Part shown: in pieces, positions 1 to 48,504 of the stretch
How the letters are laid out: every line of letters begins with the position of its first letter
Position numbering within the stretch: the stretch's first letter is position 1
Origin: an uncultured Myxococcales bacterium
GTDB taxonomy: Bacteria > Myxococcota_A > UBA9042 > UBA3505
Assembly (NCBI GenBank): GCA_964594295.1
Contig: CAZQPP010000003.1
Span: 1-48,504, forward strand
Direction of reading: 5' to 3'
DNA: 48,504 nucleotides
Made by a program: the position numbers and the translations under genes
Notes under the pieces: model-generated
Told to the model about the DNA's origin: nothing
The model's database searches: none
The model's input: only the letters and a program-made list of their open reading frames with translations

Positions 1-3000
1 GCCCTGCGCCGTGGTATCCTGCGATGCTGAGATGCCGGCTATTCGCGGGAACTGCAGCCGCAGGTGCTCGACCTTGCGCTTGGCGCCCCAGCGCTCGTAG
101 ATCCCGAGCGCCGCCCGCACGTAGCCCTCCGCCGCTCGCATGTAGCCATCTTGCAGTAGACACTGGGCCGCCCGCTCGTTGGCTACCCCCGCGTCGCGCA
201 GGAAGCCGCTGTGCGAAGCAGCCTCGATAGCCTTCTCGTAGAGGGCGATCGCCTCGATCCCCTCGCCCTCCAACACGGCCAGCTCCGCCTCCATGAGGAG
301 CTGCAGGTGCAAGAAGTTGTCGGCGCAGGTCTCTGCCCACCGCGCCATCTGATCGTGGTCGCGGCGCAAGCGCGCCATTGTCTCGGCCTGCTCCTCGGGG
401 TCCAGCTCGTCATAGACGGAGGCCAGCACGAGGAAGGCCACGATGTAGTACCTGACAAGCTGCGGCAGCGACATGGACGACGCGATCATCGGGTCTTGCA
501 GGCGCACGTGCCGCAGCGCCTCGTCGTACTCGCCGTAGAAGCAGCAGATCTCCGCCTTGTAGATCTGGTAGTTCGCGACGCCGGTCATGAACCCGCGCTC
601 GCGCATGCCCTCGACCGTGCGCTCCTCGTCGAAGATCTCGTCGTTCATCGACAACAGCCCGTCGGTCAGGCCCTGGTAGTTGAGCTGCGTCTGTAAGAAG
701 AGGGTGCCCGAGTCGTAGGAGTCCTGGTACTCGCAGTCGCGCACGATCGTCAGGTACTTGCGCTGCTCGCGCGACGCCGTCTCGAGGTCGAGGGTCGGAT
801 CCCAGATGATACAGTCCTGTGCGCTGTACGCCAGGTACAGGAGATCCCCCGACTGGTAGCCGGCCTCGATACCCTTGCGAAACCAGGGCGTCATCGTCGA
901 CCAGTGATTGCTCCAGTGGTGGATGAACATCGCGTAGACGTAGATGACCCGCGACTTGAGCGCGACGTCCTCGAAGCGCTCGTTCATCGCCACCGCGAGC
1001 CGCCCGTAATGGAGCGCTGTCGCCGGGTCATTCAGCGCGCCGCAAAGCAGCATCCCGTAGGCCGCGTAGGCGAAAGCGGACTCCGGGCTGTTTCCGTGGG
1101 TCAGCGTGAGGTTGACCGAGCGCAGCACGAGGAAGGGGAAGAGGTTGCCGCTGCCCGACAGGAAGGCGGCCGGGAAGATCTCCATGAGCAACCGGATCGC
1201 GATGAGCGTCGCGCGGTCCTCCACCCGCGGCGCGTCGATCAGATCCTCGATGCGCCTGCCGGCGAGGTTCTTCGGCACCGCCGCGATCTCGGCGTCGATG
1301 ACGGCCTGCGAGGGGTTCGCCGTGACCTCCATCCCCAGCAGGGCCAACCCCCGGATCGCGGCGTCGATGGACTCCTGCATCTTCCCGACGGTGGAGTACT
1401 GACGCGTCCGCGCCGACAGCAGCTCCGCGCGCTCGAGGTCGCTCCGCACCTGCTCGAGCATCATCTCGATGCGCGCCTCGGACTCCTCGTAGTCCGCCGT
1501 CAGGTAGGCGCACTGCTGATACTCGGTCCACAGCGCCTTGGTGAGCTCGTACTCCGTCTCCCAGGGCGACTCCGGCAGCAGCCCTATGCCGACCCCGAGA
1601 TACTCAAGGGCCGGGCGCACCGCCGACGAGCGCTGCGCCTTGATGCCCGCCTGCAGGTTGAGGCGCGCAAGCTCGACCCGCTCCCGGCCGTCATCGATCA
1701 GCGCGCGCGCTTCGTTGAGGTGCCCGACGACGTCGATCAGGCGCTCCTCGAGGGTGTCCTCGTCGGTCGCTTCGAGCATGAGCCGCCCGATCGACAGGTG
1801 CACCTCCTGCTTGCGCTCCGAGTCGATGAGCGCGTAGGCCGCCTGCTGGACCCGGTCGTGCTGGAAGGCGTAGCGCGGGTTGACCTCGTCTGCGTCCAGG
1901 GCTTCGGCGCCGGGTTCCGCCCCTCGGTCCGCGCCTACCAGCAGGTAGCTGCCGCTGAGCGGCACGAGCGCATGGTGCGTCAGCGCAGCCTGAAGCGCCG
2001 TCGCCGTCGCGTCCGGTGTCGACGCGTGGATGATCGAGAGCGTGCGCAGGTCGAGCTGCGCCCCGATGCAGGCCGCGAGCTGCAGCACTTCCTGCGTCTG
2101 CTCGGGTAGCTTCCGAAGGTTGGCGACGACGAGCTCGACCACGTTGACGCTCGTCGCCGCGCGCTGCACGCGCCCCATGTCCCACGACCAATGCCCCGAC
2201 GCGATGTCGAAGGCGATGGCCTCCTCGTCGTGGAGCGTGCGCAGCAGCTCGTTGATGTAGAAGGGGTTGCCCTCCGTCCGCTCGAAGAGCAGCGAGGACA
2301 CGGGCGCACACCGCTCCGCCGGATGGCGCAGGGTATCCGCCACGAGCTGTCCGACGGACTTCGGGTCCAGCGGGCGCAGGGACAGCTCGTGCACCGAGTG
2401 CGTCTTCTCGACGTCGTTGAGCATCAAGCGCAGCGAGTGGCCGGCGTCGACCTCGTTGCTCCGATACGCGCCGATGAGGAAGAGGTGCGTGATCTCCCGC
2501 GCCGTGACGAGGCGTTGGATGAGGTTGAGCGTGGGCGCGTCGCTCCACTGCAGGTCGTCGAGGAACACCACGAGCGGGTGCTCGGCCGTCGCAAGCACCT
2601 TCACGAAGCTCATGAACACTATCTGGAAGCGGTTCTGCGCCTCGGTGGGCGGCAGCTCCGGCACGGCCGGCTGCTCGCCGATCACGAGCTCGAGCTCCGG
2701 GATCAGGTCCACGAGCACCTGCCCGTTGGGTGCGAGCGCCTCCTGCAGCGCGCTGCGCCAGCGATCGAGGCGATCGGGGGGCTCGGCCAAGAGCTGGTTC
2801 ATCAGCCCGCGAAACGCCGCCGCGACCGCCGCGTACGCCGTCCCTCGCTGGAATTGGTCGAACTTGCCCTGGGTCAGGTAGCCGCGCTCCCGGATGAGCG
2901 GCCTGCTGATCTCGTTGACCAGCATCGACTTGCCGACCCCCGAGTGTCCCGACACGAGGCACAAGACGTTCTTGCCGCCGGCGACGCGCTCGAAGAGCCC

Positions 3001-3999
3001 GGTCAGCTCATCGAGCTCGGCCTGGCGACCGTAGAGACGCTGAGGGATCTGCAGCCGCGCGGAGACGTCGCGGCTTCCCAACGGGAAGGGGGCGACCGAG
3101 CCGCTCCGCTCGAGCTCGTCACGGCATCGCTCGAGGTCCGTGACGAGGCCGAAGGAGCTCTGATAGCGGTCCTCCGCGTCCTTCGCCATCAGCTTCAAGA
3201 CGATCCCGGACAGGGCCTGCGGGACGGAGGGCAAGAGGTCGCTGGGAGCGGGCGGGAGCTTGCTGATGTGCGTGTGCACCCACTCGAGCGCGGTATCCGC
3301 CTCGAAAGGGAGCCGGCCCGTCAAGAGCTCGAAGAAGGTCACGCCGAGGGCGTAGTAGTCGGAGCGGTAGTCGACCACGCGGTTGATGCGGCCGGTCTGC
3401 TCCGGAGACAGATAGGGCAGAGAGCCCTCCAGGCGGCGGGCGATGTTTACGCTCTGGCGCTCACGATCGAGCTCGGAGGAGATCCCGAAGTCGATGAGCT
3501 TGATCTCGTCGTGCTCCTCGTCGATCAGGACGTTGCGCGGCACTATGTCCTTGTGGACGACGCCGCGCTGATGCACCTCGCCCAGCGCGCGCGCCAGCTG
3601 GATGGCGATCCGGAGAAACCTCGGGATCGGAAGAGGCTCGCGATCACGGGTCCGCAGCAGCTCGTCGAGGGAGCGCCCGAAGGGCGCCATGCACAGCGCC
3701 AGGTTGCCGTGGCCCCAGGGCTCGATCGAGTGGACCTCGACGACGCAGTCGGAGTCACCGAGCGCCTTCGCGATCCGGAACTCGCGACGAAGCTCCGCGA
3801 TCTCGTGCCGTGAGGGGTACTCGGCCTTTAGCGTCTTCAAGACGACGGGCGCGCCGTCGCTCAAGCGAACGCCGCGGTAGATGGAGCGCAGACGCGAGGA
3901 GTACATCCATTCGCCGACCTCGAAGCCGGGAATGCGCGGTACTACGACGGCGCCGAGTGTGGGCTCGGTCCTCTTCAGACGCCGAACCTCTCCGCCCAA
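1..3999 (-). CDS. Ser/Thr protein kinase fused to a P-loop (AAA-type) NTPase and a TPR-like helical region. Partial: the C-terminus lies beyond the window start.
   Basis: Absent from the ORF track because the frame stays open to the window edge. Hand translation of the minus frame (codon first positions divisible by 3) gives the catalytic loop HKDIVPRN (3555-3532), DFG (3492-3484) and the P-loop GHSGVGKS (2949-2926). All track ORFs over 183-3813 lie in other frames and have shadow composition. The start is uncertain. TTG 3999 overlaps the upstream gene by 25 nt and keeps the conserved IPGFEVGEW N-terminus; ATG 3906 would delete it. Confidence 0.85.
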   Translation of the reverse strand, partial: MGGEVRRLKRTEPTLGAVVVPRIPGFEVGEWMYSSRLRSIYRGVRLSDGAPVVLKTLKAEYPSRHEIAELRREFRIAKALGDSDCVVEVHSIEPWGHGNLALCMAPFGRSLDELLRTRDREPLPIPRFLRIAIQLARALGEVHQRGVVHKDIVPRNVLIDEEHDEIKLIDFGISSELDRERQSVNIARRLEGSLPYLSPEQTGRINRVVDYRSDYYALGVTFFELLTGRLPFEADTALEWVHTHISKLPPAPSDLLPSVPQALSGIVLKLMAKDAEDRYQSSFGLVTDLERCRDELERSGSVAPFPLGSRDVSARLQIPQRLYGRQAELDELTGLFERVAGGKNVLCLVSGHSGVGKSMLVNEISRPLIRERGYLTQGKFDQFQRGTAYAAVAAAFRGLMNQLLAEPPDRLDRWRSALQEALAPNGQVLVDLIPELELVIGEQPAVPELPPTEAQNRFQIVFMSFVKVLATAEHPLVVFLDDLQWSDAPTLNLIQRLVTAREITHLFLIGAYRSNEVDAGHSLRLMLNDVEKTHSVHELSLRPLDPKSVGQLVADTLRHPAERCAPVSSLLFERTEGNPFYINELLRTLHDEEAIAFDIASGHWSWDMGRVQRAATSVNVVELVVANLRKLPEQTQEVLQLAACIGAQLDLRTLSIIHASTPDATATALQAALTHHALVPLSGSYLLVGADRGAEPGAEALDADEVNPRYAFQHDRVQQAAYALIDSERKQEVHLSIGRLMLEATDEDTLEERLIDVVGHLNEARALIDDGRERVELARLNLQAGIKAQRSSAVRPALEYLGVGIGLLPESPWETEYELTKALWTEYQQCAYLTADYEESEARIEMMLEQVRSDLERAELLSARTRQYSTVGKMQESIDAAIRGLALLGMEVTANPSQAVIDAEIAAVPKNLAGRRIEDLIDAPRVEDRATLIAIRLLMEIFPAAFLSGSGNLFPFLVLRSVNLTLTHGNSPESAFAYAAYGMLLCGALNDPATALHYGRLAVAMNERFEDVALKSRVIYVYAMFIHHWSNHWSTMTPWFRKGIEAGYQSGDLLYLAYSAQDCIIWDPTLDLETASREQRKYLTIVRDCEYQDSYDSGTLFLQTQLNYQGLTDGLLSMNDEIFDEERTVEGMRERGFMTGVANYQIYKAEICCFYGEYDEALRHVRLQDPMIASSMSLPQLVRYYIVAFLVLASVYDELDPEEQAETMARLRRDHDQMARWAETCADNFLHLQLLMEAELAVLEGEGIEAIALYEKAIEAASHSGFLRDAGVANERAAQCLLQDGYMRAAEGYVRAALGIYERWGAKRKVEHLRLQFPRIAGISASQDTTAQG

Positions 4000-4694
4000 A
4001 ACCCCGAGAAGGCCTCGTGGGCGCGGTCCTTCAGCGGCGCCCCGTGGCCGCACAGCGCGTGCTTGAAGGTGCGCTCCTTCAGGCGCGCGAAGTCCCCGGG
4101 CTTGGGGTCGGCGTGCTGCTGCCAGACCGGGCCGCAGTTGGCCTCCTTGAAGAAGCCGTAGCCCTTCATGATCTCGGCTGTCTCCGGGAAGAAGAACTCG
4201 TCGGGCTCGATGTAGTTCATGAGCGCGTCGCAGCCGATGGCGATGCCGCCTGCCCGATCCACGAGCAGTACGGTCTCGGGGAGCTTCGTCTCTTTGAAGG
4301 CGAAGACCTCACACCCCGCGAAGGGCGTCTTGGCGCCGGGGACGAGCTCCTCGTCCGGGACGAGATCGAACTCGTGCGGCACGCCCGGCGGCGCCCAGAA
4401 GGTAGCGCCGTAGCGGTCGACGTAGAAGGCGTCGTCTCGCCCGTGCAGCGCGCCGACGCGCACGACGTTGGTGACCTTGCCGAGAGCTTCGAGCTGCGCG
4501 AGCCCCTCGTCTCCAAGCCGGATCGCGTTGCAGATAGTCAGGCGATCGTCCTCGCGGACGACGGTCATCGCGCGGCTGAACTGCCAGAGCGAGTCGCCGC
4601 CGAAATGCCCCTGCATGGCACCGGTGACGAAGAAGACGTCAGGAAAGACCTCCTGCACGTCGCCATGAGGCAGAGCCGGATGAAACTTGTCCAC
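3975..4694 (-). CDS. hypothetical protein (possibly a degenerate metallo-beta-lactamase-fold protein)
   Basis: Track ORF of 239 aa with normal, non-shadow composition. The GTG start at 4694 is preceded by GAGAGGG. ALHGRDD and LCGHG only weakly resemble MBL metal-ligand motifs, so no function is assigned. Confidence 0.7.
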   Translation of the reverse strand: MDKFHPALPHGDVQEVFPDVFFVTGAMQGHFGGDSLWQFSRAMTVVREDDRLTICNAIRLGDEGLAQLEALGKVTNVVRVGALHGRDDAFYVDRYGATFWAPPGVPHEFDLVPDEELVPGAKTPFAGCEVFAFKETKLPETVLLVDRAGGIAIGCDALMNYIEPDEFFFPETAEIMKGYGFFKEANCGPVWQQHADPKPGDFARLKERTFKHALCGHGAPLKDRAHEAFSGFWAERFGV

Positions 4695-4789
4695 GTAAAG
4701 CCCTCTCGGTGGTCGTTGGGTGTTGAGGCCGCGATTATCGAGGCCAGTGAGCTGTCATGCAAGCCGTCGCGCGCGGCGTCGTCGTCTCC

Positions 4790-5578
4790 TCACTCGTAGC
4801 GGTAGCGACCGGCGTAGTGATACTCGATCGCATACTGGTGGAGGTAGCCCCGGAGGTAGGCGCGTTGGCTCTCCGTGAGCCGATCCTCTCTTAGGTCCCG
4901 CTCGGACTCTGCGCCGTCGCTCGAGTCCATGCGTCGCAGGTGAAAGAGCGTCATGTCCTTGCCGCCGAAGAGGTCCCAGAGCGTGCGGTGGAGCCAGCGC
5001 GCCTCGCTCATGTCGAAGACGTGGCCCCACAACGCGGTGTGCTTCGAGTGGCGCGCGAGGGACTCTGCGTCGAAGACCCGGTCGCTCGCGGGCGGCTCGA
5101 AGGGCGGTGGCGCCGGGCGCTGCAAGACGGGCTGTGAGCGCAGCCATTCGACGTAGTCCGGGTCAATCCCGGCGCTCTCGGCCCCCTTGACGAGGATGTT
5201 GAGGTAGCGCCGGGTCGGCAGGCAGCTGTCGTCCACGAGGACGGGCCGCCCGACGTAGGTGTAGGCCGTGATCGTCTCGCCCGAGTCGGTGCGGACGTCG
5301 ACCTCGACCCGATCGTAGCCGACGCCGCAGCTCTCGAGCGCGTCCATCCGCTCGAGCTGGCCGTCGGGGCAGGTGTGCACGACTCCGCGAACGACCGCGC
5401 CCGGCTCGTCGCTCGGGACGATGTTGCCCACCCCGCCCTCGTGCCTGAACCAGTGCGTGATGTTGAAGCGCAGGCGCCACCCCGGCAGGGCGGCGCGCTC
5501 CGAGCGGAGGGGCTCCACCCCTTTTGCGCGCAGCGATGCAAGCTCCATGTTCGAGCCGTAACCGAAGTAATGGAACAC
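4790..5578 (-). CDS. gamma-glutamylcyclotransferase (GGCT/AIG2-like) domain protein with a ~130-aa C-terminal extension of unknown function
   Basis: This is the last 262 codons of chimeric track ORF 4790..8545. The N-terminus FHYFGYGSNMELASL carries the YGSNM signature of GGCT-like proteins. GTG 5578 is preceded by AAGGAGGA. The remaining ~990 upstream codons of the track ORF are an antisense shadow of 5711..9028. Confidence 0.85.
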   Translation of the reverse strand: MFHYFGYGSNMELASLRAKGVEPLRSERAALPGWRLRFNITHWFRHEGGVGNIVPSDEPGAVVRGVVHTCPDGQLERMDALESCGVGYDRVEVDVRTDSGETITAYTYVGRPVLVDDSCLPTRRYLNILVKGAESAGIDPDYVEWLRSQPVLQRPAPPPFEPPASDRVFDAESLARHSKHTALWGHVFDMSEARWLHRTLWDLFGGKDMTLFHLRRMDSSDGAESERDLREDRLTESQRAYLRGYLHQYAIEYHYAGRYRYE

Positions 5579-5581
5579 GGA

Positions 5582-5589
5582 TCCTCCTT
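5582..5589 (-). promoter_or_regulatory. Shine-Dalgarno sequence AAGGAGGA for the GGCT-like gene
   Basis: Plus-strand TCCTCCTT at 5582-5589 is the reverse complement of AAGGAGGA, 3-4 nt upstream of GTG 5578. Confidence 0.7.
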
Positions 5590-5710
5590 TCTGCCGGCCG
5601 CGAGCCCGCGAGTATGCAACGTTGGGGGCAAAGCCTGTCAAGCGGGGCCGATTTGCCCCGCAGTCCGTAGCGGGTAGCCTTCGCGCCACACGAAGAAGAA
5701 GGGGTACTCC

Positions 5711-8700
5711 TTGGAGAAGCGGAGCGAGCGGATCGGAAGCGGCGGGACAAGCGTCGACGTCGGGCTGGGGTACTATGAGGACATCCACGGCCTGTTCAGC
5801 TTCGGCAAGTACGGTCCGAGGCTGGAAGACGCCATCACCTTCGTGTTCAGCCAGAGCCTGCAGCGCGACATGTTCTTCGGGGCCTGGGCGATGGGTTACC
5901 GCGCCGGGGACGGCGAGTACCGCGTCAAGATCACGAGCCCCTGCGACGACGTGTCGAGCTACGAGACGCACATCCGCGAGTACGTCGAGGCCGGAAAGGA
6001 GGCGTTGTCGACCTACTACGAGAAGATCCCCTACCGGGCGCGCCGGGGCTGGGACTTTCTCCTGCCCTTTGGGCTGGCCATGGCGAACGTGCAGTCGATC
6101 CAGCTCCTGCACTTCCCGCCGCTCGAGACCTTCACCTACAAGGACTACCTGTACTCGCCGACGAACCGGCGCTGGGAGTGCCTGCTCGCGCAGAACGGCT
6201 TCGACGGCGCCAGGAACACGCTGCTCGAGAGGATCGTGGACATCGCCCCTGTCGCGGCCCCGGGTGGCGCGGGCAAAGCCTTTGAGCCGTACAACCGGGA
6301 CTTCGTGGGCTACGTGAAGCGCCAGCTGAACAACTTCCTCCGCCCGCTCGACGCGGCCGACGGCGAGGTCACGCAGCCGATCGTCGCCTACGGCGGTCCG
6401 GTGCACGAGTGGTTGCCGGCGGCCTTCCCGGACCAGGTGACGTCGCCGCCGCACACGATGGACCTGCTGCAGCTTTCGATCGTGGATAGAGCTGGCGACG
6501 ACTCCGGGGCGAAGACGTGGGTGCTGTGCGCGCACCACCCGAGCCAGTACCTCTACGACACGGACCTGCCGCTCTCGCAGGCCTTCGTTCCCCAGGGCGA
6601 GTACGCCGCGCCGGCCGTCGTAATGTGCCAGGACCTCGTGGCCGCGCGCTGGCAAGCACACATGGTGGCCAACCCGGGGGCCGACCCGCAGCGCGTCTTG
6701 GATGACGCCATGACTCACTGGGGATGGGACAAGGCGGCGGGGACCGTCACGAAGGACGAGGACAAGCGCCGGGCGCTCCTCGCCGCCATGGCGGAGCAGA
6801 ACCACGAGTTCTCGTACGTGGACGACACGCCGCAGCCTACTCCGGCGCAGGCGGCGGCCACGCAATTCGCCATCCAGCGCAGCGCCGAGAGCGACCGGTA
6901 CAGCGTCTGGGCCTTCGAGCCGCTCACCGAGGAGCCCTTCGCGGCGACGAAGACCAGCCGGTCCGCGAGCTTCGACTCGCACAGGCGCCTGATGCAGGTC
7001 GGCGGGTACCTCGTCGCCTGGGGCGTGTCCGGCGACGAGGCGCACTACAGCTTGATCCCTTTCGACCGGAACAGCGGCAACCCGCTCGCCGAGAAAGAGG
7101 CGGGGTACGGCTACTGGAAGAAGAACAAGTTCTTCAGCGACTACCGGCCCAACTTCGGCGCGGACTTCGATCAGCTGGAGCTCATTGGGCTGCCCGGCTA
7201 CGTGCTCAGCGTCATCCCGGCGCCCGGGCGGCGCACCTACCAGCTGTGGAGCTTCGATCCCCAGGCCGACCGTGACTGCCTGTCCAAGGGGCCCTTCCAG
7301 CAGGGTGGCTTCCGGGACATCCCGGCGGACCACGAGCTCTTGGCCATCGCCGACTACGTCCTCGACCGCAAGGGCTCGAGCTACCGCGTCTGGAGCTTCG
7401 ACCCGCAGTCCTCGCCGCCCTTGGCCCTTCCCGCGGTGCAGGATGGAACCTGGACGGCCATCGACGACAGCGACGCGATGGCGGCGATCGGGGAGTGGGT
7501 CGTGACGTGGAAACGCACAGACCCGAGCGCCGGCTGCCGGATCTGGAGGTTCGACCCGACCCTCTCGGACCCGCTGGGGGGTGAGCCGGTCAACACCTGC
7601 GCCTTGCCGGAGGGCTTCGACGCGGGCAGCACCCTGTCCGGCGTGCTGCCGCCGGCGCCCCAAGACGCGGGGAAAGCGACGACGCCGGGCACCATCGAGT
7701 TCATGCGCGAGAAGATCGAGCACGTCGTCTACTACATGCTCGAGAGCCGCTCCTTCGACAACGTCCTGGGGTGGCTCTACGAGCGGGGCAGGACTGAAGG
7801 GCTCAACTGGATCGGCGGCCGGGAGGGCGGCTTCCGCGGCGTTGACACCTCCATGAGCAACACGCTCCCGGACGGCAGCGCGGCGAAGCTCTCGAAGTAC
7901 GAGGAGGGCAAGCTCAGCGAGGCCTTCGTGCTCGGCGGTCCGGCGCAGGACCCGTGGCACAACAACAGCGACGTGCTGATGCAGCTGTTCCACGGCTACG
8001 TGGGCTACGCGAAGCGCCGGGAGCCGACGATGGACGGCTTCGCGTGGAACCAGAACAGCGGCGGGGTCATGTCGACCTTCACGCCCGAGCAGCTTTCGGT
8101 GCTCAACGGGCTCGCGGCGCACTTCGCGGTCAGCGACGAGTGGTTCGGCTCGCTGCCGGGAGGCACGGACGTCAACCGCGGCTTCTCGGTCAGCGGCTCG
8201 GCCTACGATCGCCTCGGGACCTGGGAGGGCGGCAAGCCCTACGAGGACTGGCCGGACACGCCGCACCGCCAGTCGATCTGGAAGGTGCTCTGGAGCCATG
8301 GCCACCGGGACTGGAAGATCTATTACAGCATCCTCTGGGGGCAGGCGGTCTTCAGCTACCAGCTCTACCTCAAGGGGCAGATCCCGGAGGTGGACTGGGC
8401 GTGGGCGGCAGCCGAAGGAGACATGCCGACCACCGACTGGATCGCGCCCTACGACCAATTCAAAGACGACGTGAGGTGCGGCAGGCTGCCCAGGTTCAGC
8501 TACATCGAGCCGGCCTGGGTCGGAAAGGCGTGCACCTCGTATCACCCGGGCTCGTCAAAGGACGGCCTGATCTCGGTGGTGCCGGGAGAGCGCGCGCTCA
8601 ACGACATCTACGAGACGCTCACCGCCAGGGAGAGCATCTGGTCGAAGACCCTCCTCGTCGTCACCTTCGACAAGAACGGGGGCCTCTTCGACCACGTGCC

Positions 8701-9028
8701 GCCCCCGTACGCCAGCAAGCCCTGGCCGCACGACGAGGTGGACGGCTTCGCCTTCGACCTGTTGGGCCCGCGGGTCCCGGCGGTCTTCGCCTCTCCGTGG
8801 ATCAAGCCCAACACGGTGCTGCGCCCGGGCAAAGACGGCGTCTTCGAGTCGACCTCCTTCGCGGCAACCCTGCTCGACTGGTACGGCATCCCCCGCGGCA
8901 CGTGGGGGCTGGGCGATCGCATGCCCAGGGTCTCGACGATCGAGCGGGTCTTCACGGAGCGCGAGGCCCGCGAGACGGCCCCGACCCTGACGGTCCCGTA
9001 CGACAAGGACTTCCCGAAGGGCTCCTGA
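5711..9028 (+). CDS. phosphoesterase-family protein (phospholipase C / AcpA-like) with a ~390-aa unknown N-terminal region and five ~50-aa WxFDP repeats
   Basis: Track ORF of 1105 aa. The C-terminal ~440 aa carry IEHVVYYMLESRSFDNVLG, LLVVTFDKNGGLFDHVPPP and GPRVPAVFASPWIKP, which match the phosphoesterase-family pattern. The start TTG 5711 has an AAGGGG SD-like sequence 7 nt upstream, so the start is not certain. No signal peptide is visible. Confidence 0.85.
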   Translation: MEKRSERIGSGGTSVDVGLGYYEDIHGLFSFGKYGPRLEDAITFVFSQSLQRDMFFGAWAMGYRAGDGEYRVKITSPCDDVSSYETHIREYVEAGKEALSTYYEKIPYRARRGWDFLLPFGLAMANVQSIQLLHFPPLETFTYKDYLYSPTNRRWECLLAQNGFDGARNTLLERIVDIAPVAAPGGAGKAFEPYNRDFVGYVKRQLNNFLRPLDAADGEVTQPIVAYGGPVHEWLPAAFPDQVTSPPHTMDLLQLSIVDRAGDDSGAKTWVLCAHHPSQYLYDTDLPLSQAFVPQGEYAAPAVVMCQDLVAARWQAHMVANPGADPQRVLDDAMTHWGWDKAAGTVTKDEDKRRALLAAMAEQNHEFSYVDDTPQPTPAQAAATQFAIQRSAESDRYSVWAFEPLTEEPFAATKTSRSASFDSHRRLMQVGGYLVAWGVSGDEAHYSLIPFDRNSGNPLAEKEAGYGYWKKNKFFSDYRPNFGADFDQLELIGLPGYVLSVIPAPGRRTYQLWSFDPQADRDCLSKGPFQQGGFRDIPADHELLAIADYVLDRKGSSYRVWSFDPQSSPPLALPAVQDGTWTAIDDSDAMAAIGEWVVTWKRTDPSAGCRIWRFDPTLSDPLGGEPVNTCALPEGFDAGSTLSGVLPPAPQDAGKATTPGTIEFMREKIEHVVYYMLESRSFDNVLGWLYERGRTEGLNWIGGREGGFRGVDTSMSNTLPDGSAAKLSKYEEGKLSEAFVLGGPAQDPWHNNSDVLMQLFHGYVGYAKRREPTMDGFAWNQNSGGVMSTFTPEQLSVLNGLAAHFAVSDEWFGSLPGGTDVNRGFSVSGSAYDRLGTWEGGKPYEDWPDTPHRQSIWKVLWSHGHRDWKIYYSILWGQAVFSYQLYLKGQIPEVDWAWAAAEGDMPTTDWIAPYDQFKDDVRCGRLPRFSYIEPAWVGKACTSYHPGSSKDGLISVVPGERALNDIYETLTARESIWSKTLLVVTFDKNGGLFDHVPPPYASKPWPHDEVDGFAFDLLGPRVPAVFASPWIKPNTVLRPGKDGVFESTSFAATLLDWYGIPRGTWGLGDRMPRVSTIERVFTEREARETAPTLTVPYDKDFPKGS

Positions 9029-9091
9029 GCCCGGCGGGCCCGCGGACGTTGACGGCTTCAAGGAGCCGGCGACGGGCAGTATGCACAGCTC

Positions 9092-10219
9092 TCAGAGGAG
9101 CTCGCGTAGAGCCGCGCCGAGGACCGCGATGTCCTGCGCGTCGTTGTAGTAGTGGACCGAGGCGCGCAGGGAGCCCCGCCGGCCGTTGATGATGATCCTG
9201 CGCTCGTGCAAGGCCGCCACGATCTGCTCGCAGCGATCCGGATCCCTGGGAGTGAAGCCGATGATTCCGGACTTGCGCTCCTGCTCTCCGCGGAAGGAGT
9301 TGATGTTCACCGGCAGCTGCCGGAGCTCATTCTCCAGCAGGTCCGAGAGCTCCAACACCCGCGTGGCGATGGCCTCCTGTCCCAGCTCCCGGGTGATGCG
9401 GCAGGACTCCATGATGGCGGCCACCTGGGCGAATGGCAGGCTCCCGAGCTCGATGGCGCTGCAGTCGGCCCGGATCTGTGGCGGGTCGTTGGCCATGGCC
9501 CAGGGATTCTCGACACTGCACCAGCCGGGCAGCGGCCAGGAGCGCCCGGCCCGGAAAGCCGGGCTGGCGTAGAAGACCGCGTGGCCGATGCCGGCGCAGA
9601 ACCACTTGTGGCAGGAGGCCGCAAAGGCGCTGACCTTGGCTTCCTCGAGCGCTATGGGGAAGGCGCCCAGCATCTGGGTCCCGTTGACGATGAACGGCAC
9701 TCCGCGGCGCGCCAGCTCCTCGCCGAGGCCCTCGAGGTCCATCCGGAATCCGTGCAGGAACTGCACGCCGCTGACCACAACCGCGGCCGTCCGGCGACCG
9801 AGCTTGGAGATCACGTCCTGCGTCTCCAGACGACCGTCACGCAAGGGGATGAGCCGGACCCGAAAGCCGTGGTGGTGCCAGGCCAGAACCGAAGCCGGGA
9901 ACTCGTCGGCGGGAAGAAGCACCTCCCGCTCCGGCCCATCCTTCAGCATCAGGGCCAGCATGTTCATGAGCAGCGAGGTGTTGAGCCCGAAGCCGATGTC
10001 GGCCGGCTCGACTCCGAGGAGTCCGGCCACCTCCGCCCGCGCTTCGCCCAGAAGCGCGAAATACTCGTGCTCCTCTGCCGCGCCCTGCGCGCAGGTGAAG
10101 TCGTTCCACCTGGCCAGGGCCTCCCGCGTGCGCCGGTGCATTCCGCCGACCGCCGCCGTAGCCAGATAGGTCTTGTCCCGGACGACCGCGAACTCCTGGC
10201 GGGTGCGCTCCCAACCCAT
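9092..10219 (-). CDS. aminotransferase class V-fold PLP-dependent enzyme (cysteine desulfurase / selenocysteine lyase-like)
   Basis: Track ORF of 375 aa with the general class V layout. ASCHKWF provides the His-Lys PLP-lysine context. ATG 10219 has GAGGAAG upstream. Confidence 0.8.
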   Translation of the reverse strand: MGWERTRQEFAVVRDKTYLATAAVGGMHRRTREALARWNDFTCAQGAAEEHEYFALLGEARAEVAGLLGVEPADIGFGLNTSLLMNMLALMLKDGPEREVLLPADEFPASVLAWHHHGFRVRLIPLRDGRLETQDVISKLGRRTAAVVVSGVQFLHGFRMDLEGLGEELARRGVPFIVNGTQMLGAFPIALEEAKVSAFAASCHKWFCAGIGHAVFYASPAFRAGRSWPLPGWCSVENPWAMANDPPQIRADCSAIELGSLPFAQVAAIMESCRITRELGQEAIATRVLELSDLLENELRQLPVNINSFRGEQERKSGIIGFTPRDPDRCEQIVAALHERRIIINGRRGSLRASVHYYNDAQDIAVLGAALRELL

Positions 10220-10252
10220 TTGCTTCCAGCTTCCTCGTGCTTTGGGCCTGTC

Positions 10253-10418
10253 AGCCTAGTTCCCGTCCTGAAACTCCCGTTTCAGGACGGGGGCTGTTAG
10301 CCGTTAGCTGTTAGCCGTTAGCCAGGCACCTGAGATCACTGCATTCCGGCTAACCGCTAATCGCTAATCGCTAATCGCTGCATCCTGAAACGCGAGTTTC
10401 AGGATGCACACCAGCCTA
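10253..10418. repeat. 166-bp composite palindromic intergenic element, copy A (MITE/REP-like, or a structured leader RNA)
   Basis: 164/166 identical to 25078-25243 in the same orientation. It contains two perfect 13-bp-stem hairpins (10262-10291 and 10379-10408) and opposed heptamer arrays (10296-10323 GTTAGCC-type, 10348-10375 GGCTAAC/CGCTAAT-type). AGCCTA sits at both ends. Confidence 0.9.
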
Positions 10419-10572
10419 GCACACGCTCGCGGCGCATTCTCCCTCGGTGCTCCGCTTCAAGTCCGGACGCTGGCTCCACAATACCCGCCGCTGCTGCACT
10501 TTCCGTGGGCGAGCTGGGGTCGGCTCCTCTGTGGCCGTGGCGCTGACCGCGGCCGTGGCGCCGCCCGTCCCC

Positions 10573-10830
10573 TCATCCGTTGCCATCGGCGTGCTCCGCG
10601 ATCAGGTCTGCCACGCGCGCCCACCCCGCCGAGTGGATGCCGTGTCCCATGCCTTCGATCACCTCCAGCCGCGTGCCGGGATGGCTCGGGCGGTGGCCCG
10701 GGTGGCGGCCACCGGGAAGAGCGGATCGCGCGCTCCGTGGATGACCAGGGCGGGAGCGCGGACTCTGCGCAGGGCGCGGTGCGCGCGCAGGCTCCGACAT
10801 GGCGTCGAGCCCAACGATCTGTCATCTTGC
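10573..10830 (-). pseudogene. C-terminal remnant of an alpha/beta-fold hydrolase, frameshifted and lacking its N-terminal part
   Basis: Minus frame A reads RSLRAHRALRRVRAPALVIHGARDPLFPVAATRATARAIP and then reaches a stop at 10659. Minus frame B continues PGTRLEVIEGMGHGIHSAGWARVADLIAEHADGNG with its stop at 10573. Joined, the two frames give a typical hydrolase C-terminus. The junction falls in a C-run near 10677-10685, which implies a 1-nt indel. No GxSxG region can exist upstream because the plus-strand gene starts at 10857. Confidence 0.55.
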
Positions 10831-10856
10831 CGAAGATCACTGCCTGAAATGCGACC

Positions 10857-12248
10857 GTGGCTGAGCGCAATGGCATACGGCGCCGAGGGCTGCTCCCCCG
10901 TGGGCTGCGCGGCGCTTCGTTGATCGCGGCCGCTGTTGCGGTCGCGGCGGTTGTTGCCTACGCGGGCTTCTCTGCCTTCGACGGGGAGGGCCCCGCGGGG
11001 CGAGGCGCGAGCGATGGTGTCGCCTCGCACCCGGACGCCGCGGAGGTGGCCCGCAACTGGCCCCGCTTTCGTGGGCCCGACGGCTCGGGTCGCGTGGACC
11101 TGGCGGGTCTCCCGCTGAGCTGGGACGGCGAGAGCGGCGAGAACATCTGCTGGAAGACGGCGCTCCCCCTCGACGGGGCGAGCTCTCCGATCGTGTGGGG
11201 CGAGCGGATCTTCCTCACCGGGGCCAACGCCAAGGCACGCGCGGTCTACGGTCTCGACGCGCGCACCGGAGAGCTCTTGTGGACGCACGACTGCGCCGGG
11301 ATCAAGGGCTCTCCGCGAGGCAAGCCGCCCAAGGTCTACGGCGACTACGGTTTTGCTGCCTCGACGCCCGCTACTGACGGCCGGCGCGTCTACGCCGTCT
11401 TCGCCAACGGCGACCTGGTGGCGACCGACATGGAGGGCGAGCGGGTCTGGGCCACGAGCCTGGGGCTGCCGCAGAATCAATGGGGCTTCGCCAGCTCCCT
11501 GGTCATGTGGCGAGACCGGCTGATCCTCCTGTTCGACCAGCGGCGCCGCAAGCCCAACGTCTCCGAGCTGATCGCCTTCGACTCGGGGAGCGGTGAGGTG
11601 GTCTGGAAGGTGAAGCGCGACGTCCGGGGATCGTGGACCACGCCGATCCTCGTCCCCCACGGCGGGACCGAGGAGCTCGTCGCCGTCGCCGACCCGTGGA
11701 CGATCGCCTACGAGCCCGGGACCGGTCGGGAGCTGTGGCGGGCCCGCGGGCTGGGCGGGTTCGTGGCGCCATCACCAATCTTCGACGGCGAGAGGATCGT
11801 GATCGGGATGCTGGACTATGGGCTGACGGCGTTGCGGCCGGGGGGCGACGGGGAGGTCACGGCGAAGCAGCGTGCCTGGTCCAACGACGAGTCGGCTCTG
11901 CCCGACGTGGGCAGCCCCGCCAGCGACGGGGAGCTCGTGTTCACGGTGTCGACCTCGGGGACGCTGAGCTGCTTCGACGCCAAGACCGGCGAGCTCCTCT
12001 GGCAGGAGGAGCTCGAGCTGCGGACCTGGGTGTCGCCGAGCCTGGTGGGCGACAAGCTCCTCGTCTTCGGCCAGAACGGCGACGCGGTTGTGCTGGCGGC
12101 GAGCCGCGAGCTTCGCGAGATCGGGAGGGCGAGCCTGGGCGAGGGCCGCGTCTTCGCCAGCCCGGCGTTTGCTCGAGTGGCCGGCGCGCCGCGCATGTTC
12201 GTCCGCACGCAGAAGCACCTCTTCTGCATCGGTGCCGGCAGCCTCTAG
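10857..12248 (+). CDS. PQQ-like beta-propeller repeat protein (BamB-like fold) with an N-terminal membrane anchor
   Basis: Track ORF of 463 aa. An Arg-rich N-terminus is followed by the hydrophobic segment SLIAAAVAVAAVVAYAGF and then WPRFRGPDGSG. Repeated motifs of the type 'G..W' and 'a.d..tG..lW' are typical of PQQ_2-type propellers. Confidence 0.85.
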   Translation: MAERNGIRRRGLLPRGLRGASLIAAAVAVAAVVAYAGFSAFDGEGPAGRGASDGVASHPDAAEVARNWPRFRGPDGSGRVDLAGLPLSWDGESGENICWKTALPLDGASSPIVWGERIFLTGANAKARAVYGLDARTGELLWTHDCAGIKGSPRGKPPKVYGDYGFAASTPATDGRRVYAVFANGDLVATDMEGERVWATSLGLPQNQWGFASSLVMWRDRLILLFDQRRRKPNVSELIAFDSGSGEVVWKVKRDVRGSWTTPILVPHGGTEELVAVADPWTIAYEPGTGRELWRARGLGGFVAPSPIFDGERIVIGMLDYGLTALRPGGDGEVTAKQRAWSNDESALPDVGSPASDGELVFTVSTSGTLSCFDAKTGELLWQEELELRTWVSPSLVGDKLLVFGQNGDAVVLAASRELREIGRASLGEGRVFASPAFARVAGAPRMFVRTQKHLFCIGAGSL

Positions 12249-13699
12249 GGTGCCCCTTCCGGCGCGCCTATGGCGTAGAGCTGCTTGACGCCCCGCAGGT
12301 AGATTCGTTCGTCCACGAAGACCAGGGACGCGCGGATGCTCTCCTGCAGGCGGCTGCGCGCCACTCGCTGGTAGGTCCGCCCCGGGCGCAGGACCAGTGT
12401 CGTCGCGGACTTGTCGGTGATGAAGAGGAGGTCGCCCGCGAGGCTGAAGCTGCTGTAGACCTCTCCGAGGGGCAGGGTCTCGCGGTACACTGTGCGCCCG
12501 TCGGCCGCGTCGAGCACGTAGAAGGTGGCCTCCTCGTTGATCGTGTAGAGCAGCCCATCGTGGACGAGGGGCTCGTTGAGGTGGTGGCCTGGGTCCAGCG
12601 ATCGCTCCCAGAGGCTCTCCCAGGCGAGATTCGCGCCCTTGGGCCGTAGGTCGAGGGCGCGCGCACGCACGTCTCTGTCGTTCTTGTTTCCCACGAAGAA
12701 GACCCGGCTGCCTTCGACGACCGGGCCCACGAACCACAGCTCCGGACCGGTCGGTGCGAGGAGCTCGCCGGTCGCCGCGTCGGACACCTCACCTCCCGGC
12801 GTGACGACGACGTCGCGGCCGTCTATGTGCGCGCTCCTCGGCGTCCCGAAGTGCCGGTACTCCGGGCCTCGCCACAGGACCTCACCGGTGCGTTTGTCGA
12901 GGGCGGTGAGGCGCCCGAGCCCGACGATGAGCCGGTCTCCGATGAGCAGCGGAGAGGCCGCCTGGCCGTGCTTGTAGCCCAGCGGGAGCTTCGCGGGGGG
13001 CCCGATCCAGACGGTCCAGCGGGCGTTGCCCTCGAGGTCGAAGGCCGCCGCGACTCCGTTGGCGAACACGACGTAGACGTGCTCGCCGTCGGTGACCGGG
13101 GTAGCCGACGAGTACCCGACGAAGGGGATCTCGGGCAGGACATGCCTCGCCGTGGCGTCGAGGCGCCCCGTGAGCGTCTCGAGCTCTCTGGAGATCGCCT
13201 CGAGCCGCGCGTAGATCCCGGCGGGCTCACGGCCCCTCCGGGCCTCGCGCTTGGCGAGGCGTGCCTCCTGTCGGAGCTTGTCGGTGCGCTCTCGAATGCC
13301 CTCGGCTTCGCTCAGCGCCCGGACAGCTTGGTCCCGCTCGGACGGCGGCAGCGTCTGAAGGTAAGTGACGTCGCGGCTCCAGACGATCTCCCCGCTCCCG
13401 GTGTCGACGGCGAGCAGGGTGGTCGGCTCCGACGGCGCGAAGAGCCGGTCTCCGACGACGACCGGCGTGGCGTTGCTCCACGACGGCATGGGGCTCGTCC
13501 ACAGCAGGTTGCGCTTCAGAGACCAGCCCGCGACGGGCCGCGCGTCGGGCTCGATGCCCGTGCCGTTCGAACGCCACCCGCTCGCCTGCGCCCGGCCGAC
13601 CCGGGGAAGTCCCCCCAGCGCCGCGAGGGCCAGCACGAGGACCGCCGTCACTCGACCGGCCGAGCCGTGTTGAAGGGCGCAACGTCGTGATCCGACCAT
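12245..13699 (-). CDS. PQQ-like beta-propeller repeat protein, secreted, with an ~80-aa charged helical insertion
   Basis: From track ORF 12245..13819. I prefer ATG 13699 (MVGSRRCALQHGSAGRVTAVLVLALAALGG, signal-peptide-like) over the longer start. Propeller repeats of the type LLAVDTGSGEIVW and LTALDKRTGEVLW are present. Confidence 0.8.
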   Translation of the reverse strand: MVGSRRCALQHGSAGRVTAVLVLALAALGGLPRVGRAQASGWRSNGTGIEPDARPVAGWSLKRNLLWTSPMPSWSNATPVVVGDRLFAPSEPTTLLAVDTGSGEIVWSRDVTYLQTLPPSERDQAVRALSEAEGIRERTDKLRQEARLAKREARRGREPAGIYARLEAISRELETLTGRLDATARHVLPEIPFVGYSSATPVTDGEHVYVVFANGVAAAFDLEGNARWTVWIGPPAKLPLGYKHGQAASPLLIGDRLIVGLGRLTALDKRTGEVLWRGPEYRHFGTPRSAHIDGRDVVVTPGGEVSDAATGELLAPTGPELWFVGPVVEGSRVFFVGNKNDRDVRARALDLRPKGANLAWESLWERSLDPGHHLNEPLVHDGLLYTINEEATFYVLDAADGRTVYRETLPLGEVYSSFSLAGDLLFITDKSATTLVLRPGRTYQRVARSRLQESIRASLVFVDERIYLRGVKQLYAIGAPEGAP

Positions 13700-13766
13700 C
13701 GGGCGGCAGTGTACCCCCGGCCCGGCCATTGGGGAAACGAGGGTCGCGCCCACACCGAGCGTGTCC

Positions 13767-13795
13767 TTGACAGCCCTTTTTTGAGGCGAAACACT
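13767..13795 (+). promoter_or_regulatory. candidate sigma70-type promoter TTGACA-17 nt-AACACT, which may give a leaderless transcript for the FGE-domain gene
   Basis: TTGACA lies at 13767-13772 and AACACT at 13790-13795 after a 17-nt T-rich spacer. The preferred GTG start at 13802 sits about 7 nt after the -10 element. The call rests on sequence pattern only. Confidence 0.3.
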
Positions 13796-13801
13796 CGACG
13801 C

Positions 13802-14857
13802 GTGAGGACACGAGAGCATTGGAAGCCTGCCGTCGCGGCGGTAGCCGCGGCCGCGCTGGCCGGTGTGCTCTTCGTTGCGCTCCGGTCGGGCGAGGATGGC
13901 GCCAGCGACCTGCCTGCCGGCGGGGTATTTGTCGGTGAGCCCGGCGACGGTGACTACGAGGACGAGTTTCGTCCGGTCATGATCCCGCCGCCATCCAAGG
14001 GGCCCGAAGCGCCCGGGTGTCGCCGGGCGTCAGGGTCTCCGAAGGCCTGCCGGGTATCGAACCTCGATCGCTACGTCTCGGACACCGATCGCGAGTGCCT
14101 GCTCTACATCCCGGGCGGCCGCTTCCTGATGGGAGCGCAGTCGAGCGCGCCGGAGCAGCCCGGCTACGACCCTCGCGCCGAGGCGAACGAGGCTCCGCCA
14201 CACTGGGTGGAGCTGTCTCCCTACTGGCTGCACAAGCATGAGGTCGCGGCCGGTGACTACGCGGCCTGCGTCGCCGCAGGTGCCTGCTCGGGAGACAGCG
14301 TCCGCGCCGAGGGCCTGCACTGCACCTACGGCGACACGGGTCTCACAGACCACCCGGTGAGCGGCGTGACGTGGCGCGGCGCCGCCGACTACTGCGCCTG
14401 GCTCGGCGGCTCGCTGCCCACGGAGGCCCAGTGGGAGCACGCGGCGCGCGGCAGAGACGGCCGGCGCTTCCCCTGGGGCAACGTGGAGCCGCACTGCGGG
14501 CTGGCGAGGATGGCGGCTACCGACACCGTGGACATGTCGGACGACGAGTTCACGGGCTGCATGTACGACGGCACGAGGCCCGTCGCGCGCCTGACCTATG
14601 GTGGCCAGAGCGCCTTCGGCGCGGTCGACATGGGCGGCAGCGTCTGGGAGTGGGTCGCGGACCGATACGGGGAGTACGCCGCCTCGGAGCGCGCCGAGGA
14701 GGATCCAGCCGGACCGAAAGACGGCACACGGCGCGTGCAGCGCGGCGGCGGATTCGACGACGGCTCCGAGGCCCTGCGTTCGGCGCGGCGCGCTCACCTC
14801 GATCCGAGCGCGAAGCTGTGCGACGTCGGCTTCCGGTGCGCCTTCAGCGTCGACTAA
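13802..14857 (+). CDS. formylglycine-generating enzyme (FGE-sulfatase / SUMF1-EgtB-PvdO) domain protein, membrane anchored
   Basis: From track ORF 13709..14857, with the start trimmed to in-frame GTG 13802 ahead of the anchor WKPAVAAVAAAALAGVLFVAL. Motifs are HPVSGVTWRGAADYCAWLGGSLPTEAQWEHAARG, FPWGN, GSVWEWVADRY, RVQRGGG and GFRCA. Confidence 0.85.
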   Translation: MRTREHWKPAVAAVAAAALAGVLFVALRSGEDGASDLPAGGVFVGEPGDGDYEDEFRPVMIPPPSKGPEAPGCRRASGSPKACRVSNLDRYVSDTDRECLLYIPGGRFLMGAQSSAPEQPGYDPRAEANEAPPHWVELSPYWLHKHEVAAGDYAACVAAGACSGDSVRAEGLHCTYGDTGLTDHPVSGVTWRGAADYCAWLGGSLPTEAQWEHAARGRDGRRFPWGNVEPHCGLARMAATDTVDMSDDEFTGCMYDGTRPVARLTYGGQSAFGAVDMGGSVWEWVADRYGEYAASERAEEDPAGPKDGTRRVQRGGGFDDGSEALRSARRAHLDPSAKLCDVGFRCAFSVD

Positions 14858-14909
14858 AGCCGTGCGCCTGATAGGCTGGCGCCGTGAATCAACCTCCACG
14901 GGGGTAGGC

Positions 14910-16145
14910 ATGGGACCTCGACTCCTGATCGTCTTCGCGCTCGCGCTCTGCGCCCCGGCCGCGTTCGCCGCGGACCCGCCCAGCGCGACGGAGGGCTCCT
15001 GGCCGCAGTGGAACGGGCCCAACCGCGACGGCCGGTCGCCGGAGACCGGTCTCTTGCGCGAGTGGCCGAAGGGCGGCCCCGAGGTCGTGTGGAAGCGCAA
15101 GCTGGGCGGAGGCTTCTCGGGCATCGCGGTCGACAGGGGCCACCTCTACACGATGGCCTCGGACGACAAGGACACCTACGGCGTGTGCTGGAACGCGTTG
15201 ACGGGCACCGAGCTGTGGCGCACGCGGATCGACGGCCGCTACGAGGACAGCATGGGCGGCTCCGGGCCCCGCACCACGCCGACGGTGACCGGCAGGCGGG
15301 TGATCGTGATGAGCGGCACCGGCAAGCTGGCCGCGCTCAACGCCGTGAACGGCACGCTCGTGTGGCAGCGCGACCTGGTCAAGGAGCTCGCCGGCATCAT
15401 CCCCAAGTGGGGCTACTCCCAGTCGCCGTTGGTCCACCAAGGGCGGATCTACGTCGACGCCGGCGCCGTCCCGAACCGCATGTTGATGGCCTTCGACGCC
15501 GAGACCGGCAAGGAGATCTGGGGCTCGGGCATGGGACCCGCGGGCTACTCGTCGCCGATCATCTCCCGCCTCGCCGGCTTGGAGCAGCTGGTGTTCTTCG
15601 TGGGCAACCGCGTGCTCGGGGCGCGGCCGTCGGACGGCGAGATCCTGTGGGAGCGGAAGTGGAGCACGAGCTATGACGTCAACGCGGCGACTCCGCTCGT
15701 GGTTGGGCCGGACCGGGTCTTCGTGGCGAGCGGCTACGGCACCGGAGGCGCCGTGCTCGAGGTGCTCAAGGAGGGCGACGGCTTTGGGGTGAACGAGGTC
15801 TGGTTCTCCAAGAAGTTCAGGAGCCAGTGGGCCACACCGGTGCTCCACAAGGGCTACCTCTACGGCTTCGACGCCACGCGCTTTGCCTGCGTGGACGCGG
15901 CGACCGGAGAGGAGATGTGGGCTCAGGAGGGCTTCGACCGGGGCAGCGTCGTGTTCGCCGACGATCTGCTCTTCGTGCTCGGCGAGGAGTGCGACATGGC
16001 GCTGGCGGAAGCCACCTCGGAAGGCTTCAAGAACAAGGGCGCCTTCCACCCGCTGGGCGTCAAGTGCTGGACCGCGCCGTCCATCGCCGGCGGGAGGATG
16101 TACCTGCGCGACGAGAAGTACGCCGTGGCTTTGAAGGTCCGGTAG
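14910..16145 (+). CDS. PQQ-like beta-propeller repeat protein, secreted
   Basis: From track ORF 14598..16145, trimmed to ATG 14910. MGPRLLIVFALALCAPAAFAADP is a clear Sec signal. It is followed by WPQWNGPNRDGRS and repeats of the type ALNAVNGTLVW and AFDAETGKEIW. Confidence 0.85.
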   Translation: MGPRLLIVFALALCAPAAFAADPPSATEGSWPQWNGPNRDGRSPETGLLREWPKGGPEVVWKRKLGGGFSGIAVDRGHLYTMASDDKDTYGVCWNALTGTELWRTRIDGRYEDSMGGSGPRTTPTVTGRRVIVMSGTGKLAALNAVNGTLVWQRDLVKELAGIIPKWGYSQSPLVHQGRIYVDAGAVPNRMLMAFDAETGKEIWGSGMGPAGYSSPIISRLAGLEQLVFFVGNRVLGARPSDGEILWERKWSTSYDVNAATPLVVGPDRVFVASGYGTGGAVLEVLKEGDGFGVNEVWFSKKFRSQWATPVLHKGYLYGFDATRFACVDAATGEEMWAQEGFDRGSVVFADDLLFVLGEECDMALAEATSEGFKNKGAFHPLGVKCWTAPSIAGGRMYLRDEKYAVALKVR

Positions 16146-16154
16146 CTCGCCGCC

Positions 16155-17684
16155 CTACTTGAAGCGGGCCAGGAAGCCCTTGATCAGCTTCCCGATCACG
16201 CCGAGCTTGCCGAGGGCGAGATCCCGCAGCGCCGCCGCCACGGTGAGGAGCGCCTCGTTGTAGGGGTACCACCACATCTCGCGGCGGCTGGAGCGGTCCA
16301 CGAGCACGAAGCGGGGGCGCACCATCTCCATCAGGGCCAGGTGGCTGTTGGTGGCGCCGAAGCCGGTCTCCTTGACGCCGCTCCAGGGCGCGTTGGGCAT
16401 GGCCGCGGTGAAGCCGTGGTTGTTCACGGTCACCACGCCCGCCTCGAGCTGGCTCGCGATGCGGAGACCGCGGTCTCGGTCCTTCGTCCAGACGCTGGCC
16501 GTGAGGCCGTACTTGCAGTCGTTGGCGAGGCGGACGGCCTCCTCCTCGTCCTCGACCACCTTGATGGGCATGAGCGGGCCGAAGGTCTCCTCGGTCATGA
16601 CGTCCATCTCGTGGCTCACGTCGGTCAGGATCGTGGCCGGGTACCAGAAGCCTTTGCTGTCGGGCACCTCGCCGCCGGTGAGCACGGTAGCGCCCGCCTC
16701 TCGGGCGCGGTCTACCTGGTCGATGACATCCTGGCGCTGGTCCACCGTGGTGAGCGGCCCGAAGTCCTCACCGTCACGCAGCTCCAAGGTGAGCTCCTTG
16801 ACGCGGGCGACGAAGCGCTCGGCGATGGAGCGGACGACGTAGACCCGCTCGATGGACGCGCAGTTCTGCCCCGCGTTGTTGAACGCGCCCCAGACGACAC
16901 CGTAGGCGGTTCGGTCGAGGTCGCAGTCCTCGAGCACGATGGCGGCGTCCTTGCCGCCGAGCTCGAGCGCGCAGGGGACGAGGTTCTCGCCGCAGTGGCT
17001 CGCGATGCGCCGGCCTATGCCCACCGAGCCGGTGAAGGCGATGAAGTCTGCGCCCGCGTCTACGAAGGCGGAGCCCACCGAGCCTCGGCCCAGGACCACC
17101 TGGAAGAGGCCGTCCGGGAGCTCGGGCGCGAAGACCTCGCCCAAGAGCTCGCCGAGGCGCGGACATTGGCTGCTCGGCTTGAAGACGACCGCGTTCCCGG
17201 CCATGAGCGCCGGCACGAAGGCCCGGCAGGGGATGGCCACCGGGAAGTTCCAAGGCGCGATCACGCCGATGACGCCCCGGGGCACGTACTCGAGGAAGGC
17301 CTTCTTTCCCGGGTAGTTGATGGGGTTGACGGAGATCTTCTCGGTCTTGAGGTATCGCTTGGCGTGCTTGGCCCAGTAGGGGAAGAGGTCCCCGTTGCCG
17401 ATGACCTCGGCGGTCCAGGCCTCGCCAGCGGGCTTCCCGGTCTCCGCCGTGAGCAGCTCGACGAATCGTTCGCCCCGCTCCAAGAAGCGCTTGTGAATCT
17501 GCTTGATGACCCTCGCGCGGTCGCTCATCGGTGTGGCGGCCCAGGTGCGTTGCGCGCTCCGGGCGCGCTCGAACACGGCGGGCAGGGCGTCTGCGGTCAC
17601 GCCGGGCACCTCGGCGTGGACCTCGCCGTCGCGCGGCGAGATGCTGGGGATCATCACGGCTGGACTCTGCGGTGCATCACTCAT
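16155..17684 (-). CDS. NAD(P)-dependent aldehyde dehydrogenase family protein
   Basis: From track ORF 16155..17825, trimmed to ATG 17684, which has GAGGAG 6 nt upstream. Motifs are FTGSVGIGRRI, ELGGKD and the catalytic Cys context NAGQNCASIERV. Confidence 0.9.
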   Translation of the reverse strand: MSDAPQSPAVMIPSISPRDGEVHAEVPGVTADALPAVFERARSAQRTWAATPMSDRARVIKQIHKRFLERGERFVELLTAETGKPAGEAWTAEVIGNGDLFPYWAKHAKRYLKTEKISVNPINYPGKKAFLEYVPRGVIGVIAPWNFPVAIPCRAFVPALMAGNAVVFKPSSQCPRLGELLGEVFAPELPDGLFQVVLGRGSVGSAFVDAGADFIAFTGSVGIGRRIASHCGENLVPCALELGGKDAAIVLEDCDLDRTAYGVVWGAFNNAGQNCASIERVYVVRSIAERFVARVKELTLELRDGEDFGPLTTVDQRQDVIDQVDRAREAGATVLTGGEVPDSKGFWYPATILTDVSHEMDVMTEETFGPLMPIKVVEDEEEAVRLANDCKYGLTASVWTKDRDRGLRIASQLEAGVVTVNNHGFTAAMPNAPWSGVKETGFGATNSHLALMEMVRPRFVLVDRSSRREMWWYPYNEALLTVAAALRDLALGKLGVIGKLIKGFLARFK

Positions 17685-17823
17685 GTCTGGCTCCTCACTG
17701 GCGCGCGCGTGGGCGGGAGTGTACGCACGGTCGTGGACGCTGTCACCGGCGCTACCGCTCGGGGCGCCGCTGCGCCCGCCGGCCGAGCATGACGCAGACC
17801 CCAGATCCAACCCCAAGCACACC

Positions 17824-18222
17824 ATGCCCCACCACCTCCACCACGTTCACCTCTTCGCCTCCGACGTCGAGCGGAGCGTCCGCTTCTACGCCGAGCACTT
17901 CGGGGCCGAGGTGGTGCTCGATGCCGAGCTCGCGGGCGCGCGGAACGTCTTCTTGAGGATCGGGAGCGGTCGGATCCACCTCTACGACCAGGCACCGCAG
18001 CGGCCCGGTAGAGCGAGCATTCACCACATCGGCATTCAGACCGACGACATCGAGGGGACGGTGAAGAGCCTCGAGGAGGCTGGAGTCGAGCTCAGGAAGG
18101 AGGTCACCGACTTCGGCGTATGGAAGTACGTAATGGTGCCGGCGCCCGACGACGTCCTCGTGGAGCTCTTCGAGGTGCGCAAGAGAAACCTGCCTCCGGC
18201 GCTCCGCGACTTCTTCGAGTAG
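17824..18222 (+). CDS. VOC (glyoxalase / bleomycin resistance / dioxygenase) family protein
   Basis: This is the last 132 codons of track ORF 17503..18222, from ATG 17824. HHVHLFASDVERSVRFYAEHFGAEV and IHHIGIQTDDIEGTVKSLEEAGVEL fit the paired beta-alpha-beta-beta-beta VOC pattern. Confidence 0.8.
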   Translation: MPHHLHHVHLFASDVERSVRFYAEHFGAEVVLDAELAGARNVFLRIGSGRIHLYDQAPQRPGRASIHHIGIQTDDIEGTVKSLEEAGVELRKEVTDFGVWKYVMVPAPDDVLVELFEVRKRNLPPALRDFFE

Positions 18223-18496
18223 CCCGACGACACCGGAGTTGCCCGTCGCGGGGCGGTGGGCTAAAGCCCTCCAGCGATGCGGCGCCCTCCCCCCGAACCC
18301 GGAGAAGAGACCGAAGACCGGACGGCCCGGGAGCCCGAGGCTCCGCGGCACTCCGAAGCTCTTCGCCTGGTCTCCGTCGAAGAGCTGAAGACCGGAGACT
18401 ACGACGGCAGCTGCCTGCGCCCTCTCGGTCTCTGCGATCTCGGATTATGTGACGTGTGCTGGTACCGGCCCGATCACCCCCGCTTTCGGAAGGACG

Positions 18497-18562
18497 CAGC
18501 TGGCTAGACGGAGGCTGTTGCGCATAGCGCAAACACCCCGTAGCCAGCTGTGCCGTGGCTAC
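18497..18562. terminator. nested inverted repeats between convergent genes (a possible bidirectional terminator or RNA structure)
   Basis: CAGCTGGCTA (18497-18506) pairs with TAGCCAGCTG (18541-18550). This encloses the hairpin TTGCGC-ATA-GCGCAA (18518-18532). A further GTAGCCA/TGGCTAC pair (18540-18546 / 18556-18562) overlaps the permease stop codon. No U-tract follows. Confidence 0.3.
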
Positions 18563-21500
18563 TCCCGGCGGAGGGCCTCGAGGGGCGGGTGACGGAGCGC
18601 GGCCGCGGCGGCGAGCCACGCCCACGCGAGCCCGGAGACGATGAGCGCGACGGTGAGGAGGATGAGCTGGTGCCATGGCACGGCGGCGGCGTCGGTCCAC
18701 AGGATGGGGATTGCGGCCACGGCGGCGGGGAGGGCGCCGCAGAGGACCCCCGCGCCGACGAGCAGCGCGTGCTCGCCGAAGACCGAGCGCCTCAGCTCTC
18801 GCGGCCCGAAGCCGAGGGCCAGCATGATCGCCAGCTCTCGGCGGCGCTCGAGGAGGTTGCGCAGGACGACGAGGCCGACGCCCACGCAGCCGAGCAGCAG
18901 CCCAAGGCCGCCGACGGCCAGGAAGATGGCGACGTAGGTGTTCTCCACCTCGCTGAAGCGGCCGAGCCTCGCGGCGGCGGGCTCCACGCTCGGGCCGAGG
19001 TGTGCGAGGTCGCGGGTGAGGGCTGCCGCCACGTCGCCGGCGCGCGCTGCGGGGGCGTCGACGAGGAGCACGCGGTAGCCGCTGTCCGTGGGGAAGCGCT
19101 CGACGAAGGCGTCCTCGGCGATGACGAGGCTGCCCTGGAGCACCGAGCCGGCCATCATGGCGACGATCTCCAGCTCGAGCTCCCGGCCGGCGGCGTCGAC
19201 GAAGGGGACGGTGTCTCCCACGTCGCGGTGCAGCGCCCAGTAGACCGTCGCCTGGTCACCGATGGCAGGGATCGTGTCCGTGTCACGCTCCTTCAACAGG
19301 CTCCAGGCCGGCGCTCCACTTGGGATGCCGAGGAAGCGGAACGCCCCCCGCCGCTCGAGGGCGTCGGGATCGACGCCGAGGATGCGTGGCGCAGTGGCGA
19401 GGTTCAGGTTGCGGCAGCTCGCCTCGTCGCCGTCGTGCACGCGCAGCGAGACGAAGCTCGTGCCTTCGGAGGGCTCGATCTCGACGCCGGCGCGGGCGCG
19501 CCCCTCGGGGGTGCTCAGGTCCTGGAGGATCGGCAGGGTCGTCTCGGCGAAGAGCGCGAAGCCGCCGGTGCCCGAGGCCCGCAGGCCGGCGCCGGCGTTG
19601 GGATCGCGCCGGCCGGCGCTCACCGAGAGCACCAGGAAGGTGGCACAGCCCAGCAGCGCGACGGTGCTCAGGCTCCGCGCGGGACGGCGAGCCGCGTTGT
19701 TGATGCCCAGAGACAGGCGCGAGAGGCCGCGCGCTGAGCCCGAGCCTTGCCGACCGAGGAGCTCGCGCACGCCGAGGATGCCGGCTGCCAGCAGGAGCGC
19801 GCCGGTGCCCATGTAGGCGCCGGCGGCGCCGTGGCCGCTCGAAGGATCGGCGGACGCCGCCAGGATGGCCGCGCCGGCCAGCGCGGCCATCGCGAGCGCA
19901 GGGCCCGCTCGTCCGCGTCGCCGGGCCGCGGCGGCCGGAGCCGTGGTAGCGGAGAGCAGCTCGCGCACCGCCGCGCGGCCGCGGTATCGCAGAGCGACGG
20001 CGGTCCACGCCAGGGTCGCCACCGCACCCACGGTGCAGCCGATGGCGACGGAGGCGGCCGAGACGTGCAAGGTCAAGCCGCTGCCGGCGGACACCGGGCT
20101 CCACAAGCTGCCGACGCCCGCGAGGAGCAGGTGCGCCCACGCGACACCACCGGCGGCGCCGGCGATCGCCCCGGCCGTCACGACGACGGCCCCCTCGACC
20201 CACAGCAGCCACCGCGCGCGCCGCGGCGAGAAGCCCAGGCCGAGCGCGAGCCCAAGCTCCGGGGTGCGCGCGTCCAGGCTCAGCGAGAAGAGCAGCACGG
20301 AGAGCAGGATCGCCGCGAAGAAGGCGAAGAAGCTGTAGCCCACGAAGAGCTCGCCGAAGTCGTAGGACGCCTGCGAGGCGGCGTGGGACCAGGCGCGCAC
20401 GGGCCGGAGCGCCAGCCCGAGATCGCGAGGGTCGGCCTGAGCGTGCACCGCCTTCGAGACGCCGGCCGCGTCGCCCGCGGGGAGGCGAACCGCCGTACGT
20501 GTGCCGAAGCGCCCGGCCCACATCGACTCCCCGGCGGCGAGGGTGACGAAGGCCTTGGGCGTGCCGCGGTGCTCCGCCCAGTATGCCTCGTCGCGATCGC
20601 GGATGCGGCTGAAGTCCAGCGGGAAGCCGGTGGACCAGTCGCGGCAGTGCTCCTCGTCCTCGATGCCGGGGAAAGACGGGCTCCAGGAGCGGTCGGCGGC
20701 CGCTCCCTCGAGCGGCACCACCGCGGCGACGGTGAAGCTCCGCCGCCTCGAGAGGAATCGGCGGCCGTGGTCCACCACGCGGAAGCCGAGCTCCACGGTG
20801 TCTCCGGGGCCGGCCGAGAGGTCGTCGGCCAGCCACTCGTTGATGACTATCTCGCCGTCGCCGAGGGTCGCCGGCAGCGGCTCGGGCAGGTTCCGCCAGC
20901 GCACGGCGCTGACCATGGAGTAGGGGGTCGAAGCGTCGCCGTGGCGGAGCTCGTCGACCAGATAGGTCAGCACGCCCGCGGCGCCGGGCAACGCCTCGGC
21001 CGCGGCGGCGAGCTCGGGCGCCAGGAAGACACGATCGCTGCGAAGCTCCAGCAACGATTGGTGCAACGACAGGGAGCCCTCGGCAGCTCTCCCGAGCCTT
21101 ACCTCGACTTGGCCGAGCGGCCGGACCTCGTGCTCCACGTCAGCGAGACGCCAGGTGCGGCGCAGCGCGGCCTCGGCGGCGTCTGTGCCGAGCGGAGGGC
21201 CGCCGGGCCGGCCGAAGAGCAGCAGGTTCGTCCGCCCCGCGGAGCCCGTCTCCTCCTGCAGCCGGCGCAGGGGTACGAACAGGGTCAGCGGCGAGGCCTG
21301 CTCGGCGCGCAGGCTGAAGCGGCCGAAGGCGTCGTCGCCGACGACGCTCCAGTCCCTCACACGGAGCGCCTCGACGCGGCCTGCCTCGGGAGTCAGCCCG
21401 GTGTCGGCGGCCACCGGCGCCGGCCGGTCGACGCGCACGACGAGGGGCGCGCCCTCGGGGACGGCGAGGGCGTCGAGGAGCGCCTCGTTGAGGGCCACGC

Positions 21501-21876
21501 CGGACGGAGCTGAGGCATGGCCCAGGCTCCAGAAGCGATCGTCGACGCCCAGGACCTGGACGGCTCCGACCTTCGCGGCGCCGTCGGGTGAGCTCACCAG
21601 ACCGCGCAACGAGAGGGCCGGCGCCACCACCGCGTCGAGCTCTTGCGCGAGCTCGTCTGCGAGGGCCTCGCGCACCGACCGCTCACCGGTCTCCAGGGAA
21701 AGATCCGTCGCCCCGAGGCGCAGCGCGGCCAGCTGCTCGAGGCTGTGGCGCAGCGTGTCCCCCATGGCGAGGGAGCCCACGACGATGGAGCTGGCCACGG
21801 CCACCCCGAGGGCCAGCGCGGCGTGGGGGCGCCGGTGGTGGCGGAGGTTGCGCAGCAGGAGCCGGAGCGTGGTCAT
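18559..21876 (-). CDS. ABC transporter permease, FtsX/MacB type, duplicated (two FtsX domains and two large extracytoplasmic domains)
   Basis: From chimeric track ORF 18559..22590, starting at ATG 21876 (MTTLRLLLRNLRHHRRP), giving 1105 aa. Two C-terminal-type FtsX segments are present (FAAILLSVLLFSLSLDARTPELGLALGLGFSPRR and LVVLRNLLERRRELAIMLALGFGPRE). The gene overlaps the ATPase gene in an ATGA. Confidence 0.85.
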   Translation of the reverse strand: MTTLRLLLRNLRHHRRPHAALALGVAVASSIVVGSLAMGDTLRHSLEQLAALRLGATDLSLETGERSVREALADELAQELDAVVAPALSLRGLVSSPDGAAKVGAVQVLGVDDRFWSLGHASAPSGVALNEALLDALAVPEGAPLVVRVDRPAPVAADTGLTPEAGRVEALRVRDWSVVGDDAFGRFSLRAEQASPLTLFVPLRRLQEETGSAGRTNLLLFGRPGGPPLGTDAAEAALRRTWRLADVEHEVRPLGQVEVRLGRAAEGSLSLHQSLLELRSDRVFLAPELAAAAEALPGAAGVLTYLVDELRHGDASTPYSMVSAVRWRNLPEPLPATLGDGEIVINEWLADDLSAGPGDTVELGFRVVDHGRRFLSRRRSFTVAAVVPLEGAAADRSWSPSFPGIEDEEHCRDWSTGFPLDFSRIRDRDEAYWAEHRGTPKAFVTLAAGESMWAGRFGTRTAVRLPAGDAAGVSKAVHAQADPRDLGLALRPVRAWSHAASQASYDFGELFVGYSFFAFFAAILLSVLLFSLSLDARTPELGLALGLGFSPRRARWLLWVEGAVVVTAGAIAGAAGGVAWAHLLLAGVGSLWSPVSAGSGLTLHVSAASVAIGCTVGAVATLAWTAVALRYRGRAAVRELLSATTAPAAAARRRGRAGPALAMAALAGAAILAASADPSSGHGAAGAYMGTGALLLAAGILGVRELLGRQGSGSARGLSRLSLGINNAARRPARSLSTVALLGCATFLVLSVSAGRRDPNAGAGLRASGTGGFALFAETTLPILQDLSTPEGRARAGVEIEPSEGTSFVSLRVHDGDEASCRNLNLATAPRILGVDPDALERRGAFRFLGIPSGAPAWSLLKERDTDTIPAIGDQATVYWALHRDVGDTVPFVDAAGRELELEIVAMMAGSVLQGSLVIAEDAFVERFPTDSGYRVLLVDAPAARAGDVAAALTRDLAHLGPSVEPAAARLGRFSEVENTYVAIFLAVGGLGLLLGCVGVGLVVLRNLLERRRELAIMLALGFGPRELRRSVFGEHALLVGAGVLCGALPAAVAAIPILWTDAAAVPWHQLILLTVALIVSGLAWAWLAAAAALRHPPLEALRRE

Positions 21877-22556
21877 CCGGGCTCCCGCGTCGGGACGAGC
21901 ACGCCGTCTTCCAGCCGGAAGGTGCGGTCCATACGTGCGGCCACGTCGGGCGAGTGGGTCACGACGACCAGCGCCGAGCCTTCGTCGCGGTTGAGCTCTA
22001 CGAGGAGCTCGCCCAGGGCCGCGGAGGCGCTGCGGTCGAGGGCGCCGGTGGGCTCGTCGGCGAGCACCACGGCCGGGGCGGTCACGAGGGCGCGCACCAC
22101 GGCGACGCGCTGCCGCTCCCCCCCCGAGATCTCGGCGGGCCGGCGCGCCTCGAGCTGCTCGAGGCCTACCCGCCGCAGCAGCGAGCGAGCGCGCTCCACG
22201 TCCTCGACCCTCGTACGGCGTCGCTCGGCGAGGAATGGCAGGAGCGTGTTCTCCAAGACGCTGAGGGCGTCCAGGAGGTGGTGCTCCTGGAAGACGAAGC
22301 CGATGGTCGCCCGTCGCAGCGCCGCCAGGCCGGAGGCGTCGAGGGAGGAGGTGTCGGCGTCTCGGATCCGCACGCTCCCCGACGTCGGCAGGTCGAGGCC
22401 GCCCATCAGGTTGAGCAGCGTGCTCTTGCCCGAGCCCGAGGGTCCTACGACCGCCGTCGTGGAGCCGGCGCCGACCTGCAGCGAGACACCCGACAGGACC
22501 TCGGCGCCGCCGCCGTATCGTTTGTGCACCGCTTCGAGATCGATGACGTGGCTCAC
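21873..22556 (-). CDS. ABC transporter ATP-binding protein (MacB/LolD-like)
   Basis: Track ORF of 227 aa with Walker A GPSGSGKST, signature ISGGERQRVAVVRAL and Walker B VVLADEPTGALD. Confidence 0.92.
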   Translation of the reverse strand: MSHVIDLEAVHKRYGGGAEVLSGVSLQVGAGSTTAVVGPSGSGKSTLLNLMGGLDLPTSGSVRIRDADTSSLDASGLAALRRATIGFVFQEHHLLDALSVLENTLLPFLAERRRTRVEDVERARSLLRRVGLEQLEARRPAEISGGERQRVAVVRALVTAPAVVLADEPTGALDRSASAALGELLVELNRDEGSALVVVTHSPDVAARMDRTFRLEDGVLVPTREPG

Positions 22557-23848
22557 GTCGCCCCTCCCCGCCTCCGGGCCGCTGCCTCACAGACGCGCCT
22601 CACGCTCGCCGCCATCCGTGAAGCGGTGTGGCGCTGCCGCACGGCGTCGCGTCCCCGCCGTGCCAGCTCCTCTCGCTTGGCCTCGTCGCAGAGCAGGGCG
22701 GCGAGGGCGTCGTCCAAGGACTCGGGCACCGAGGGGTCGTACAGGATGCCTCCTCCGGTGTCCTCCACGAGCTCCACGAAGGCGCCGTGACGCGGCTGGA
22801 CCACCGGGACGCCGGCGGCGAGGGCCTCGTAGACCGAGCGGCCCGACGACTCCCACGGCTCAGCGGGCACGGAGAACACGGTGAGCCCCTTCAAGAACGA
22901 GATCTTCTCGTCGCGCCCGAGGTCGACCTCCCAGGAGACGTCACCGGCGAAAGGCGAGGTCGCGAGCCGGCGCCTCAGCTCGGCGATGGTGTCGCGATCA
23001 GCCGGGACGGTGGTGCCCGCCACGTGGAGCCGGAGGTCTCGCAGCTCGTCTCGCTGCTTGAGGCGACAGAAGCTGTCGACCAGTCGAGCGAGGCCCTTGT
23101 CCTCACACTGCCGGGCGAGGTAGCCCACGACCGGCGGCTCGGGCGCCGCCCCCTCGACCGCGTCGTAGCCCGAGAGATCGAGCCCGGTCGGTACCAGCGA
23201 CAGCCGCCCCTCTTCCACTCCGAGCCGCTGCGCCATGCGCTCGCCGTGGTAGCGGCTGAAAGCCGCGAAGGCGGAGACCTCGCCGGCGCGCTCGCAGAGG
23301 AGGGCCCAGGCCTCGCTCCGGTAGGGCTCGGGGAGCGCGCGCAGGAAGGTCTCCTCCCCTTGCAGGATGCACACAACCTGGGCGCCGGTCGCTTCGAGCA
23401 GCGAGCGCGCCAGGCCGAGGAGCAGCACGTTGGAGAGGCAGACGACGTCCGGGCGCTGCTCCGCGAGCCATCCGGCGAGCGCGCTCACCTCGGCGGCCTG
23501 CTTGCCGGTCTCGCCCCGGAGCGTGGAGACGGTGGTCTTCCCGAGCACCGACGCACGGGTCATCGTGCTCCTGCGCCCGGCCCAGCGCATGATCGACGGA
23601 CGCGACAGCAAGGCCGCGACCGGACGTGCCAGCCAGGAGAGCCCCATCTGGCGCAGCCCCACGCGGATGCCGTTCAAGAACAGCGGCGCGTGCGGTGCCT
23701 GTGGCTCGTCGAGCAGCGCCGGCAGGTACAGGGGCACGGTGATGACGTCCACACCGATCTCGTGCAGGCCGCGCGCCAGCGCGTTGTCGCGCAGGCAGGT
23801 GCCGCAGTAGAAGCCGCCCGCGCCGGGCGTGAGCAGGGCAACCCTCAA
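22553..23848 (-). CDS. glycosyltransferase family 4 (GT-B, group 1)
   Basis: From chimeric track ORF 22553..25033. The TTG 23848 start gives (M)RVALLTPGAGGFYCGTCL. The C-terminal motif EPWESSGRSVYEALAAGVPVVQPRHGAFVELVEDTGGGILYDP is typical of GT4. The gene overlaps both neighbours by 4 nt. Confidence 0.85.
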   Translation of the reverse strand: MRVALLTPGAGGFYCGTCLRDNALARGLHEIGVDVITVPLYLPALLDEPQAPHAPLFLNGIRVGLRQMGLSWLARPVAALLSRPSIMRWAGRRSTMTRASVLGKTTVSTLRGETGKQAAEVSALAGWLAEQRPDVVCLSNVLLLGLARSLLEATGAQVVCILQGEETFLRALPEPYRSEAWALLCERAGEVSAFAAFSRYHGERMAQRLGVEEGRLSLVPTGLDLSGYDAVEGAAPEPPVVGYLARQCEDKGLARLVDSFCRLKQRDELRDLRLHVAGTTVPADRDTIAELRRRLATSPFAGDVSWEVDLGRDEKISFLKGLTVFSVPAEPWESSGRSVYEALAAGVPVVQPRHGAFVELVEDTGGGILYDPSVPESLDDALAALLCDEAKREELARRGRDAVRQRHTASRMAASVRRVCEAAARRRGGAT

Positions 23849-25065
23849 GGCTTCTTGCTCTCCGGCGCCGGCTTCTTCTTCGCGGGCTCGCGCTTCGCGC
23901 CGAATGCGAAGACGCGGCCCTCCTCGCTGCCCACCACGACCACGCCGCCGGCGACCGCGGGGGAGGCGCTGACGGCGTCGCCGAGGTCGTAGGACCACTG
24001 CTCCTTCCCGTCGGCGAGGCCCAGGACGTACAGGCGGCCGTCCCCCGAGCCGACGATCACGTGCGAGCCGGAGATCACCGGTGAGGAGTCGACCTGGCCG
24101 TTGGTGCGGTGGGTCCACACCTTCTCCCCGGTCCCGCGGGCCAGGGCGTACACGTTGCGATCGCGGGCGCCGAAGATGACCATGTCCCCGTGCACAGCGG
24201 CCGACGAGATGATGCCGTCGGGCCCCAACGAGCGCTCCCAGCTGACGCGCGGGGCGCCCAGGTCGACGCGGACGAAGCGCCCGTCGTGGAGGCCGATGAA
24301 GGCGTCGCCGCCGTCGATGGCCACCGAGGCGCCCATGTAGGACTCGAGGGCCGCCGGCGGGAGCTTGGAGCCGTCCGAGACCTTCACCCGGTGCAGGAAG
24401 CCGTCGCAGCCCCCGGCGAGCGCGATCCCGGCCTGGATCGCCGGCGTGGCGTGCACGTAATTGCCGGTCTCGTAGGACCAGGCCGCCTTGCCGGTCGCGC
24501 CGTCGACGGCGTGGATCTTGCCGTCGTAGCTCCCGACGACCACGCGACCGCCGGCGTCGGCGTTGGCGCCGCCCAGGATCTTGTCGCCGGTGGCGTAGCT
24601 CCAGCGCAGCGCGCCGGTGGCGGCGTCGAGGGCGTAGAGCTTGCCGTCGGCGGCGCCGGCGATGACCGCTCCGCCGTGCAGGAGGGGAGGCGCCTCCACG
24701 GCGCCGCCCGCGGTGAAGGCCCACTCCACGGCCCCGCTCGCGAGCGACACGGCGCGGATCTTCTTGTCCTTGGAGCCGAAGTAGGCCCTGCCGTCGCCGA
24801 CGGCCGCCGTCGACTTCACGGCCCTCGAGGTCTTCACCTCCCAGCGCAGCTCCAGCGGCAGCGACACCGTCGAGCGCGCCACGCCGCGCTGCTCGGGGCC
24901 GCCGCGGAAGCTGGGCCAGACGCCGGTCTTGCCGGCCGTCAGCGCAGCGGCGCCCGCGCGAGCGGCGCCGGGCTCGGGCTCGGGCTCGGGAGGGCGTGTG
25001 CGCTTGGTGCAACACGCGCCCAGCACGGCGCACAACGCGGTGGTGAGCAGGAGCCTGGCTCTCAT
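23845..25065 (-). CDS. PQQ-like beta-propeller repeat lipoprotein
   Basis: Track ORF of 406 aa with the lipobox LGAC in MRARLLLTTALCAVLGACC, followed by WPSFRGGPEQRG. Repeats include YALDAATGALRW, HAVDGATGKAAW, YALARGTGEKVW and YVLGLADGKEQW. Confidence 0.88.
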   Translation of the reverse strand: MRARLLLTTALCAVLGACCTKRTRPPEPEPEPGAARAGAAALTAGKTGVWPSFRGGPEQRGVARSTVSLPLELRWEVKTSRAVKSTAAVGDGRAYFGSKDKKIRAVSLASGAVEWAFTAGGAVEAPPLLHGGAVIAGAADGKLYALDAATGALRWSYATGDKILGGANADAGGRVVVGSYDGKIHAVDGATGKAAWSYETGNYVHATPAIQAGIALAGGCDGFLHRVKVSDGSKLPPAALESYMGASVAIDGGDAFIGLHDGRFVRVDLGAPRVSWERSLGPDGIISSAAVHGDMVIFGARDRNVYALARGTGEKVWTHRTNGQVDSSPVISGSHVIVGSGDGRLYVLGLADGKEQWSYDLGDAVSASPAVAGGVVVVGSEEGRVFAFGAKREPAKKKPAPESKKP

Positions 25066-25077
25066 GGGGAGGATCTT

Positions 25078-25243
25078 AGCCTAGTTCCCGTCCTGAAACT
25101 CCCGTTTCAGGACGGGGGCTGTTAGCCGTTAGCTGTTAGCCGTTAGCCAGGCACCTGAGATCACTGCATTCCGGCTAACCGCTAATCGCTAACCGCTAAT
25201 CGCTGCATCCTGAAACGCGAGTTTCAGGATGCACACTAGCCTA
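25078..25243. repeat. 166-bp composite palindromic intergenic element, copy B
   Basis: It has the same orientation and architecture as 10253-10418. The two mismatches are 25193 C versus 10368 T and 25237 T versus 10412 C. It sits 12 nt upstream of ATG 25065 and 25 nt downstream of the livM stop at 25269. Confidence 0.9.
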
Positions 25244-25268
25244 TCAACGAATCGCAGGCGCTCCCCTG

Positions 25269-26363
25269 TCAGTACCGGAACGGCCACCCCAGGAAGTAGC
25301 GCTTCACCCTCAGCCACACGCCGAGGAGACCGAGGGGCTCGACGACGAGCACGAGGCACACGAGCACGCTGAAGATGAGCGTCGACTGCTGGGCGGAGCT
25401 GAGCTCGTTCAAGAGGGGCACGTAGCGGCCGGCGCTCTCCGCGAGGGGGGTGAGGAAGACGAAGGCGATGGCTCCCCAGACCGCGCCGAAGACCGTCCCG
25501 ATGCCGCCGAGGACTATCATCGCGATGTACTGGATGCTCATCTCGAGGTCGAAGGGGGGCTCGATGGTCAGGTACTGCTGCTGCATGGCGAACATTCCGC
25601 CAGCGATGCCCGCGAAGAACGAGCTGAGCCCGAAGGCGATGATCTTCACCCTGGCCGGGTGCACCCCGAGGGCGCTCGCCGCGAGGTCCTGGTCCCTCAC
25701 CGCCATCATGGCCCGGCCGGTGTTGGAGCGAGCGAGGCGGACGGCCCAGAGGGTCGTGGCGCCGGCGAGGACCAGGAACACAAGGTAGAGCTTCTGCCCG
25801 TAGACCAGGGTGAGGGGGCCCAGCTCCGTTGGCTTCGTGAAGCTGCCGAGGGGGTCGCCGCCGTCGCCTTTCGGGAAGCTGCCGTGCACGGCGACGGCGA
25901 TGCCGCTGACCCCGTGGGTGAGGTCGGGCAGGGAGTGCAGGAGGTGGTTGACGACGAAGAGCAGGCCCAGGGTCACGATGGCGAGGTAGAGCCCCCTGAG
26001 GCGCAGGGCGAAGGGGCCGACGAGGAGACCGACGGCAGCCGAGACGAGGCCGCCCGCGGGGAGGCCCAGCCAGAAGGGCGCGCCGAAGCGCTCCGAGAGG
26101 ATGGCGAGGGTGTAGGCGCCGAGGGCCAGGAAGGCCGCGTGCCCGAGGCTTATCTGCCCCGCGAAGCCCGTGAGGATCATCAGGCTCACCGAGCCCACGA
26201 CCGCCACGAGGGCCATGTTGCCGACGGTGAGCCAGTGAGCTCCCGCCACGAAGGGGAAGAGCAGGGCCGCCGCCAGGGCCAGCACGAAGCCCACCTTGCC
26301 CCAGAGGTCCGGCAGGAGCGCCAGGTCGTCCTCGTAGCGGGTGATGAGCGGGCGGGTCGGCAT
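25269..26363 (-). CDS. livM: branched-chain amino acid-type ABC transporter permease (LivM family)
   Basis: Track ORF of 364 aa. It is polytopic and hydrophobic and follows the LivH-type permease in the operon. The substrate is not established. Confidence 0.85.
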   Translation of the reverse strand: MPTRPLITRYEDDLALLPDLWGKVGFVLALAAALLFPFVAGAHWLTVGNMALVAVVGSVSLMILTGFAGQISLGHAAFLALGAYTLAILSERFGAPFWLGLPAGGLVSAAVGLLVGPFALRLRGLYLAIVTLGLLFVVNHLLHSLPDLTHGVSGIAVAVHGSFPKGDGGDPLGSFTKPTELGPLTLVYGQKLYLVFLVLAGATTLWAVRLARSNTGRAMMAVRDQDLAASALGVHPARVKIIAFGLSSFFAGIAGGMFAMQQQYLTIEPPFDLEMSIQYIAMIVLGGIGTVFGAVWGAIAFVFLTPLAESAGRYVPLLNELSSAQQSTLIFSVLVCLVLVVEPLGLLGVWLRVKRYFLGWPFRY

Positions 26364-26366
26364 CGG

Positions 26367-27263
26367 CTACAGGCGCTCCACGTCGCGCTTCCCGAGCAGG
26401 CCGTAGGGGCGCACCACCAGGAAGGCGATCATCACGAGGTAGGGCAGGACGGAGTGCAGGTTCTGGCCGAAGTGGCCGAGGTGGGGGTTGACGTAGCCCT
26501 GGGTGAGGACCTCGATCACGCCCAGGGCCAGGGCGGCGACCACGGTGCCGCCGGCCGAGTCGAGGCCCCCGACGATGACCGCCGGGAAGGCCCGCAGCGC
26601 CACGAACCCCAGGTTGGCGTCCACGCTGTTGGGGAACATGCCGAGGAAGACGCCGGCCAGGGCCGCGTAGGCGCCGGCGATGAACCAGCAGATGCCGAGG
26701 ATGCGGCCCACGGGGATGCCGAGGGCCATGGCCGTCTCCTGGTCGGCGCTCGCCGCCCTCATGGCCACTCCCACGCGGCTCTTGCGCACCAGGACGAAGA
26801 AGGAGGCCAGCGCGACGGCCGCGGCCACCATGGCGGCACCGGAGTTCACCAGCACCCGAGAGGGGCCGACCTGGATCGTGGCGGTCGTCTCCCAGGGCGT
26901 CGGCATCCCGAAGGGCGAGGGGCCCCAGACGACGAGGATCACCGAGCGCAGGATCAGGCTGACGAAGATGGTCACGATGATGGTGACGAAGACCGGTCGT
27001 CCCACCAGCGGCCTCAGCAGGATGCGCTCGACGATCACCCCGGTGAGCCCCGTGAGCAGCATGGCCAGCAGGAGGGACACGCCCCAGCCGAGGCCGGAGG
27101 AGGCGAGGGCGATCATCAAGAAGGCGCCGAGGGAGAGCAGCTCGCCCTGGGCGAAGTTGAAGACCTTCGAGGCCCGGTAGATGACCACGAAGCCGAGGGC
27201 GGTCAGGGCGTAGACCGCGCCGAGCGCGAGGCCCGAGGTGAGGAGCTGGAGCAGCATGCTCAC
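26367..27263 (-). CDS. livH: branched-chain amino acid-type ABC transporter permease (LivH family)
   Basis: Track ORF of 298 aa. The N-terminus MSMLLQLLTSGLALGAVYALTALGFVVIYRASKVFNFAQGE is typical of LivH. The GTG start overlaps the ligase stop codon in a GTGA. Confidence 0.88.
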   Translation of the reverse strand: MSMLLQLLTSGLALGAVYALTALGFVVIYRASKVFNFAQGELLSLGAFLMIALASSGLGWGVSLLLAMLLTGLTGVIVERILLRPLVGRPVFVTIIVTIFVSLILRSVILVVWGPSPFGMPTPWETTATIQVGPSRVLVNSGAAMVAAAVALASFFVLVRKSRVGVAMRAASADQETAMALGIPVGRILGICWFIAGAYAALAGVFLGMFPNSVDANLGFVALRAFPAVIVGGLDSAGGTVVAALALGVIEVLTQGYVNPHLGHFGQNLHSVLPYLVMIAFLVVRPYGLLGKRDVERL

Positions 27264-29089
27264 GGAGCCGGCCTCTCGTAGATGTCGGCTACCAGCGCCG
27301 AGTAGACCTCGATCACGGCCTCCCTGCGCACCTTCTGGGTGGCCGTCAGCTCCCCGTCGTCCTGGTTGAGCTCCTTGGGCAGGAGGCGGAAGGCGCGCAC
27401 CTGCTCGACCCTGGCGAGCTGCGCGTTGGCCGCGTCGATCTCGGTGGCGACGAGATCTCGGACCTCTCTCCGGGAGGCCAGGTCCTGGTAGGAGGTGTAG
27501 GGGATGCCGCGGCGCCCCGCCCAGTCTCCGGTGGAGTCGGCCTCGACCTGCACGAGGGCGGAGATGAACTTGCGGCCGTCACCGAGGGCCACGGCCTCCT
27601 TGATGTAGGGGCTGGTCTTGAGGGCGTTCTCGATCTTCTCGGGCGAGAGGTTCTTGCCTCCCGACGTGATGATGATCTGCTTCTTGCGGCCCGTGATGCG
27701 CAGGTAGCCCTCGGCGTCGGTCTCGCCCACGTCGCCGGTGTGGAGCCAGCCCTCCTCGTCGACCGTAGCGGCCGTGGCTTCGTCGTTGTGCAGGTACCCG
27801 CAGAAGACGTGGGGACCACGCACGAGGACCTCGCCGTCCGGCGCGAGGCGGCATTCGGTCTCCGGCAGGGGCGGGCCGACGCTGCCGAGGCCGAGCTCGC
27901 CGGGAGGGTTGAGGTGGCTCACGCCGGCGCACTCGGTCTGACCGTAGCCTTCGGAGATGGGGACGCCCAGGCCGTGGTACCAGGAGAGCAGCTCCTCGGA
28001 GATGGGGGCGGCTCCGCTGACCGGCAGCCGGCAGCGGCGCAGCCCGAGGCGCTCCTGCAGGGGACGGAAGACGAGGAGGTCGCCGAGGCGAAGGTGCAGG
28101 CGCTCGAGCGCCGTCGCGCGGCCCTCCCTTCGGGCGGGGGCGAGGCGTGCGCCGGCGGCGGCGAAGTGGCCGAAGAGGGTGCGCTTGAGCCAGGTGCTGT
28201 CCTGCACCTTGATGCGGACCGCGCTGTGCATCTTCTCCCAGATGCGCGGCACGCCTAAGAAGATGGTCGGGGAGACCTCGCGGAGGTCGGTCTGCACGGT
28301 CTCGATGGACTCCCCGAAGTGCACGACGCAGCCCACGTGCAGCGGCAGGAAGAGGCTGAAGATCTTCTCGGCGACGTGGCAGAGGGGGAGGTAGGACAAG
28401 ATGAGATCACTCGGGCCGACGTCGAGGCGGCTCAGCACCCTGGGCACGAGCTCGACGACGTTGCGGCTCGAGATCATGGCGCCCTTGGGCTGGCCGGTGG
28501 TGCCCGAGGTGTAGACGACCATGGCAGGAGCGTCGGGGTCGAGGGCGAGCACGCGCTCCTCGAAGGCGCGCACGGTCGCCTCACGGTCGCCGCGCCCGTC
28601 GCCGGCGAGCTCTGTGAAGGTGCTGAGCCTCGGGTCCTCGTAAGCCGCCGTGCCGCGGGGGTCGAAGACGACGACGTGCTGAACCGCAGGCGTCTGATCG
28701 ACCGCCTCCACCGCCTTGTCGACCTGCTCCTGGTCTTCGCAGAAGAGCACCTTCGCGCCGGAGTGGCTCAGGACGTATGCCACGTCCTGGGCGGGGTTGG
28801 TCTGGTAGATGCCCACGCTCCGCGCGCCGAGGGCCTGGGCAGCCAGGTCGGCGTAGAGCCACTCGGGGCGGTTGTCCGAGAGGATGGCCACGTGGTCTCC
28901 GGGGCCGACGCCGAGCTCCGCGAGCCGTGCGGCGACGGTCGCGGCCTTCGCCCGGTAGCCCGCCCAGCTCACCTCCTGCCAGATGCCCAGGTGCTTGTGT
29001 CGGAGCGCCACGGCCTCGGGCCTTTGGCGGGCGTGCTTGCAGAGCAGGCCGGGGAGGCTCAGCTCCAGGCGCGGGTCCGTGGCGCTCAC
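27260..29089 (-). CDS. AMP-dependent synthetase/ligase (long-chain acyl-CoA synthetase-like)
   Basis: Track ORF of 609 aa with the AMP-binding motif VYTSGTTGQPKGAMIS, GYGQTE, WLHTGDVGETDAEGYLRITGRKK and a terminal SGGKNLSPEKIE region. Confidence 0.9.
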   Translation of the reverse strand: MSATDPRLELSLPGLLCKHARQRPEAVALRHKHLGIWQEVSWAGYRAKAATVAARLAELGVGPGDHVAILSDNRPEWLYADLAAQALGARSVGIYQTNPAQDVAYVLSHSGAKVLFCEDQEQVDKAVEAVDQTPAVQHVVVFDPRGTAAYEDPRLSTFTELAGDGRGDREATVRAFEERVLALDPDAPAMVVYTSGTTGQPKGAMISSRNVVELVPRVLSRLDVGPSDLILSYLPLCHVAEKIFSLFLPLHVGCVVHFGESIETVQTDLREVSPTIFLGVPRIWEKMHSAVRIKVQDSTWLKRTLFGHFAAAGARLAPARREGRATALERLHLRLGDLLVFRPLQERLGLRRCRLPVSGAAPISEELLSWYHGLGVPISEGYGQTECAGVSHLNPPGELGLGSVGPPLPETECRLAPDGEVLVRGPHVFCGYLHNDEATAATVDEEGWLHTGDVGETDAEGYLRITGRKKQIIITSGGKNLSPEKIENALKTSPYIKEAVALGDGRKFISALVQVEADSTGDWAGRRGIPYTSYQDLASRREVRDLVATEIDAANAQLARVEQVRAFRLLPKELNQDDGELTATQKVRREAVIEVYSALVADIYERPAP

Positions 29090-29883
29090 GGCGCGGCCCC
29101 GCTCGCCGGTGCGGCCGCTGAGGAGGGCCCCACGTAGGCCTCGAGCACGGCCGGGTCTACGCGCACCTCCTCAGGCTCGCCCTCGGCGATCTTGCGCCCG
29201 AAGTCCAGGACAGCCACGCGGTCCGCCAGATCCATGACCAGCCGCAGCTCGTGCTCGATGAGCACCAGGGTGATGCCCCTCTCCTCCCTCAGGTCCTGGA
29301 GGTAGCGCGCCATGTCCTCGGTCTCCTCCTGGTTGAGCCCCGCGGCAGGCTCGTCGAGGAGGAGCACCCGCGGCTCCATGCACACGGCCCTGCCGAGCTC
29401 CACCCGCTTCCGGATGCCGTAGGGCAGGATGCCGACAGGGCTGCGCCGGAAGCTCTGGAGGTCCAAGAAGTCCAAGACCTCCTCGCAAGCTCGCCGGTGG
29501 CGCACCTCCTCACGCCGCGCGCGGCCGGTGAAGAGGAGGTCCTCGAAGAAGCGGCTCTTGAAGAGGTGGTGGCGGCCGAGCATGAGGTTGTCGAGCACGC
29601 TGAGCTGCTCGAAGAGCGCGAGGTTCTGGAACATGCGGGCCACGCCGAGGGCGGCGCGGTGCTGGGGGCGCATGACTCCGAGGTCTCGGCCGGCGAAACG
29701 CACGCTGCCCCGGTCGGGGCGGTAGACACCTGAGATGCAGTTGAACAGCGAGGTCTTGCCCGCTCCGTTGGGGCCGATGACGGCGAAGAAGGCGCCTTCG
29801 GGCACGCTCAGCGACACTCCGTCGAGGGCGCGTAGGCCGGAGAAGGCAAGATGGAGGTCTTCAATCTCGAGCAGGTTCGCCAC
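29086..29883 (-). CDS. livG: ABC transporter ATP-binding protein (LivG family)
   Basis: From track ORF 29086..30171, trimmed to GTG 29883 ((M)ANLLEIEDLHLAFSGLRALDGVSLSV). Walker A is GPNGAGKTS and Walker B is LLLDEPAAGLN. Confidence 0.88.
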   Translation of the reverse strand: MANLLEIEDLHLAFSGLRALDGVSLSVPEGAFFAVIGPNGAGKTSLFNCISGVYRPDRGSVRFAGRDLGVMRPQHRAALGVARMFQNLALFEQLSVLDNLMLGRHHLFKSRFFEDLLFTGRARREEVRHRRACEEVLDFLDLQSFRRSPVGILPYGIRKRVELGRAVCMEPRVLLLDEPAAGLNQEETEDMARYLQDLREERGITLVLIEHELRLVMDLADRVAVLDFGRKIAEGEPEEVRVDPAVLEAYVGPSSAAAPASGAAP

Positions 29884-29893
29884 GCCCGGATCC

Positions 29894-30703
29894 TCAGGAG
29901 AGCCAGCGCCGGCGGCGGCGGTAGCGCTTGACGTCGCGATAGCTGCGCTGCTCGTTGCCTCCGAAGCCCAGGTAGAACTCGCGGACGTCCTTGTCCCGCG
30001 CCAGGACCTCCGCAGGCCCGTCGAGGACCACCCGGCCGTTCTCGAGCAGGTAGGCGTGCTCGCAGAGATCGAGGGCCATGGCCGCGTTCTGCTCCACGAG
30101 GAGGACCGACACCCCCTCGGCGTGGATCTCGGAGATGAGGGCCGCCACCTCCGAGACGACCTTGGGCGCAAGGCCCAGGGAGGGCTCGTCGAGCAGCAGG
30201 AGCTGGGGCCGGGAGACCAGGGCGCGCGCGATGGCCAGCATCTGCTGCTCGCCGCCGGAGAGGTAGCCGGCTTGCTGCCTGCGGCGCTCAGCCAGCACCG
30301 GGAAGCGGGCGTACATGCGCTCGAGCTCGTCGTCGACTTGGCCCGATGGTACGAGCCAGGCGCCGGCCTTGAGGTTCTCCTCTACCGTGAGGTCCGCGAG
30401 GATGCGCCGGCCTTCGAGGACCTGTGCGACGCCGAGGCGCACGACCGAGTCGGCTCGCATGCTCGAGAGCTCGCGGCCCCCGTAGCTCGCGCTGCCCTTG
30501 GTCGCCTCGCCGTTGTGGAGGTCGAGCAGACCCGTCAGGGCGCGCAGCACGGTGGTCTTGCCCGCGCCGTTGGGGCCGAGCAGGGCCCGCATGCTCCCGG
30601 CCGGAACCTCGAGGCTGACGCCTTTGAGCACGAGGACCACCGAGTGGTAGACGACCTCGAGGTTCTTGATGGAGAGGGCCCCGCCTTGGGGGTCTTTGCT
30701 CAA
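29894..30703 (-). CDS. livF: ABC transporter ATP-binding protein (LivF family)
   Basis: Track ORF of 269 aa with a TTG start. Motifs are GPNGAGKTT, LSGGEQQMLAIARAL and LLLLDEPSLGLAP. Confidence 0.88.
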   Translation of the reverse strand: MSKDPQGGALSIKNLEVVYHSVVLVLKGVSLEVPAGSMRALLGPNGAGKTTVLRALTGLLDLHNGEATKGSASYGGRELSSMRADSVVRLGVAQVLEGRRILADLTVEENLKAGAWLVPSGQVDDELERMYARFPVLAERRRQQAGYLSGGEQQMLAIARALVSRPQLLLLDEPSLGLAPKVVSEVAALISEIHAEGVSVLLVEQNAAMALDLCEHAYLLENGRVVLDGPAEVLARDKDVREFYLGFGGNEQRSYRDVKRYRRRRRWLS

Positions 30704-30718
30704 CGCGGTCGCCGGAGC

Positions 30719-32113
30719 CTATTTGGGGGCCGCGGGAGCCTTCGCCGGGGCCTTCTCGGGAGCAGGGGTGGCCTTCGCCGGAGCCTTCTCGGGCGCCGCG
30801 GGAGCCTTGGGCTTCGCGGTTGCCTTGGGCTCCGCGTAGCCGGCGGCCACCGTCCAGCTCTTCTTCTCGAAGTCCGGCTTGAGCACGCGGGTCTTGGTGC
30901 TCGTCACGTAGGGCATGGTGGTGAGGTCGAGGGGCTGGATCATGCCGCCGGCGGTCCAGGCCTTCATGGACTTCAAGGCCTTGACGAAGCCCTCGGGGGT
31001 GATGTCTCCGGCCTCGATGGCGCGCCGCGCCGCCTCGATCTGGGTCAGCCCCTGGATGTAGGAGACGAGCACGTAGAAGTCGGACGTGCCGAGCTTCGCG
31101 CCGTGCTCATCCCAGGCCTTCATGAAGGCGCCCATGCCCGGCACGTTTTCGGCCCAGAAGGGCAGCCCGTTCATCCAGTAGAAGCCGCCGAGCACGGCGG
31201 CCGGGATGACCTTGGGGTCGAAGAAGCGGTCGATCCACGCCGGGGTGTTGCCGATCCAGACGGGCTTGTACTGGAGCTGGGCGGCGGTGCCGAGGATGGG
31301 CCCCGTGCCGCTCGGGAGGGTCACCAGCAGGACGTGCGTGGCGCCCGCCTCCTTGAGCGCGGTCACGACGGCGGTGACGTCCTTCTGACCGGGGGCGACG
31401 GCCTGCTCGGAGACCACCTTCACCCCGAGCTTGGCGGCGGCCTTCTTCCAGCCCTCGAGGCCGTCTTTGCCGTAGTCGTCCTGCTGGTAGACGACGCCGG
31501 CCTTGACCTTGTCCGCTCCGCCGGCCTGCTCCACGGCCCAGTCCACCGCGCGCATGGCCTCTATGCTGTAGGGCGGTCCGAGAGGCGGCGTGTAGTCGTG
31601 CTCCGACATCTTCGAGGACAGGGAGGCGGGGAAGGCGACCATCTTGTCCCGGGTCAGCCAGGGCCTCAGCGGGAGGGTGTTGGGCGTGCCGAAGCTCGTG
31701 GCGAGGAAGAGGACGTCAGCCTGGATGTCGTTGTAGCCCTGCACGGCTTTTTGCGGGTTGTAGCCGTGGTCCCGCTCCACCAGCTCGACCTTCCACCCCT
31801 CGGGGAGCAGCCCGCTGCCGCCGGCGTTGATGCGCGCCGCCAGGACGCGCTTGCCCAGCGCGTAGGGACGGCCGATGGCCGCCGCGCGCCCGCTCTCGTC
31901 GTTGAGCGCGCCGATCCGGATTGTCTTCTTCTCCACGTCGACGCCGCGGGCCGCCTTCGGGGCGGGCTTCGCCGGCTCCGCGGGCTTCTTGGCCTCGACG
32001 GCTGCCTTCGGCCCCGGCTCCGCGGGTGTCTCGGCGGTCTTCTCCTTGCAGCCCGTGAGCAGAAGCCCAAGGCAGGAGCAGACGACGAGCGAGAGTAACG
32101 CTACACGGTGCAT
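30719..32113 (-). CDS. ABC substrate-binding lipoprotein (type 1 periplasmic binding fold, Liv-type) with Pro/Ala/Lys-rich N- and C-terminal tails
   Basis: From track ORF 30719..32182. I prefer ATG 32113 (MHRVALLSLVVCSCLGLLLTGC, lipobox LTGC), which has GGAGG 6 nt upstream. ATG 32119 is the alternative start. Confidence 0.85.
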   Translation of the reverse strand: MHRVALLSLVVCSCLGLLLTGCKEKTAETPAEPGPKAAVEAKKPAEPAKPAPKAARGVDVEKKTIRIGALNDESGRAAAIGRPYALGKRVLAARINAGGSGLLPEGWKVELVERDHGYNPQKAVQGYNDIQADVLFLATSFGTPNTLPLRPWLTRDKMVAFPASLSSKMSEHDYTPPLGPPYSIEAMRAVDWAVEQAGGADKVKAGVVYQQDDYGKDGLEGWKKAAAKLGVKVVSEQAVAPGQKDVTAVVTALKEAGATHVLLVTLPSGTGPILGTAAQLQYKPVWIGNTPAWIDRFFDPKVIPAAVLGGFYWMNGLPFWAENVPGMGAFMKAWDEHGAKLGTSDFYVLVSYIQGLTQIEAARRAIEAGDITPEGFVKALKSMKAWTAGGMIQPLDLTTMPYVTSTKTRVLKPDFEKKSWTVAAGYAEPKATAKPKAPAAPEKAPAKATPAPEKAPAKAPAAPK

Positions 32114-32445
32114 GGTCATCCTCCGTCCCCGATCCGATGTGGCGGAGCGGAGACGGTGCCACGGGGCGGGGGACGATGGCAAGCCGACGGGCTCGAATCA
32201 GGGCCGCCGGCGTGCCGGCGTGCGCCCTCGCAGGCACTTCGCCTTTGACACCGCGCCGGCCATCCCGTACTTCAGCCCGCGTGGCCCGGGCTTGTCGTCC
32301 GGGCTCCGGTCCCTGTCGGGGCGGTCCTGCCGCCCATTCGCCCCGCGGTCTCTCGCGGGCATCCGACGCGCCGGCTCCAGTGCCGGGCCATGTGAGCACT
32401 CGGCGCCCCCGGAGCAGGATCGCTTCCCGTGCCGAAGGAGCCTCC

Positions 32446-32664
32446 ATGGGACGTCGCAGCCAGCACAGCCACGCCAAGCGCCTCGTAGAACGCCGAAAGG
32501 CCGAGAAGCGCTCCGAGAAGCGGGCGCGCCGGGCGGCGCGACGAGAAGCGGCAGCAGGCGACAAGCCCGAGGGCTCCGCCGCCGAGGGCGAGGCAGGCGA
32601 CGACGAAGCTCAGGAGGGGGAGCCGGGCGCGGATCCGGGCGGAGCCGCGGCGACCGGCTCATGA
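32446..32664 (+). CDS. small hypothetical protein (72 aa), with a basic N-terminal half and an acidic Gly/Ala-rich C-terminal half
   Basis: ATG 32446 lies inside track ORF 32137..32664 and has GAAGGAG 5 nt upstream. The sequence MGRRSQHSHAKRLVERRKAEKRSEKRARRAARREAAAGDKPEGSAAEGEAGDDEAQEGEPGADPGGAAATGS is low-complexity, so coding status is uncertain. Confidence 0.45.
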   Translation: MGRRSQHSHAKRLVERRKAEKRSEKRARRAARREAAAGDKPEGSAAEGEAGDDEAQEGEPGADPGGAAATGS

Positions 32665-32749
32665 GCGCTCTCTCGCGACCGGCGCTGACGAAGGTGTCTT
32701 GAGCGCGGATCCGCCTTCGCCATTCTTGCGGACGTGCTAGCGTGCGGCG

Positions 32750-34261
32750 ATGGAAACGGAAACACCCGTACCGCCGCTTCGCCCCGGCATAGTCATCGAG
32801 CCCGAGCGCAGCCGGCTCGTCGACGAAGCTCTCGACCGCCGCATCCGGCTGGACCCCCGGGGGATCGAGGCGGCGCAGGCGCTCGTGGAGCCCACCACCA
32901 TCGCCGGGCTGGCGCACGCCCTCGACACCGAGCCCGAGGCCGCCGCCCGCATCGTGGCGTCTTTCGAACGCCTGAACCTCCTCGACACGCCCGAGGCGCG
33001 GGCCCTCGTGGCCAGCGCGGCGCCCATGCGGCAGGTCCAGCAGGCAGGTGAGTCCGAGGTGCGCCTGCTGATCCGCCAAGACGCGGCCTTCGACTGCGTG
33101 ATGTGCGGGTCATGCTGCCTGGGGCAGAACATCGGGCCCATCAGCGACGAGGACCTCCGCAGGCTCCACGAGGGCTGGGACCTCGTCTCCGAGAAGGTCC
33201 GGAGCCCCCGGGGCTTCTTCTTCTCGAGCGGTGGAGAGGAGGGGCCGGGGGAAGAGCGCGTCTTCTGCTACTCGCCCCGGGGCGCTTGCGTCTTCCTCTC
33301 CGAGGAGGGCCGCTGCATGGTCCATGGGCTGCTGGGCGGGGACCGGAAGCCGGCGATCTGCCAGATCTTCCCCTTCCAGTTCGTCGCCACCCCGGACGGC
33401 GTCGCCGTCTCGCTGCAGATGGAGTGTCGCTGCTATCACGAGGCGCGCCGGGGCCGGAAGCTCAGCGCCCAGCAGGATGAGCTGCGGCGCATGCTGGCCC
33501 TCGTGCCGCGCCTCGGCCGAATACCGACGCGCCTGGTCCTCGAAGAGGGGCAGGTGATCTCCTGGGAGGAGTGGGTCAGGCTCGAGGAGGAGCTGCACGG
33601 AGCGGTCGACGCTTCGGCGGGCGACGACCTAGCGACTCTCGAAGCTCTCCGCGATGCCGTCGACGCCCTCCGCGACGAGAGCCCCGGAGGGGATGCCGAC
33701 GGCCTGAAGGCGGAGAACCTGAGGAGCGATCTGAAGACCTTCGCGGCGGAGCTGGGGCGGGTGGCGACCGACCTGCGCGCTGCGTGCCAGGAGGGGAGCG
33801 ACGAGGCGGAGCACCTGGTGCGGACGACCTCCCTAGACGCCTTGCTCGTGGCGCTCGGGGCCCTCCGGACCCACGCGGACCAGGTGCTCCGGCCCCTCGA
33901 GGCCGACGGTGGGCAGGCCCTCTTCCGAGACAACGCGCACAACCACCTGATGGGCAAGCAGCTCCTCGCGGCCCCGGACGTCGTGGCCGGTCTGGCTCGC
34001 TTCACCTTCTGCTGGCTCGCCGTCCGCGCCCTGATGATCGCCCGCTCACGCGAGGTGAGGAGGGCGCACCTGGCGACCCAGGACGTGACGGACGCCCTCG
34101 GCGTGCTGACCTTCCTCTTTCGCAGCGGGCCGTTCCTGGAGGTGCTGAGGCACTTCGACTGGACCCTGCGCAGCCTCTTCTTCGAGCGGCTGCCCGAGCT
34201 GATCGAGCACCGCCGCGAGCTGGTGTCGGCGGAGACGAGGCTCGAGCACTTCCGCGCTTGA
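32750..34261 (+). CDS. YkgJ-family cysteine-cluster (CxxCxxCC) protein with long N- and C-terminal extensions
   Basis: Track ORF of 503 aa. FDCVMCGSCCLG, GACVFLSEEGRCMVHG and KPAICQIFPF match the UPF0153/YkgJ pattern. Confidence 0.8.
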   Translation: METETPVPPLRPGIVIEPERSRLVDEALDRRIRLDPRGIEAAQALVEPTTIAGLAHALDTEPEAAARIVASFERLNLLDTPEARALVASAAPMRQVQQAGESEVRLLIRQDAAFDCVMCGSCCLGQNIGPISDEDLRRLHEGWDLVSEKVRSPRGFFFSSGGEEGPGEERVFCYSPRGACVFLSEEGRCMVHGLLGGDRKPAICQIFPFQFVATPDGVAVSLQMECRCYHEARRGRKLSAQQDELRRMLALVPRLGRIPTRLVLEEGQVISWEEWVRLEEELHGAVDASAGDDLATLEALRDAVDALRDESPGGDADGLKAENLRSDLKTFAAELGRVATDLRAACQEGSDEAEHLVRTTSLDALLVALGALRTHADQVLRPLEADGGQALFRDNAHNHLMGKQLLAAPDVVAGLARFTFCWLAVRALMIARSREVRRAHLATQDVTDALGVLTFLFRSGPFLEVLRHFDWTLRSLFFERLPELIEHRRELVSAETRLEHFRA

Positions 34262-34268
34262 GCGGTGA

Positions 34269-35786
34269 TCACCGGCGGAGCGTCAGCGCGCCGGTGGGAC
34301 AGGCTGCCACGCAGGCCCGCGCGCTCCGCGTGAGCGCTTCTTTGAGGGTCGCGCCGGGCGGAGGGGCCACGCGGCGTTGGGCGCCGCGGCCCATGATCGC
34401 CAGGCCTACCGGCTCCGAGGCCTCCCGGGCGGCGTGCACGCACGCGCCGCAGCCGATGCACTTGCCCGGCTCGAACACGACCTCCGGGTGGCTGGTGTCG
34501 CGCTGCAGCGACCCGCGCGGGACCGGGTGGCGGCCCCGGCGGGCGCCGTAGCGGCTCGCGAGGGCGCGCAGCTCGCAGTCGTCCGCGGAGCCGCAGGCGC
34601 ACTCCAGGCACCTGCTGGCTTCGCGGGCGGCCTCCTCGGCGCTTCGGATCTCGCCCGCCGCGGGGCCGTGGGGCGCTCGTCGGGCCAGGCGGACGAGGTC
34701 ATCCCGGCCGACCTTCCCCGCGCGGGACGTGTGCTGCCTCGCTGAGGGCGCGGGCTCGGCGCCGGCGAGCCGCCGGCCGACCGCGCCGGCGAGGGCGCGA
34801 CCGGAGGCGCAGGCCCGGACGAGACGCTCGGTCGGCGCGACCGCGGCGCCGCCCGCGAACACCCCCTTCGCCGATGTCTCGAGCGTCGTGGTGTCGGTCC
34901 AGACGAGGCCCTCGTCCAGTCGGAGCCCTTGCTCTTGTCGCGCCGGGTCGCCGGCTCCGGTGGCGATGAGGACGGCGTCGTACGCCCGGCGCAGCTGCTC
35001 GAGGGGCAGGTCTCGCCCGACGCAGCACCCGGTCTGCGCCTCCAAGCCCAGCTCCCGGAGCGCCGTCAGGTCCGCCTCGAGGACGGCGGCCGGGAGGGCG
35101 CCCGCCGAGACCTGCTCTCGGAGAGACCCGCCGAGCTCGCCGGCGCGCTCGAAGACCGTGCACCGGTGGCCCCGCACGAGGAGGTGGAAGGCCGCGGACA
35201 GGGCTGTCGGCCCGCCGCCCACGACCGCCACGCGGCGCTCCGTCGGTTTCGCCGGCTCCGGGGTGTGGCCGGGGGCCGCTGCGGCGTATCGCTCCAGGCG
35301 CTGGATCGAGCCCGGCGCGTCGAGGCGTCCGCGGCGGCAGGCGGTCTCGCAGGGGGCGTGGCAGAGGTGGGCGAGCGTCCCTGGCAGCGCGTGGGCGGCG
35401 CGCACGAGGGCCGCGGCCTCGTCGAGGCGCCCCGCCGACAGGTGGAGCAACACGGAGGGGACGTCGAGGCGAGCGGGACAGGCGGCGCTGCAGGGCCCCG
35501 TGCAGTCCCCGAGGTGCTCGGCGAGGAGGAGCTCCACCGCCGATCGTCTCAACTCGAGGAGGCGCGCCGACTCGGTCACCACCACCATGCCCTCGCGAGC
35601 GCGGGTGGCGCAGGCGGGGACCGGCTCCCCGTCGGCCTCGACGACGCAGAGCATGCACGAAGCCGTCGCCGGTCGACCCTCGCCGTAGCACAGGGTGGGC
35701 ACCTCGACCCCCGCGGCCCGGGCGACGTCGAGGATGGAGGCGCCGCCTGCGGCGTTGACCGGGGTGCCGTTGAGGTCGAGCTTCAT
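34269..35786 (-). CDS. 2Fe-2S ferredoxin domain fused to a GltD-like NAD(P)H/FAD oxidoreductase, with C-terminal 4Fe-4S motifs
   Basis: Track ORF of 505 aa. The N-terminus is NuoG/Fdh-type (MKLDLNGTPV...LCYGEG...ASCMLCVVE...PACAT). CTGPCSAACP and CHAPCETACRRG are GltD N-terminal clusters. VAVVGGGPTALSAA is a dinucleotide fold. KGVFAGGAAV and the C-terminal CIGCGACVHAA...CVAACPTGAL are also present. Confidence 0.85.
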   Translation of the reverse strand: MKLDLNGTPVNAAGGASILDVARAAGVEVPTLCYGEGRPATASCMLCVVEADGEPVPACATRAREGMVVVTESARLLELRRSAVELLLAEHLGDCTGPCSAACPARLDVPSVLLHLSAGRLDEAAALVRAAHALPGTLAHLCHAPCETACRRGRLDAPGSIQRLERYAAAAPGHTPEPAKPTERRVAVVGGGPTALSAAFHLLVRGHRCTVFERAGELGGSLREQVSAGALPAAVLEADLTALRELGLEAQTGCCVGRDLPLEQLRRAYDAVLIATGAGDPARQEQGLRLDEGLVWTDTTTLETSAKGVFAGGAAVAPTERLVRACASGRALAGAVGRRLAGAEPAPSARQHTSRAGKVGRDDLVRLARRAPHGPAAGEIRSAEEAAREASRCLECACGSADDCELRALASRYGARRGRHPVPRGSLQRDTSHPEVVFEPGKCIGCGACVHAAREASEPVGLAIMGRGAQRRVAPPPGATLKEALTRSARACVAACPTGALTLRR

Positions 35787-38128
35787 CTGCCTTCACCTCC
35801 GTCGCGCGGAGAGACCGTGGTGACGGCGTCGAAGACACACACGTCGGCGCAGATCCCGCAGCGGCTGCACGAGGAGAGATCGACGGCGTGGCGTTCGTAG
35901 GGTCGCGCCTCGATGGCCCCGTCGGGGCATGCCGCGGCGCAACGGGTGCAGCCCGTGCAGGCGTCGCCGATGCTCACGTCGACGAGCGCCCGGCAGCGCC
36001 CGGCCGGGCAGATCCCGCGCACGTGGGCCTCGTACTCCTCGCGGAAGTGGCGAAGGGTCGTCAGCACGGGGCTGGGCGCCGAGCGCCCGAGGCCGCACTG
36101 GCTGCCCCCCTCGACCAGCGCGCTCAGGCTCTCGAGCTCCGCGAGGTGTGCAGCCGAGGCGCGCCCCTCGCACAGGTCCTCGAGCAGGTCCCGTATTCGG
36201 CGGGTGCCGACCCGGCAGTAGGTGCACTTGCCGCAGGACTCGGCCTGCGTGAACTCGAGGAAGTAGCGCGCCACGTCCACCATGCAGTCGCGCTCGTCGA
36301 GCACCACGAGACCGCCCGAGCCCATCATGGCGCCGATCTCCCCGAGGGACTCGTAGTCCAGCGGGGTGTCCAGCAGAGCGGCGGGTACGCAGCCCCCGAG
36401 GGGACCGCCGACGAGGATCGCCTTGAGCGCGTGGCCCTCGAGCACGCCGCCGCCGATGTCGAAGACCAGCTCCTTCAGCGTCGTGCCCAGCTCCACCTCG
36501 ACGAGGCCGCCGTGCACGACCTTGCCCGCCAGCGACAAGACCTTGGTCCCGGCCGCCTTCTCGGAGCCGAGGTCCGCAAAGGCGGCGGCGCCGTTGCGGA
36601 GGATCCACGGCACCATGGCGAAGGTCTCGACGTTGCTCACCAGCGTCGGGGCGCCGTCCAGGCCGTGCTCTGCGGGGTAGGGCGGGCGGACGGTCGGGAT
36701 GGGGCGGGCGCCCTCGAGGGAGGCGATGAGCGCCGTCTCTTCGCCGCAGACGAAGGCGCCGGCGCCGCGGCTCAGCGAGACTCGAAGCGGCGCCATCGCT
36801 TCCGGCCACCCGCCCTCCTCGAGCCGGTCGATGGCCTCGGCGATGCGCCGCACCGCGTGGGGGTACTCGGTTCGAACGAAGACCACCGCCTCGGAGGCGC
36901 CCACCGCGTGGGCGGCGATGGCCATGCCCTCGAGAACGCGGAAGGGGAAGGACTCGAGGAGCATGCGATCCATGAACGCACCCGGATCGCCTTCGTCCCC
37001 GTTGCAGATGACCGTCTTGGCGCCGCCCGGCGTGGATCTGACGAGCTCCCACTTGCGGCCCGCGGGGAAGCCCGCGCCGCCGCGGCCGCGGAGACCGCTG
37101 CGCGAGACCTCGTCGCAGACCTCGGCCGCCGTCATCTCCAGGGCGCGCCGCAACGCTTCGAAGCCCCCGCGCGCGACGTAGCCCTCGAGGTCGAGGGGCT
37201 CGCCCTCGCCGGGGTGCTCGGTGGCCACGTGGCGCTGCCGTTCTCGCTGCTCGGTCAGCCACGGCTCCCACGCATCGGCGAGGTATGCGTCCGGCAGCGC
37301 GCGGGTGTCCTCGGTGACGAGGCCGTCGACCACGAAGTCGAGGGCGCGCCGCACGCGCTGCGCGATGCCCCTGGGCGGGGCGTGGCGCCGGAGGATGTTT
37401 CGGGCGGCGGCGGGGTCGACGTTGGCGTAGCGCGTGACCGCGCCGCTCGGCTCCACGATCTCCACCAGCGGCGTGGCGCTGCACAGCAGCTCGCAGCTCG
37501 CGGCCTGTAGCGCGGCGGGAGCTCGCAGGTCGGCGATGCTCCGGGAGAAGCTCCCGAACACACGATCCGCGCCTCGAGCCGCGCAGCAGGAGTCCACGCA
37601 GACGCGCACCTGTACGCCTCCGCGGCCGGCGGGCGCCTGCGGGGCCGAGGGCGGGAGCAGCGCCTCGCGGGCCTGCTCGAGGAGGCGTGGCGCGTCGTCG
37701 GGCGCCACGGGACCGTAGAGGGTCTGGTCGATCTGCACGGCGGGGGCGAGGGCGCAGCAGCCGAGGCAGGCGACCTTGGAGACGGTGAACTCACCGTCGG
37801 GGTCGGTGTCGCGGCCGTCCTCAAGATCGAGGGCGCGGATGAAGGCGTCCGTGACCCTGTCTGCGCCGCGCAGGTGGCAGGCGGTGCCGTGGCAGACGCG
37901 CACGAGGTGGCGCCCGGCAGGCTCGAAGCGAAAGGCCGCGTAGAAGCTCGCCACGCCGTAGAGGTCGGCGCGCGGGCGCTCGAGGGCGTCGGCGAGCCGG
38001 GCCATGGCCTCGGGAGGGAGGTAGCCGCAGGCGCGCTGCACGTCGTGCAGCAGGTTCAGGACCTGCCTGCCGCCGCCCCCGTGGCGCTCGAGCGCGGACT
38101 CCGCCGCGGCGATGGGCGACGGGGCCAT
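35783..38128 (-). CDS. fused NuoE-like (2Fe-2S) and NuoF-like (FMN/NADH, 4Fe-4S) subunit with a C-terminal 2x[4Fe-4S] ferredoxin domain
   Basis: From chimeric track ORF 35783..39997, starting at ATG 38128 (residue 624), giving 781 aa. NuoE motifs are VCHGTACHLRG and VACLGCCALAP. NuoF motifs are GLRGRGGAGFPAGRKWE, ICNGDEGDPGAF and ESCGKCTYCRVG. The tail carries CTGCTRCAAACPDGAI and CSRCGICADVC. Confidence 0.9.
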   Translation of the reverse strand: MAPSPIAAAESALERHGGGGRQVLNLLHDVQRACGYLPPEAMARLADALERPRADLYGVASFYAAFRFEPAGRHLVRVCHGTACHLRGADRVTDAFIRALDLEDGRDTDPDGEFTVSKVACLGCCALAPAVQIDQTLYGPVAPDDAPRLLEQAREALLPPSAPQAPAGRGGVQVRVCVDSCCAARGADRVFGSFSRSIADLRAPAALQAASCELLCSATPLVEIVEPSGAVTRYANVDPAAARNILRRHAPPRGIAQRVRRALDFVVDGLVTEDTRALPDAYLADAWEPWLTEQRERQRHVATEHPGEGEPLDLEGYVARGGFEALRRALEMTAAEVCDEVSRSGLRGRGGAGFPAGRKWELVRSTPGGAKTVICNGDEGDPGAFMDRMLLESFPFRVLEGMAIAAHAVGASEAVVFVRTEYPHAVRRIAEAIDRLEEGGWPEAMAPLRVSLSRGAGAFVCGEETALIASLEGARPIPTVRPPYPAEHGLDGAPTLVSNVETFAMVPWILRNGAAAFADLGSEKAAGTKVLSLAGKVVHGGLVEVELGTTLKELVFDIGGGVLEGHALKAILVGGPLGGCVPAALLDTPLDYESLGEIGAMMGSGGLVVLDERDCMVDVARYFLEFTQAESCGKCTYCRVGTRRIRDLLEDLCEGRASAAHLAELESLSALVEGGSQCGLGRSAPSPVLTTLRHFREEYEAHVRGICPAGRCRALVDVSIGDACTGCTRCAAACPDGAIEARPYERHAVDLSSCSRCGICADVCVFDAVTTVSPRDGGEGR

Positions 38129-41100
38129 CACGGCGCTCCGATGCACAGGAGCTGGCCCTCGGTGCGCAAGAACATGCGCGCCTCGCCCCCGACGCGTGCG
38201 AAGGCCGGGCTCGCCGACATCTTCAGGCCTGCCAGGGAGGCCTCCCCGAGCACCCGCGGGTTGCCCTCGGCGGCCATGACCAGGGCGCGGCCCTTGCGGG
38301 TGAAGAGCAGCAGGCGGTCGCCGACGAGGCTCGGCGACACGTAGGTGCTCCCGCCGATGCGGTGGGTCCACAGGCGCTCGCCCGACTTCAGGTCGAAGCA
38401 GCTCAGCCTGCCGCTGCTCGAGACGGTGAAGACGAGCGCTCCGTTGCTCACCGGGCTCGCCACGTCGGGGAGGCTGCCCACCTCGCGCACCCACGCCGTG
38501 TGGCTCTCGGTCACGTCTCCGCGTCCTCCCCGGCGCAGCGCGAAGATGCCGTGTCCCTCCATGACCCCGACGACGAGCTCGCCGGCCAGCACGGGAGAGG
38601 GCGTCGCGAAGCCGCCGAGCTGCTTGGAGCGCCAGATCTCCTCTCCGGTGGCCGCGTCGTACTCGATGACCCACGGCGGGGCTGCCGTGACAAGGCGCGG
38701 GCCCTCCGGCCCGTCCGCGACGAAGGGGGTCGTCCAGGAGGCCTCCACGTCGCGTTCGCGCTTCCAGCTCAGCCGGCCTGTGGCGGCGTCGTAGGAGCGC
38801 AGGGAGGAGAGGTCCCCGCTGGGGCCTGTCTGGTCGAAGGGCACGATGAGCTGATCGCGCCAGATGATGGGCGAGCTGGCGTGGCCCCACTGGTTCTGGG
38901 GCAGGCCGAGGGCGTGCGCCCAGACCCTGCGCCCGGCGCGGTCGACGGCGTGCAGGTCTCCGTTGGCGAAGATCGCGTAGACACGCTTGCCGTCGGTCGC
39001 CGGCGTCGAGGCCGCGAAGACGTCTCGCTCGTAGACCTCCGGCGCCTCCTTGGGGCTGGTGCGGAGCTCGCCTGCCTCGTAGCGCCACAGCGTGTCGCCG
39101 GTCGCTGCGTCGAAGGCGAAGATCGCGCGGCGGTCCTTGTTCGCGCCGACGGCGTAGACGCGGCCGTCCCAGACGACGGGCGAGCCCGCGCCAGCGAGCG
39201 GCACGGGCGCGCGCCAGACCACGTTGCGGCCGGTCTCCACGTCGAAGTCGAGGGGCACCTCGGTGAGGGCTGTGCGTCCGGCGCCGCCGGGGCCGCGGAA
39301 GCGCGGCCAACGCGCCTCCGCTCCGCCGTGCTCGACGGCCGCCGGCACGGCCCGCTCGGGGGCGCGCAGCGCGCCCGCGACGGCGAAAGAGCTCGCGAGC
39401 AGGAGCCCGCCCGTCGCGGCGACGGACCAGCGACCCTGGCGTTTGCGCCGGCGTGCCGAGTCGGGCGCTTGCGGCTCGGTCGGGGCCTCCGGCGACGTGC
39501 GGAGCGAGCTGCCGATGCGCAGCGCGAGGAAGAAGATCACGAGCCCGAAGACCAGGAGCGTGCCTCCGGTCTCGCTGAGGGCGCGCCCCCGGAAGTGGGC
39601 ACTGCGCAGCTCCAGATCGAGGGCGCGCACGCGCTCCTCGAGGTCGACGGTGTCGGCGCCCGCCGGAGCGCTCGCCAGGCTCCGCTTGGCCTCCGTCAGG
39701 GCCTCCGGCGGCGCGAGGATGCTCGGCTCCTCGGCGGCCGGGCTGTTGAAGAGCAGGAGCGTCGCCACGACGAGGCAGAAGACGGCCGAGAGCGCGGCCG
39801 AGAGGTCGGCGGCGCGGCGAATGGCCTTTCGCGAGGGAGGCTCGTCGGTGCGTGTCGAGGCGGGCGCTCCAGGGAGCACCCCCGCTGCCAGGGGCCGCGC
39901 CGGAGCCGCGGCTTTCTCCTCCGGGCACCTGTCGTAGCAGCGCCCGCAGGCGACACAGTGGCCCGGGTCGGCCTCGTAGTCCTCGCGGCGCCGCCACCCC
40001 GAGAGGCTCAGGAGCTTGGCCCAGAACAGGAGGCCGAGCCAGAGGCCGCCGACCATCGCGCCGGCGCGGACGCGGGCCTCGGTCGCGTCGGCCTCGGCCG
40101 TGACCTCCGACGTGCTACGCGCCGCGCGGCGGAAGGCCTCGATCTGGTCTTCGGCGACGGCGTCCAGAGCCTCGCCCCGTTCCACGGCGGCGAGGGCGTC
40201 CCCGAGGCGGACCGCCTCGTGCGTGCGGGCCAGCGGCTCGCCGACGAGGTGGCCCGCCGCGCCCGACGCGAGCAGGACCACCGGCAGCAGCGCCAGGATG
40301 AGCCGGATCCGCTTGCGTCCGGCCGCGCGCTGCGGAGCCCGGAGGCTCTCCGTGGGCACGTCGATAGCCTCGTAGGGGCAGCTCTCCTCGCACAGGCGGC
40401 ACTGTACGCACCGATCGGTGAAGATGCCGAGCCGCCAACGCGCCAGCGGGGCGAGCATCGACAGGAGCGCGCCGTAGGGACAGAGGTAGCGGCAGTAGGG
40501 GCGGCCGACGAACATCGAGAGCAGCACGAGGCTCCCGCCGAAGACCAGCATCGGCGTGGTCCCGCTCAGGCGGAAGATGCCCACGAAGGGGTCGTACTCG
40601 CACACGACGAAGGCGGCTCCGGTCGCCGCGAGGACCACGGCGAGGGCGAGGTAGGCGTGGCGCACCATGCGGAGGCCGTCTTCCAGCCACCGGGGCACCC
40701 GCACCGGCCACACCAGCACGGCCTCCTGCAGGGCGCCGTGGGGACACACGGCGGCGCAGAACACACGCCCGAACAGGAGCACGAAGGCCAGCGGAGCGAG
40801 GAAGAAGGCCACGACAGCGAGGGGCGCCGCGTAGCCGGGGTCGAAGACGGCGAGGGCGACGTTCTGCAGCGAGCCGATGGCGCAGACGCAGCCTTCGCGC
40901 CAGAACCCGAAGTAGGCGAGGCTGAATAGGCTCAGCCACACCAGGCCTCGTCGCGAGCGCTGCCGGTGCACGAGATAGGCCGCGGCGGCGAGGGCGAGGC
41001 AGAGCACGGCGATGTCGAGGTGCTCGAGGAGCAGCGAGCGCGGCGCCGGGGTCTGGAGGATCGGCGCCACGTAGTCCGGCCCCAGGTCCGGCGGCGGGAA

Positions 41101-41190
41101 GCGCTGCTCGGCGGCCGCGCGCGCCACGGGCAGCGAGAGCAGGACCGGCGTTGCCAACCATGGCAGTGCTCCGGCGGCCGTGCGCCTCAC
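38128..41190 (-). CDS. NapH/NosR-type membrane iron-sulfur protein fused in frame to a PQQ-like beta-propeller (1020 aa)
   Basis: From chimeric track ORF 38128..41505, starting at GTG 41190 (residue 106, a GTGA overlap with the upstream stop). Two CX3CP motifs (GRVFCAAVCPHG and GRPYCRYLCPYG) lie between hydrophobic helices, and two 4Fe-4S motifs are present (CVQCRLCEESCP and CVACGRCYDRCP). Further hydrophobic segments follow, then RRRKRQGRWSVAATGGLLLASSFAVAGAL, WPRFRGPGGAGR (W codon at 39309) and a ~390-aa propeller running to the stop codon. Confidence 0.85.
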   Translation of the reverse strand: MRRTAAGALPWLATPVLLSLPVARAAAEQRFPPPDLGPDYVAPILQTPAPRSLLLEHLDIAVLCLALAAAAYLVHRQRSRRGLVWLSLFSLAYFGFWREGCVCAIGSLQNVALAVFDPGYAAPLAVVAFFLAPLAFVLLFGRVFCAAVCPHGALQEAVLVWPVRVPRWLEDGLRMVRHAYLALAVVLAATGAAFVVCEYDPFVGIFRLSGTTPMLVFGGSLVLLSMFVGRPYCRYLCPYGALLSMLAPLARWRLGIFTDRCVQCRLCEESCPYEAIDVPTESLRAPQRAAGRKRIRLILALLPVVLLASGAAGHLVGEPLARTHEAVRLGDALAAVERGEALDAVAEDQIEAFRRAARSTSEVTAEADATEARVRAGAMVGGLWLGLLFWAKLLSLSGWRRREDYEADPGHCVACGRCYDRCPEEKAAAPARPLAAGVLPGAPASTRTDEPPSRKAIRRAADLSAALSAVFCLVVATLLLFNSPAAEEPSILAPPEALTEAKRSLASAPAGADTVDLEERVRALDLELRSAHFRGRALSETGGTLLVFGLVIFFLALRIGSSLRTSPEAPTEPQAPDSARRRKRQGRWSVAATGGLLLASSFAVAGALRAPERAVPAAVEHGGAEARWPRFRGPGGAGRTALTEVPLDFDVETGRNVVWRAPVPLAGAGSPVVWDGRVYAVGANKDRRAIFAFDAATGDTLWRYEAGELRTSPKEAPEVYERDVFAASTPATDGKRVYAIFANGDLHAVDRAGRRVWAHALGLPQNQWGHASSPIIWRDQLIVPFDQTGPSGDLSSLRSYDAATGRLSWKRERDVEASWTTPFVADGPEGPRLVTAAPPWVIEYDAATGEEIWRSKQLGGFATPSPVLAGELVVGVMEGHGIFALRRGGRGDVTESHTAWVREVGSLPDVASPVSNGALVFTVSSSGRLSCFDLKSGERLWTHRIGGSTYVSPSLVGDRLLLFTRKGRALVMAAEGNPRVLGEASLAGLKMSASPAFARVGGEARMFLRTEGQLLCIGAP

Positions 41191-41744
41191 CGGTCGGTGC
41201 TCTTGAGGATGTAGGGATTGGCCGCCGGTACGCGGGAGATCGCCTCGGCCGGGCACTTCGCCCCGATCGCGCACTCGTTGCAGCGGACGCAGCGGTCGTG
41301 GCGGATCTGCAAGAAGACCGATCCGTTGCCGAAGTCCCTGCAGGCCTTTACGCAGCGCCCGCAGGCCACGCACAGGTCCTCGTCGATGCTGTACTCGTAG
41401 TAGGGCTCCCGCACGTAGCGCCGCTGCAGCGCGTCCGTCGGGCACACGAGGTTCTCCGCGCCCGAGGTGCGGGCCGCGTGCTCGAGCTCGAAGTAGGCCG
41501 TGCACAAATCACAGTAGCCGCAGATGGCGTGCACCCGCACCGCGCGAACGGCCGAGGGGTTCTGCACGCAGTTGGTGGCGCAGCGGCCGCAGGCGATGCA
41601 CTTGTCGGGGTCCAGCTGCCAGACCGTGGCGCCGGACGTGCCGATCCAGACGAAGGCTCCGGCGGAGCCCGCGACGCCGGCGAGCAGCGCCTTCCGTGCG
41701 CCCCTTCGCAGGAACTCGCGGCGCGTCAGCGCTCCGTCAGCCAT
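41187..41744 (-). CDS. Tat-exported 4Fe-4S polyferredoxin (NapG-like)
   Basis: Track ORF of 185 aa. The twin-arginine motif TRREFLRRG is followed by a hydrophobic stretch. Four Cys clusters are present (CIACGRCATNC, CGYCDLC...CP, CVACGRCVKAC and CVRCNECAIGAKCP). Confidence 0.85.
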   Translation of the reverse strand: MADGALTRREFLRRGARKALLAGVAGSAGAFVWIGTSGATVWQLDPDKCIACGRCATNCVQNPSAVRAVRVHAICGYCDLCTAYFELEHAARTSGAENLVCPTDALQRRYVREPYYEYSIDEDLCVACGRCVKACRDFGNGSVFLQIRHDRCVRCNECAIGAKCPAEAISRVPAANPYILKSTDR

Positions 41745-41949
41745 CGGTCACCACCTCTCGGAGCCCGCAGCGGGCCGCGCGCACGCAGCCCCGGCAGCCG
41801 GCGGAGCGAAGCCGCGGCGCCTCGCAGGTGAGGGCCTGGCGCGGCGCCCGCTTGTCGGCGAGGGAGAGCCAGGCGACGCCTCCGAGGGCGCCTGCTGCCG
41901 CGAGTCGGCCCAGCGTGCGCAAGGCGTGACGACGGGACACCGCTTTCAC
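41737..41949 (-). CDS. small (70 aa) protein with a twin-arginine-type signal and a C-terminal C-x10-C-x2-C-x5-C motif
   Basis: A track ORF whose start overlaps the upstream stop by 4 nt and whose stop overlaps the NapG-like start by 8 nt. The sequence is MKAVSRRHALRTLGRLAAAGALGGVAWLSLA...CEAPRLRSAGCRGCVRAARC. Its Arg/Ala-rich composition lowers confidence that it is translated. Confidence 0.55.
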   Translation of the reverse strand: MKAVSRRHALRTLGRLAAAGALGGVAWLSLADKRAPRQALTCEAPRLRSAGCRGCVRAARCGLREVVTDG

Positions 41950-42908
41950 CGCTGCACCTCCTCGAGCTCTTCGAAGGCTCGGACCTTCATGGAAACCGGG
42001 TCGAGGACGTAGACAATCCCCGCGGCGTCGGTGGCCACGTCGAGGCCCTCGGTGCCCGGCTCAAACCAGCTCGGGCCGGCCACCATGGACACCAGCTTCC
42101 CGTCGGCCGCGAGCACCTTGACGCGCGCGATGGCCTTCTCGGCCGTGACGACGCGGCCGCCGCTCAGCGGCGCGATGTTGATCGGGTTGCAGCACCCGCA
42201 GAAGCGCTCGGTCGACGTGCCGTAGGCGCCGAAGGCCCCGAGCGGAGCGCCGTCGAAGGTGTAGAGCTCGAGGCGATGGCGGCCGGGGTTGGCTACGACC
42301 AGCCGGTCGGGCAGCGCGAAGAGGTCCAGGTAGGGGCGGTAGACGACGATCCCCGGGATGCCGCGCGCGTCGTCCTTCTCGGCGATCCGGGAGAGCAGCT
42401 TTCCTTCGTTGTCGTAGCGCAGCACCGTCATGGCGCCGGCGTCACCCACGAACACGGAGTCACCGGTCACGGCGACAGACCTCGGCATCGACCTCTCGTC
42501 GCCCGAGCTCCAGCGCTGCAGGACGCTGCCGTCGTCGCCCACGGCCGCGACGTGATCGGGGGCGCACACCAGCAGACGATCGGGCGGCGCGACGGTGACG
42601 CAGTAGGGCTCGAAGGCCAGCTTGATCTCACCTGCCGGGGAGCCGTCGGAGCCGAAGACCCGGATGCTCCTGTCACCGGCGACGAGCACGACCGGCCCAC
42701 CCGAGCGCTCGTCGACCGCGACGGCGCGCGCCTCGTCGAAGCCCGTGGCGATCGCGCCGATCTCTGTGTAGCCGTGGAGCTCCGCCCCGGCGGGCGGTGC
42801 CCGCATGTCCTCGAGCCTCGGCGGCTCGTCGTCTCGGCCCAGGCTCAGCGCGAGCGCGGCCGCGAGACAGGCCAGGGCCGCCAGGACCGCCATCAAACCA
42901 CGGCTCAC
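41946..42908 (-). CDS. NHL-repeat-like six-bladed beta-propeller protein with an N-terminal membrane anchor
   Basis: From chimeric track ORF 41946..43748, starting at GTG 42908 (residue 281), which has GGGAGGGGAG upstream. The anchor is MAVLAALACLAAALALSL. Repeated segments of the type 'A.avAvd..g...VaD..n.ri..f...G' are present, along with an unusual FCGCCNP motif. Confidence 0.75.
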   Translation of the reverse strand: MSRGLMAVLAALACLAAALALSLGRDDEPPRLEDMRAPPAGAELHGYTEIGAIATGFDEARAVAVDERSGGPVVLVAGDRSIRVFGSDGSPAGEIKLAFEPYCVTVAPPDRLLVCAPDHVAAVGDDGSVLQRWSSGDERSMPRSVAVTGDSVFVGDAGAMTVLRYDNEGKLLSRIAEKDDARGIPGIVVYRPYLDLFALPDRLVVANPGRHRLELYTFDGAPLGAFGAYGTSTERFCGCCNPINIAPLSGGRVVTAEKAIARVKVLAADGKLVSMVAGPSWFEPGTEGLDVATDAAGIVYVLDPVSMKVRAFEELEEVQR

Positions 42909-44362
42909 CTGCTCCCCTCCCGCACGTCGACACAGAGCATCCGGGTGTGATCGCGGACGAGGAGCCGCCCTCCGGCCAGGGCCATGGGCGCCCACGCGTC
43001 GGCGCCGTCCAGGATCTTCACGCTGGCGCGCTCGCGGTAGCCGGCGGGGGTCGCGTCGACCAGGGTGAGGACGCCGCTCGGGCTCCGGGTGGAGCCGCTG
43101 TCGAGGACCCAGAGCATGCCCTGGGCGAGGATCCAGTCGCCGTAGCCCTTGTAAAAGCGCCTGCGGGCGCCGCTCGTCCACACCTCCTCCCCGTCCTTGC
43201 TCAGGCACACCAGCTCGCCGCTCGGGCGCACCGCGTAGAGGTGGCCGTCGTGGAAGATGGGCGCGTGCAGCTCGACTCCCAAGACCTCCGCGTCTCGCTT
43301 CCACAGCAGCTCCGCCGCGACCGAGGCGCCCTCGTCGCGGAGGCGGAGCATGACGCAGCCGGCGTCGTATCCCGAGCACACCAGGACCCGGTCCTTGCCC
43401 ACGACGACGGGCTCGGGCACCCGGGCGATGGAGGCGCGGTTGGTCGTCTCGGTGAACAGGACGCTCCCGTCCTCCCCGTCGACGCCGGCGACCCCCGGCA
43501 TGCCCGAGTAGAGGTAGATGCGGCGTTCGCCGAGCGTCATGGGCGTGATCGAGGCGTGGGTCATTCCCCAAAGCGAGGTGTTGGGCGCTTCCCACAGGGC
43601 TTCGCCCGTCTCGAGCTCCAGGGCGGTCATCAGGACCTTGGGTCCAGCCGGGGCGACGATGACTCTGCCGCCGTCGACGAGCGGGCTCTGCGCGGCGTAC
43701 CAGTCCGGAATCCGGGTGCCGTAGCGGCCCACGAGGTCTACGGCCCACCGCAGCGCGCCGGTCCGCGCGTCGAGACAGGTGAGGTGCCCCTTCGGCCCGA
43801 GCGACACGACCGAGTCGCCGGCGACGGCGGGCACGGTCCGCGACATGCCGTGGTTTCGGCGGAGCTCGACGGCGTAGGCGTAGCTCCAGATCTCCCGGCC
43901 GTCGTCCAGAGACAGGCTGCGAAGCACGTCGCGCTGCCCTCTGCGGTCGTAGTCGAGGAGGAAGACGCGCCCGCGGTGGACGGCAGCACCGGCGTGCCCC
44001 TCACCGAGCTCCGTCGCCCAGAGCAGCTTCGGCTCGCCGGACCAGCTCGCCGCGAGGCGGACCTCCTCGGATCTCTGGCGATCCAGGTTGGGGCCGCGGA
44101 AGCCGGGCCAGCTCCCTGTCGCCTCCGACGGGCTCCCGGCGCCCGTCGTGAGGGTCCCCCGGGCGTTGGGTGGTGGGCCGGCGGAGCGCTTCGGAGGACG
44201 CGTGCGCTCCAGCTCGCTCTCCTTCGGGATCCGCGGCCCCACGTCGATCTGCGTCGCGCGGGCGAGCCAGACGACACCGGCGATGGCCAGGGCCGCCACC
44301 GCGACCGGTACCGTCTTTGCCAGAGCGTCGGCTCGCAATAGACCCTCGTGCTGTGGGAGCAT
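42905..44362 (-). CDS. PQQ-like beta-propeller repeat protein with an N-terminal membrane anchor
   Basis: From track ORF 42905..44602, trimmed to ATG 44362 (MLPQHEGLLRADALAKTVPVAVAALAIAGVVWLA). WPGFRGPNLDRQRS is followed by repeats such as SLSLDDGREIW, CLDARTGALRW and ALELETGEALW. Confidence 0.85.
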   Translation of the reverse strand: MLPQHEGLLRADALAKTVPVAVAALAIAGVVWLARATQIDVGPRIPKESELERTRPPKRSAGPPPNARGTLTTGAGSPSEATGSWPGFRGPNLDRQRSEEVRLAASWSGEPKLLWATELGEGHAGAAVHRGRVFLLDYDRRGQRDVLRSLSLDDGREIWSYAYAVELRRNHGMSRTVPAVAGDSVVSLGPKGHLTCLDARTGALRWAVDLVGRYGTRIPDWYAAQSPLVDGGRVIVAPAGPKVLMTALELETGEALWEAPNTSLWGMTHASITPMTLGERRIYLYSGMPGVAGVDGEDGSVLFTETTNRASIARVPEPVVVGKDRVLVCSGYDAGCVMLRLRDEGASVAAELLWKRDAEVLGVELHAPIFHDGHLYAVRPSGELVCLSKDGEEVWTSGARRRFYKGYGDWILAQGMLWVLDSGSTRSPSGVLTLVDATPAGYRERASVKILDGADAWAPMALAGGRLLVRDHTRMLCVDVREGSR

Positions 44363-44369
44363 CCGGAGG

Positions 44370-44399
44370 CCGGTGGGAGCCCGTACGGTAGCACACCGG
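44370..44399. promoter_or_regulatory. 30-bp nested dyad CCGGTG-N5-CCGTACGG-N5-CACCGG in the 68-bp divergent intergenic region (candidate operator)
   Basis: It lies between ATG 44362 (minus strand) and ATG 44431 (plus strand). The outer arms are 6 bp and the central palindrome is 8 bp, with symmetric 5-nt spacers. The call rests on sequence pattern only. Confidence 0.35.
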
Positions 44400-44430
44400 T
44401 GCCCCGAAGACTCCGAGCGAGCCGACGCCG

Positions 44431-46278
44431 ATGTCCGAGCCCACGCCGCACCCCGAGGTCCCGAAGTCAACCGGCCTGGCGCGCCAGCTCCTCCGGGTCG
44501 CGGAGGCTCTGGCCGAGCTCGCGGCCCCTCGTCCCGACGTGGAGAGCCTGGCGCGGGAGGTGGAGGTGCTCGCGCGTGTCGCAGGAGAGGCGGCCGCGTC
44601 ATGCCCGGCGGAAGACGCCGACCGGGAGGGCCTGAGGGTCCTGCTCGACCGGGCCGAGGAGCTCGCGGACGTGGCTGGGGCGCTCTCGGCCGGGCTCCCG
44701 CGGGCCGCTCACGGCGGCCGGGAGCCGCCCACTGCCTTCACCGACGCCGTCGGCGATCTACGCTCGGCCGCCGCCGCCGCCGGCATCGACGCGGACCTCC
44801 CGCCGGCTCGCCCTCTGCGTATGGGCTCGAGCGCCCTCACCGGTGAGACCGCCCGGCTCTACCGCGCGTCATCCGCCGCCTTGTACTCCACGGTGCTCGT
44901 CTTCACCCCGCACACCAGCGTCGACGACCTCCTCTTCAACGTCGCCGCGGTGCGCGAGATCGCGCCGGCTCGGCTCGGCTTCGGCTTCTTGTGGGCGTTT
45001 CGGAGCAGCGTCGAGGATGCTGGATTCCTCCACGCCGTCGTCGATCCGGTGAGCCGCCTGCTCTGCCGCCTCGATTGGGAGAGGTCGCCGCACGACGAGC
45101 TCTCGGCCAGGGTGCGCATGTGGACGAGGTCCATGCCGGAGGCGCACGCGCTGCCCATCTCGCTCGCGAAGTCCATCCTGGGGGCCGCCGGCGCCATCGG
45201 GGATGAGGCCACGGTCGACGAGCTCCTGTCGCGGGCCGGGGCGAGGTGGAGCGACGGGCGAGAGGGCGACAGCCTCGTGAAGTCGAGGAGCCCCTTCGAC
45301 TCCAAGTCGAAGCTCCTCGCCGCCAAAGACGCGGCGGCGAGGGCGAACCCGCGTATCTTGGAAGACCTGAGGTCCGTCTACTACGAGCTCGAGAGGCTCG
45401 ACTGGATGTGCGGGAACAAGCCCGTAAGGAAGATCGACTACATCGACGAGGGCTACGTCGAGCTCTGCCGGCAGCACCCCGACGAGTTCCCGAATGTCAC
45501 CGTGTTCGCCTCGGCCACGACGCGCAACACGAAGGAGCTCGACATGTTCTACGGGCGTGACGCGGTGGACGTCGAGGAGGCGGTGCGCCTCACGCGACTT
45601 CACGAGGGGCACCCCGACTCCCCCGAGCACATGGCGGACACGACCACCCGCCTCGGTGTGGTGCTCGGCTACCCCGAGTGCTGTTCGCGAGCCTTCGCCG
45701 AGGACCAGGAGGCCTTTCGGGGCAACAGCGAGTCCATCATGCTCGCGCGGCGCGTCGCCGAGCCAGGTCGGGCACCGGCGGCCAGCAAGCTCTTCTTCCG
45801 CTGGTATTTCCCATGCTCGTTGAGCTGTGAGGCGAGCCTCGCGCGAGCCCGACAGCTGACCGATTTCGTGCGCGAGCGCTGCGGCGAGGAGCTGCACTGC
45901 CAGCTCGAGGAGAGCCTCGAGACTCCCTCCTTGATGCTCCTCGACAAGAGGACCCAGCTCATCGACATCCACCCCGAGCACGAGGTCTCCGAGCGCTTCA
46001 CATACAGGGCCGGCGAGGTCTTCGGCGAGGACGAGCGCCTCGAGCGCGTGCGTGCCGGCGACACCATGGTCGTCGAGGAGGGGCGCATCTCCATCCTGAA
46101 GCAGGGCAAGGAGACGGCGCGGCTCAATATGGACGCCTTCTTGTGGTGGAACGAGGAGGTGCTGCACCGGGACTTCTGGCGCGTCTTCCTCGAGCGCCGG
46201 GCGAGGAGAAACACGGACCAGGCCGGCGACATGTGGACCCGCTCCCGGCGCGACGGGATGCTCCGGCGGACGAGCTGA
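44431..46278 (+). CDS. hypothetical protein with a C-terminal DUF483-like GYPxCC / PCSxxCxxS module
   Basis: Track ORF of 615 aa. LGVVLGYPECCSRAFAEDQ and FFRWYFPCSLSCEASLARARQL resemble the DUF483 pattern as I remember it. The N-terminal ~140 aa are Ala/Arg/Glu-rich. Confidence 0.75.
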   Translation: MSEPTPHPEVPKSTGLARQLLRVAEALAELAAPRPDVESLAREVEVLARVAGEAAASCPAEDADREGLRVLLDRAEELADVAGALSAGLPRAAHGGREPPTAFTDAVGDLRSAAAAAGIDADLPPARPLRMGSSALTGETARLYRASSAALYSTVLVFTPHTSVDDLLFNVAAVREIAPARLGFGFLWAFRSSVEDAGFLHAVVDPVSRLLCRLDWERSPHDELSARVRMWTRSMPEAHALPISLAKSILGAAGAIGDEATVDELLSRAGARWSDGREGDSLVKSRSPFDSKSKLLAAKDAAARANPRILEDLRSVYYELERLDWMCGNKPVRKIDYIDEGYVELCRQHPDEFPNVTVFASATTRNTKELDMFYGRDAVDVEEAVRLTRLHEGHPDSPEHMADTTTRLGVVLGYPECCSRAFAEDQEAFRGNSESIMLARRVAEPGRAPAASKLFFRWYFPCSLSCEASLARARQLTDFVRERCGEELHCQLEESLETPSLMLLDKRTQLIDIHPEHEVSERFTYRAGEVFGEDERLERVRAGDTMVVEEGRISILKQGKETARLNMDAFLWWNEEVLHRDFWRVFLERRARRNTDQAGDMWTRSRRDGMLRRTS

Positions 46279-46500
46279 CTCATCGCAGAGATCGCTGAGA
46301 CCGCAGAGAGCTCTCCTTTGGAGAATCAGGCTCCTCTGCGAGCTCCGCGACCTCCGCGGTGAGATCTCTCGGGGCTGAACGGGCGGTCTTACCTCCGCGC
46401 CGTCCCGCCAACGCTGCTCGATCCGGCCGGAGCGTTGACACGCGAGCGGCGGGCGTGATCCTATTTGGAGCAGACGGAACGGTAGCTGGTGAGGCTCCCC

Positions 46501-48504
46501 GTGATTGCATCGAAACGAACGATGCCCGGGGCCTTGCTGGTGGCTGCAATAGCCACGCTCGGCTGCCGGGATGCTCCCCCTCGAGAAGGGGAGAGCTATG
46601 GTTTGGGAAGGATTGGCGACCCTCGCGCGGCGGCGGGAGCAGACGCCGGCGGGCTCGGTGACCCGGGGCCGGGTGCAGGCGACCGTGGAGGAGGGCCGGG
46701 CTGCGCGGAAGGAGAGCGCGACGGATCGTGCTCGCCCGCGGAGCGCGGAGCCTTTGACGGCGGGGAGGGCCCGGAGGTGTCGATCACTCGGTCGAGCTTG
46801 CAGGACGCGGGCTTCAGCGAAGGCGGCGGATCCGGCGCCGGCGGGGGTGGAGTCGTGAGCTTCGCGGGTCCGCCGCGCTGCACGCCCCTGCCCTTTCCGC
46901 GGGAGCACACCTGCTCGGGGGAGCCCGGGCTCTGGGGCAAGGCGCTCCAGATGTCCCTGTGGTTCTTCAACGTCAACAAGTCGGGGCCCGGGGTGCTGTG
47001 CACGGACACCCAGTGGCGCGGGGACGCCCACCTCTCAGACGGCTCCATCAGGCTCGCCTCCGGCGATCCCAACGGCGTCGACATGTCCGAGGGATACATC
47101 GAGCGGCACAGGCACGTCCTCGACCCGGACGGAGACGGGGCCCTCGACCTGTCGGGCGGCTACTACGACGCCGGCGACTTCATCAAGTTCGCCATCACCC
47201 AGGGCTACATGGCTTCGACCGTCGCCTGGTCCATGCTCGAGTTCCGCGAGGCCTACGCCAGGACCGGCCTCGAGCAGGCCGCCCTCGAGCAGGTCAGGTG
47301 GGCGGCGGACTTCTTCATGCGCGCTACCTTCGTCGAGGACAGGTCCCTCCCCGCGGAGCAGTGGAACGTCGTGGCATACGCCCACCAGGTCTCCGACGCC
47401 TCGGATCACAGCTGCGGGTGGATGCCTCCGGAGCTGCGCTCGGCCGAGGACTGCCCGCGCAAGGCCTATTTCGCCACCCACGCGAACCCAGCCGCCGACG
47501 TGACCGCCAACAACGCGGCCGCGCTGGCCCAGATCGCGATGCTCACCAGGGACACCGACCCGGCCTACTCCGAAGACTGCCTGAAGCACGCGATCGCCTT
47601 GTACGGCTTCGCCTCTCGCTACCCGACGAGCAAGGGGTCGGCGTCGGGGGGGCTCTACACCTCCGAGTACGGCGCCGACGACCTCGCCTGGGCGGCCAGC
47701 TGGCTCTACGAGGCGACCGGCGACGAGGCCTACCTCGACGAGGCCATGACCTGGGTCTACGACATCCCCGGCTTCAGCAAGGGCTGCGTCGACGCCCTGA
47801 TCAGGTGGGACGGCGTCACCGAGGACAACGCCTGCTGGTTCGAGAGCTGGTGCCACATCTGGAACTCCCTGCGCTCGGGGGTCTTCGTCCGCCTCGCGAA
47901 GGTGCTGAGCGAGGCCGGCAGCGAGTACGCCCCGCTCTTCCGCATGATCGCGAGGAACGACAGCATGGCCTGGGTGGAGGGGCCGGCCTCGCCCCAGGGC
48001 TTCGCCCAGAAGGTCGCGGTGAGCTGGGGCTCGGGGCGCTACAACAGCGCCGGCCAGCTCGTGGCGCTGGTCTACGCGAAGAGCTTCCCCGACGACCCGG
48101 ACTCCCAGCGCATAGTCGACTGGGCGGCACGGCAGGCCCGCTACCTGCTCGGCGACAACGAGGTGAACGGAGACCCGGAGGGGAAGTCTTTCATGATGGG
48201 CTTCACGGAGCTCTCGCCCAACACGCCCCTGGAGCCTCACCACGCGGCGGGCCACGCCTCCATCTACGGCGAGCCGGACATCCCCGAGGCCAACAGGCAC
48301 ATCCTCTGGGGCGCCCTGGTGAACGGGCCCTCGTCCTCCGACGCCCACGAGGACAACAGGGCCGACTACGGCGGCAACGAGGTCACCGTCGACTACAACG
48401 CCGCCTGGGTAGGTGCCCTCGCCGGCAACGCCTACTTCCAGGCTGAAAAGGACGGGGGCTGGTGCCCGGACCCGGACTTCCCCCCGGCGGAGCCTCCGGC
48501 CGAC
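46501..48504 (+). CDS. glycoside hydrolase family 9 (endoglucanase-like), a putative lipoprotein with a Gly/Asp/Glu/Pro-rich linker. Partial: the 3' end lies beyond the window.
   Basis: Absent from the ORF track because the frame is open to the window edge (frame 1). Hand translation gives (M)IASKRTMPGALLVAAIATLGC, a low-complexity linker, then LWGKALQMSLWFFNVNKSG, SGGYYDAGDFIKF, DDLAWAASWLYEATGD, EPHHAAGHAS and GALVNGPSSSDAHEDNRADYGGNEVTVDYNAA, which are GH9 signatures. ATG 46522 is an alternative start. Track ORF 46959..48446 is the wrong frame. Confidence 0.85.
   Translation, partial: MIASKRTMPGALLVAAIATLGCRDAPPREGESYGLGRIGDPRAAAGADAGGLGDPGPGAGDRGGGPGCAEGERDGSCSPAERGAFDGGEGPEVSITRSSLQDAGFSEGGGSGAGGGGVVSFAGPPRCTPLPFPREHTCSGEPGLWGKALQMSLWFFNVNKSGPGVLCTDTQWRGDAHLSDGSIRLASGDPNGVDMSEGYIERHRHVLDPDGDGALDLSGGYYDAGDFIKFAITQGYMASTVAWSMLEFREAYARTGLEQAALEQVRWAADFFMRATFVEDRSLPAEQWNVVAYAHQVSDASDHSCGWMPPELRSAEDCPRKAYFATHANPAADVTANNAAALAQIAMLTRDTDPAYSEDCLKHAIALYGFASRYPTSKGSASGGLYTSEYGADDLAWAASWLYEATGDEAYLDEAMTWVYDIPGFSKGCVDALIRWDGVTEDNACWFESWCHIWNSLRSGVFVRLAKVLSEAGSEYAPLFRMIARNDSMAWVEGPASPQGFAQKVAVSWGSGRYNSAGQLVALVYAKSFPDDPDSQRIVDWAARQARYLLGDNEVNGDPEGKSFMMGFTELSPNTPLEPHHAAGHASIYGEPDIPEANRHILWGALVNGPSSSDAHEDNRADYGGNEVTVDYNAAWVGALAGNAYFQAEKDGGWCPDPDFPPAEPPAD

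Follow-up and report, generated by a model that had tools for sequence, protein, structure and literature searches.

The 166-bp unit of two hairpins that bracket opposed heptamer arrays raises the question of what kind of sequence it is and how it came to stand where it does. The first-pass annotation of the 48,504-nt stretch of DNA analyzed here (the window) had offered two explanations for it, a non-autonomous mobile element and a three-helix regulatory RNA, and had not recognized it as a member of a described family. Our analysis favors the first explanation. The unit is a discrete, sharp-ended repeat that occurs in at least three copies in unrelated intergenic contexts. We assign it, with a probability of roughly 0.6, to the non-autonomous dispersed repeats of MITE/BIME/REPIN type; the working model is a transposase-type mechanism that duplicates AGCCTA.

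One of the source samples (SAMN10231904) is seawater from the water column of an oxygen-minimum or oxygen-deficient zone (PMC12220078). The closest homologue of the class V aminotransferase encoded beside the unit is only 59% identical. Named homologues of the permease encoded beside its second copy are 64 to 67% identical and are labelled Myxococcales, Deltaproteobacteria, Planctomycetota or Alphaproteobacteria. The host is an uncultured high-G+C bacterium of marine oxygen-deficient water, and proteins of the window were recovered in JGI, ENA and Logan metagenome assemblies. The samples concerned include JGI 3300009374 and 3300009332, ENA ERZ23499040, ERZ23499064, ERZ23499057, ERZ23498668 and ERZ23498658, and run SRR8062344.

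Every part of the unit lies where it had been placed by inspection of the letters, as do the two hairpins with their common core (Table 1). This 22-nt core, TCCTGAAAC-N4-GTTTCAGGA, is found at only four places in the window, two per copy; 100 shuffles gave an expectation of 0.00. The repeat finder returned both hairpin stems as perfect over 13 bp (10262-10274 with 10279-10291, and 10379-10391 with 10396-10408). It also returned the imperfect third stem that the heptamer arrays had been proposed to form (27 nt, 81% complementary), and showed that the terminal arms of the unit make up an imperfect inverted repeat of 35 nt (80% complementary). This terminal match falls mostly within the hairpin modules, and the outermost 13 nt match weakly. 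The G+C content of the unit, estimated earlier as about 55% and below that of the surroundings, is 54.8%, compared with 70 to 71% in the 500 nt on each side. Stop codons, supplied by the TTAGC and GCTAA units, are present in all six frames.

Comparison of hairpins 1 and 2 revealed that the inner 9 bp (TCCTGAAAC/GTTTCAGGA) are invariant and that all four outer stem pairs differ (CCCG/CGGG versus TGCA/TGCA), with both hairpins still perfectly paired. An invariant inner stem together with an outer stem that is merely paired is expected of sites that are read as folded single strands or as symmetric duplexes, and is reminiscent of the REP units of REPINs and BIMEs. The loops, TCCC and TCGC (the reverse complement of GCGA), agree at three of four positions, and do so only in inverted orientation. 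The 5' contexts of the hairpins are GCCTAGTT and GGCTGGTG, with GTAG absent from both; they too agree in inverted orientation only, and the motifs found just 5' of each stem on its own strand are alike (GCCTAGT and GGCTGGT). A loose form of the hairpin pattern, TCCTGAAACN4GTTTCAGGA, returned 69 unrelated loci in the genome-contig collection.

Table 1. Features of the two window copies of the 166-bp unit, their neighboring genes, and comparable units in two phage-like contigs (positions in the window unless a contig is named)
Feature	Position	Strand	Evidence or remark
Copy A of the repeat unit (166 bp)	10253..10418		Sharp-edged identity to copy B, 164/166
Left terminal hexamer AGCCTA, copy A	10253..10258	+	Left junctions A and B alike; D reads AGCCTC
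Hairpin 1, copy A, CCCGTCCTGAAAC-TCCC-GTTTCAGGACGGG	10262..10291		13/13 complementary; core common to hairpin 2
Four tandem heptamers GTTAGCC/GTTAGCT (TTAGC core), copy A	10296..10323	+	Tandem Repeats Finder: period 7, 4.0 copies
24-nt spacer, loop of the heptamer stem, copy A	10324..10347		Sequence and fold
Four opposed heptamers GGCTAAC/CGCTAAT (GCTAA core), copy A	10348..10375	+	Tandem Repeats Finder: period 7, 4.4 copies; pairs with 10297-10323
Hairpin 2, copy A, TGCATCCTGAAAC-GCGA-GTTTCAGGATGCA	10379..10408		13/13 complementary
Right terminal hexamer AGCCTA, copy A	10413..10418	+	Variable base (here C) directly before it, at 10412
Copy B of the repeat unit	25078..25243		Same orientation, 14,825 bp from copy A; alignment
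Hairpin 1, copy B	25087..25116		Core at 25091-25112
GTTAGCC-type heptamer array, copy B	25121..25148	+	Tandem Repeats Finder
GCTAAC/GCTAAT heptamer array, copy B	25173..25200	+	Perfect 14-mer tandem; Tandem Repeats Finder: period 14, 100% matches
Hairpin 2, copy B	25204..25233		Core at 25208-25229
Class V aminotransferase gene	9092..10219	-	Pfam PF00266, E 2.5e-24; directly downstream of copy A in gene sense
PQQ/BamB-type beta-propeller lipoprotein gene	23845..25065	-	Pfam PF13570, PF13360; downstream of copy B in gene sense; start backed by identical gene calls
Branched-chain amino-acid ABC permease gene	25269..26363	-	Pfam PF02653; upstream of copy B in gene sense
Heptamer units of contig L274	8385-10898, 1136-1222		
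Heptamer units of contig L232	3950-4020, 6804-6900, 8773-8863, 9687-9789, 10418-10514		

Copies A and B differ at two places, by a T/C change within a heptamer at element position 116 and by a C/T change at position 160, directly ahead of the right hexamer. In an 800-bp alignment of both copies, similarity begins and ends abruptly at AGCCTA...AGCCTA, and the flanks are unrelated. Copy A stands 33 nt upstream of the ATG of the aminotransferase gene (10219), a gene that was called in other assemblies as well. Copy B fills a gap between a stop codon and an ATG, 25 nt past the permease stop and 12 nt ahead of the start of the lipoprotein gene (25065).

The surrounding DNA has some features of its own. 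G+C rises from about 0.65-0.72 over positions 1-19000 to 0.73-0.75 over 19001-25000, a block of ABC-transporter, glycosyltransferase and lipoprotein genes that ends at copy B. Six genes for PQQ/BamB-type beta-propeller proteins are found in the 48 kb (10857-12248, 12245-13819, 14598-16145, 23845-25065, 38128-41505 and 42905-44602), one of them fused to 4Fe-4S domains, and such a local cluster of paralogues is unusual. A 33-bp tandem repeat (30709-30808; 3.0 copies matching at 77%) overlaps a periplasmic-binding-protein gene (30719-32182, minus strand) at its 3' end.

Other metagenome assemblies contain junctions of the unit in addition to those of the window. A third right flank (C) was found in contigs from four samples (L071, L072, L201 and L204), with the junction CACACAAGCCTA/GAGAATCGCAG, also read as CACACAAGCCTA/GAGAATCGCAGCC. 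It carries a gene for a 108-aa protein and genes for multihaem cytochromes. One of these contigs, L204, comes from JGI 3300009374, the same sample as L070 and L076, which match the window without a difference at sites A and B. A third left flank (D), with the junction GAAGCT/AGCCTC/GTTCCC, is present in L078. Three left and three right junction halves imply at least three copies. Identity across the documented copies is 98 to 99%; the first 115 nt of the element are the same in both window copies, and over this length L078 departs from them at position 6 alone. The contig found for the right flank of copy A ends 270 nt short of the element. Searches with the combined hairpin-plus-heptamer pattern gave no match in viral contigs or in metagenome contigs, the latter evidently without the JGI sample of the host, and the plasmid and phage collections returned heptamer-level matches or nothing.

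Seven contigs (L070, L073, L074, L076, L077, L201 and L204) start or end inside the unit, as short-read assemblies break at genomic repeats. Some ENA contigs also join flanks in combinations unlike those of the window, A-left with C-right in L071 and L072 (two samples) and D-left with B-right in L078, and as possible chimeras across the repeat they could be taken to mean that the dispersed copies are themselves products of mis-assembly or of chimeric contig joining. We consider this extremely unlikely, given that the same junction halves recur in independent JGI, ENA and Logan assemblies of several samples, and that breaks inside the unit are how a genuine genomic repeat behaves. The unusual joins reflect either strain-level rearrangement by recombination between copies or consistent assembly chimeras. 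In the host genome, the unit marks repeat-induced assembly breaks and possible points of recombination.

Two observations concern the DNA next to these junctions. The right flanks of B (25249-25257) and C (L071 4541-4549, minus strand) share GAATCGCAG, 2 to 5 nt past the end of the element, which copy A is without; it could be there by chance, through a target preference, or as part of a longer form of the element. To the left of junction D, about 500 nt (L078 2215-2710, minus strand) are devoid of a convincing ORF. They contain several UUCG-type tetraloop hairpins and end in a hairpin followed by GTGTTT, with a fold of -258.8 kcal/mol (z -6.4) and no Rfam match at E≤0.1. This region may be an unannotated structured RNA that is truncated by the contig end.

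Predicted folds of the unit are very stable on both strands. The RNA of the plus strand folds with -85.9 kcal/mol and that of the minus strand with -94.9 kcal/mol (both z -9.7 versus shuffles), an extra closing stem giving the latter a four-way junction. The plus strand as DNA folds with -48.8 kcal/mol (z -8.8 versus shuffles). The fold is the one point in favor of the three-helix regulatory RNA, which otherwise lacks support: the unit matches no Rfam family and is not conserved outside the host organism. Rfam covariance models found nothing at gathering score in the window, and a search of 10150-10520 at E≤10 gave one chance match of 8.5 bits. Moreover, the identity of 98 to 99% extends across stems, loops and spacer alike, unlike what is seen in a structure-constrained RNA family. 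No sigma-70-like promoter was detected around either window copy, nor an intrinsic terminator (G+C-rich hairpin with a T run) on either strand.

The proximity to genes leads to a broader form of this explanation, in which the unit is a non-mobile cis-regulatory module of the host that stands ahead of several genes and is kept uniform by selection or by gene conversion. It would be either a structured RNA, leader or intercistronic, or two operators (TCCTGAAAC-N4-GTTTCAGGA) accompanied by heptad iterons and bound by a dimeric protein. The three documented copies are each close to a start codon, at 33 nt (A), 12 nt (B) and 128 nt (C), which in two cases places a very stable structure 12 to 33 nt ahead of the gene. 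The perfect palindromes resemble operator sites, the fold is extremely stable, and in two phage-like contigs described below heptamer hairpins occur regularly between cistrons. On the other hand, near-identity that includes the loops and the spacer, with knife-edge boundaries, is at odds with such a module. So are the neighboring genes, whose functions are unrelated (they encode an aminotransferase, a PQQ-type lipoprotein and, beside cytochrome genes, a 108-aa protein), and the lack of any Rfam match or promoter or terminator consensus. A relative, moreover, has the orthologous site without the element. Taken together, these points make a non-mobile module improbable.

The relative encodes a homologue of the 108-aa protein that is 77% identical. 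Its upstream DNA (L202, L203) aligns with the C-right flank of the host for about 200 nt, beginning at CTAGAGA, of which CTA are the last 3 nt of the unit. Upstream of this alignment there is no similarity to the element, and the locus is an empty site orthologous to copy C. The first-pass annotation had tied its mobile-element reading to there being more than two copies or empty sites, and this reading is supported on both counts. No empty site was seen within the population, where every contig that reaches site A or B carries the element. In a second relative (L205), whose permease is 90% identical, the element is absent past the permease stop, but synteny also ends there and makes site B uninformative.

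The ends of the unit suggest how it may have been inserted. In each window copy the left and the right hexamer are preceded by one and the same base, cytosine in copy A (C/C) and thymine in copy B (T/T); at junction C the right hexamer follows an adenine. Copies A and B are thereby bounded by direct 7-mers, CAGCCTA/CAGCCTA and TAGCCTA/TAGCCTA, with six positions constant at all sites. The matching base before both hexamers, together with an empty-site alignment that starts inside the right hexamer, suggests that the AGCCTA hexamers are a target duplication of 6 to 7 bp. This is a plausible interpretation of the sequence for which the evidence is suggestive only, with chance probabilities of about 1/16 for the matching bases and about 1/64 for the start of the alignment, both of which were noticed post hoc. 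Taken as a single copy, D-left and C-right would have terminal 7-mers with two differences (TAGCCTC versus AAGCCTA). There is no flanking duplication outside the hexamers. Since AGCCTA is nearly invariant, a duplication would need strict target choice.

No transposase, RAYT or integrase was found in the 48.5-kb contig by Pfam scans. In the working model, the unit would be mobilized in trans, by an enzyme whose gene lies elsewhere in the genome. This enzyme would recognize the two terminal hairpin modules, inverted with respect to each other and sharing the inner 9-bp stem TCCTGAAAC/GTTTCAGGA, and would insert the unit at AGCCTA-like sites, duplicating 6 to 7 bp (NAGCCTA) to leave the direct terminal hexamers. 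A parent insertion sequence, if there is one, would have ends that start with GTTCCCGTCCTGAAAC or that carry the two hairpins. The interior is the convergent heptamer-array hairpin 5'-(TTAGCNN)4-loop-(NNGCTAA)4-3', an arrangement also found between cistrons in other bacteria and in phage-like contigs. Transcripts that cross the element are predicted to form a junction of three or four helices, very stable and just before the next start codon. This junction may serve as a structural module between cistrons, for instance as a barrier or a processing site, the stops in six frames being incidental. Some points speak against this reading: the number of documented copies is three, the termini outside the hairpins are weakly inverted, and a 7-bp duplication with six identical positions at three independent sites would mean an unusually strict choice of target.

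The hairpins also accommodate a mechanism of the REPIN type, in which they would be inverted REPs that spread as single-stranded DNA through a RAYT (an IS200/IS605-like Y1 transposase) and produce no target duplication. AGCCTA and its neighbors would then belong to the element and correspond to the 5' tetranucleotide that is conserved in REPs. Perfect 13-bp hairpins with an invariant inner and a compensated outer stem fit recognition of a single strand in its folded form. The two modules stand inverted to each other and have similar 5' motifs on their own strands (GCCTAGT and GGCTGGT), and no duplication flanks the element beyond the hexamers. One metagenome locus (L082 1690-2265) nests heptamer arrays with classic GTAG-type REP hairpins in a single palindromic intergenic structure. 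However, the 5' motif of the unit contains CTAG or CTGG and not GTAG, three copies are known where tens to hundreds are usual, and the matching variable base in A and B, as well as the start of the empty-site alignment, fits a duplication better. We judge spread of this type to be unlikely, though less so than a non-mobile module, and retain transposition with target duplication as the working model.

The heptamer arrays proved not to be peculiar to this host. A scan for four TTAGCNN units returned at least 120 loci in metagenome contigs and at least 120 in viral contigs. Pairs of arrays were counted when each had at least three units and the two lay on opposite strands no more than 150 nt apart; a pair was termed convergent if the TTAGC array came first and the GCTAA array second, an order that is the same on both strands. 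Among the matches listed, convergent pairs outnumbered divergent ones by 36:1 in the metagenome contigs (L079-L198; binomial p 5.5e-10) and by 47:21 in the viral contigs. The 166-bp unit, with its convergent order, four units per arm and 24-nt loop, is within the range of this class. The control cores CGATT and TTGAC are also biased toward convergence (16:4 and 20:2, among the matches listed). Where TTAGC arrays occur, the genome also abounds in other heptamer arrays; in the window, no heptamer array lies outside the two copies.

The metagenome hairpins (for example, L086 698-776, L139 3359-3467, L157 3019-3097 and L158 983-1054) come from contigs with G+C of 34 to 69%, and among the matches listed their loops range from 2 to 143 nt, mostly about 25 to 38 nt. 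Perfect hairpins like those that flank the arrays of the unit were found beside none of the metagenome heptamer hairpins listed. In the metagenome locus L082 1690-2265, (TTAGCGN)4 and (GGGAGTA)4 on the left and (ACTCCCC)5 and (GCTAACC)5 on the right bracket two inverted REP-like GTAGGGG...GGAGCTTGCTCC hairpins.

Two candidate properties of the arrays did not gain support. Unique abundance of TTAGC heptamers is not supported, as viral contigs contain at least 120 loci for each of the control cores CGATT and TTGAC, and 56 for TATGC. Selection of the arrays for stops in all frames was rejected: of 488 period-7 arrays taken without selection, 62% carry a stop codon on one or both strands, and 19% carry stops on both; composition-matched nulls give 62 to 64% and 16 to 20%.

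The arrays have a polarity with respect to genes. In a crude count of ORFs among the matches listed, GCTAA-sense arrays lie no more than 30 nt upstream of the start of a long ORF in 30 of 115 cases, versus 6 of 115 for TTAGC-sense arrays, and in the same ORF-based view the first TTAGC unit often contains the end of a long ORF. This arrangement is most regular in two phage-like contigs from IMG/VR, of which L274 encodes an integrase and L232 a minor head protein and a distal tail protein. In both, a conserved unit of about 95 nt occupies almost every gap in runs of co-directional genes (Table 1). The stop codon of the upstream gene falls inside the first heptamer and is followed by (TTAGCTN)4-5, a GCGCGC-N4-GCGCGC hairpin, GAGTAACTT, (AGCTAAN)5, and finally the ribosome-binding site (GGAGG) and ATG of the next gene. 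Copy B, in its gap between stop and ATG, has a position of the same kind. Small hairpins combined with heptamer arrays are thus a recurring design; the small hairpin of the phage-like units lies inside the arrays, whereas in the 166-bp unit two hairpins lie outside them.

In one contig (L150), different heptamer hairpins have different loops, which indicates that most heptamer hairpins look locally formed rather than copied from one mobile unit; L274, L232 and the 166-bp unit are the exceptions. Tentatively, we propose that convergent heptamer hairpins of the form 5'-(TTAGCNN)n-loop-(NNGCTAA)n-3', with analogues made of other heptamers, could be a widespread and undescribed intercistronic cis-element of bacteria and phages, which in the present host would have been captured between REP-like hairpins and so become mobile. 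If so, their constant orientation toward gene ends would point to a conserved factor or process that recognizes them. The polarity and the filling of gene gaps in the phage-like contigs suggest a role at the RNA level, such as processing, stabilization or insulation of cistrons.

The claim that the unit belongs to no described family stands for the unit as a whole, which is a new family within the MITE/BIME/REPIN-like kind, and falls for its heptamer part, which belongs to a recurrent class of heptanucleotide arrays. The literature gave no account of convergent heptamer hairpins or of the 166-bp element, and heptamer strings gave nothing relevant. Among known elements, the unit shares with the BIMEs and REPINs of Escherichia coli, Pseudomonas and other bacteria, which are associated with RAYTs, an intergenic, non-coding mosaic of two inverted palindromic hairpins and a linker, its occurrence in multiple near-identical copies, and the ability of the whole to fold as a long hairpin or cruciform. 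It differs from them in its linker, an 80-nt convergent heptamer-array hairpin, in its 5' motif (CTAG/CTGG, where theirs is GTAG), in its direct terminal hexamers, and in its three documented copies.

With bacterial MITEs (for example, Correia of Neisseria, ERIC/IRU of enterobacteria, RUP of pneumococci and Nezha of cyanobacteria), the unit has in common a size of 100 to 200 bp, ends that carry imperfect inverted repeats and a short direct repeat, an intergenic location near genes, strong RNA or DNA structure, and the absence of coding sequence. It departs from them in that its putative duplication is nearly invariant (AGCCTA) and its termini outside the hairpins are weakly inverted. Palindrome-associated elements derived from IS200/IS605 have subterminal hairpins in the same orientation, whereas the modules and flanks of the unit are inverted. 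In integron attC sites, R'' (RYYYAAC) lies 5' and R' (GTTRRRY) lies 3'. GTTAGCC and GGCTAAC of the unit are each one position off these motifs, and their order is the opposite, with the GTTAG type first and the CTAAC type second on both strands, which sets the unit apart from attC.

At the functional level, the early mRNA of phage T7 contains intercistronic hairpins at which RNase III processing takes place. Like these, copy B and the units of L274 and L232 would give long imperfect double-stranded RNA hairpins between cistrons; the likeness may be one of function, as the T7 hairpins have no sequence relationship to the unit.

The interior of the unit finds its closest counterparts among tandem heptanucleotide arrays, such as the STRR sequences of cyanobacteria. 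Heptanucleotides have been reported as the commonest long simple-sequence repeats in many prokaryotic genomes. In marine Beggiatoaceae, direct repeats of TAACTGA lie just upstream of start codons, where forward repeats produce stops in all three frames, and one set among 170 in the genome is an inverted repeat (PMC4679880). Geobacter metallireducens has families of 4x and 5x tandem heptanucleotides (PMC2700814), and heptameric repeats have been termed under-studied (PMC4692102). The unit shares with these published arrays (STRR, TAACTGA and Geobacter) four to five tandem 7-nt units in an intergenic location, often directly before start codons; at least four tandem 7-nt units, as in STRR, are found in the inner 80 nt of the unit only. 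The published arrays are described as direct, whereas the unit has two complementary arrays that converge as a stem inside a larger dispersed repeat. It is best read as a mobilized intercistronic heptamer hairpin bracketed by two REP-like hairpins, and it connects two groups that are usually dealt with separately, small mobile palindromic repeats and tandem heptanucleotide arrays, the latter mentioned in several genome papers but left unexplained.

Follow-up and report, generated by a model that had tools for sequence, protein, structure and literature searches.

A pair of near-identical sequences, each lying directly ahead of a gene, raises the question of whether they are regulatory devices dedicated to the genes that follow or copies of a selfish element that happened to land there. 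We met this question in a 48,504-nt stretch of a contig from an uncultured Myxococcales bacterium (hereafter the window, meaning the whole of the DNA analysed), in which the two sequences occupy positions 10253-10418 (copy A) and 25078-25243 (copy B). Both are 166 bases long, share the same orientation and differ at two positions, which a base-by-base alignment places at 25193, where copy B has C and copy A has T, and at 25237, where they have T and C, respectively. A repeat search of the window recovered them as the sole direct-repeat family of 169 nt (10253-10421 versus 25078-25246), with 98% identity and a spacing of 14,825 bp, the runner-up direct repeat in the window being 70 nt at 74% identity; upon alignment, the DNA surrounding the two copies is unrelated. 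The hairpin core TCCTGAAAC-N4-GTTTCAGGA occurs four times in the window, always within copies A and B, where the expected number is 0.

All four genes flanking the two copies are encoded on the minus strand. Copy A lies 154 nt from the stop codon, at 10573, of a minus-strand 75-aa ORF, which a preliminary description of this DNA had read as a hydrolase remnant and which lacks a Pfam match, and 33 nt from the ATG (10219) of a downstream class-V aminotransferase gene (9092-10219, minus strand). In transcriptional order, copy B is immediately preceded by a gene for a LivM-type branched-chain amino-acid permease (25269-26363, minus strand), whose stop codon (25269-25271) is 25 nt away, and immediately followed by a gene for a PQQ_2 beta-propeller lipoprotein (23845-25065, minus strand), whose ATG at 25065 is at a distance of 12 nt; behind the latter gene come those for a GT4 protein, an ABC ATPase and an FtsX permease. 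Alignment, the ORF listing and Pfam bear out what the preliminary description had stated on the second near-identical copy, its distances to the neighboring genes and the unrelated flanks, and it was likewise correct in noting that outside the element copy B leaves no space for a promoter, with 12 nt to the ATG and 25 nt to the stop codon. The propeller protein itself displays a clear lipoprotein signal peptide, MRARLLLTTALCAVLGAC, and no Shine-Dalgarno-like motif was found within 30 nt upstream of its gene. The 12-nt spacer before this ATG, CUAAGAUCCUCCCC, resembles the anti-Shine-Dalgarno sequence and is predicted to pair with CAGGGGAG just past the livM stop codon, which would give a stem enclosing the element. 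At least six PQQ_2 propeller genes occur in the window; inverted repeats of 95-105 nt with 76-77% identity at 11323-12002 and 38368-39047 fall within two of these (10857-12248, plus strand, and 38128-41505, minus strand) and look like paralogous domains.

Dissection of the repeat, described here on the plus strand of copy B, revealed a symmetric organization around a 152-bp core (25085-25236, TTCCCG...GCACAC), the high-depth part common to the whole family of copies described below; the equivalent core of copy A (10260-10411) has a single difference from it, at 10368, which corresponds to 25193. Hairpin 1, the left terminal inverted repeat (25087-25116), has a 13-bp stem with the structure CCCGTCCTGAAAC / TCCC / GTTTCAGGACGGG, and hairpin 3, the right terminal inverted repeat (25204-25233), likewise has a 13-bp stem, with the structure TGCATCCTGAAAC / GCGA / GTTTCAGGATGCA. 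These two 30-nt palindromes are mutually inverted and stand 87 nt apart, the space between them being taken up by a central imperfect hairpin of 87 nt (25117-25203). Its left arm comprises four GTTAGCN heptamers (25121-25148), its loop 24 nt (25149-25172), and its right arm four heptamers complementary to these, in which about one position per unit is mismatched (25173-25203); these heptamer arrays could furnish extra binding sites or might be a product of slippage. The ends of the element (CTAGTTCCCGTCCTGAAAC... / ...GTTTCAGGATGCACACTAG) form imperfect inverted repeats that agree at 30 of 36 positions, and the entire element is an imperfect palindrome, which measures 168 bp when both flanking 8-mers are counted with the core. 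The GC content of the core is 55.6%, as against 70.7% for the window. Each of the six reading frames of the element contains two to six stop codons, and the element is without protein-coding capacity; element-encoded peptides, used as queries for gene calls that extend into it, returned one candidate and none that scored. Its predicted folding energies are -104 and -110 kcal/mol on the two strands, with z-scores of -9.6 and -10.2.

The element is present in eight public marine or seawater metagenome runs, of which four (X1-X4) were analysed for depth, and these reveal that copies A and B are members of a far larger population. Over 20 kb of the window the depth is 3-6x in X1 and X3, about 1-4x in X2 and about 0-2x in X4, and only the two bins holding copies A and B rise above this, to 19-85x. 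Unitigs of the element itself attain 120-180x in X1, 149-204x in X3, 100-132x in X2 and 21-40x in X4; next to core unitigs of 120-204x, the flanks are at 3-5x. The resulting ratio of element depth to single-copy depth is about 30-50 and follows the abundance of the organism across the four runs, which assigns the copies to this organism or its very close relatives. The family thus comprises roughly 30-50 near-identical copies per genome of this uncultured marine bacterium, a number that derives from the k-mer depth of assembled unitigs rather than from a count in a closed genome. At least 12 left flanks and at least 13 right flanks were recovered, all of them different and most at single-copy depth, with the flank of copy A itself among them. 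The earlier suggestion that the near-identity of the two copies stems from recent spread is supported by these tens of copies per genome in many unrelated surroundings. By way of a separate observation on depth, the segments 16977-16994 and 10639-10657 are matched by one contig, with 15 nt between them, at 32-68x in all four DNA runs; this is far above the depth of the present organism, and the contig probably comes from an abundant unrelated one.

The family also includes variants. One 167-nt unitig, at 15-18x, retains both terminal hairpins around a different 87-nt center of the same length; one contig carries a single hybrid hairpin that combines the left arm of hairpin 1 with the right arm of hairpin 3; two copies stand head to tail with a 6-nt spacer; and truncated members are present as well. 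Conserved ends in combination with a variable center are what mobility via recognition of the ends predicts.

We then examined the sequences immediately bordering the element. Copy A is flanked by the 8-mer CAGCCTAG on both sides (10252-10259 and 10412-10419, plus strand), an identity of 8/8, whereas the left 8-mer of copy B, TAGCCTAG (25077-25084, plus strand), a putative target-site duplication ending in CTAG, matches its right 8-mer, TAGCCTAT (25237-25244, plus strand), at the first seven of eight positions, so that TAGCCTA lies on either side of this copy (7/7). Only the first base varies among these repeats, and it covaries between left and right within each copy, which accounts for the difference at 25237. 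A further left flank, on the scaffold L081, ends in TAGCCTCG and has a right-flank counterpart, TAGCCTCG, composed of TAGCCT plus CG, on a separate contig. Depth profiles trace the same boundaries across the family: high-depth unitigs span 25084-25236, and at the left end in run X1 the depth passes from 120 at G25084 through 80 and 60 to 50 at C25081 and then to about 8, while at the right end in run X2 it declines from 132 to 56 through TAGC (25240) and to 12 through 25242. From these steps, CTAG bounds the element on each side in about 40% of the family members. Based on two complete copies and one left/right pair from different contigs, we propose that the copy-specific 7-8 bp direct repeats probably arose by target-site duplication, the preferred site being similar to TAGC-CTAG. 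The flanking 8-mers could also be decaying outer parts of the element, as they are strongly alike (NAGCCTAG) and only two complete copies contribute to the comparison. A duplication of just 4 bp (CTAG) or of TA was rejected: the ends of copy A (CTAG versus CCAG) do not fit a 4-bp direct repeat, and the boundary base is always G on the left and always C on the right.

In light of this apparent preference, the distribution of CTAG in the window is of some relevance. There are nine occurrences (10256, 10416, 12245, 18504, 25081, 25236, 32737, 33629 and 33833) where about 130 would be expected from base composition, a depletion of about 14-fold, and four of the nine are at the ends of the element, the longer AGCCTAG being found nowhere else in the window. 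Six of the nine, including the four at element ends, fall outside predicted genes, and one coincides with the stop codon of the 10857-12248 gene. A preference for such sites, which are rare in a 71% GC genome and mostly intergenic, would on its own account for the location of both copies in short intergenic spacers.

Taken together, these features lead us to regard it as rather probable that the element founds a new family of MITE-like, non-autonomous small mobile repeats, and the location of copy B beside a start codon is most likely the landing place of a selfish element and not the mark of an operon-specific regulator. Under this proposal, a transposase encoded elsewhere in the genome would recognize the hairpin-forming ends of about 36 bp and place the element at sites that are rare, AT-richer and contain CTAG, with a preference close to TAGC-CTAG, and 7-8 bp would be duplicated in the process; no transposase or RAYT-like gene was found within the 48.5-kb window. 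The closest architecture is that of the described prokaryotic MITEs (QMITE2, Correia/NEMIS of Neisseria, pneumococcal RUP and ERIC), with which it has in common a length below 200 bp, inside the size limit of about 500 bp for MITEs, a non-coding, intergenic and multi-copy nature, a composition AT-richer than that of the genome, terminal inverted repeats, short flanking direct repeats and very stable stem-loops, which are predicted in the present case. The layout is nearly the same as that of QMITE2 from Coxiella burnetii, in which direct repeats of 7-9 bp and inverted repeats of 23-29 bp enclose a core of 113-145 bp, and whose transcript forms a stable stem-loop (PMC10969869). Stop codons in all six frames are a property likewise of the 155-bp Correia element, RUP and the Caulobacter CIR (PMC2229807).

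The element nonetheless departs from the known MITEs in several respects: its ends are not TA, each of its inverted repeats is itself a perfect 13-bp hairpin, and its center is made of inverted arrays of a 7-nt unit; Rfam, phage and plasmid searches yielded no sequence similarity to any described family. An internal short tandem array within a MITE has a precedent in BrickBuilt of Porphyromonas gingivalis, which is always intergenic and present in about 19 copies (PMC4596501). Its 23-nt unit forms a direct array with bidirectional promoter activity (PMC4596501), whereas the 7-nt units here form two mutually pairing inverted arrays in which no promoter motif was found. Similarly, the element resembles CIR in being intergenic in a high-GC genome, in having 5' and 3' parts that fold independently and in its six-frame stops; CIR, the mobility of which is unclear, has an exposed GANTC methylation site as its defining feature (PMC2229807), and the core of the present element is without a GANTC site.

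A scan of a genome collection with TCCTGAAAC-N4-GTTTCAGGA returned at least 69 loci, of which none of those listed contains the heptamer motif, and which we take to be chance matches; the two-hairpin pattern in a metagenome collection retrieved only one unrelated AT-rich tandem repeat (L070); and hairpin 1 had no matches among viral contigs. BLAST of the element against phages returned nothing, and against plasmids only 31-nt matches to the heptamer run, on three unrelated plasmids. In all, no copies of the element were found outside these marine samples in the collections scanned. Certain other classes of repeat were set aside by inspection: the order of the half-sites in the hairpins and heptamers is wrong for parS, GTTAGCC departs from the GTTRRRY core of attC and no integrase is nearby, and a CRISPR-repeat reading finds no cas genes in the vicinity.

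A different kind of mobility would make the element one of the REP/REPIN type, in which a single-copy RAYT (Y1/HUH) transposase moves paired inverted palindromes in single-stranded form without duplication of the target. Several aspects of the family recall such elements: both ends are palindromes of 30 nt, within the 20-40 nt of REP units, and stand in opposite orientations; the copies whose surroundings are resolved here lie outside genes, between co-directional ones, in a family of tens of copies; and a conserved short tag, CTAGT, directly precedes each palindrome on its 5' side. The general architecture of REPINs (PMC3116915, PMC3337134) matches as well, and the inverted palindromes around a spacer and the population of near-identical variants are shared with REPINs and BIMEs (PMC3116915, PMC3337134, PMC3733652). 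The REP tags named in the abstract of PMC3733652 are GTAG and CGTC. The sequence 5' of both palindromes is, on the contrary, CTAGT(T/G), with no unpaired GTAG or CGTC. Further, typical REPINs are shorter than this element of about 160 bp, the copy-specific 7-8 bp direct repeats at A and B, with their apparent target duplication, are unexpected from an insertion of the RAYT type, and a RAYT-like gene is absent from the window; we consider this reading unlikely. A palindromic element derived from IS200/IS605 was rejected: elements such as IS608 and ISDra2 have asymmetric ends and subterminal hairpins on one strand, with neither inverted repeats nor a duplication, whereas the present element has symmetric ends in the form of inverted repeats, and both of its copies are bordered by direct repeats.

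As the element is repetitive, we also asked how far the joins across it can be trusted, for the repeat might be real and the contig of the window nevertheless mis-joined across copies A and B. Other assemblies give some grounds for this concern, as in none of them do both flanks of either copy adjoin as they do in the window. The JGI contigs L071, L074 and L077 end inside the element, while ENA scaffolds propose other partners: L075 and L076 join the left flank of copy A to a different right flank, and L081 joins the right flank of copy B to a different left flank. These alternative joins (L075 4380-4770, L076 672-1062 and L081 1990-2710, to be compared with 10203-10592 and 25028-25417 in the window) come from two to three samples, and could result from assembly errors at the repeat or from genuine recombination between copies. 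The flanking repeats, on the other hand, match best across the joins of the window, where 8/8 and 7/8 bases agree, the rare first base among them, and less well across those of the ENA scaffolds, at 7/8 and 6/8. Moreover, L077 links the left flank of copy A to the private internal SNP of that copy, while the other allele occurs in L075 and L076, and it would seem that these two are the hybrids. On these sequence comparisons we favor the arrangement of the window over the ENA joins, with its adjacencies taken as putative, and a mis-join appears improbable. That short-read assemblies break or mis-join at the element is itself a consequence of its being a repeat. No contig in the metagenome runs skips the element to give an empty site at either location.

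Two aspects of these scaffolds deserve separate mention. The right flank of L075 and that of copy B have GAATCGCAG in common. Beyond the element in the alternative join of the ENA scaffold L081 lie 496 nt (2215-2710, minus strand in the orientation of the locus) that have no gene call but many hairpins of the CTTCGG type, a fold z-score of -6.4 and no Rfam family, and that include a terminator-like GGCGGACC-CCAC-GGTCCGCC followed by GTTCGTGTTTAAT; this region may be an undescribed structured RNA.

The remaining major alternative is that the element is a dedicated cis-regulatory element of the flanking operons, acting as a structured 5' leader, an internal promoter or a terminator/insulator, and indeed the preliminary description had concluded from the tight spacing that copy B must be one of these. 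The spacing does entail that any signal for the propeller operon be located in or upstream of the element, given the gaps of 12 nt and 25 nt. The fold is very stable on both strands, the stop codons in six frames and the three hairpins would uncouple the neighboring genes, and REP, ERIC and Correia repeats are known to affect the fate of mRNAs (PMC2229807). That it must be so is not sustained by our searches. No promoter of the sigma-70 type was detected in or beside copies A and B, no intrinsic terminator (a hairpin with a T-run) around them on either strand, and no Rfam 15 family in the window at gathering thresholds, the sole match at E<10 being to a plant miRNA model with 15 bits against a cut-off of 110. 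Nor does a dedicated role fit well with about 30-50 copies amid unrelated flanks, or with the genes downstream of the two copies, which are functionally unrelated. Metatranscriptomes from the same studies (four of the six listed) gave no contigs on the region, an uninformative negative given that the organism attains only about 4x even in DNA runs.

Comparison with a relative is also informative in this regard. The closest homologue of the propeller protein, at 78% identity, is encoded on a JGI contig that has the same propeller-GT4-ABC operon; this operon begins 3 nt after a gene for an Fe-S/flavin oxidoreductase, the ortholog of which in the window is at 34269-35786. The 3-nt gap leaves no room for the element, which is thereby excluded there and is not a conserved leader of the operon; it also implies that the propeller operon is normally read through from upstream. 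On a second contig from the same sample (JGI 3300072015, the source of both contigs), the liv cluster of the relative is followed by a Zip transporter gene 367 nt past livM. Gene order at both junctions differs in this relative, which at 78% identity does not provide an orthologous empty site, and copy B is, judging from this gene order, at a break in synteny. The window has about 9 kb, comprising a gene for a CxxCxxCC-domain protein and the liv cluster, between the oxidoreductase gene and the propeller operon. Within the window, a gene for a periplasmic binding protein (30719-32182, minus strand) has three tandem 33-nt units with 74-88% identity (30709-30808) at its 5' end and in its upstream spacer, possibly a repetitive linker or leader. 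In view of the copy number, the absent signals and the operon of the relative, a dedicated regulatory function strikes us as very unlikely.

Returning to the mobile-repeat interpretation, copy B would probably be located inside a read-through transcript that extends from the liv genes into the propeller operon, and would be passively carried along. By analogy with REP, ERIC and Correia repeats (PMC2229807, PMC10969869), its three hairpins could protect the upstream RNA or be cut by RNase III, with RNA stability, RNA processing or a lower expression of the downstream genes as possible side effects. On this simplest reading a regulatory role is not required, and any effect on expression would be a by-product.

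The most speculative alternative, to which we assign the least probability, posits a domesticated module of gene boundaries, spread or retained by the host between co-directional genes, in which the heptamers bind a protein while the hairpins and stop codons insulate operons. If this were true, the GTTAGCN arrays would be sites for a protein encoded by the host or the element, insulation would extend to transcription, RNA decay and translation alike, and recombination between copies would reshuffle operons, of which the location of copy B at a synteny break and the alternative joins in other assemblies give a hint.

The element opens no new kind of biology, and its value lies mainly in annotation and assembly, as the repeat explains breaks or mis-joins in short-read assemblies of this organism. 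It also cautions against inferring operon-specific regulation from a sequence that is present dozens of times. At the same time, it adds a well-defined family to the sparsely cataloged small mobile repeats of uncultured high-GC marine bacteria, recognizable by its hairpin-forming inverted repeats, its inverted heptamer array and a probable preference for CTAG targets; should an effect on read-through be measured, the family would offer a further test case for how repeats shape expression at operon junctions.

Follow-up and report, generated by a model that had tools for sequence, protein, structure and literature searches.

A conserved seven-gene cluster combining a putative Bfu-type flavo-Fe-S module with a NapH-like membrane protein, exported Fe-S proteins and β-propellers

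Introduction

Electron transfer between cytoplasmic and periplasmic proteins is carried out by different systems. In sulfate reducers, the Hmc, Tmc and DsrMKJOP complexes connect Fe-S subunits in the cytoplasm with a Tat-exported one in the periplasm; they contain hemes b and c and HdrD-like CCG proteins, and their membrane subunits are of the NrfD or NarI type. NapH-like proteins are modular trans-membrane Fe-S electron carriers with NosZ, NirS and ExaA as propeller partners, and what defines the NapH-like systems is a periplasmic FMN-binding domain flavinylated by ApbE (Meheust et al. 2021, PMC8238504).

In the electron-bifurcating Bfu family, BfuA wires the core to a variable third-substrate module (Schut et al. 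2022, PMC9304861). The Bfu references used here are this work, NfnABC of Caldicellulosiruptor saccharolyticus (PDB 9n5u) and StnABC of Sporomusa ovata (PDB 8oh5). A membrane-bound form has been proposed for Mbh-Bfu and Nuo-Bfu only, and the described Bfu types include none with the composition reported below (PMC9304861).

Organization of the gene cluster

The window, that is, the whole stretch of DNA analysed, comprises 48,504 nucleotides from an uncultured Myxococcales bacterium. Seven minus-strand genes, G1 to G7, span positions 34269-44362, and all their reading frames are open at the following coordinates:

G1, 42905-44362, minus strand: membrane-anchored BamB/PQQ_2-type β-propeller, 485 aa
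G2, 41946-42908, minus strand: N-terminally anchored six-bladed NHL β-propeller, 320 aa
G3, 41737-41949, minus strand: twin-arginine protein of 70 aa with four Cys (C-x9-C-x2-C-x5-C)
G4, 41187-41744, minus strand: Tat-exported polyferredoxin, 185 aa, with four [4Fe-4S] motifs
G5, 38128-41190, minus strand: NapH-like polytopic Fe-S protein fused to an eight-bladed propeller
G6, 35783-38128, minus strand: fused BfuC-BfuB-type protein, 781 aa
G7, 34269-35786, minus strand: truncated BfuA-type protein, 505 aa

The gene list and most domain calls of the first-pass annotation were borne out by Pfam and NCBIfam profile searches. All seven frames have a third-position GC of 0.85-0.93, and GGAGG-like motifs are present upstream of G2, G3, G4 and G7. 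Homologs of G1-G7, including the 70-aa G3, occur in the same order in other phyla, which is far beyond what chance ORFs would give in a sequence of 70-75% GC.

From G1 to G7 the junctions overlap by 4, 4, 8, 4, 1 and 4 nt (GTGA, GTGA, an 8-nt ATG...TGA overlap, GTGA, TGATG and ATGA), the stop codon of G5 overlapping the start of G6 in TGATG. The annotated overlap at every junction therefore holds at these coordinates, although two overlaps hinge on the choice of start codon: the database gene calls begin 15 nt downstream in G2 (ATG, 315 aa, P0030) and 33 nt downstream in G5 (TTG, 1009 aa, P0001). The longer starts are preferred because, as in homologs, the N-terminal regions are then positively charged. 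That the overlaps leave no room for internal promoters, as had been claimed, does not follow, since promoters can sit within coding sequence. A consensus scan of the cluster found no promoter-like sites and two terminator-like sites, not above chance (1.1 expected). The CxxCH motif is absent from all seven proteins, and no heme, Mo, Cu or PQQ signatures were found in the cluster.

Conservation of the gene set

At least 593 loci in GTDB species genomes match the signature of the NapH-like protein. The best 80 of these belong to Planctomycetota, Verrucomicrobiota, Bacteroidota, Omnitrophota and others, and include two cultured strains; the order G1-G2-G3-G4-G5-G6-G7 recurs among them. G4 immediately precedes G5 in 58/58 loci, G2 is found in 55/58, and 45 of the 58 testable loci have G1 at most 6 kb from G5. 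With respect to the cytoplasmic module, 52 loci are testable: in 47 of them G5 is followed by G6 and G7, and in the other five G6/G7 are missing next to G5. The association spans at least eight phyla, so the grouping on which the first reading depended is kept in homologous loci. No published description of the seven-gene system was found in the literature. The cluster is real, widely conserved and undescribed, and we give an even chance to the reading that its seven genes encode one heme-free Fe-S trans-membrane electron-transfer complex.

The cytoplasmic module

Residues 1-155 of G6 correspond to BfuC (NuoE-like [2Fe-2S]), and its BfuB part carries an N-terminal [2Fe-2S] motif, a NuoF-like FMN/NADH site and C-terminal 2x[4Fe-4S] motifs. 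The Pfam matches are 2Fe-2S_thioredx (1e-45), Complex1_51K (3e-43) and NADH_4Fe-4S (3e-30), and the best PDB matches are 9bov_B (9e-177), NfnB (9n5u_B, 3e-173) and StnB (8oh5_B, 9e-167), HydB also being matched. All cluster Cys residues and FMN/NADH motifs are conserved across 49 homologs. The annotated NuoE-NuoF fusion with its motifs thus stands, but as subunits of the Bfu family and not as a generic NuoEF.

The best PDB matches of G7 are 9bov_A (7e-79), NfnA (9n5u_A, 1e-78) and StnA (8oh5_C, 3e-68), the alignment with StnA covering only chain residues ~6-295 and 459-671 of 1172. G7 retains the [2Fe-2S] and His-ligated [4Fe-4S] clusters together with the GltD-type Fe-S domain, the FAD half-domain and more C-terminal Fe-S motifs. 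Two domains of NfnA/StnA are missing from it: the NADPH-binding Rossmann domain and, at the C-terminus, the FDH-like one. The earlier label "GltD-like FAD/NAD(P)H protein" is therefore wrong for the window. The single Rossmann fold has GxGxxG and the acidic residue in 43/43 homologs. The C-terminal FAD motif "GD" is poorly kept (Asp in 11/43 homologs, Ala in the window), so FAD binding is uncertain. Judged by their sequences, G6 and G7 belong to the electron-bifurcating Bfu family, as B/C and A subunits, respectively. Since G7 has no NADPH site, the FMN site of G6 is the sole remaining pyridine-nucleotide site, and Bfu membership makes ferredoxin the likely second cytoplasmic partner.

The NADPH domain is kept in 5/53 relatives; in those lineages the module could be an Nfn-type transhydrogenase, which would speak against a conduit there.

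The nearest solved relatives of G6/G7 are the soluble NfnABC/Stn enzymes. Together with the five NADPH-domain relatives and the five loci that have G5 and no G6/G7 nearby, this could suggest two unrelated units: a soluble Nfn/Stn-like transhydrogenase and a separate G1-G5 set, either quinol-fed or non-redox. However, without the NADPH domain, absent from the window and from 48/53 relatives, the Nfn reaction is impossible, and the loss of the FDH-like domain as well means that G6/G7 cannot be a stand-alone Nfn in the window. The G5-G6/G7 adjacency in loci from distant phyla, the overlap of the G5 stop with the G6 start, and a cytoplasmic [4Fe-4S] pair in G5 that has no other candidate partner in the cluster also argue against two units, which we consider very improbable.

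The membrane protein and the exported Fe-S proteins

G5 consists of a NapH-like part (residues 1-430), a linker with three TM helices and an eight-bladed BamB/PQQ_2-type propeller (~640-1020), with two Fer4_5 matches as well as Fer4 and PQQ_2 matches in Pfam, and fifteen Cys invariant among homologs. Its NapH-like nature, already recognized in the first-pass annotation, agrees with the two Fer4_5 domains and with the E. coli NapH alignment (21% identity over 193 aa, E 9e-6), which includes both CX3CP and both Fe-S motifs. The score against the NapH/MauN model is 45.6 (cutoff 213).

The AlphaFold model contains 10 TM helices plus the propeller. Loops with Fe-S motifs are rich in K+R (12, 10 and 7) and alternate loops are acidic. 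According to the positive-inside rule and the modelled helices, the Fe-S motifs are predicted to be cytoplasmic and the propeller periplasmic, which supports the location first proposed for the latter. The fusion of both parts, present in the window, is a minority state: it occurs in ~6/79 loci, the rest having two adjacent genes. The existence of fused and split forms provides a Rosetta-stone argument for physical association.

G3-type small ORFs precede G4 on the same strand in most loci with G4. They carry (S/N)RR(E/Q)F, a hydrophobic stretch and four Cys, mostly spaced C-x5-9-C-x2-C-x5-C-x-LPxA, or C-x2-C-x5-C-x6-C in several Bacteroidales loci; G3 itself has no match in Pfam or NCBIfam. 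In G4 the signal is TRREFL, several Fer4 Pfam families match, and RR and 16 Cys are invariant in homologs (73/73), enough Cys for four [4Fe-4S] clusters. Conservation of RR bears out the twin-arginine signals assigned to both proteins. The comparison of G4 with NapG holds for the architecture, but similarity to E. coli NapG is at motif level only.

No obvious cofactor spans the ~30 Å membrane core, a point against a conduit.

Given the presumed reaction of E. coli NapH with quinol, the membrane step may run through the quinone pool instead. In such a case, G4-G5 would work like NapGH, as a quinol dehydrogenase or a quinone reductase: G6/G7 would use NADH, alone or together with ferredoxin, to reduce membrane quinone, and G5 would reoxidise the quinol and feed G4 and the periplasmic proteins, no direct tunnelling being involved. 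This fits the remote homology of G5 to NapH, both CX3CP motifs included. However, the potential of menaquinone (~-74 mV) is not between those of NADH and ferredoxin, and with menaquinone the only reason for a bifurcating-type core would be added driving force. The score below the NapH/MauN cutoff and two features absent from E. coli NapH, the family-specific Cys at both membrane faces and the 140-aa two-TM insertion, also argue against it. Although a quinone-reducing membrane Bfu type, Nuo-Bfu, has been proposed and provides a precedent (PMC9304861), we regard a quinone-linked route as unlikely.

The propellers and the neighbouring GT4/ABC module

G1 matches Pfam PQQ_2 (1.1e-26) and has a single N-terminal hydrophobic segment (residues 13-31). 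Against the PQQ-dehydrogenase model TIGR03075 it scores 22.6 (cutoff 480). "PQQ-like" is thus adequate as a fold label but not for a PQQ enzyme. Positions 149 and 226 are Ser in the window versus Cys in 48/50 homologs. The G2 model (AlphaFold, pLDDT 91.9) shows a helix (3-23) followed by a propeller, and its best Foldseek matches, the NHL domains of TRIM2, Thin and Brat (E ~1e-16, TM 0.7-0.8), confirm the NHL fold that had been assigned. The G5 propeller best matches BamB, XoxF/PedH and tetrathionate hydrolase. Overall, Foldseek searches of the propellers gave only generic NHL and BamB matches with no catalytic clue, and the G1 and G5 propellers look like BamB-type scaffolds. The G2 motif GCCNP is invariant in 64/64 and 48/48 homologs, and its vicinal Cys239-Cys240 pair is, on this conservation, the best candidate for a terminal redox site.

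A four-gene module outside the operon (18559-25065, minus strand), tied to it by co-occurrence only, was assigned by Pfam:

23845-25065, minus strand: ACSF4/PQQ_2 propeller
22553-23848, minus strand: GT4 glycosyltransferase
21873-22556, minus strand: ABC ATPase
18559-21876, minus strand: double-FtsX MacB-type permease

In Bacteroidota, Aminicenantes and KSB1 the same four genes, in this order, come immediately after G7; in Planctomycetota they come immediately before G1. Within 10-kb flanks, at least one of GT4, ATPase and permease occurs in 34/83 loci, and GT4 and ATPase together in 22. This frequent GT4/MacB-type ABC neighbourhood hints at an envelope-related and not a respiratory role, which would speak against a conduit.

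The cluster could thus serve envelope maintenance, supplying low-potential reductant to the periplasm for protein or lipid reduction or repair, or for oxygen/oxidant defence, jointly with a propeller-GT4-MacB-type module that makes or exports glycoconjugates. The two flanking positions of the module in different phyla, its complete presence in the window, propellers that are BamB-like scaffolds and not cofactor enzymes, the vicinal dithiol in G2, and Bat aerotolerance-type genes (VWA, BatD, TPR) after the cluster in one species (L003/L004) are consistent with such a role. However, co-occurrence is incomplete, ~9 kb of unrelated transport genes separate module and operon in the window, nothing ties GT4 or MacB chemistry to electron transfer, and a bifurcation-type core with at least ten Fe-S clusters is a costly donor for housekeeping. 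We consider this role improbable.

Proposed electron path

Returning to a single trans-membrane complex, we infer its physical assembly, the electron path and direction of flow, the use of ferredoxin or confurcation, and the terminal chemistry as follows. G6 would trade electrons with NADH at FMN and probably exchange them with ferredoxin at its C-terminal [4Fe-4S] pair. The third substrate of G6/G7 would be no soluble molecule but the cytoplasmic [4Fe-4S] pair of G5. From the inner face of G5, with its two CX3CP motifs, electrons would next move to three family-specific invariant Cys (GCVC, CEYDPF) at the predicted outer face, and then to G4, the tetra-cluster ferredoxin exported by Tat, and the small G3 with its four Cys, the last stop being the membrane-anchored propellers. 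There, G2 may carry out dithiol/disulfide chemistry on a sulfur-containing or protein substrate. The favoured direction would be from cytoplasm to periplasm.

Comparison with known systems

With respect to Nfn-Bfu/Stn, G6 has the full BfuC+BfuB set (NuoE-type [2Fe-2S], N-terminal [2Fe-2S], FMN/NADH, N3-type [4Fe-4S] and C-terminal 2x[4Fe-4S]), and NfnA/StnA have counterparts of the N-terminal [2Fe-2S] and His-ligated clusters of G7, of its C-terminal clusters, and of its GltD-type Fe-S domain and FAD half-domain. In contrast, BfuC and BfuB are fused here, neither the NADPH domain nor the ~500-aa FDH-like domain is present in the A subunit, and genes for a NapH-like membrane protein and exported Fe-S proteins accompany the module.

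The cluster resembles E. coli NapGH (NapH b2204, NapG b2205) in that one polytopic protein has two CX3CP motifs and, on the cytoplasmic side, two [4Fe-4S] motifs, and its partner is a Tat-exported four-cluster ferredoxin. Unlike NapH, G5 carries a signal peptide and additional N-terminal sequence, the insertion between its Fe-S motifs, extra invariant Cys, and a propeller fused or adjacent; NapA, NapB, NapC, heme and molybdenum are lacking from the cluster. Compared with Hmc, Tmc and DsrMKJOP, the seven-gene cluster has neither their NrfD/NarI-type subunits nor their HdrD-like CCG proteins, and hemes b and c are absent as well.

Tetrathionate hydrolase of Acidithiobacillus ferrooxidans (PDB 6l8a) and BamB have, like G5, an eight-bladed PQQ_2-type propeller without organic cofactor. 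However, identity to the G5 propeller is 16-19%, and BamB family models score far under cutoff. NosR-NosZ, NirI-NirS, PceC and NapH-like + ExaA resemble the cluster in having a trans-membrane carrier whose periplasmic partner is often a β-propeller enzyme (PMC8238504), but G5 has no FMN-binding domain and is paired with a Tat polyferredoxin instead, the propellers lack CuZ, heme d1 and PQQ hallmarks, and a cytoplasmic NADH/ferredoxin module, unreported in those systems, is encoded. Although the component families were already known, the combination of a Bfu-type module with a NapH-like membrane protein, exported Fe-S proteins and propellers is new, and it could show how NapH-type proteins move electrons over the membrane.

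Organization of the gene cluster

Seven genes, called G1 to G7 in transcriptional order, occupy the minus strand of the window between 34269 and 44362:

42905-44362, minus strand: G1, anchored PQQ_2/BamB-type propeller, 485 aa
41946-42908, minus strand: G2, NHL propeller, 320 aa
41737-41949, minus strand: G3, small protein with four Cys, 70 aa
41187-41744, minus strand: G4, polyferredoxin with a Tat signal, 185 aa
38128-41190, minus strand: G5, NapH-like membrane Fe-S protein fused to a propeller, 1020 aa
35783-38128, minus strand: G6, BfuC-BfuB fusion, 781 aa
34269-35786, minus strand: G7, truncated BfuA, 505 aa

All frames are open and, as reported in the first-pass annotation, every junction overlaps. 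Read directly from the sequence, the overlaps from G1 to G7 are 4 (GTGA), 4 (GTGA), 8, 4 (GTGA), 1 (TGATG) and 4 (ATGA) nt. Two of them, those at the starts of G2 and G5, hinge on the start codon chosen: the database gene calls use an ATG 15 nt downstream for G2 (P0030) and a TTG 33 nt downstream for G5 (P0001). The longer starts are preceded by GGAGG-like motifs and yield positively charged N-terminal regions, as in homologs. Long chance ORFs abound in this DNA because its GC content is 67-76%; for instance, 86 ORFs of at least 60 aa are present in 32000-48504. The third-position GC of all seven frames (0.85-0.93) follows the coding pattern typical of a high-GC genome, and homologs of all seven genes have been found elsewhere in the same order.

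The earlier statement that this layout leaves no room for internal promoters goes too far. A consensus scan of 33800-44900 detected no promoter-like sites, and its two terminator-like sites (1.1 expected) are not above chance. An Rfam scan of the whole window found no RNA families and hence gave no riboswitch clue. The CxxCH motif is absent from all seven proteins, which agrees with the absence of a heme subunit noted previously.

Conservation across phyla

An initial word-based protein search retrieved only 29 relatives of G5, three of which lie in the same seven-gene order at about 40% identity. A signature scan of one genome per GTDB species, using the G5 motifs FGFxR[EK]GC[VI]C and F[VLI][IV]C[ERQ][YF]DPF, matched at least 600 stretches, at least 593 of them encoding a relative. 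The best 80 of these relatives come from Planctomycetota (about 24), Bacteroidota (about 26), Verrucomicrobiota (about 14) and, for the remainder, Omnitrophota, Aminicenantes, KSB1, Armatimonadetes, Fibrobacterota, Poribacteria, Aegiribacteria and Myxococcales MAGs. The redox cluster is widespread and also occurs in cultured strains, namely Draconibacterium sediminis JN14CK-3 and Sunxiuqinia elliptica CGMCC 1.9156, both among the best 80.

Synteny was counted by tblastn with the window proteins, only in loci with enough flank. G4 is adjacent to G5 in 58/58 loci, G2 is present near G5 in 55/58, G1 lies within 6 kb of G5 in 45/58, and G6 and G7 are found downstream of G5 in 47/52. The gene set is thus kept together in related genomes, so that the first-pass annotation passes its own test on this point.

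An exhaustive HMMER search with residues 1-640 of G5 gave 375 cluster representatives at E <=1e-30, mostly of 420-460 aa. Two adjacent genes encode the NapH-like protein and a propeller anchored by three transmembrane (TM) helices in about 73 of 79 loci, and therefore the usual form is an eight-gene cluster. An example is the D. sediminis locus L033 (NZ_JRHC01000001.1, about 2,167,000-2,177,600), where the two genes occupy 9878-11203 and 11231-13090 of the locus. The NapH-propeller fusion described at first is real in the window but represents a minority form, present in about six of the 79 loci (the window and the related loci L001, L003, L005, L014 and L036). Its occasional occurrence argues that the two proteins probably work in contact.

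The cytoplasmic module

G6 combines a NuoE-type part (PF01257, 2Fe-2S_thioredx, 1.3e-45, profile positions 3-144 of 145) with a NuoF-type part (Complex1_51K, 3e-43; NADH_4Fe-4S, 3e-30) and a C-terminal di-cluster ferredoxin domain. The BfuC [2Fe-2S] ligands C79, C84, C121 and C125 are kept in 49/49 homologs. The NuoF-type FMN/NADH site motifs (GLRGRGGAGFP, CNGDEGDPGAF and GAGAFVCGEETAL) and the N3-type [4Fe-4S] Cys (C632, C635, C638 and C678) are conserved in the same 49 homologs from related loci, as are the Cys of the extra BfuB clusters (181/182, 212, 216, 707, 712, 724-734 and 754-764). Residues 173-770/778 align full-length with the first two of the following PDB chains:

PDB matches of G6
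9bov_B, deposited as NADH dehydrogenase (quinone): E 9e-177
9n5u_B, NfnB: E 3e-173
8oh5_B, StnB of Stn: E 9e-167
7t2r_B, NiFe hydrogenase subunit B of NiFe-Bfu: E 4e-158

HydB chains rank next, at about 1e-151 to 1e-156. The NuoE-NuoF fusion with FMN/NADH motifs recognized earlier therefore stands at the level of domains; the best solved relatives belong not to complex I but to the B subunits of the electron-bifurcating Bfu family. Non-bifurcating NuoF homologs have neither the N-terminal [2Fe-2S] nor the C-terminal 2x[4Fe-4S] (PMC9304861); G6 has both of these bifurcation-associated extras.

The best PDB matches of G7 are A subunits (9bov_A, 7e-79; NfnA 9n5u_A, 1e-78; StnA 8oh5_C, 3e-68). A BfuA-type A1 [2Fe-2S] domain is recognized (Fer2_4, 3e-14), the Cys and His of the A1 and A2 clusters (C33/C44/C47/C59 and H91/C95/C99/C103) are kept at >=90% in 43 homologs, and the first dinucleotide fold, GxGxxG plus an acidic residue, is kept in 43/43. 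Of StnA (1172 aa), G7 matches only residues of about 6-295 and 459-671, and in this alignment the second, NADPH-binding Rossmann domain was not found in G7, which has a single Rossmann fold. The C-terminal FDH-like (pterin-free) domain is also absent, the end of G7 being equivalent to residue 671-702 in chains of 963-1178 aa. In all short G7 homologs about 120 residues separate GxGxxG from the GVFA motif, and the Asp of the C-terminal 'GD' motif is present in only 11/43 homologs (Ala in the window). Thus, of the GltD-like FAD/NAD(P)H protein initially proposed, the 2Fe-2S domain and the first dinucleotide fold were recovered, but the NADPH domain is missing.

This domain is kept in only 5/53 G7 relatives, four from Verrucomicrobiota and one from Omnitrophota (660-750 aa), and has therefore been lost in most of the family. 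The five long homologs (L010, 8014-10083; L024; L026; L041; L053) have intact NADPH site motifs, GGGNTAMD and GVFAAGD, and in these lineages NADPH may still serve the cytoplasmic module.

Conceivably, a soluble Nfn-like enzyme only happens to lie beside periplasmic genes unrelated to it. Three observations argue against such a coincidence: G7 has lost the NADPH domain, the G5 stop overlaps the G6 start, and G5 is adjacent to G6/G7 across phyla (47/52).

The membrane protein and the exported proteins

Residues 1-430 of G5 contain two Fer4_5 domains and two [4Fe-4S] motifs. Alignment with Escherichia coli NapH (21% identity over 193 residues, E 9e-6) brings both cluster motifs and both CX3CP motifs into register (FCAAVCP and YCRYLCP in G5; FCSWVCP and WCGHICP in NapH). 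In contrast to NapH, G5 has an N-terminal signal-like segment, a conserved ERFPPPDF stretch and, within GCVC and CEYDPF, three additional invariant Cys; moreover, its Fe-S motifs are set apart by 140 inserted residues that include two TM helices. The family scores of G5 are far below the cutoffs (TIGR02163, NapH/MauN, 45.6 vs 213.05; PRK09477, NapH, 37.6 vs 234), so that the earlier designation as NapH-like is right for the architecture but does not extend to family membership. No solved NapH-type membrane domain was found: a PDB search with the NapH-like part of G5 gave only generic ferredoxin motifs (FwdF, NuoI).

A three-TM linker joins the NapH-like part to an eight-bladed propeller. The loops with the Fe-S motifs carry 12, 10 and 7 Lys plus Arg residues and the alternate loops are acidic; these charges predict that the Fe-S motifs are cytoplasmic and that the propeller and the GCVC/CEYDPF Cys are outside. 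The propeller matches the folds of BamB, PQQ-ADHs and tetrathionate hydrolase, with no catalytic assignment.

The twin-arginine signal of G4 reads TRREFL. Its RR and the 16 Cys of the protein are unchanged in 73 homologs, and these Cys are enough for four [4Fe-4S] clusters. The Tat signal and the four Cys clusters of the proposed NapG-like polyferredoxin are therefore retained, although its similarity to NapG is at the motif level only. G3 contains SRR, a hydrophobic stretch and four Cys. In most loci that carry G4, a comparable small ORF precedes it, with (S/N)RR(E/Q)F and four Cys that are mostly arranged as C-x5-9-C-x2-C-x5-C-x-LPxA.

The model of G2 (pLDDT 91.9) predicts an N-terminal helix and a six-bladed NHL propeller. 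One of the best fold matches is the NHL domain of TRIM2 (E 1.1e-16, TM 0.71/0.80), and the matches are generic NHL domains (TRIM2, Brat, PAL) that give no catalytic assignment. Pfam NHL has no match in the G2 of the window itself, and PF01436 is precomputed for most homologs. The model and the TRIM2 match bear out the NHL-like propeller first suggested. The sole striking feature of G2 is an invariant G-C-C-N-P with a vicinal Cys pair, present in 64/64 and 48/48 homologs.

G1, described earlier as PQQ-like, has a PQQ_2-type fold, but for G1 and the G5 propeller alike the scores of the PQQ-enzyme and BamB family models are far below the cutoffs: TIGR03075 (PQQ dehydrogenase), for example, gives 22.6 for G1 and 50.9 for G5 (cutoff 480). 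PF01011 gives 22.5 for G1, below its cutoff of 26.7. On these family scores, membership of the G1 and G5 propellers in the PQQ quinoproteins and in BamB was rejected. Residues 149 and 226 of the window G1 are Ser where 48/50 homologs have Cys, which suggests that both members of a probable disulfide pair were lost.

The CuZ site of the NosZ propeller comprises seven His. In G1 only two His (H171 and H269) are conserved at >=90%, in G2 none, and the G5 propeller has no invariant His. NosZ, including the clade III 'lactonase-type', was rejected because these propellers have no conserved His ligands and clade III occurs in other taxa, where it adjoins cytochrome genes (PMC13477213).

Neighbouring genes

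In D. sediminis the cluster is directly followed by genes for an ACSF4/PQQ_2-type propeller, a GT4 glycosyltransferase, an ABC ATPase and a double-FtsX (MacB-type) permease of about 1100 aa. In Bacteroidota, Aminicenantes and KSB1 this module comes immediately after G7, and in Planctomycetota it immediately precedes G1. Within flanks of 10 kb, at least one of the GT4, ATPase and permease genes is found in 34/83 loci, and GT4 and ATPase together in 22. The window has the same gene order (25065-18559, minus strand) about 9 kb from G7:

23845-25065, minus strand: ACSF4/PQQ_2 propeller
22553-23848, minus strand: GT4 glycosyltransferase
21873-22556, minus strand: ABC ATPase
18559-21876, minus strand: double-FtsX MacB-type permease, 1105 aa

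The propeller-GT4-ABC module bears on the physiological role of the redox cluster. Jointly with it, the cluster could have a non-respiratory role in envelope maintenance or in oxidant defence, an alternative to the electron conduit proposed below.

Between G7 and the module there are genes for branched-chain amino-acid transport and an acyl-CoA synthetase (25269-32182, minus strand; a binding protein, two permeases and ATPases of an ABC transporter, and an AMP-binding acyl-CoA synthetase-like gene). The two genes flanking the cluster were rejected as parts of the system, as neither has a homolog in any of 83 related loci. One, at 32750-34261 (plus strand), converges on G7 and ends 7 nt from the G7 stop; the 503-aa product has a zinc- or iron-chelating domain of the YkgJ type (CxxCxxCC). 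The other, at 44431-46278 (plus strand), diverges from G1, the start of which is 68 bp away, and encodes 615 aa with no more than a weak match to DUF483 (2.4e-5).

The window contains seven propeller genes in total, including three more PQQ_2/BamB-type paralogs at 10848-12248 (plus), 12245-14029 (minus) and 14595-16145 (plus). The first shows 39% identity to the propeller gene after G7 in L003, and its similarity to the G5 propeller is about the same. In L003 (18575-23057) and L004 (10579-15061), two loci of one species, the cluster and an extra propeller gene are followed by genes for TPR, BatD and two VWA proteins, similar to the Bat (aerotolerance) operon of Bacteroides, an arrangement found only in this pair. 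Other genes of the window encode a Ser/Thr kinase with AAA_16 and TPR of more than 1400 aa, which runs off the window start (1-4308, minus), a 1116-aa protein with a phosphoesterase-family domain (5678-9028, plus), and a GH9 glycoside hydrolase, which runs off the window end (46486-48504, plus).

Proposed electron path

According to the published Bfu scheme, NAD(H) and ferredoxin are used by an invariant BfuBC core, to which BfuA connects a variable third-substrate module (PMC9304861). Besides the Bfu-type core, the cluster encodes as redox proteins the NapH-like G5, whose two [4Fe-4S] motifs would face the cytoplasm, and the exported G4 and G3. Since the core is complete, BfuA has no NADPH site and these are the sole other redox proteins, it is simplest to regard the membrane and periplasmic part as the third-substrate module.

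The core may carry out bifurcation or confurcation between NAD(H), ferredoxin and the third substrate. Electrons from NADH, and probably also from reduced ferredoxin, would reach the cytoplasmic clusters of G5 by way of G6 and G7, would cross the membrane from the CX3CP Cys at the inner face to the GCVC/CEYDPF Cys at the outer face, and would continue through G4 and G3 to the anchored propellers. We infer this direction of flow, the use of ferredoxin and the physical assembly of a complex. Such a conduit fits a published account in which NapH-like proteins act as modular trans-membrane Fe-S carriers and serve propeller enzymes of the periplasm, among them NosZ, NirS and ExaA (PMC8238504).

Alternatively, the quinone pool could mediate the passage of electrons through the NapH-like protein, in the manner of NapGH and of the proposed Nuo-Bfu. 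A quinol dehydrogenase activity of G5 is putative, and we know of no sequence signature for the quinone site of NapH/MauN-type proteins.

As for the end of the direct path through G5, the propellers of G1 and G5 resemble BamB-type scaffolds. The vicinal Cys-Cys of G2 is the sole chemically suggestive site, and tetrathionate hydrolase, a cofactor-less propeller with a sulfur-compound substrate, is among the best structural matches of the G5 propeller; therefore dithiol/disulfide chemistry is favoured, with low confidence, as the candidate terminal reaction. Taken as a whole, the proposal is a new type of Bfu complex, in which a bifurcating/confurcating core would pass electrons through a NapH-type protein and exported ferredoxins to cofactor-less propellers. 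This export of low-potential electrons, drawn from NADH plus ferredoxin, would depend on neither heme nor quinone, would have vicinal-dithiol chemistry on the NHL propeller as its last step, and would be widespread in anaerobic PVC/FCB bacteria. We consider it rather unlikely that the proposal is correct in this complete form. If true, it would be the first Bfu-type core wired via a NapH-type Fe-S membrane protein to exported ferredoxins and propellers, and would give direct evidence, for the first time, that electrons enter NapH/NosR-type proteins at their cytoplasmic clusters.

Comparison with known systems

NapH, NosR, PceC and CcoG-like proteins are widespread, and both the source that feeds their cytoplasmic Fe-S clusters and the crossing of the membrane are unsettled. 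In the present cluster, gene linkage kept across many phyla ties a NapH-like protein to a defined NADH/ferredoxin module of the cytoplasm, which makes the question of electron entry testable. Genetics and biochemistry are possible, since the cluster is present in the cultured D. sediminis and S. elliptica strains. The cluster also offers a first functional context for some of the abundant BamB/PQQ_2-type and NHL propellers of Planctomycetota, Verrucomicrobiota and Bacteroidota.

Many Bfu clades have no assigned third substrate (PMC9304861), and the cluster would extend this family by a member directed towards the membrane and the periplasm. At the sequence level G6 and G7 belong to Bfu; unlike Nfn-Bfu and Stn, they have neither the NADPH domain nor the FDH-like domain. 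G5 shares the architecture of NapH/MauN but scores under the family cutoff and has no Nap partners: no genes for molybdopterin, heme c or methylamine-dehydrogenase proteins that would point to NapA/NapB/NapC or MauB are present in the operon or in its conserved neighbourhood. Membership tests for NosR, NosZ, PQQ enzymes and BamB were all negative. FMN_bind/ApbE has no match in G1-G7 or in the Pfam lists of loci L001-L006; thus, in contrast to flavinylated NapH-like systems, G5 has no flavinylated FMN domain and does have a defined cytoplasmic partner. Searches of 8.3 million full texts and of the two surveys closest to the subject, supplements included, did not find this gene set described, in line with the earlier remark that no described complex of this composition was known. 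On these comparisons we rate the cluster as both a new Bfu type and a new NapH-like system.

Follow-up and report, generated by a model that had tools for sequence, protein, structure and literature searches.

A NapH-like polyferredoxin and a BamB-like propeller, two neighbouring subunits of a widespread predicted membrane complex, joined in one chain

NapH works together with periplasmic NapG and cytoplasmic NapF (Brondijk 2002/2004; Kern and Simon 2008, as summarised in PMC5928378), and the CX3CP pairs of the NapH family may be disulfides rather than cluster ligands (PMC5928378). The bifurcating BfuBC core was defined as a NuoE-like plus a NuoF-like protein, distinguished from non-bifurcating homologues by an additional N-terminal 2Fe-2S and C-terminal 2x[4Fe-4S] (Schut et al. 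2022). Predicted membrane-bound Bfu complexes have so far been limited to Mbh-Bfu and Nuo-Bfu. In the stretch of DNA analysed here (the window, a 48,504-bp contig), a NapH-like polyferredoxin, a BamB-like propeller and a Bfu-type module are encoded in one operon, the first two by a single gene (Table 1). Our analysis indicates that this fused gene is two neighbouring subunits of a widespread predicted bacterial membrane complex, joined in one chain. We found no description of this operon's system in the literature.

Table 1. Features of the fused gene, its operon and related genes in the window.
Feature	Position	Strand	Remarks
Fused gene	38128..41190	-	1020 aa: NapH-like polyferredoxin, 3 membrane helices, BamB-like propeller
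NapH-like module, aa 1-450	39841..41190	-	Signal-like N-terminal helix, conserved RFPPPDF segment, 7 membrane helices, 2 CX3CP, 2 [4Fe-4S] motifs split by two-helix hairpin; own gene in split relatives
Invariant GCxC (C101, C103)	40882..40893	-	Periplasmic end of TM2; not in E. coli NapH
CX3CP motif 1 (CAAVCP)	40741..40758	-	Cytoplasmic end of TM3
Invariant C197 (CxYDPF motif)	40600..40602	-	Periplasmic end of TM4; Trp at aligned E. coli NapH position
CX3CP motif 2 (CRYLCP)	40477..40494	-	Cytoplasmic end of TM5
First CxxCxxCxxxCP motif	40375..40410	-	Predicted cytoplasmic
Second CxxCxxCxxxCP motif	39922..39957	-	Predicted cytoplasmic; ~140 aa past first
Linker/membrane segment, aa 451-626	39313..39840	-	TM8-10, periplasmic helical hairpin with conserved R522/D525/R529, cytoplasmic RRRKRQGR loop; N-terminus of propeller gene in split relatives
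Propeller, aa 627-1020	38128..39312	-	WPRFRGP, then eight-bladed BamB-like propeller, predicted periplasmic
NuoE-like + NuoF-like fusion (BfuC-BfuB), 781 aa	35783..38128	-	N-terminal [2Fe-2S], C-terminal 2x[4Fe-4S]; ATG shares one base with fused-gene TGA
BfuA/NfnA-like protein, 505 aa	34269..35786	-	[2Fe-2S], GltD-type FAD/NAD(P)H domain, Fer4 domain; ATGA overlap with preceding gene
Tat ferredoxin, 185 aa	41187..41744	-	Twin-arginine signal, 16 conserved Cys (four [4Fe-4S] motifs), NapG-like design; stop overlaps fused-gene start
Conserved 70-aa protein	41737..41949	-	RR motif, hydrophobic helix, then C-x6-8-C-x2-C-x6-7-C
NHL propeller, 315 aa, six blades	41946..42893	-	N-terminal signal or anchor; invariant GCCNP (vicinal Cys-Cys)
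Operon's first gene, anchored PQQ_2/BamB-like propeller	42905..44362	-	Many conserved polar residues: His251, His349, Glu201, Asp217, several Arg (numbers counted from ATG at 44602)
Free-standing single-anchor paralogue of fused propeller	10857..12248	+	52% identity
Four-gene module: ACSF4-type propeller, GT4 glycosyltransferase, ABC ATPase, 1105-aa FtsX/MacB permease	18559..25065	-	~9 kb from redox operon here, contiguous in many other genomes

The fused gene lies in an open frame that runs without interruption from 38128 to 41505 on the minus strand, and its GTG start at 41190 overlaps the upstream stop (GTGA) to give 1020 aa, the length also called by NCBI for this ORF. Third-position GC in this frame is 0.85-0.98 throughout the ORF, junction included. 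Translation placed each cysteine motif at the position listed, the two CxxCxxCxxxCP clusters reading CVQCRLCEESCP and CVACGRCYDRCP, and gave the order two CX3CP, two CxxCxxCxxxCP with a two-helix membrane hairpin between them, three helices and a C-terminal eight-bladed propeller, with RRRKRQGR, a helix and WPRFRGP in succession ahead of the propeller. The single 1020-codon frame and motif order of the original prediction were thus borne out; it had left out the strand.

That prediction also proposed a genuine gene fusion. In agreement, 14 full-length homologues (97-99% coverage, 34-76% identity) from independent assemblies keep every cysteine motif invariant, and the coding signal shows no break at the junction. 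The operon with the fused gene recurs in NCBI, JGI, ENA and Logan assemblies, and, on sequence grounds, the match of the fused architecture to its homologues is far beyond chance. Of 76 resolvable species-representative genomes, however, about 73 carry the NapH-like and propeller parts as adjacent genes, and inspection of 6 split junctions showed either an overlap (ATGA, GTGA) or a gap of <30 nt. Judging by these genomes, the fused form is a rare variant and the split, translationally coupled pair is the common one, so what had been taken for an unusual architecture is a rare form of a common arrangement. Fused forms fall at at least nine separate places in a rough neighbour-joining tree, which suggests that the fusion arose several times; further split points and tandem-propeller variants were found among the relatives. 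In split relatives the boundary falls after the second FeS motif, at ~aa 446-460 (nt ~39810-39855) rather than in the region 39300-39700 originally singled out for checking, and therefore the three membrane helices belong to the propeller half.

We compared the N-terminal half with known families. Pfam Fer4_5 (PF12801) matched two stretches at 52.3 bits (cut-off 22) and Fer4 matched twice. All four motifs are invariant and align with E. coli NapH in the NapH/MauN order, two CX3CP and then two CxxCxxCxxxCP, but with a ~125-aa two-helix insertion between the FeS motifs; TM3 through the first FeS motif aligns at 21% identity (E = 9e-6), and the alignment resumes at the second FeS motif. The family models scored far under their cut-offs, at 45.6 against 213 bits for NapH/MauN (TIGR02163), 37.6 against 234 for the NapH equivalog (NF007013) and 40.3 against 1000 for NosR/NirI (NF046105). 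No FMN_bind match was found in the fused protein with Pfam, and its periplasmic N-terminal segment is only ~30 aa. Of the original label 'NapH/NosR-type', the NapH-like core and motifs therefore stand, whereas membership of either family does not, given these scores, the missing NosR FMN domain and the extra helices and cysteines.

For topology, we examined loop charges across the 14 homologues. Each predicted inside loop carries a net +1.8 to +6.1 and each outside loop +0.6 or less, and the chain passes through three helices between the second FeS motif and the propeller. This charge distribution agrees with the orientation proposed originally, with the FeS motifs predicted to be cytoplasmic and the propeller periplasmic. 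The full-length AlphaFold model has a pTM of 0.45, and domain packing is therefore not readable from it.

The propeller (aa 627-1019) shares 52% identity over 394 aa with the free-standing gene at 10857-12248, and the earlier count of 36 identical residues in 51 was exact; the claim that it reproduces the whole architecture of that gene holds for the propeller but not for the anchor, which has three membrane helices rather than one. Other propeller paralogues in the window are 24-52% identical to it. The description 'PQQ-like' reflects a Pfam label only. PQQ_2 (PF13360) matched at 101.3 bits (cut-off 27.6), PF01011 (PQQ) gave a partial, repeat-level match of 43 bits, and the PQQ dehydrogenase family (TIGR03075) scored 50.9 against 480, the propeller being ~390 aa long where ~560-600 aa are expected. 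Foldseek ranked BamB first, over ~380 aligned columns with a TM-score of 0.74-0.79 normalised to BamB, whereas PQQ and lanthanide dehydrogenases matched at only ~0.5 of their own length. The agreement with BamB is in fold only, since the BamB model (TIGR03300) scored 73.7 against 285 bits and the propeller is fused and helix-anchored, not a lipoprotein. Gly, Trp, Pro and Ser make up nearly all of the conserved residues, and there are no pqq genes within the 48.5-kb window. Because the fold is BamB-like, the PQQ-dehydrogenase score low and conserved redox residues absent, direct redox chemistry by the fused propeller is not indicated, and a role in docking or substrate binding is more probable than one in catalysis. 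The proposed tie of this propeller family to redox chemistry survives for the operon-specific orthologue, which appears as the dedicated partner of a redox machine because of strict gene adjacency (in ~76 genomes from many phyla) more than because of the fusion; the evidence does not carry over to the whole family.

The operon has a conserved order, common to fused and split forms: propeller, NHL propeller, small Tat-type 4-Cys protein, Tat-exported 16-Cys ferredoxin, NapH-like protein, 3-TM propeller and two cytoplasmic genes. Of the 67 loci with enough upstream sequence, all encode the Tat ferredoxin and 66 encode the NHL protein. The RR pair of the ferredoxin is kept in at least 90% of 79 orthologues, and the protein scores under every NapG model cut-off, with weak similarity to E. 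coli NapG (E = 5e-4). The operon lacks the molybdoenzyme or cytochrome gene expected of a NapH/MauN operon, and a recognisable catalytic cofactor site is absent from each of its periplasmic subunits. It is contiguous with the module of ACSF4-type propeller, GT4, ABC and FtsX genes in 24-32 of 80 loci. In one organism only, Bacteroides aerotolerance-type genes (BatD, VWA, TPR) adjoin the operon.

The two cytoplasmic genes encode predicted proteins that are full-length homologues of the bifurcating BfuBC core and the NADPH-binding BfuA. The 781-aa protein, with its NuoE domain at aa 11-153, aligned end to end with 9bov_B (9e-177), 9n5u_B (NfnB; 3e-173) and 8oh5_B (StnB; 9e-167), including the N-terminal 2Fe-2S and C-terminal 2x[4Fe-4S], and its cysteine motifs align with those of 9bov_B and 9n5u_B, as the BfuBC definition demands. 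The 505-aa protein matched NfnA (9n5u_A) at 6e-79. These PDB entries are Bfu enzymes (PMC10482914, PMC12018979). Of the 62 loci with sufficient downstream sequence, 54 carry the BfuCB gene and 8 have no adjacent Bfu genes, so the membrane and periplasmic core is evidently able to use another donor.

The reading that we favour, with moderate confidence, is that the fused gene represents two subunits of one membrane redox complex that would pass electrons from cytoplasmic NAD(P)H outward to periplasmic propellers. An Nfn/Stn-like module would oxidise NAD(P)H at the cytoplasmic face, and electrons from its low-potential branch would go to the NapH-like subunit, at its two cytoplasmic [4Fe-4S] centres, in place of soluble ferredoxin. 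The membrane (~30 Å) could be crossed via the NapH-like core, with its two inner-face CX3CP pairs and three subfamily-specific outer-face cysteines. Beyond the membrane, the four-cluster ferredoxin exported by Tat would take over together with the small 4-Cys protein, and a periplasmic assembly of at least three propellers would be the end point. There the fused propeller, held beside the conduit by its three helices, may serve as a dock or substrate-binding platform, and the Cys-Cys of the NHL propeller and the conserved polar pocket of the operon's first propeller would be better candidates for a reactive site. More tentatively, this could be the first Bfu-type bifurcating enzyme wired into the membrane, oxidising NADPH with NAD+ as the high-potential acceptor and exporting low-potential electrons via a cofactor-poor NapH-like conduit to the periplasmic ferredoxin and multi-propeller assembly. 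If so, it would be a new periplasmic reductive process in PVC, Bacteroidota and related bacteria, serving as an electron sink or in envelope maintenance, perhaps in conjunction with the glycosyltransferase and MacB-type exporter encoded nearby.

The NapH-like subunit might instead react with the quinone pool, an exchange of electrons that has been proposed for NapH, NosH and RdhC. The periplasmic branch would then be fed from quinol, as in a NapGH-type quinol dehydrogenase/quinone reductase, and the Bfu module would either turn the complex as a whole into an NAD(P)H:quinone oxidoreductase or serve as a NapF-like accessory. Quinol oxidation is ascribed to NapH in its partnership with NapG (PMC5928378), the core here is homologous to E. 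coli NapH, quinones are among the proposed third substrates of Bfu enzymes and the 8 loci without adjacent Bfu genes retain the membrane and periplasmic genes. Nevertheless, we consider this reading unlikely, given the scores far under the NapH/MauN cut-offs, the lack of an identified quinone-site motif and of a cytochrome or molybdoenzyme partner in the operon, and three Bfu substrate sites (NADPH, NAD, ferredoxin) that are all accounted for without quinone.

We judge a thiol-disulfide relay at the periplasmic end, in place of a small-molecule reductase, similarly doubtful. Here one-electron FeS centres would pass electrons to cysteine pairs (CX3CP, GCxC/C197, NHL Cys-Cys) and the propellers would bind envelope proteins or lipids needing reduction or repair, in a DsbD-like, NAD(P)H-powered system linked to the neighbouring glycosyltransferase and MacB-type exporter. 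A four-cluster Tat ferredoxin would be an unusual partner for a pure thiol relay and the operon encodes no thioredoxin-fold protein, although the vicinal cysteines of the NHL propeller are invariant, the NapH-like subunit has its three additional outer-face cysteines, disulfides have been suggested for CX3CP motifs and BamB-like and NHL propellers are mostly protein-binding scaffolds. Contiguity with the exporter module and the adjoining Bat-type genes also fit such a relay, but the first link is positional only and the second is limited to a single organism.

Electrons could also flow inward, with the propellers oxidising a substrate like quinoprotein dehydrogenases and the ferredoxin and NapH-like subunit delivering electrons to the Bfu module, to be confurcated with those of NADH to make NADPH. 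Bfu enzymes are reversible, the Pfam PQQ and PQQ_2 models match the fused propeller, and NapH-like proteins cluster with the PQQ alcohol dehydrogenase ExaA in 172 genomes (PMC8238504). The compact BamB-like fold, the low dehydrogenase score, the lack of conserved cofactor-type residues and the absence of the FMN-binding domain found in the published ExaA-linked NapH-like proteins make this improbable. Finally, since relatives are mostly split and their junctions overlap by a few bases, a single error (a lost stop codon or a frameshift) could fuse the two genes on a metagenome-type contig such as this one, but an identical fused protein on a second, 15.6-kb contig from JGI, a fused gene of 74% identity from a separate ENA assembly, whose neighbours are the same and overlap likewise, ~10 fused clusters at the 50% identity level, and halves that align in one frame across a ~35-residue linker with uniformly high third-position GC leave an artefact with a negligible chance.

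The fused propeller shares eight blades with BamB, its best structural match, but at 16-18% identity, with an inner-membrane helix anchor in place of a lipid and a redox operon in place of bam genes. With NapGH/NosGH/MauMN (E. coli and Wolinella NapH and NapG), the locus shares a polytopic protein with two CX3CP and two CxxCxxCxxxCP, a Tat-exported multi-cluster ferredoxin gene just upstream and a cytoplasmic FeS partner. The fused protein is nonetheless only 21% identical and far under the family cut-off; relative to NapH it has an extra ~120 N-terminal aa (a signal-like helix, two helices and GCxC), one extra outer-face Cys and the hairpin between its FeS motifs. The operon encodes no nitrate reductase, N2O reductase or cytochrome, and the NapH-like protein is paired with a propeller that is sometimes fused to it. 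The NapH-like extracytosolic systems of Meheust et al. (2021, eLife; PMC8238504), which include NosR, PceC/RdhC and NirS/ExaA clusters, likewise use a PF12801 protein as a modular conduit from the cytosol or membrane to a periplasmic redox partner, in some cases a propeller enzyme (NirS, ExaA). The defining feature of those systems is an ApbE-flavinylated FMN-binding domain, absent from the fused protein; their propellers are true cofactor enzymes, and neither Bfu-type NAD(P)H modules nor a fusion were reported for them. The cytoplasmic genes match the B and A/C subunits of NfnABC (T. sibiricus, PDB 9N5U) and StnABC (S. ovata, PDB 8OH5) end to end, with a shared FMN/NADH site, N-terminal 2Fe-2S, C-terminal 2x[4Fe-4S] and GltD-type NADPH domain. 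Whereas NfnABC and StnABC are soluble and use free ferredoxin, the Bfu genes here are translationally coupled to a membrane FeS protein, with BfuC and BfuB fused and BfuA about half the length (505 aa versus 963-1172 aa).

The redox operon comprises seven minus-strand window genes (44362 to 34269) whose junctions overlap by 1–8 bases, apart from one gap of 11 bases, and its fifth gene is the fusion of a NapH-like module, three membrane helices and a BamB-like propeller. The frame of the fused gene is open from 41505 to 38128, and a GTG start at 41190, which shares bases with the upstream stop codon (GTGA), gives the single 1020-codon frame of the original prediction; the NCBI gene call on the same contig is likewise 1020 aa. 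The elements listed in that prediction, from the CX3CP motifs to the propeller, were all found as Pfam domains or translated motifs, and its count of 36 identities in 51 residues between the fused propeller and the free-standing paralogue (an anchored propeller gene of the window) was exact. Over 394 residues these two propellers share 52% identity, while the remaining window propellers are 24–28% identical to the fused one. Third-position GC stayed at 0.85–0.98 along the entire ORF, junction included, and therefore a hidden frameshift is not suggested. A 1404-codon minus-strand open frame (35783-39997) overlaps the fusion in a different frame, and the real gene within it is the last 781 codons only; in this 70.7% GC window, spurious long frames abound on either strand.

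Features of the window, with the elements of the fused protein listed under gene 5
Feature	Position	Strand	Details
Ser/Thr kinase, large	1-4308	minus	AAA_16 and TPR domains; runs off the end
Anchored PQQ_2 propeller	10857-12248	plus	free-standing paralogue
Anchored PQQ_2 propeller	12245-13819	minus	
Anchored PQQ_2 propeller	14595-16145	plus	
Four-gene module	18559-25065	minus	
FtsX/MacB_PCD permease	18559-21876	minus	1105 aa
ABC ATPase	21873-22556	minus	
GT4 glycosyltransferase	22553-23860	minus	
ACSF4-type/PQQ_2 propeller	23845-25065	minus	
Branched-chain amino-acid ABC transporter and AMP-binding ligase	25269-32197		between the two propeller-linked modules
506-aa protein	32741-34261	plus	CxxCxxCC (PF03692) putative metal-chelating domain; convergent with the last operon gene, ending 8 bp from its 3' end
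Redox operon	34269-44362	minus	genes 7 to 1
Gene 7, 505-aa protein		minus	2Fe-2S domain, GltD-type flavin/NADPH domain, ferredoxin domain
Gene 6, 781-aa protein (BfuCB)	35783-38128	minus	NuoE-like N-terminus, then Bfu B-subunit match
Gene 5, fusion	38128-41190	minus	
Fer4_5			two matches (Pfam)
Fer4	residues 256-276 and ~400-427		Pfam
PQQ_2	residues 650-1020		Pfam
CxxCxxCxxxCP motif 2	39922-39957	minus	translation
CxxCxxCxxxCP motif 1	40375-40410	minus	translation
CRYLCP	40477-40494	minus	translation
CAAVCP	40741-40758	minus	translation
Gene 4, 185-aa ferredoxin		minus	RR pair and 16 cysteines in at least 90% of 79 orthologues
Gene 3, 70-aa protein	41737-41949	minus	RR motif, hydrophobic helix, C-x6-8-C-x2-C-x6-7-C
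Gene 2, six-bladed NHL propeller		minus	invariant GCCNP; model pLDDT 91
Gene 1, anchored PQQ_2 propeller		minus	conserved polar residues His251, His349, Glu201, Asp217 and several Arg
GH9 glycoside hydrolase	46486-48504	plus	

A search of 5.8 billion proteins identified 15 full-length relatives with both domain sets, and 14 of these were aligned (34–76% identity, all cysteine motifs invariant). That the fusion is an artefact of assembly can be dismissed almost entirely, because fused relatives recur across NCBI, JGI, ENA and Logan assemblies, and an independent ENA contig carries a fused gene, 74% identical, that overlaps both its upstream and downstream genes. With these relatives in separate assemblies and a continuous coding signal at the junction, the fusion is genuine. 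The same search returned the N-terminal half alone, as proteins of 570–700 aa; in the genomes encoding them, the next gene, which starts only a few bases from the stop, supplies the missing part, three membrane helices and a propeller. Scanning one genome per GTDB species, we found the NapH-like module in at least 593 species-representative genomes or loci from Planctomycetota, Verrucomicrobiota, Bacteroidota, Omnitrophota, KSB1 and other phyla. Of the best 80 of these loci, 73 had the two parts as separate adjacent genes, 3 had them fused and 4 ran into a contig end. The fused NapH–propeller architecture is not unique, and the split adjacent form outnumbers it.

When 1.84 billion cluster representatives were searched exhaustively with a profile, the best 150 included about 10 that were fused and over 110 split propellers with three helices. 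The search also turned up variants that had tandem propellers or a split point shifted to after the first FeS motif. Alternative gene boundaries were also seen in the representative library (proteins P0122, P0171; P0032, P0034, P0037). Some proteins of 720–735 aa start past the first FeS motif and extend to the propeller end, and some of ~1000 aa have a second propeller after the three-helix one. The fusion is the rarer form of the NapH-like/propeller pair. A crude neighbour-joining tree built on the N-terminal module scattered the fused forms over at least nine separate positions among the split ones, which suggests that fusion arose repeatedly. The sequences nearest to the window's own module in the tree suggest Planctomycetota as its source. 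Repeated fusion would be easily reached, since the split genes either overlap (ATGA, GTGA) or are one in-frame stop apart. Such recurrent fusions fix the stoichiometry and orientation of the two subunits, and are an aid to structural work.

Hydropathy and AlphaFold secondary structure gave the fused protein a signal-like N-terminal helix followed by ten membrane helices. Across 14 homologues, the loops carrying RSRR, both CX3CP motifs, both FeS motifs and RRRKRQGR had net charges of +1.8 to +6.1, compared with at most +0.6 for the alternate loops. Because the loop charges alternate so cleanly, the FeS motifs are predicted to be cytoplasmic and the propeller, three helices on, periplasmic. This is the topology that had been proposed, and it is consistent with the lone N-terminal anchor seen in the free-standing paralogue. 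Cytoplasmic FeS motifs are established for NapH. E. coli NapH aligned from TM3 to the first FeS motif (21% identity, E = 9e-6), and the second FeS motif aligned separately. In contrast to E. coli NapH, this subfamily has specific features: the N-terminal ~120 residues including a GCxC motif, C197, and a ~125-residue two-helix hairpin between the FeS motifs. The GCxC motif (outer end of TM2) and C197 (within CxYDPF, outer end of TM4) provide three positions conserved in at least 90% of sequences in an 81-sequence alignment covering many phyla. A PDB sequence search with the NapH-like half returned generic ferredoxin motifs only, with no NapH or NosR structure found. The full-length AlphaFold model (pTM 0.45) is too low in confidence for domain contacts, and in Foldseek its propeller dominated the matches.

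The best structural matches of the fused propeller were BamB chains (TM-score 0.74–0.79 normalised to BamB), and the alignments to PQQ and lanthanide dehydrogenases took in only about half the length of those proteins. The fused protein passed the Pfam Fer4_5 and PQQ_2 thresholds but failed all curated NapH, NosR, BamB (74 vs 285) and PQQ-dehydrogenase (51 vs 480) thresholds. In 68 orthologues, the conserved propeller positions were nearly all Gly, Trp, Pro and Ser, plus a small number of charged residues and a single Cys that looks buried, and none pointed to a cofactor. The original prediction had taken the fusion as guilt-by-association evidence for redox chemistry. That reading is supported in part: the propeller does pair with redox operon genes, but redox residues of its own were not seen, and these conserved positions and the BamB-like fold do not indicate that it takes part in redox chemistry itself. 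We read the fused propeller as a probable dock or binding platform.

The ferredoxin was present in all 67 loci with enough upstream sequence and the NHL protein in 66 of them, and the BfuCB gene in 54 of the 62 loci with enough downstream sequence; the 70-aa protein was recovered in most of 47 other loci. Downstream of its NuoE-like part, the BfuCB protein matches end to end the B subunits of 9bov, NfnABC (9n5u) and StnABC (8oh5) (E = 1e-167 to 1e-177). The match spans the N-terminal 2Fe-2S and C-terminal 2x[4Fe-4S] that mark bifurcating enzymes of the Bfu (NfnABC/StnABC) family, and the 505-aa protein matches NfnA (E = 6e-79). By homology, these two proteins constitute a putative cytoplasmic input module. 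Several of the eight BfuCB-less loci are from Rikenellaceae-type Bacteroidales, and there the genes that follow are those of the four-gene module (ACSF4-type propeller, GT4 glycosyltransferase, ABC ATPase, long FtsX/MacB permease). The NHL propeller matched only generic TRIM/Brat NHL domains in structure despite the confident model, and its sole NCBIfam matches, to ScyF/ScyE, were weak (32 bits vs a cut-off of 350); neither comparison yielded a function. Source annotations of the operon proteins were 'BamB/polyferredoxin', '4Fe-4S binding protein', 'NHL repeat-containing protein' or none. Direct testing is possible, since the operon has cultured carriers, Draconibacterium sediminis JN14CK-3 and Sunxiuqinia elliptica CGMCC 1.9156.

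The window also contains the four-gene module, ~9 kb from the redox operon. In 24–32 of 80 other loci (the best 80 of at least 593), from several phyla, the module is contiguous with the operon. It precedes the operon in many Planctomycetota, whereas in Bacteroidota and others, D. sediminis among them, it lies downstream. The link is positional only, and it recurs across phyla. The D. sediminis locus (L033) is a larger cluster (2066-7938 and 17245-23084), with two extra PQQ_2 propellers, a LytS-type kinase and a LytTR regulator upstream, and ACSF4-type propeller, GT4 and ABC/FtsX genes downstream. In another organism (L003, 18575-23057, and L004), BatD, two VWA proteins and a TPR/SH3 protein adjoin the operon on the opposite strand; a Bacteroides aerotolerance (Bat) link was rejected as a general feature, the adjacency being limited to this one organism among the loci examined. 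Including three more anchored PQQ_2 propeller genes, the 48.5-kb window holds six propeller genes altogether.

Sequence evidence shows which parts make up the system, how conserved they are, their charge-based sidedness, the Tat signal, and that the cytoplasmic genes are homologues of bifurcating transhydrogenases. As the most likely mechanism, we propose that the Nfn/Stn-like module would dock onto the cytoplasmic face of the NapH-like subunit, whose two [4Fe-4S] centres would replace soluble ferredoxin, and that electrons would cross by way of the NapH-like core, reach the Tat ferredoxin and pass on to the propeller assembly. A bolder reading, a membrane-wired enzyme that truly bifurcates and exports low-potential electrons, is possible rather than probable. 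As precedents, a passage in PMC5928378 describes NapH operating with periplasmic NapG and cytoplasmic NapF, and some of the modular 'NapH-like' systems lie in gene clusters with NirS or ExaA, which are propeller enzymes (Meheust et al., PMC8238504). A quinone-linked NapGH-type role appears unlikely, there is an equally small chance of a thiol-disulfide relay for envelope maintenance, and inward electron flow from a periplasmic dehydrogenase is improbable. NsoC, a subunit of the NADPH-dependent sulfur oxidoreductase of Thermococcus litoralis, is one of the two closest StnC homologues (PMC10482914) and a possible lead to a sulfur-compound substrate.

Taken singly, the building blocks are of familiar types: the conduit is NapH-like, the ferredoxin Tat-exported, the NAD(P)H module of the Bfu type, and the propellers BamB-like or NHL. 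A literature search on NapH, propeller, PQQ, Bfu, Pfam and product-name themes found no description of the operon, and reports on Chitinispirillum, Hydrogenedentota and Myxococcus CorSR proved unrelated to it; joining these blocks in one conserved operon is a new combination with respect to the literature searched. The fusion itself is a minor variant and the operon the more interesting object. If the proposed mechanism is right, flavin-based bifurcating enzymes would come to include one that spans the membrane and exports electrons, there would be a tractable model for how NapH-family proteins pass electrons across the membrane, and part of the very large 'PQQ-like propeller' families in these phyla would have a first functional context. 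The NapH-like systems of the flavinylation survey are defined by an FMN domain, which is absent from the fused protein. In the survey of Bfu enzymes, which includes 17 clades of unknown function, the predicted membrane forms are Mbh- and Nuo-linked only.
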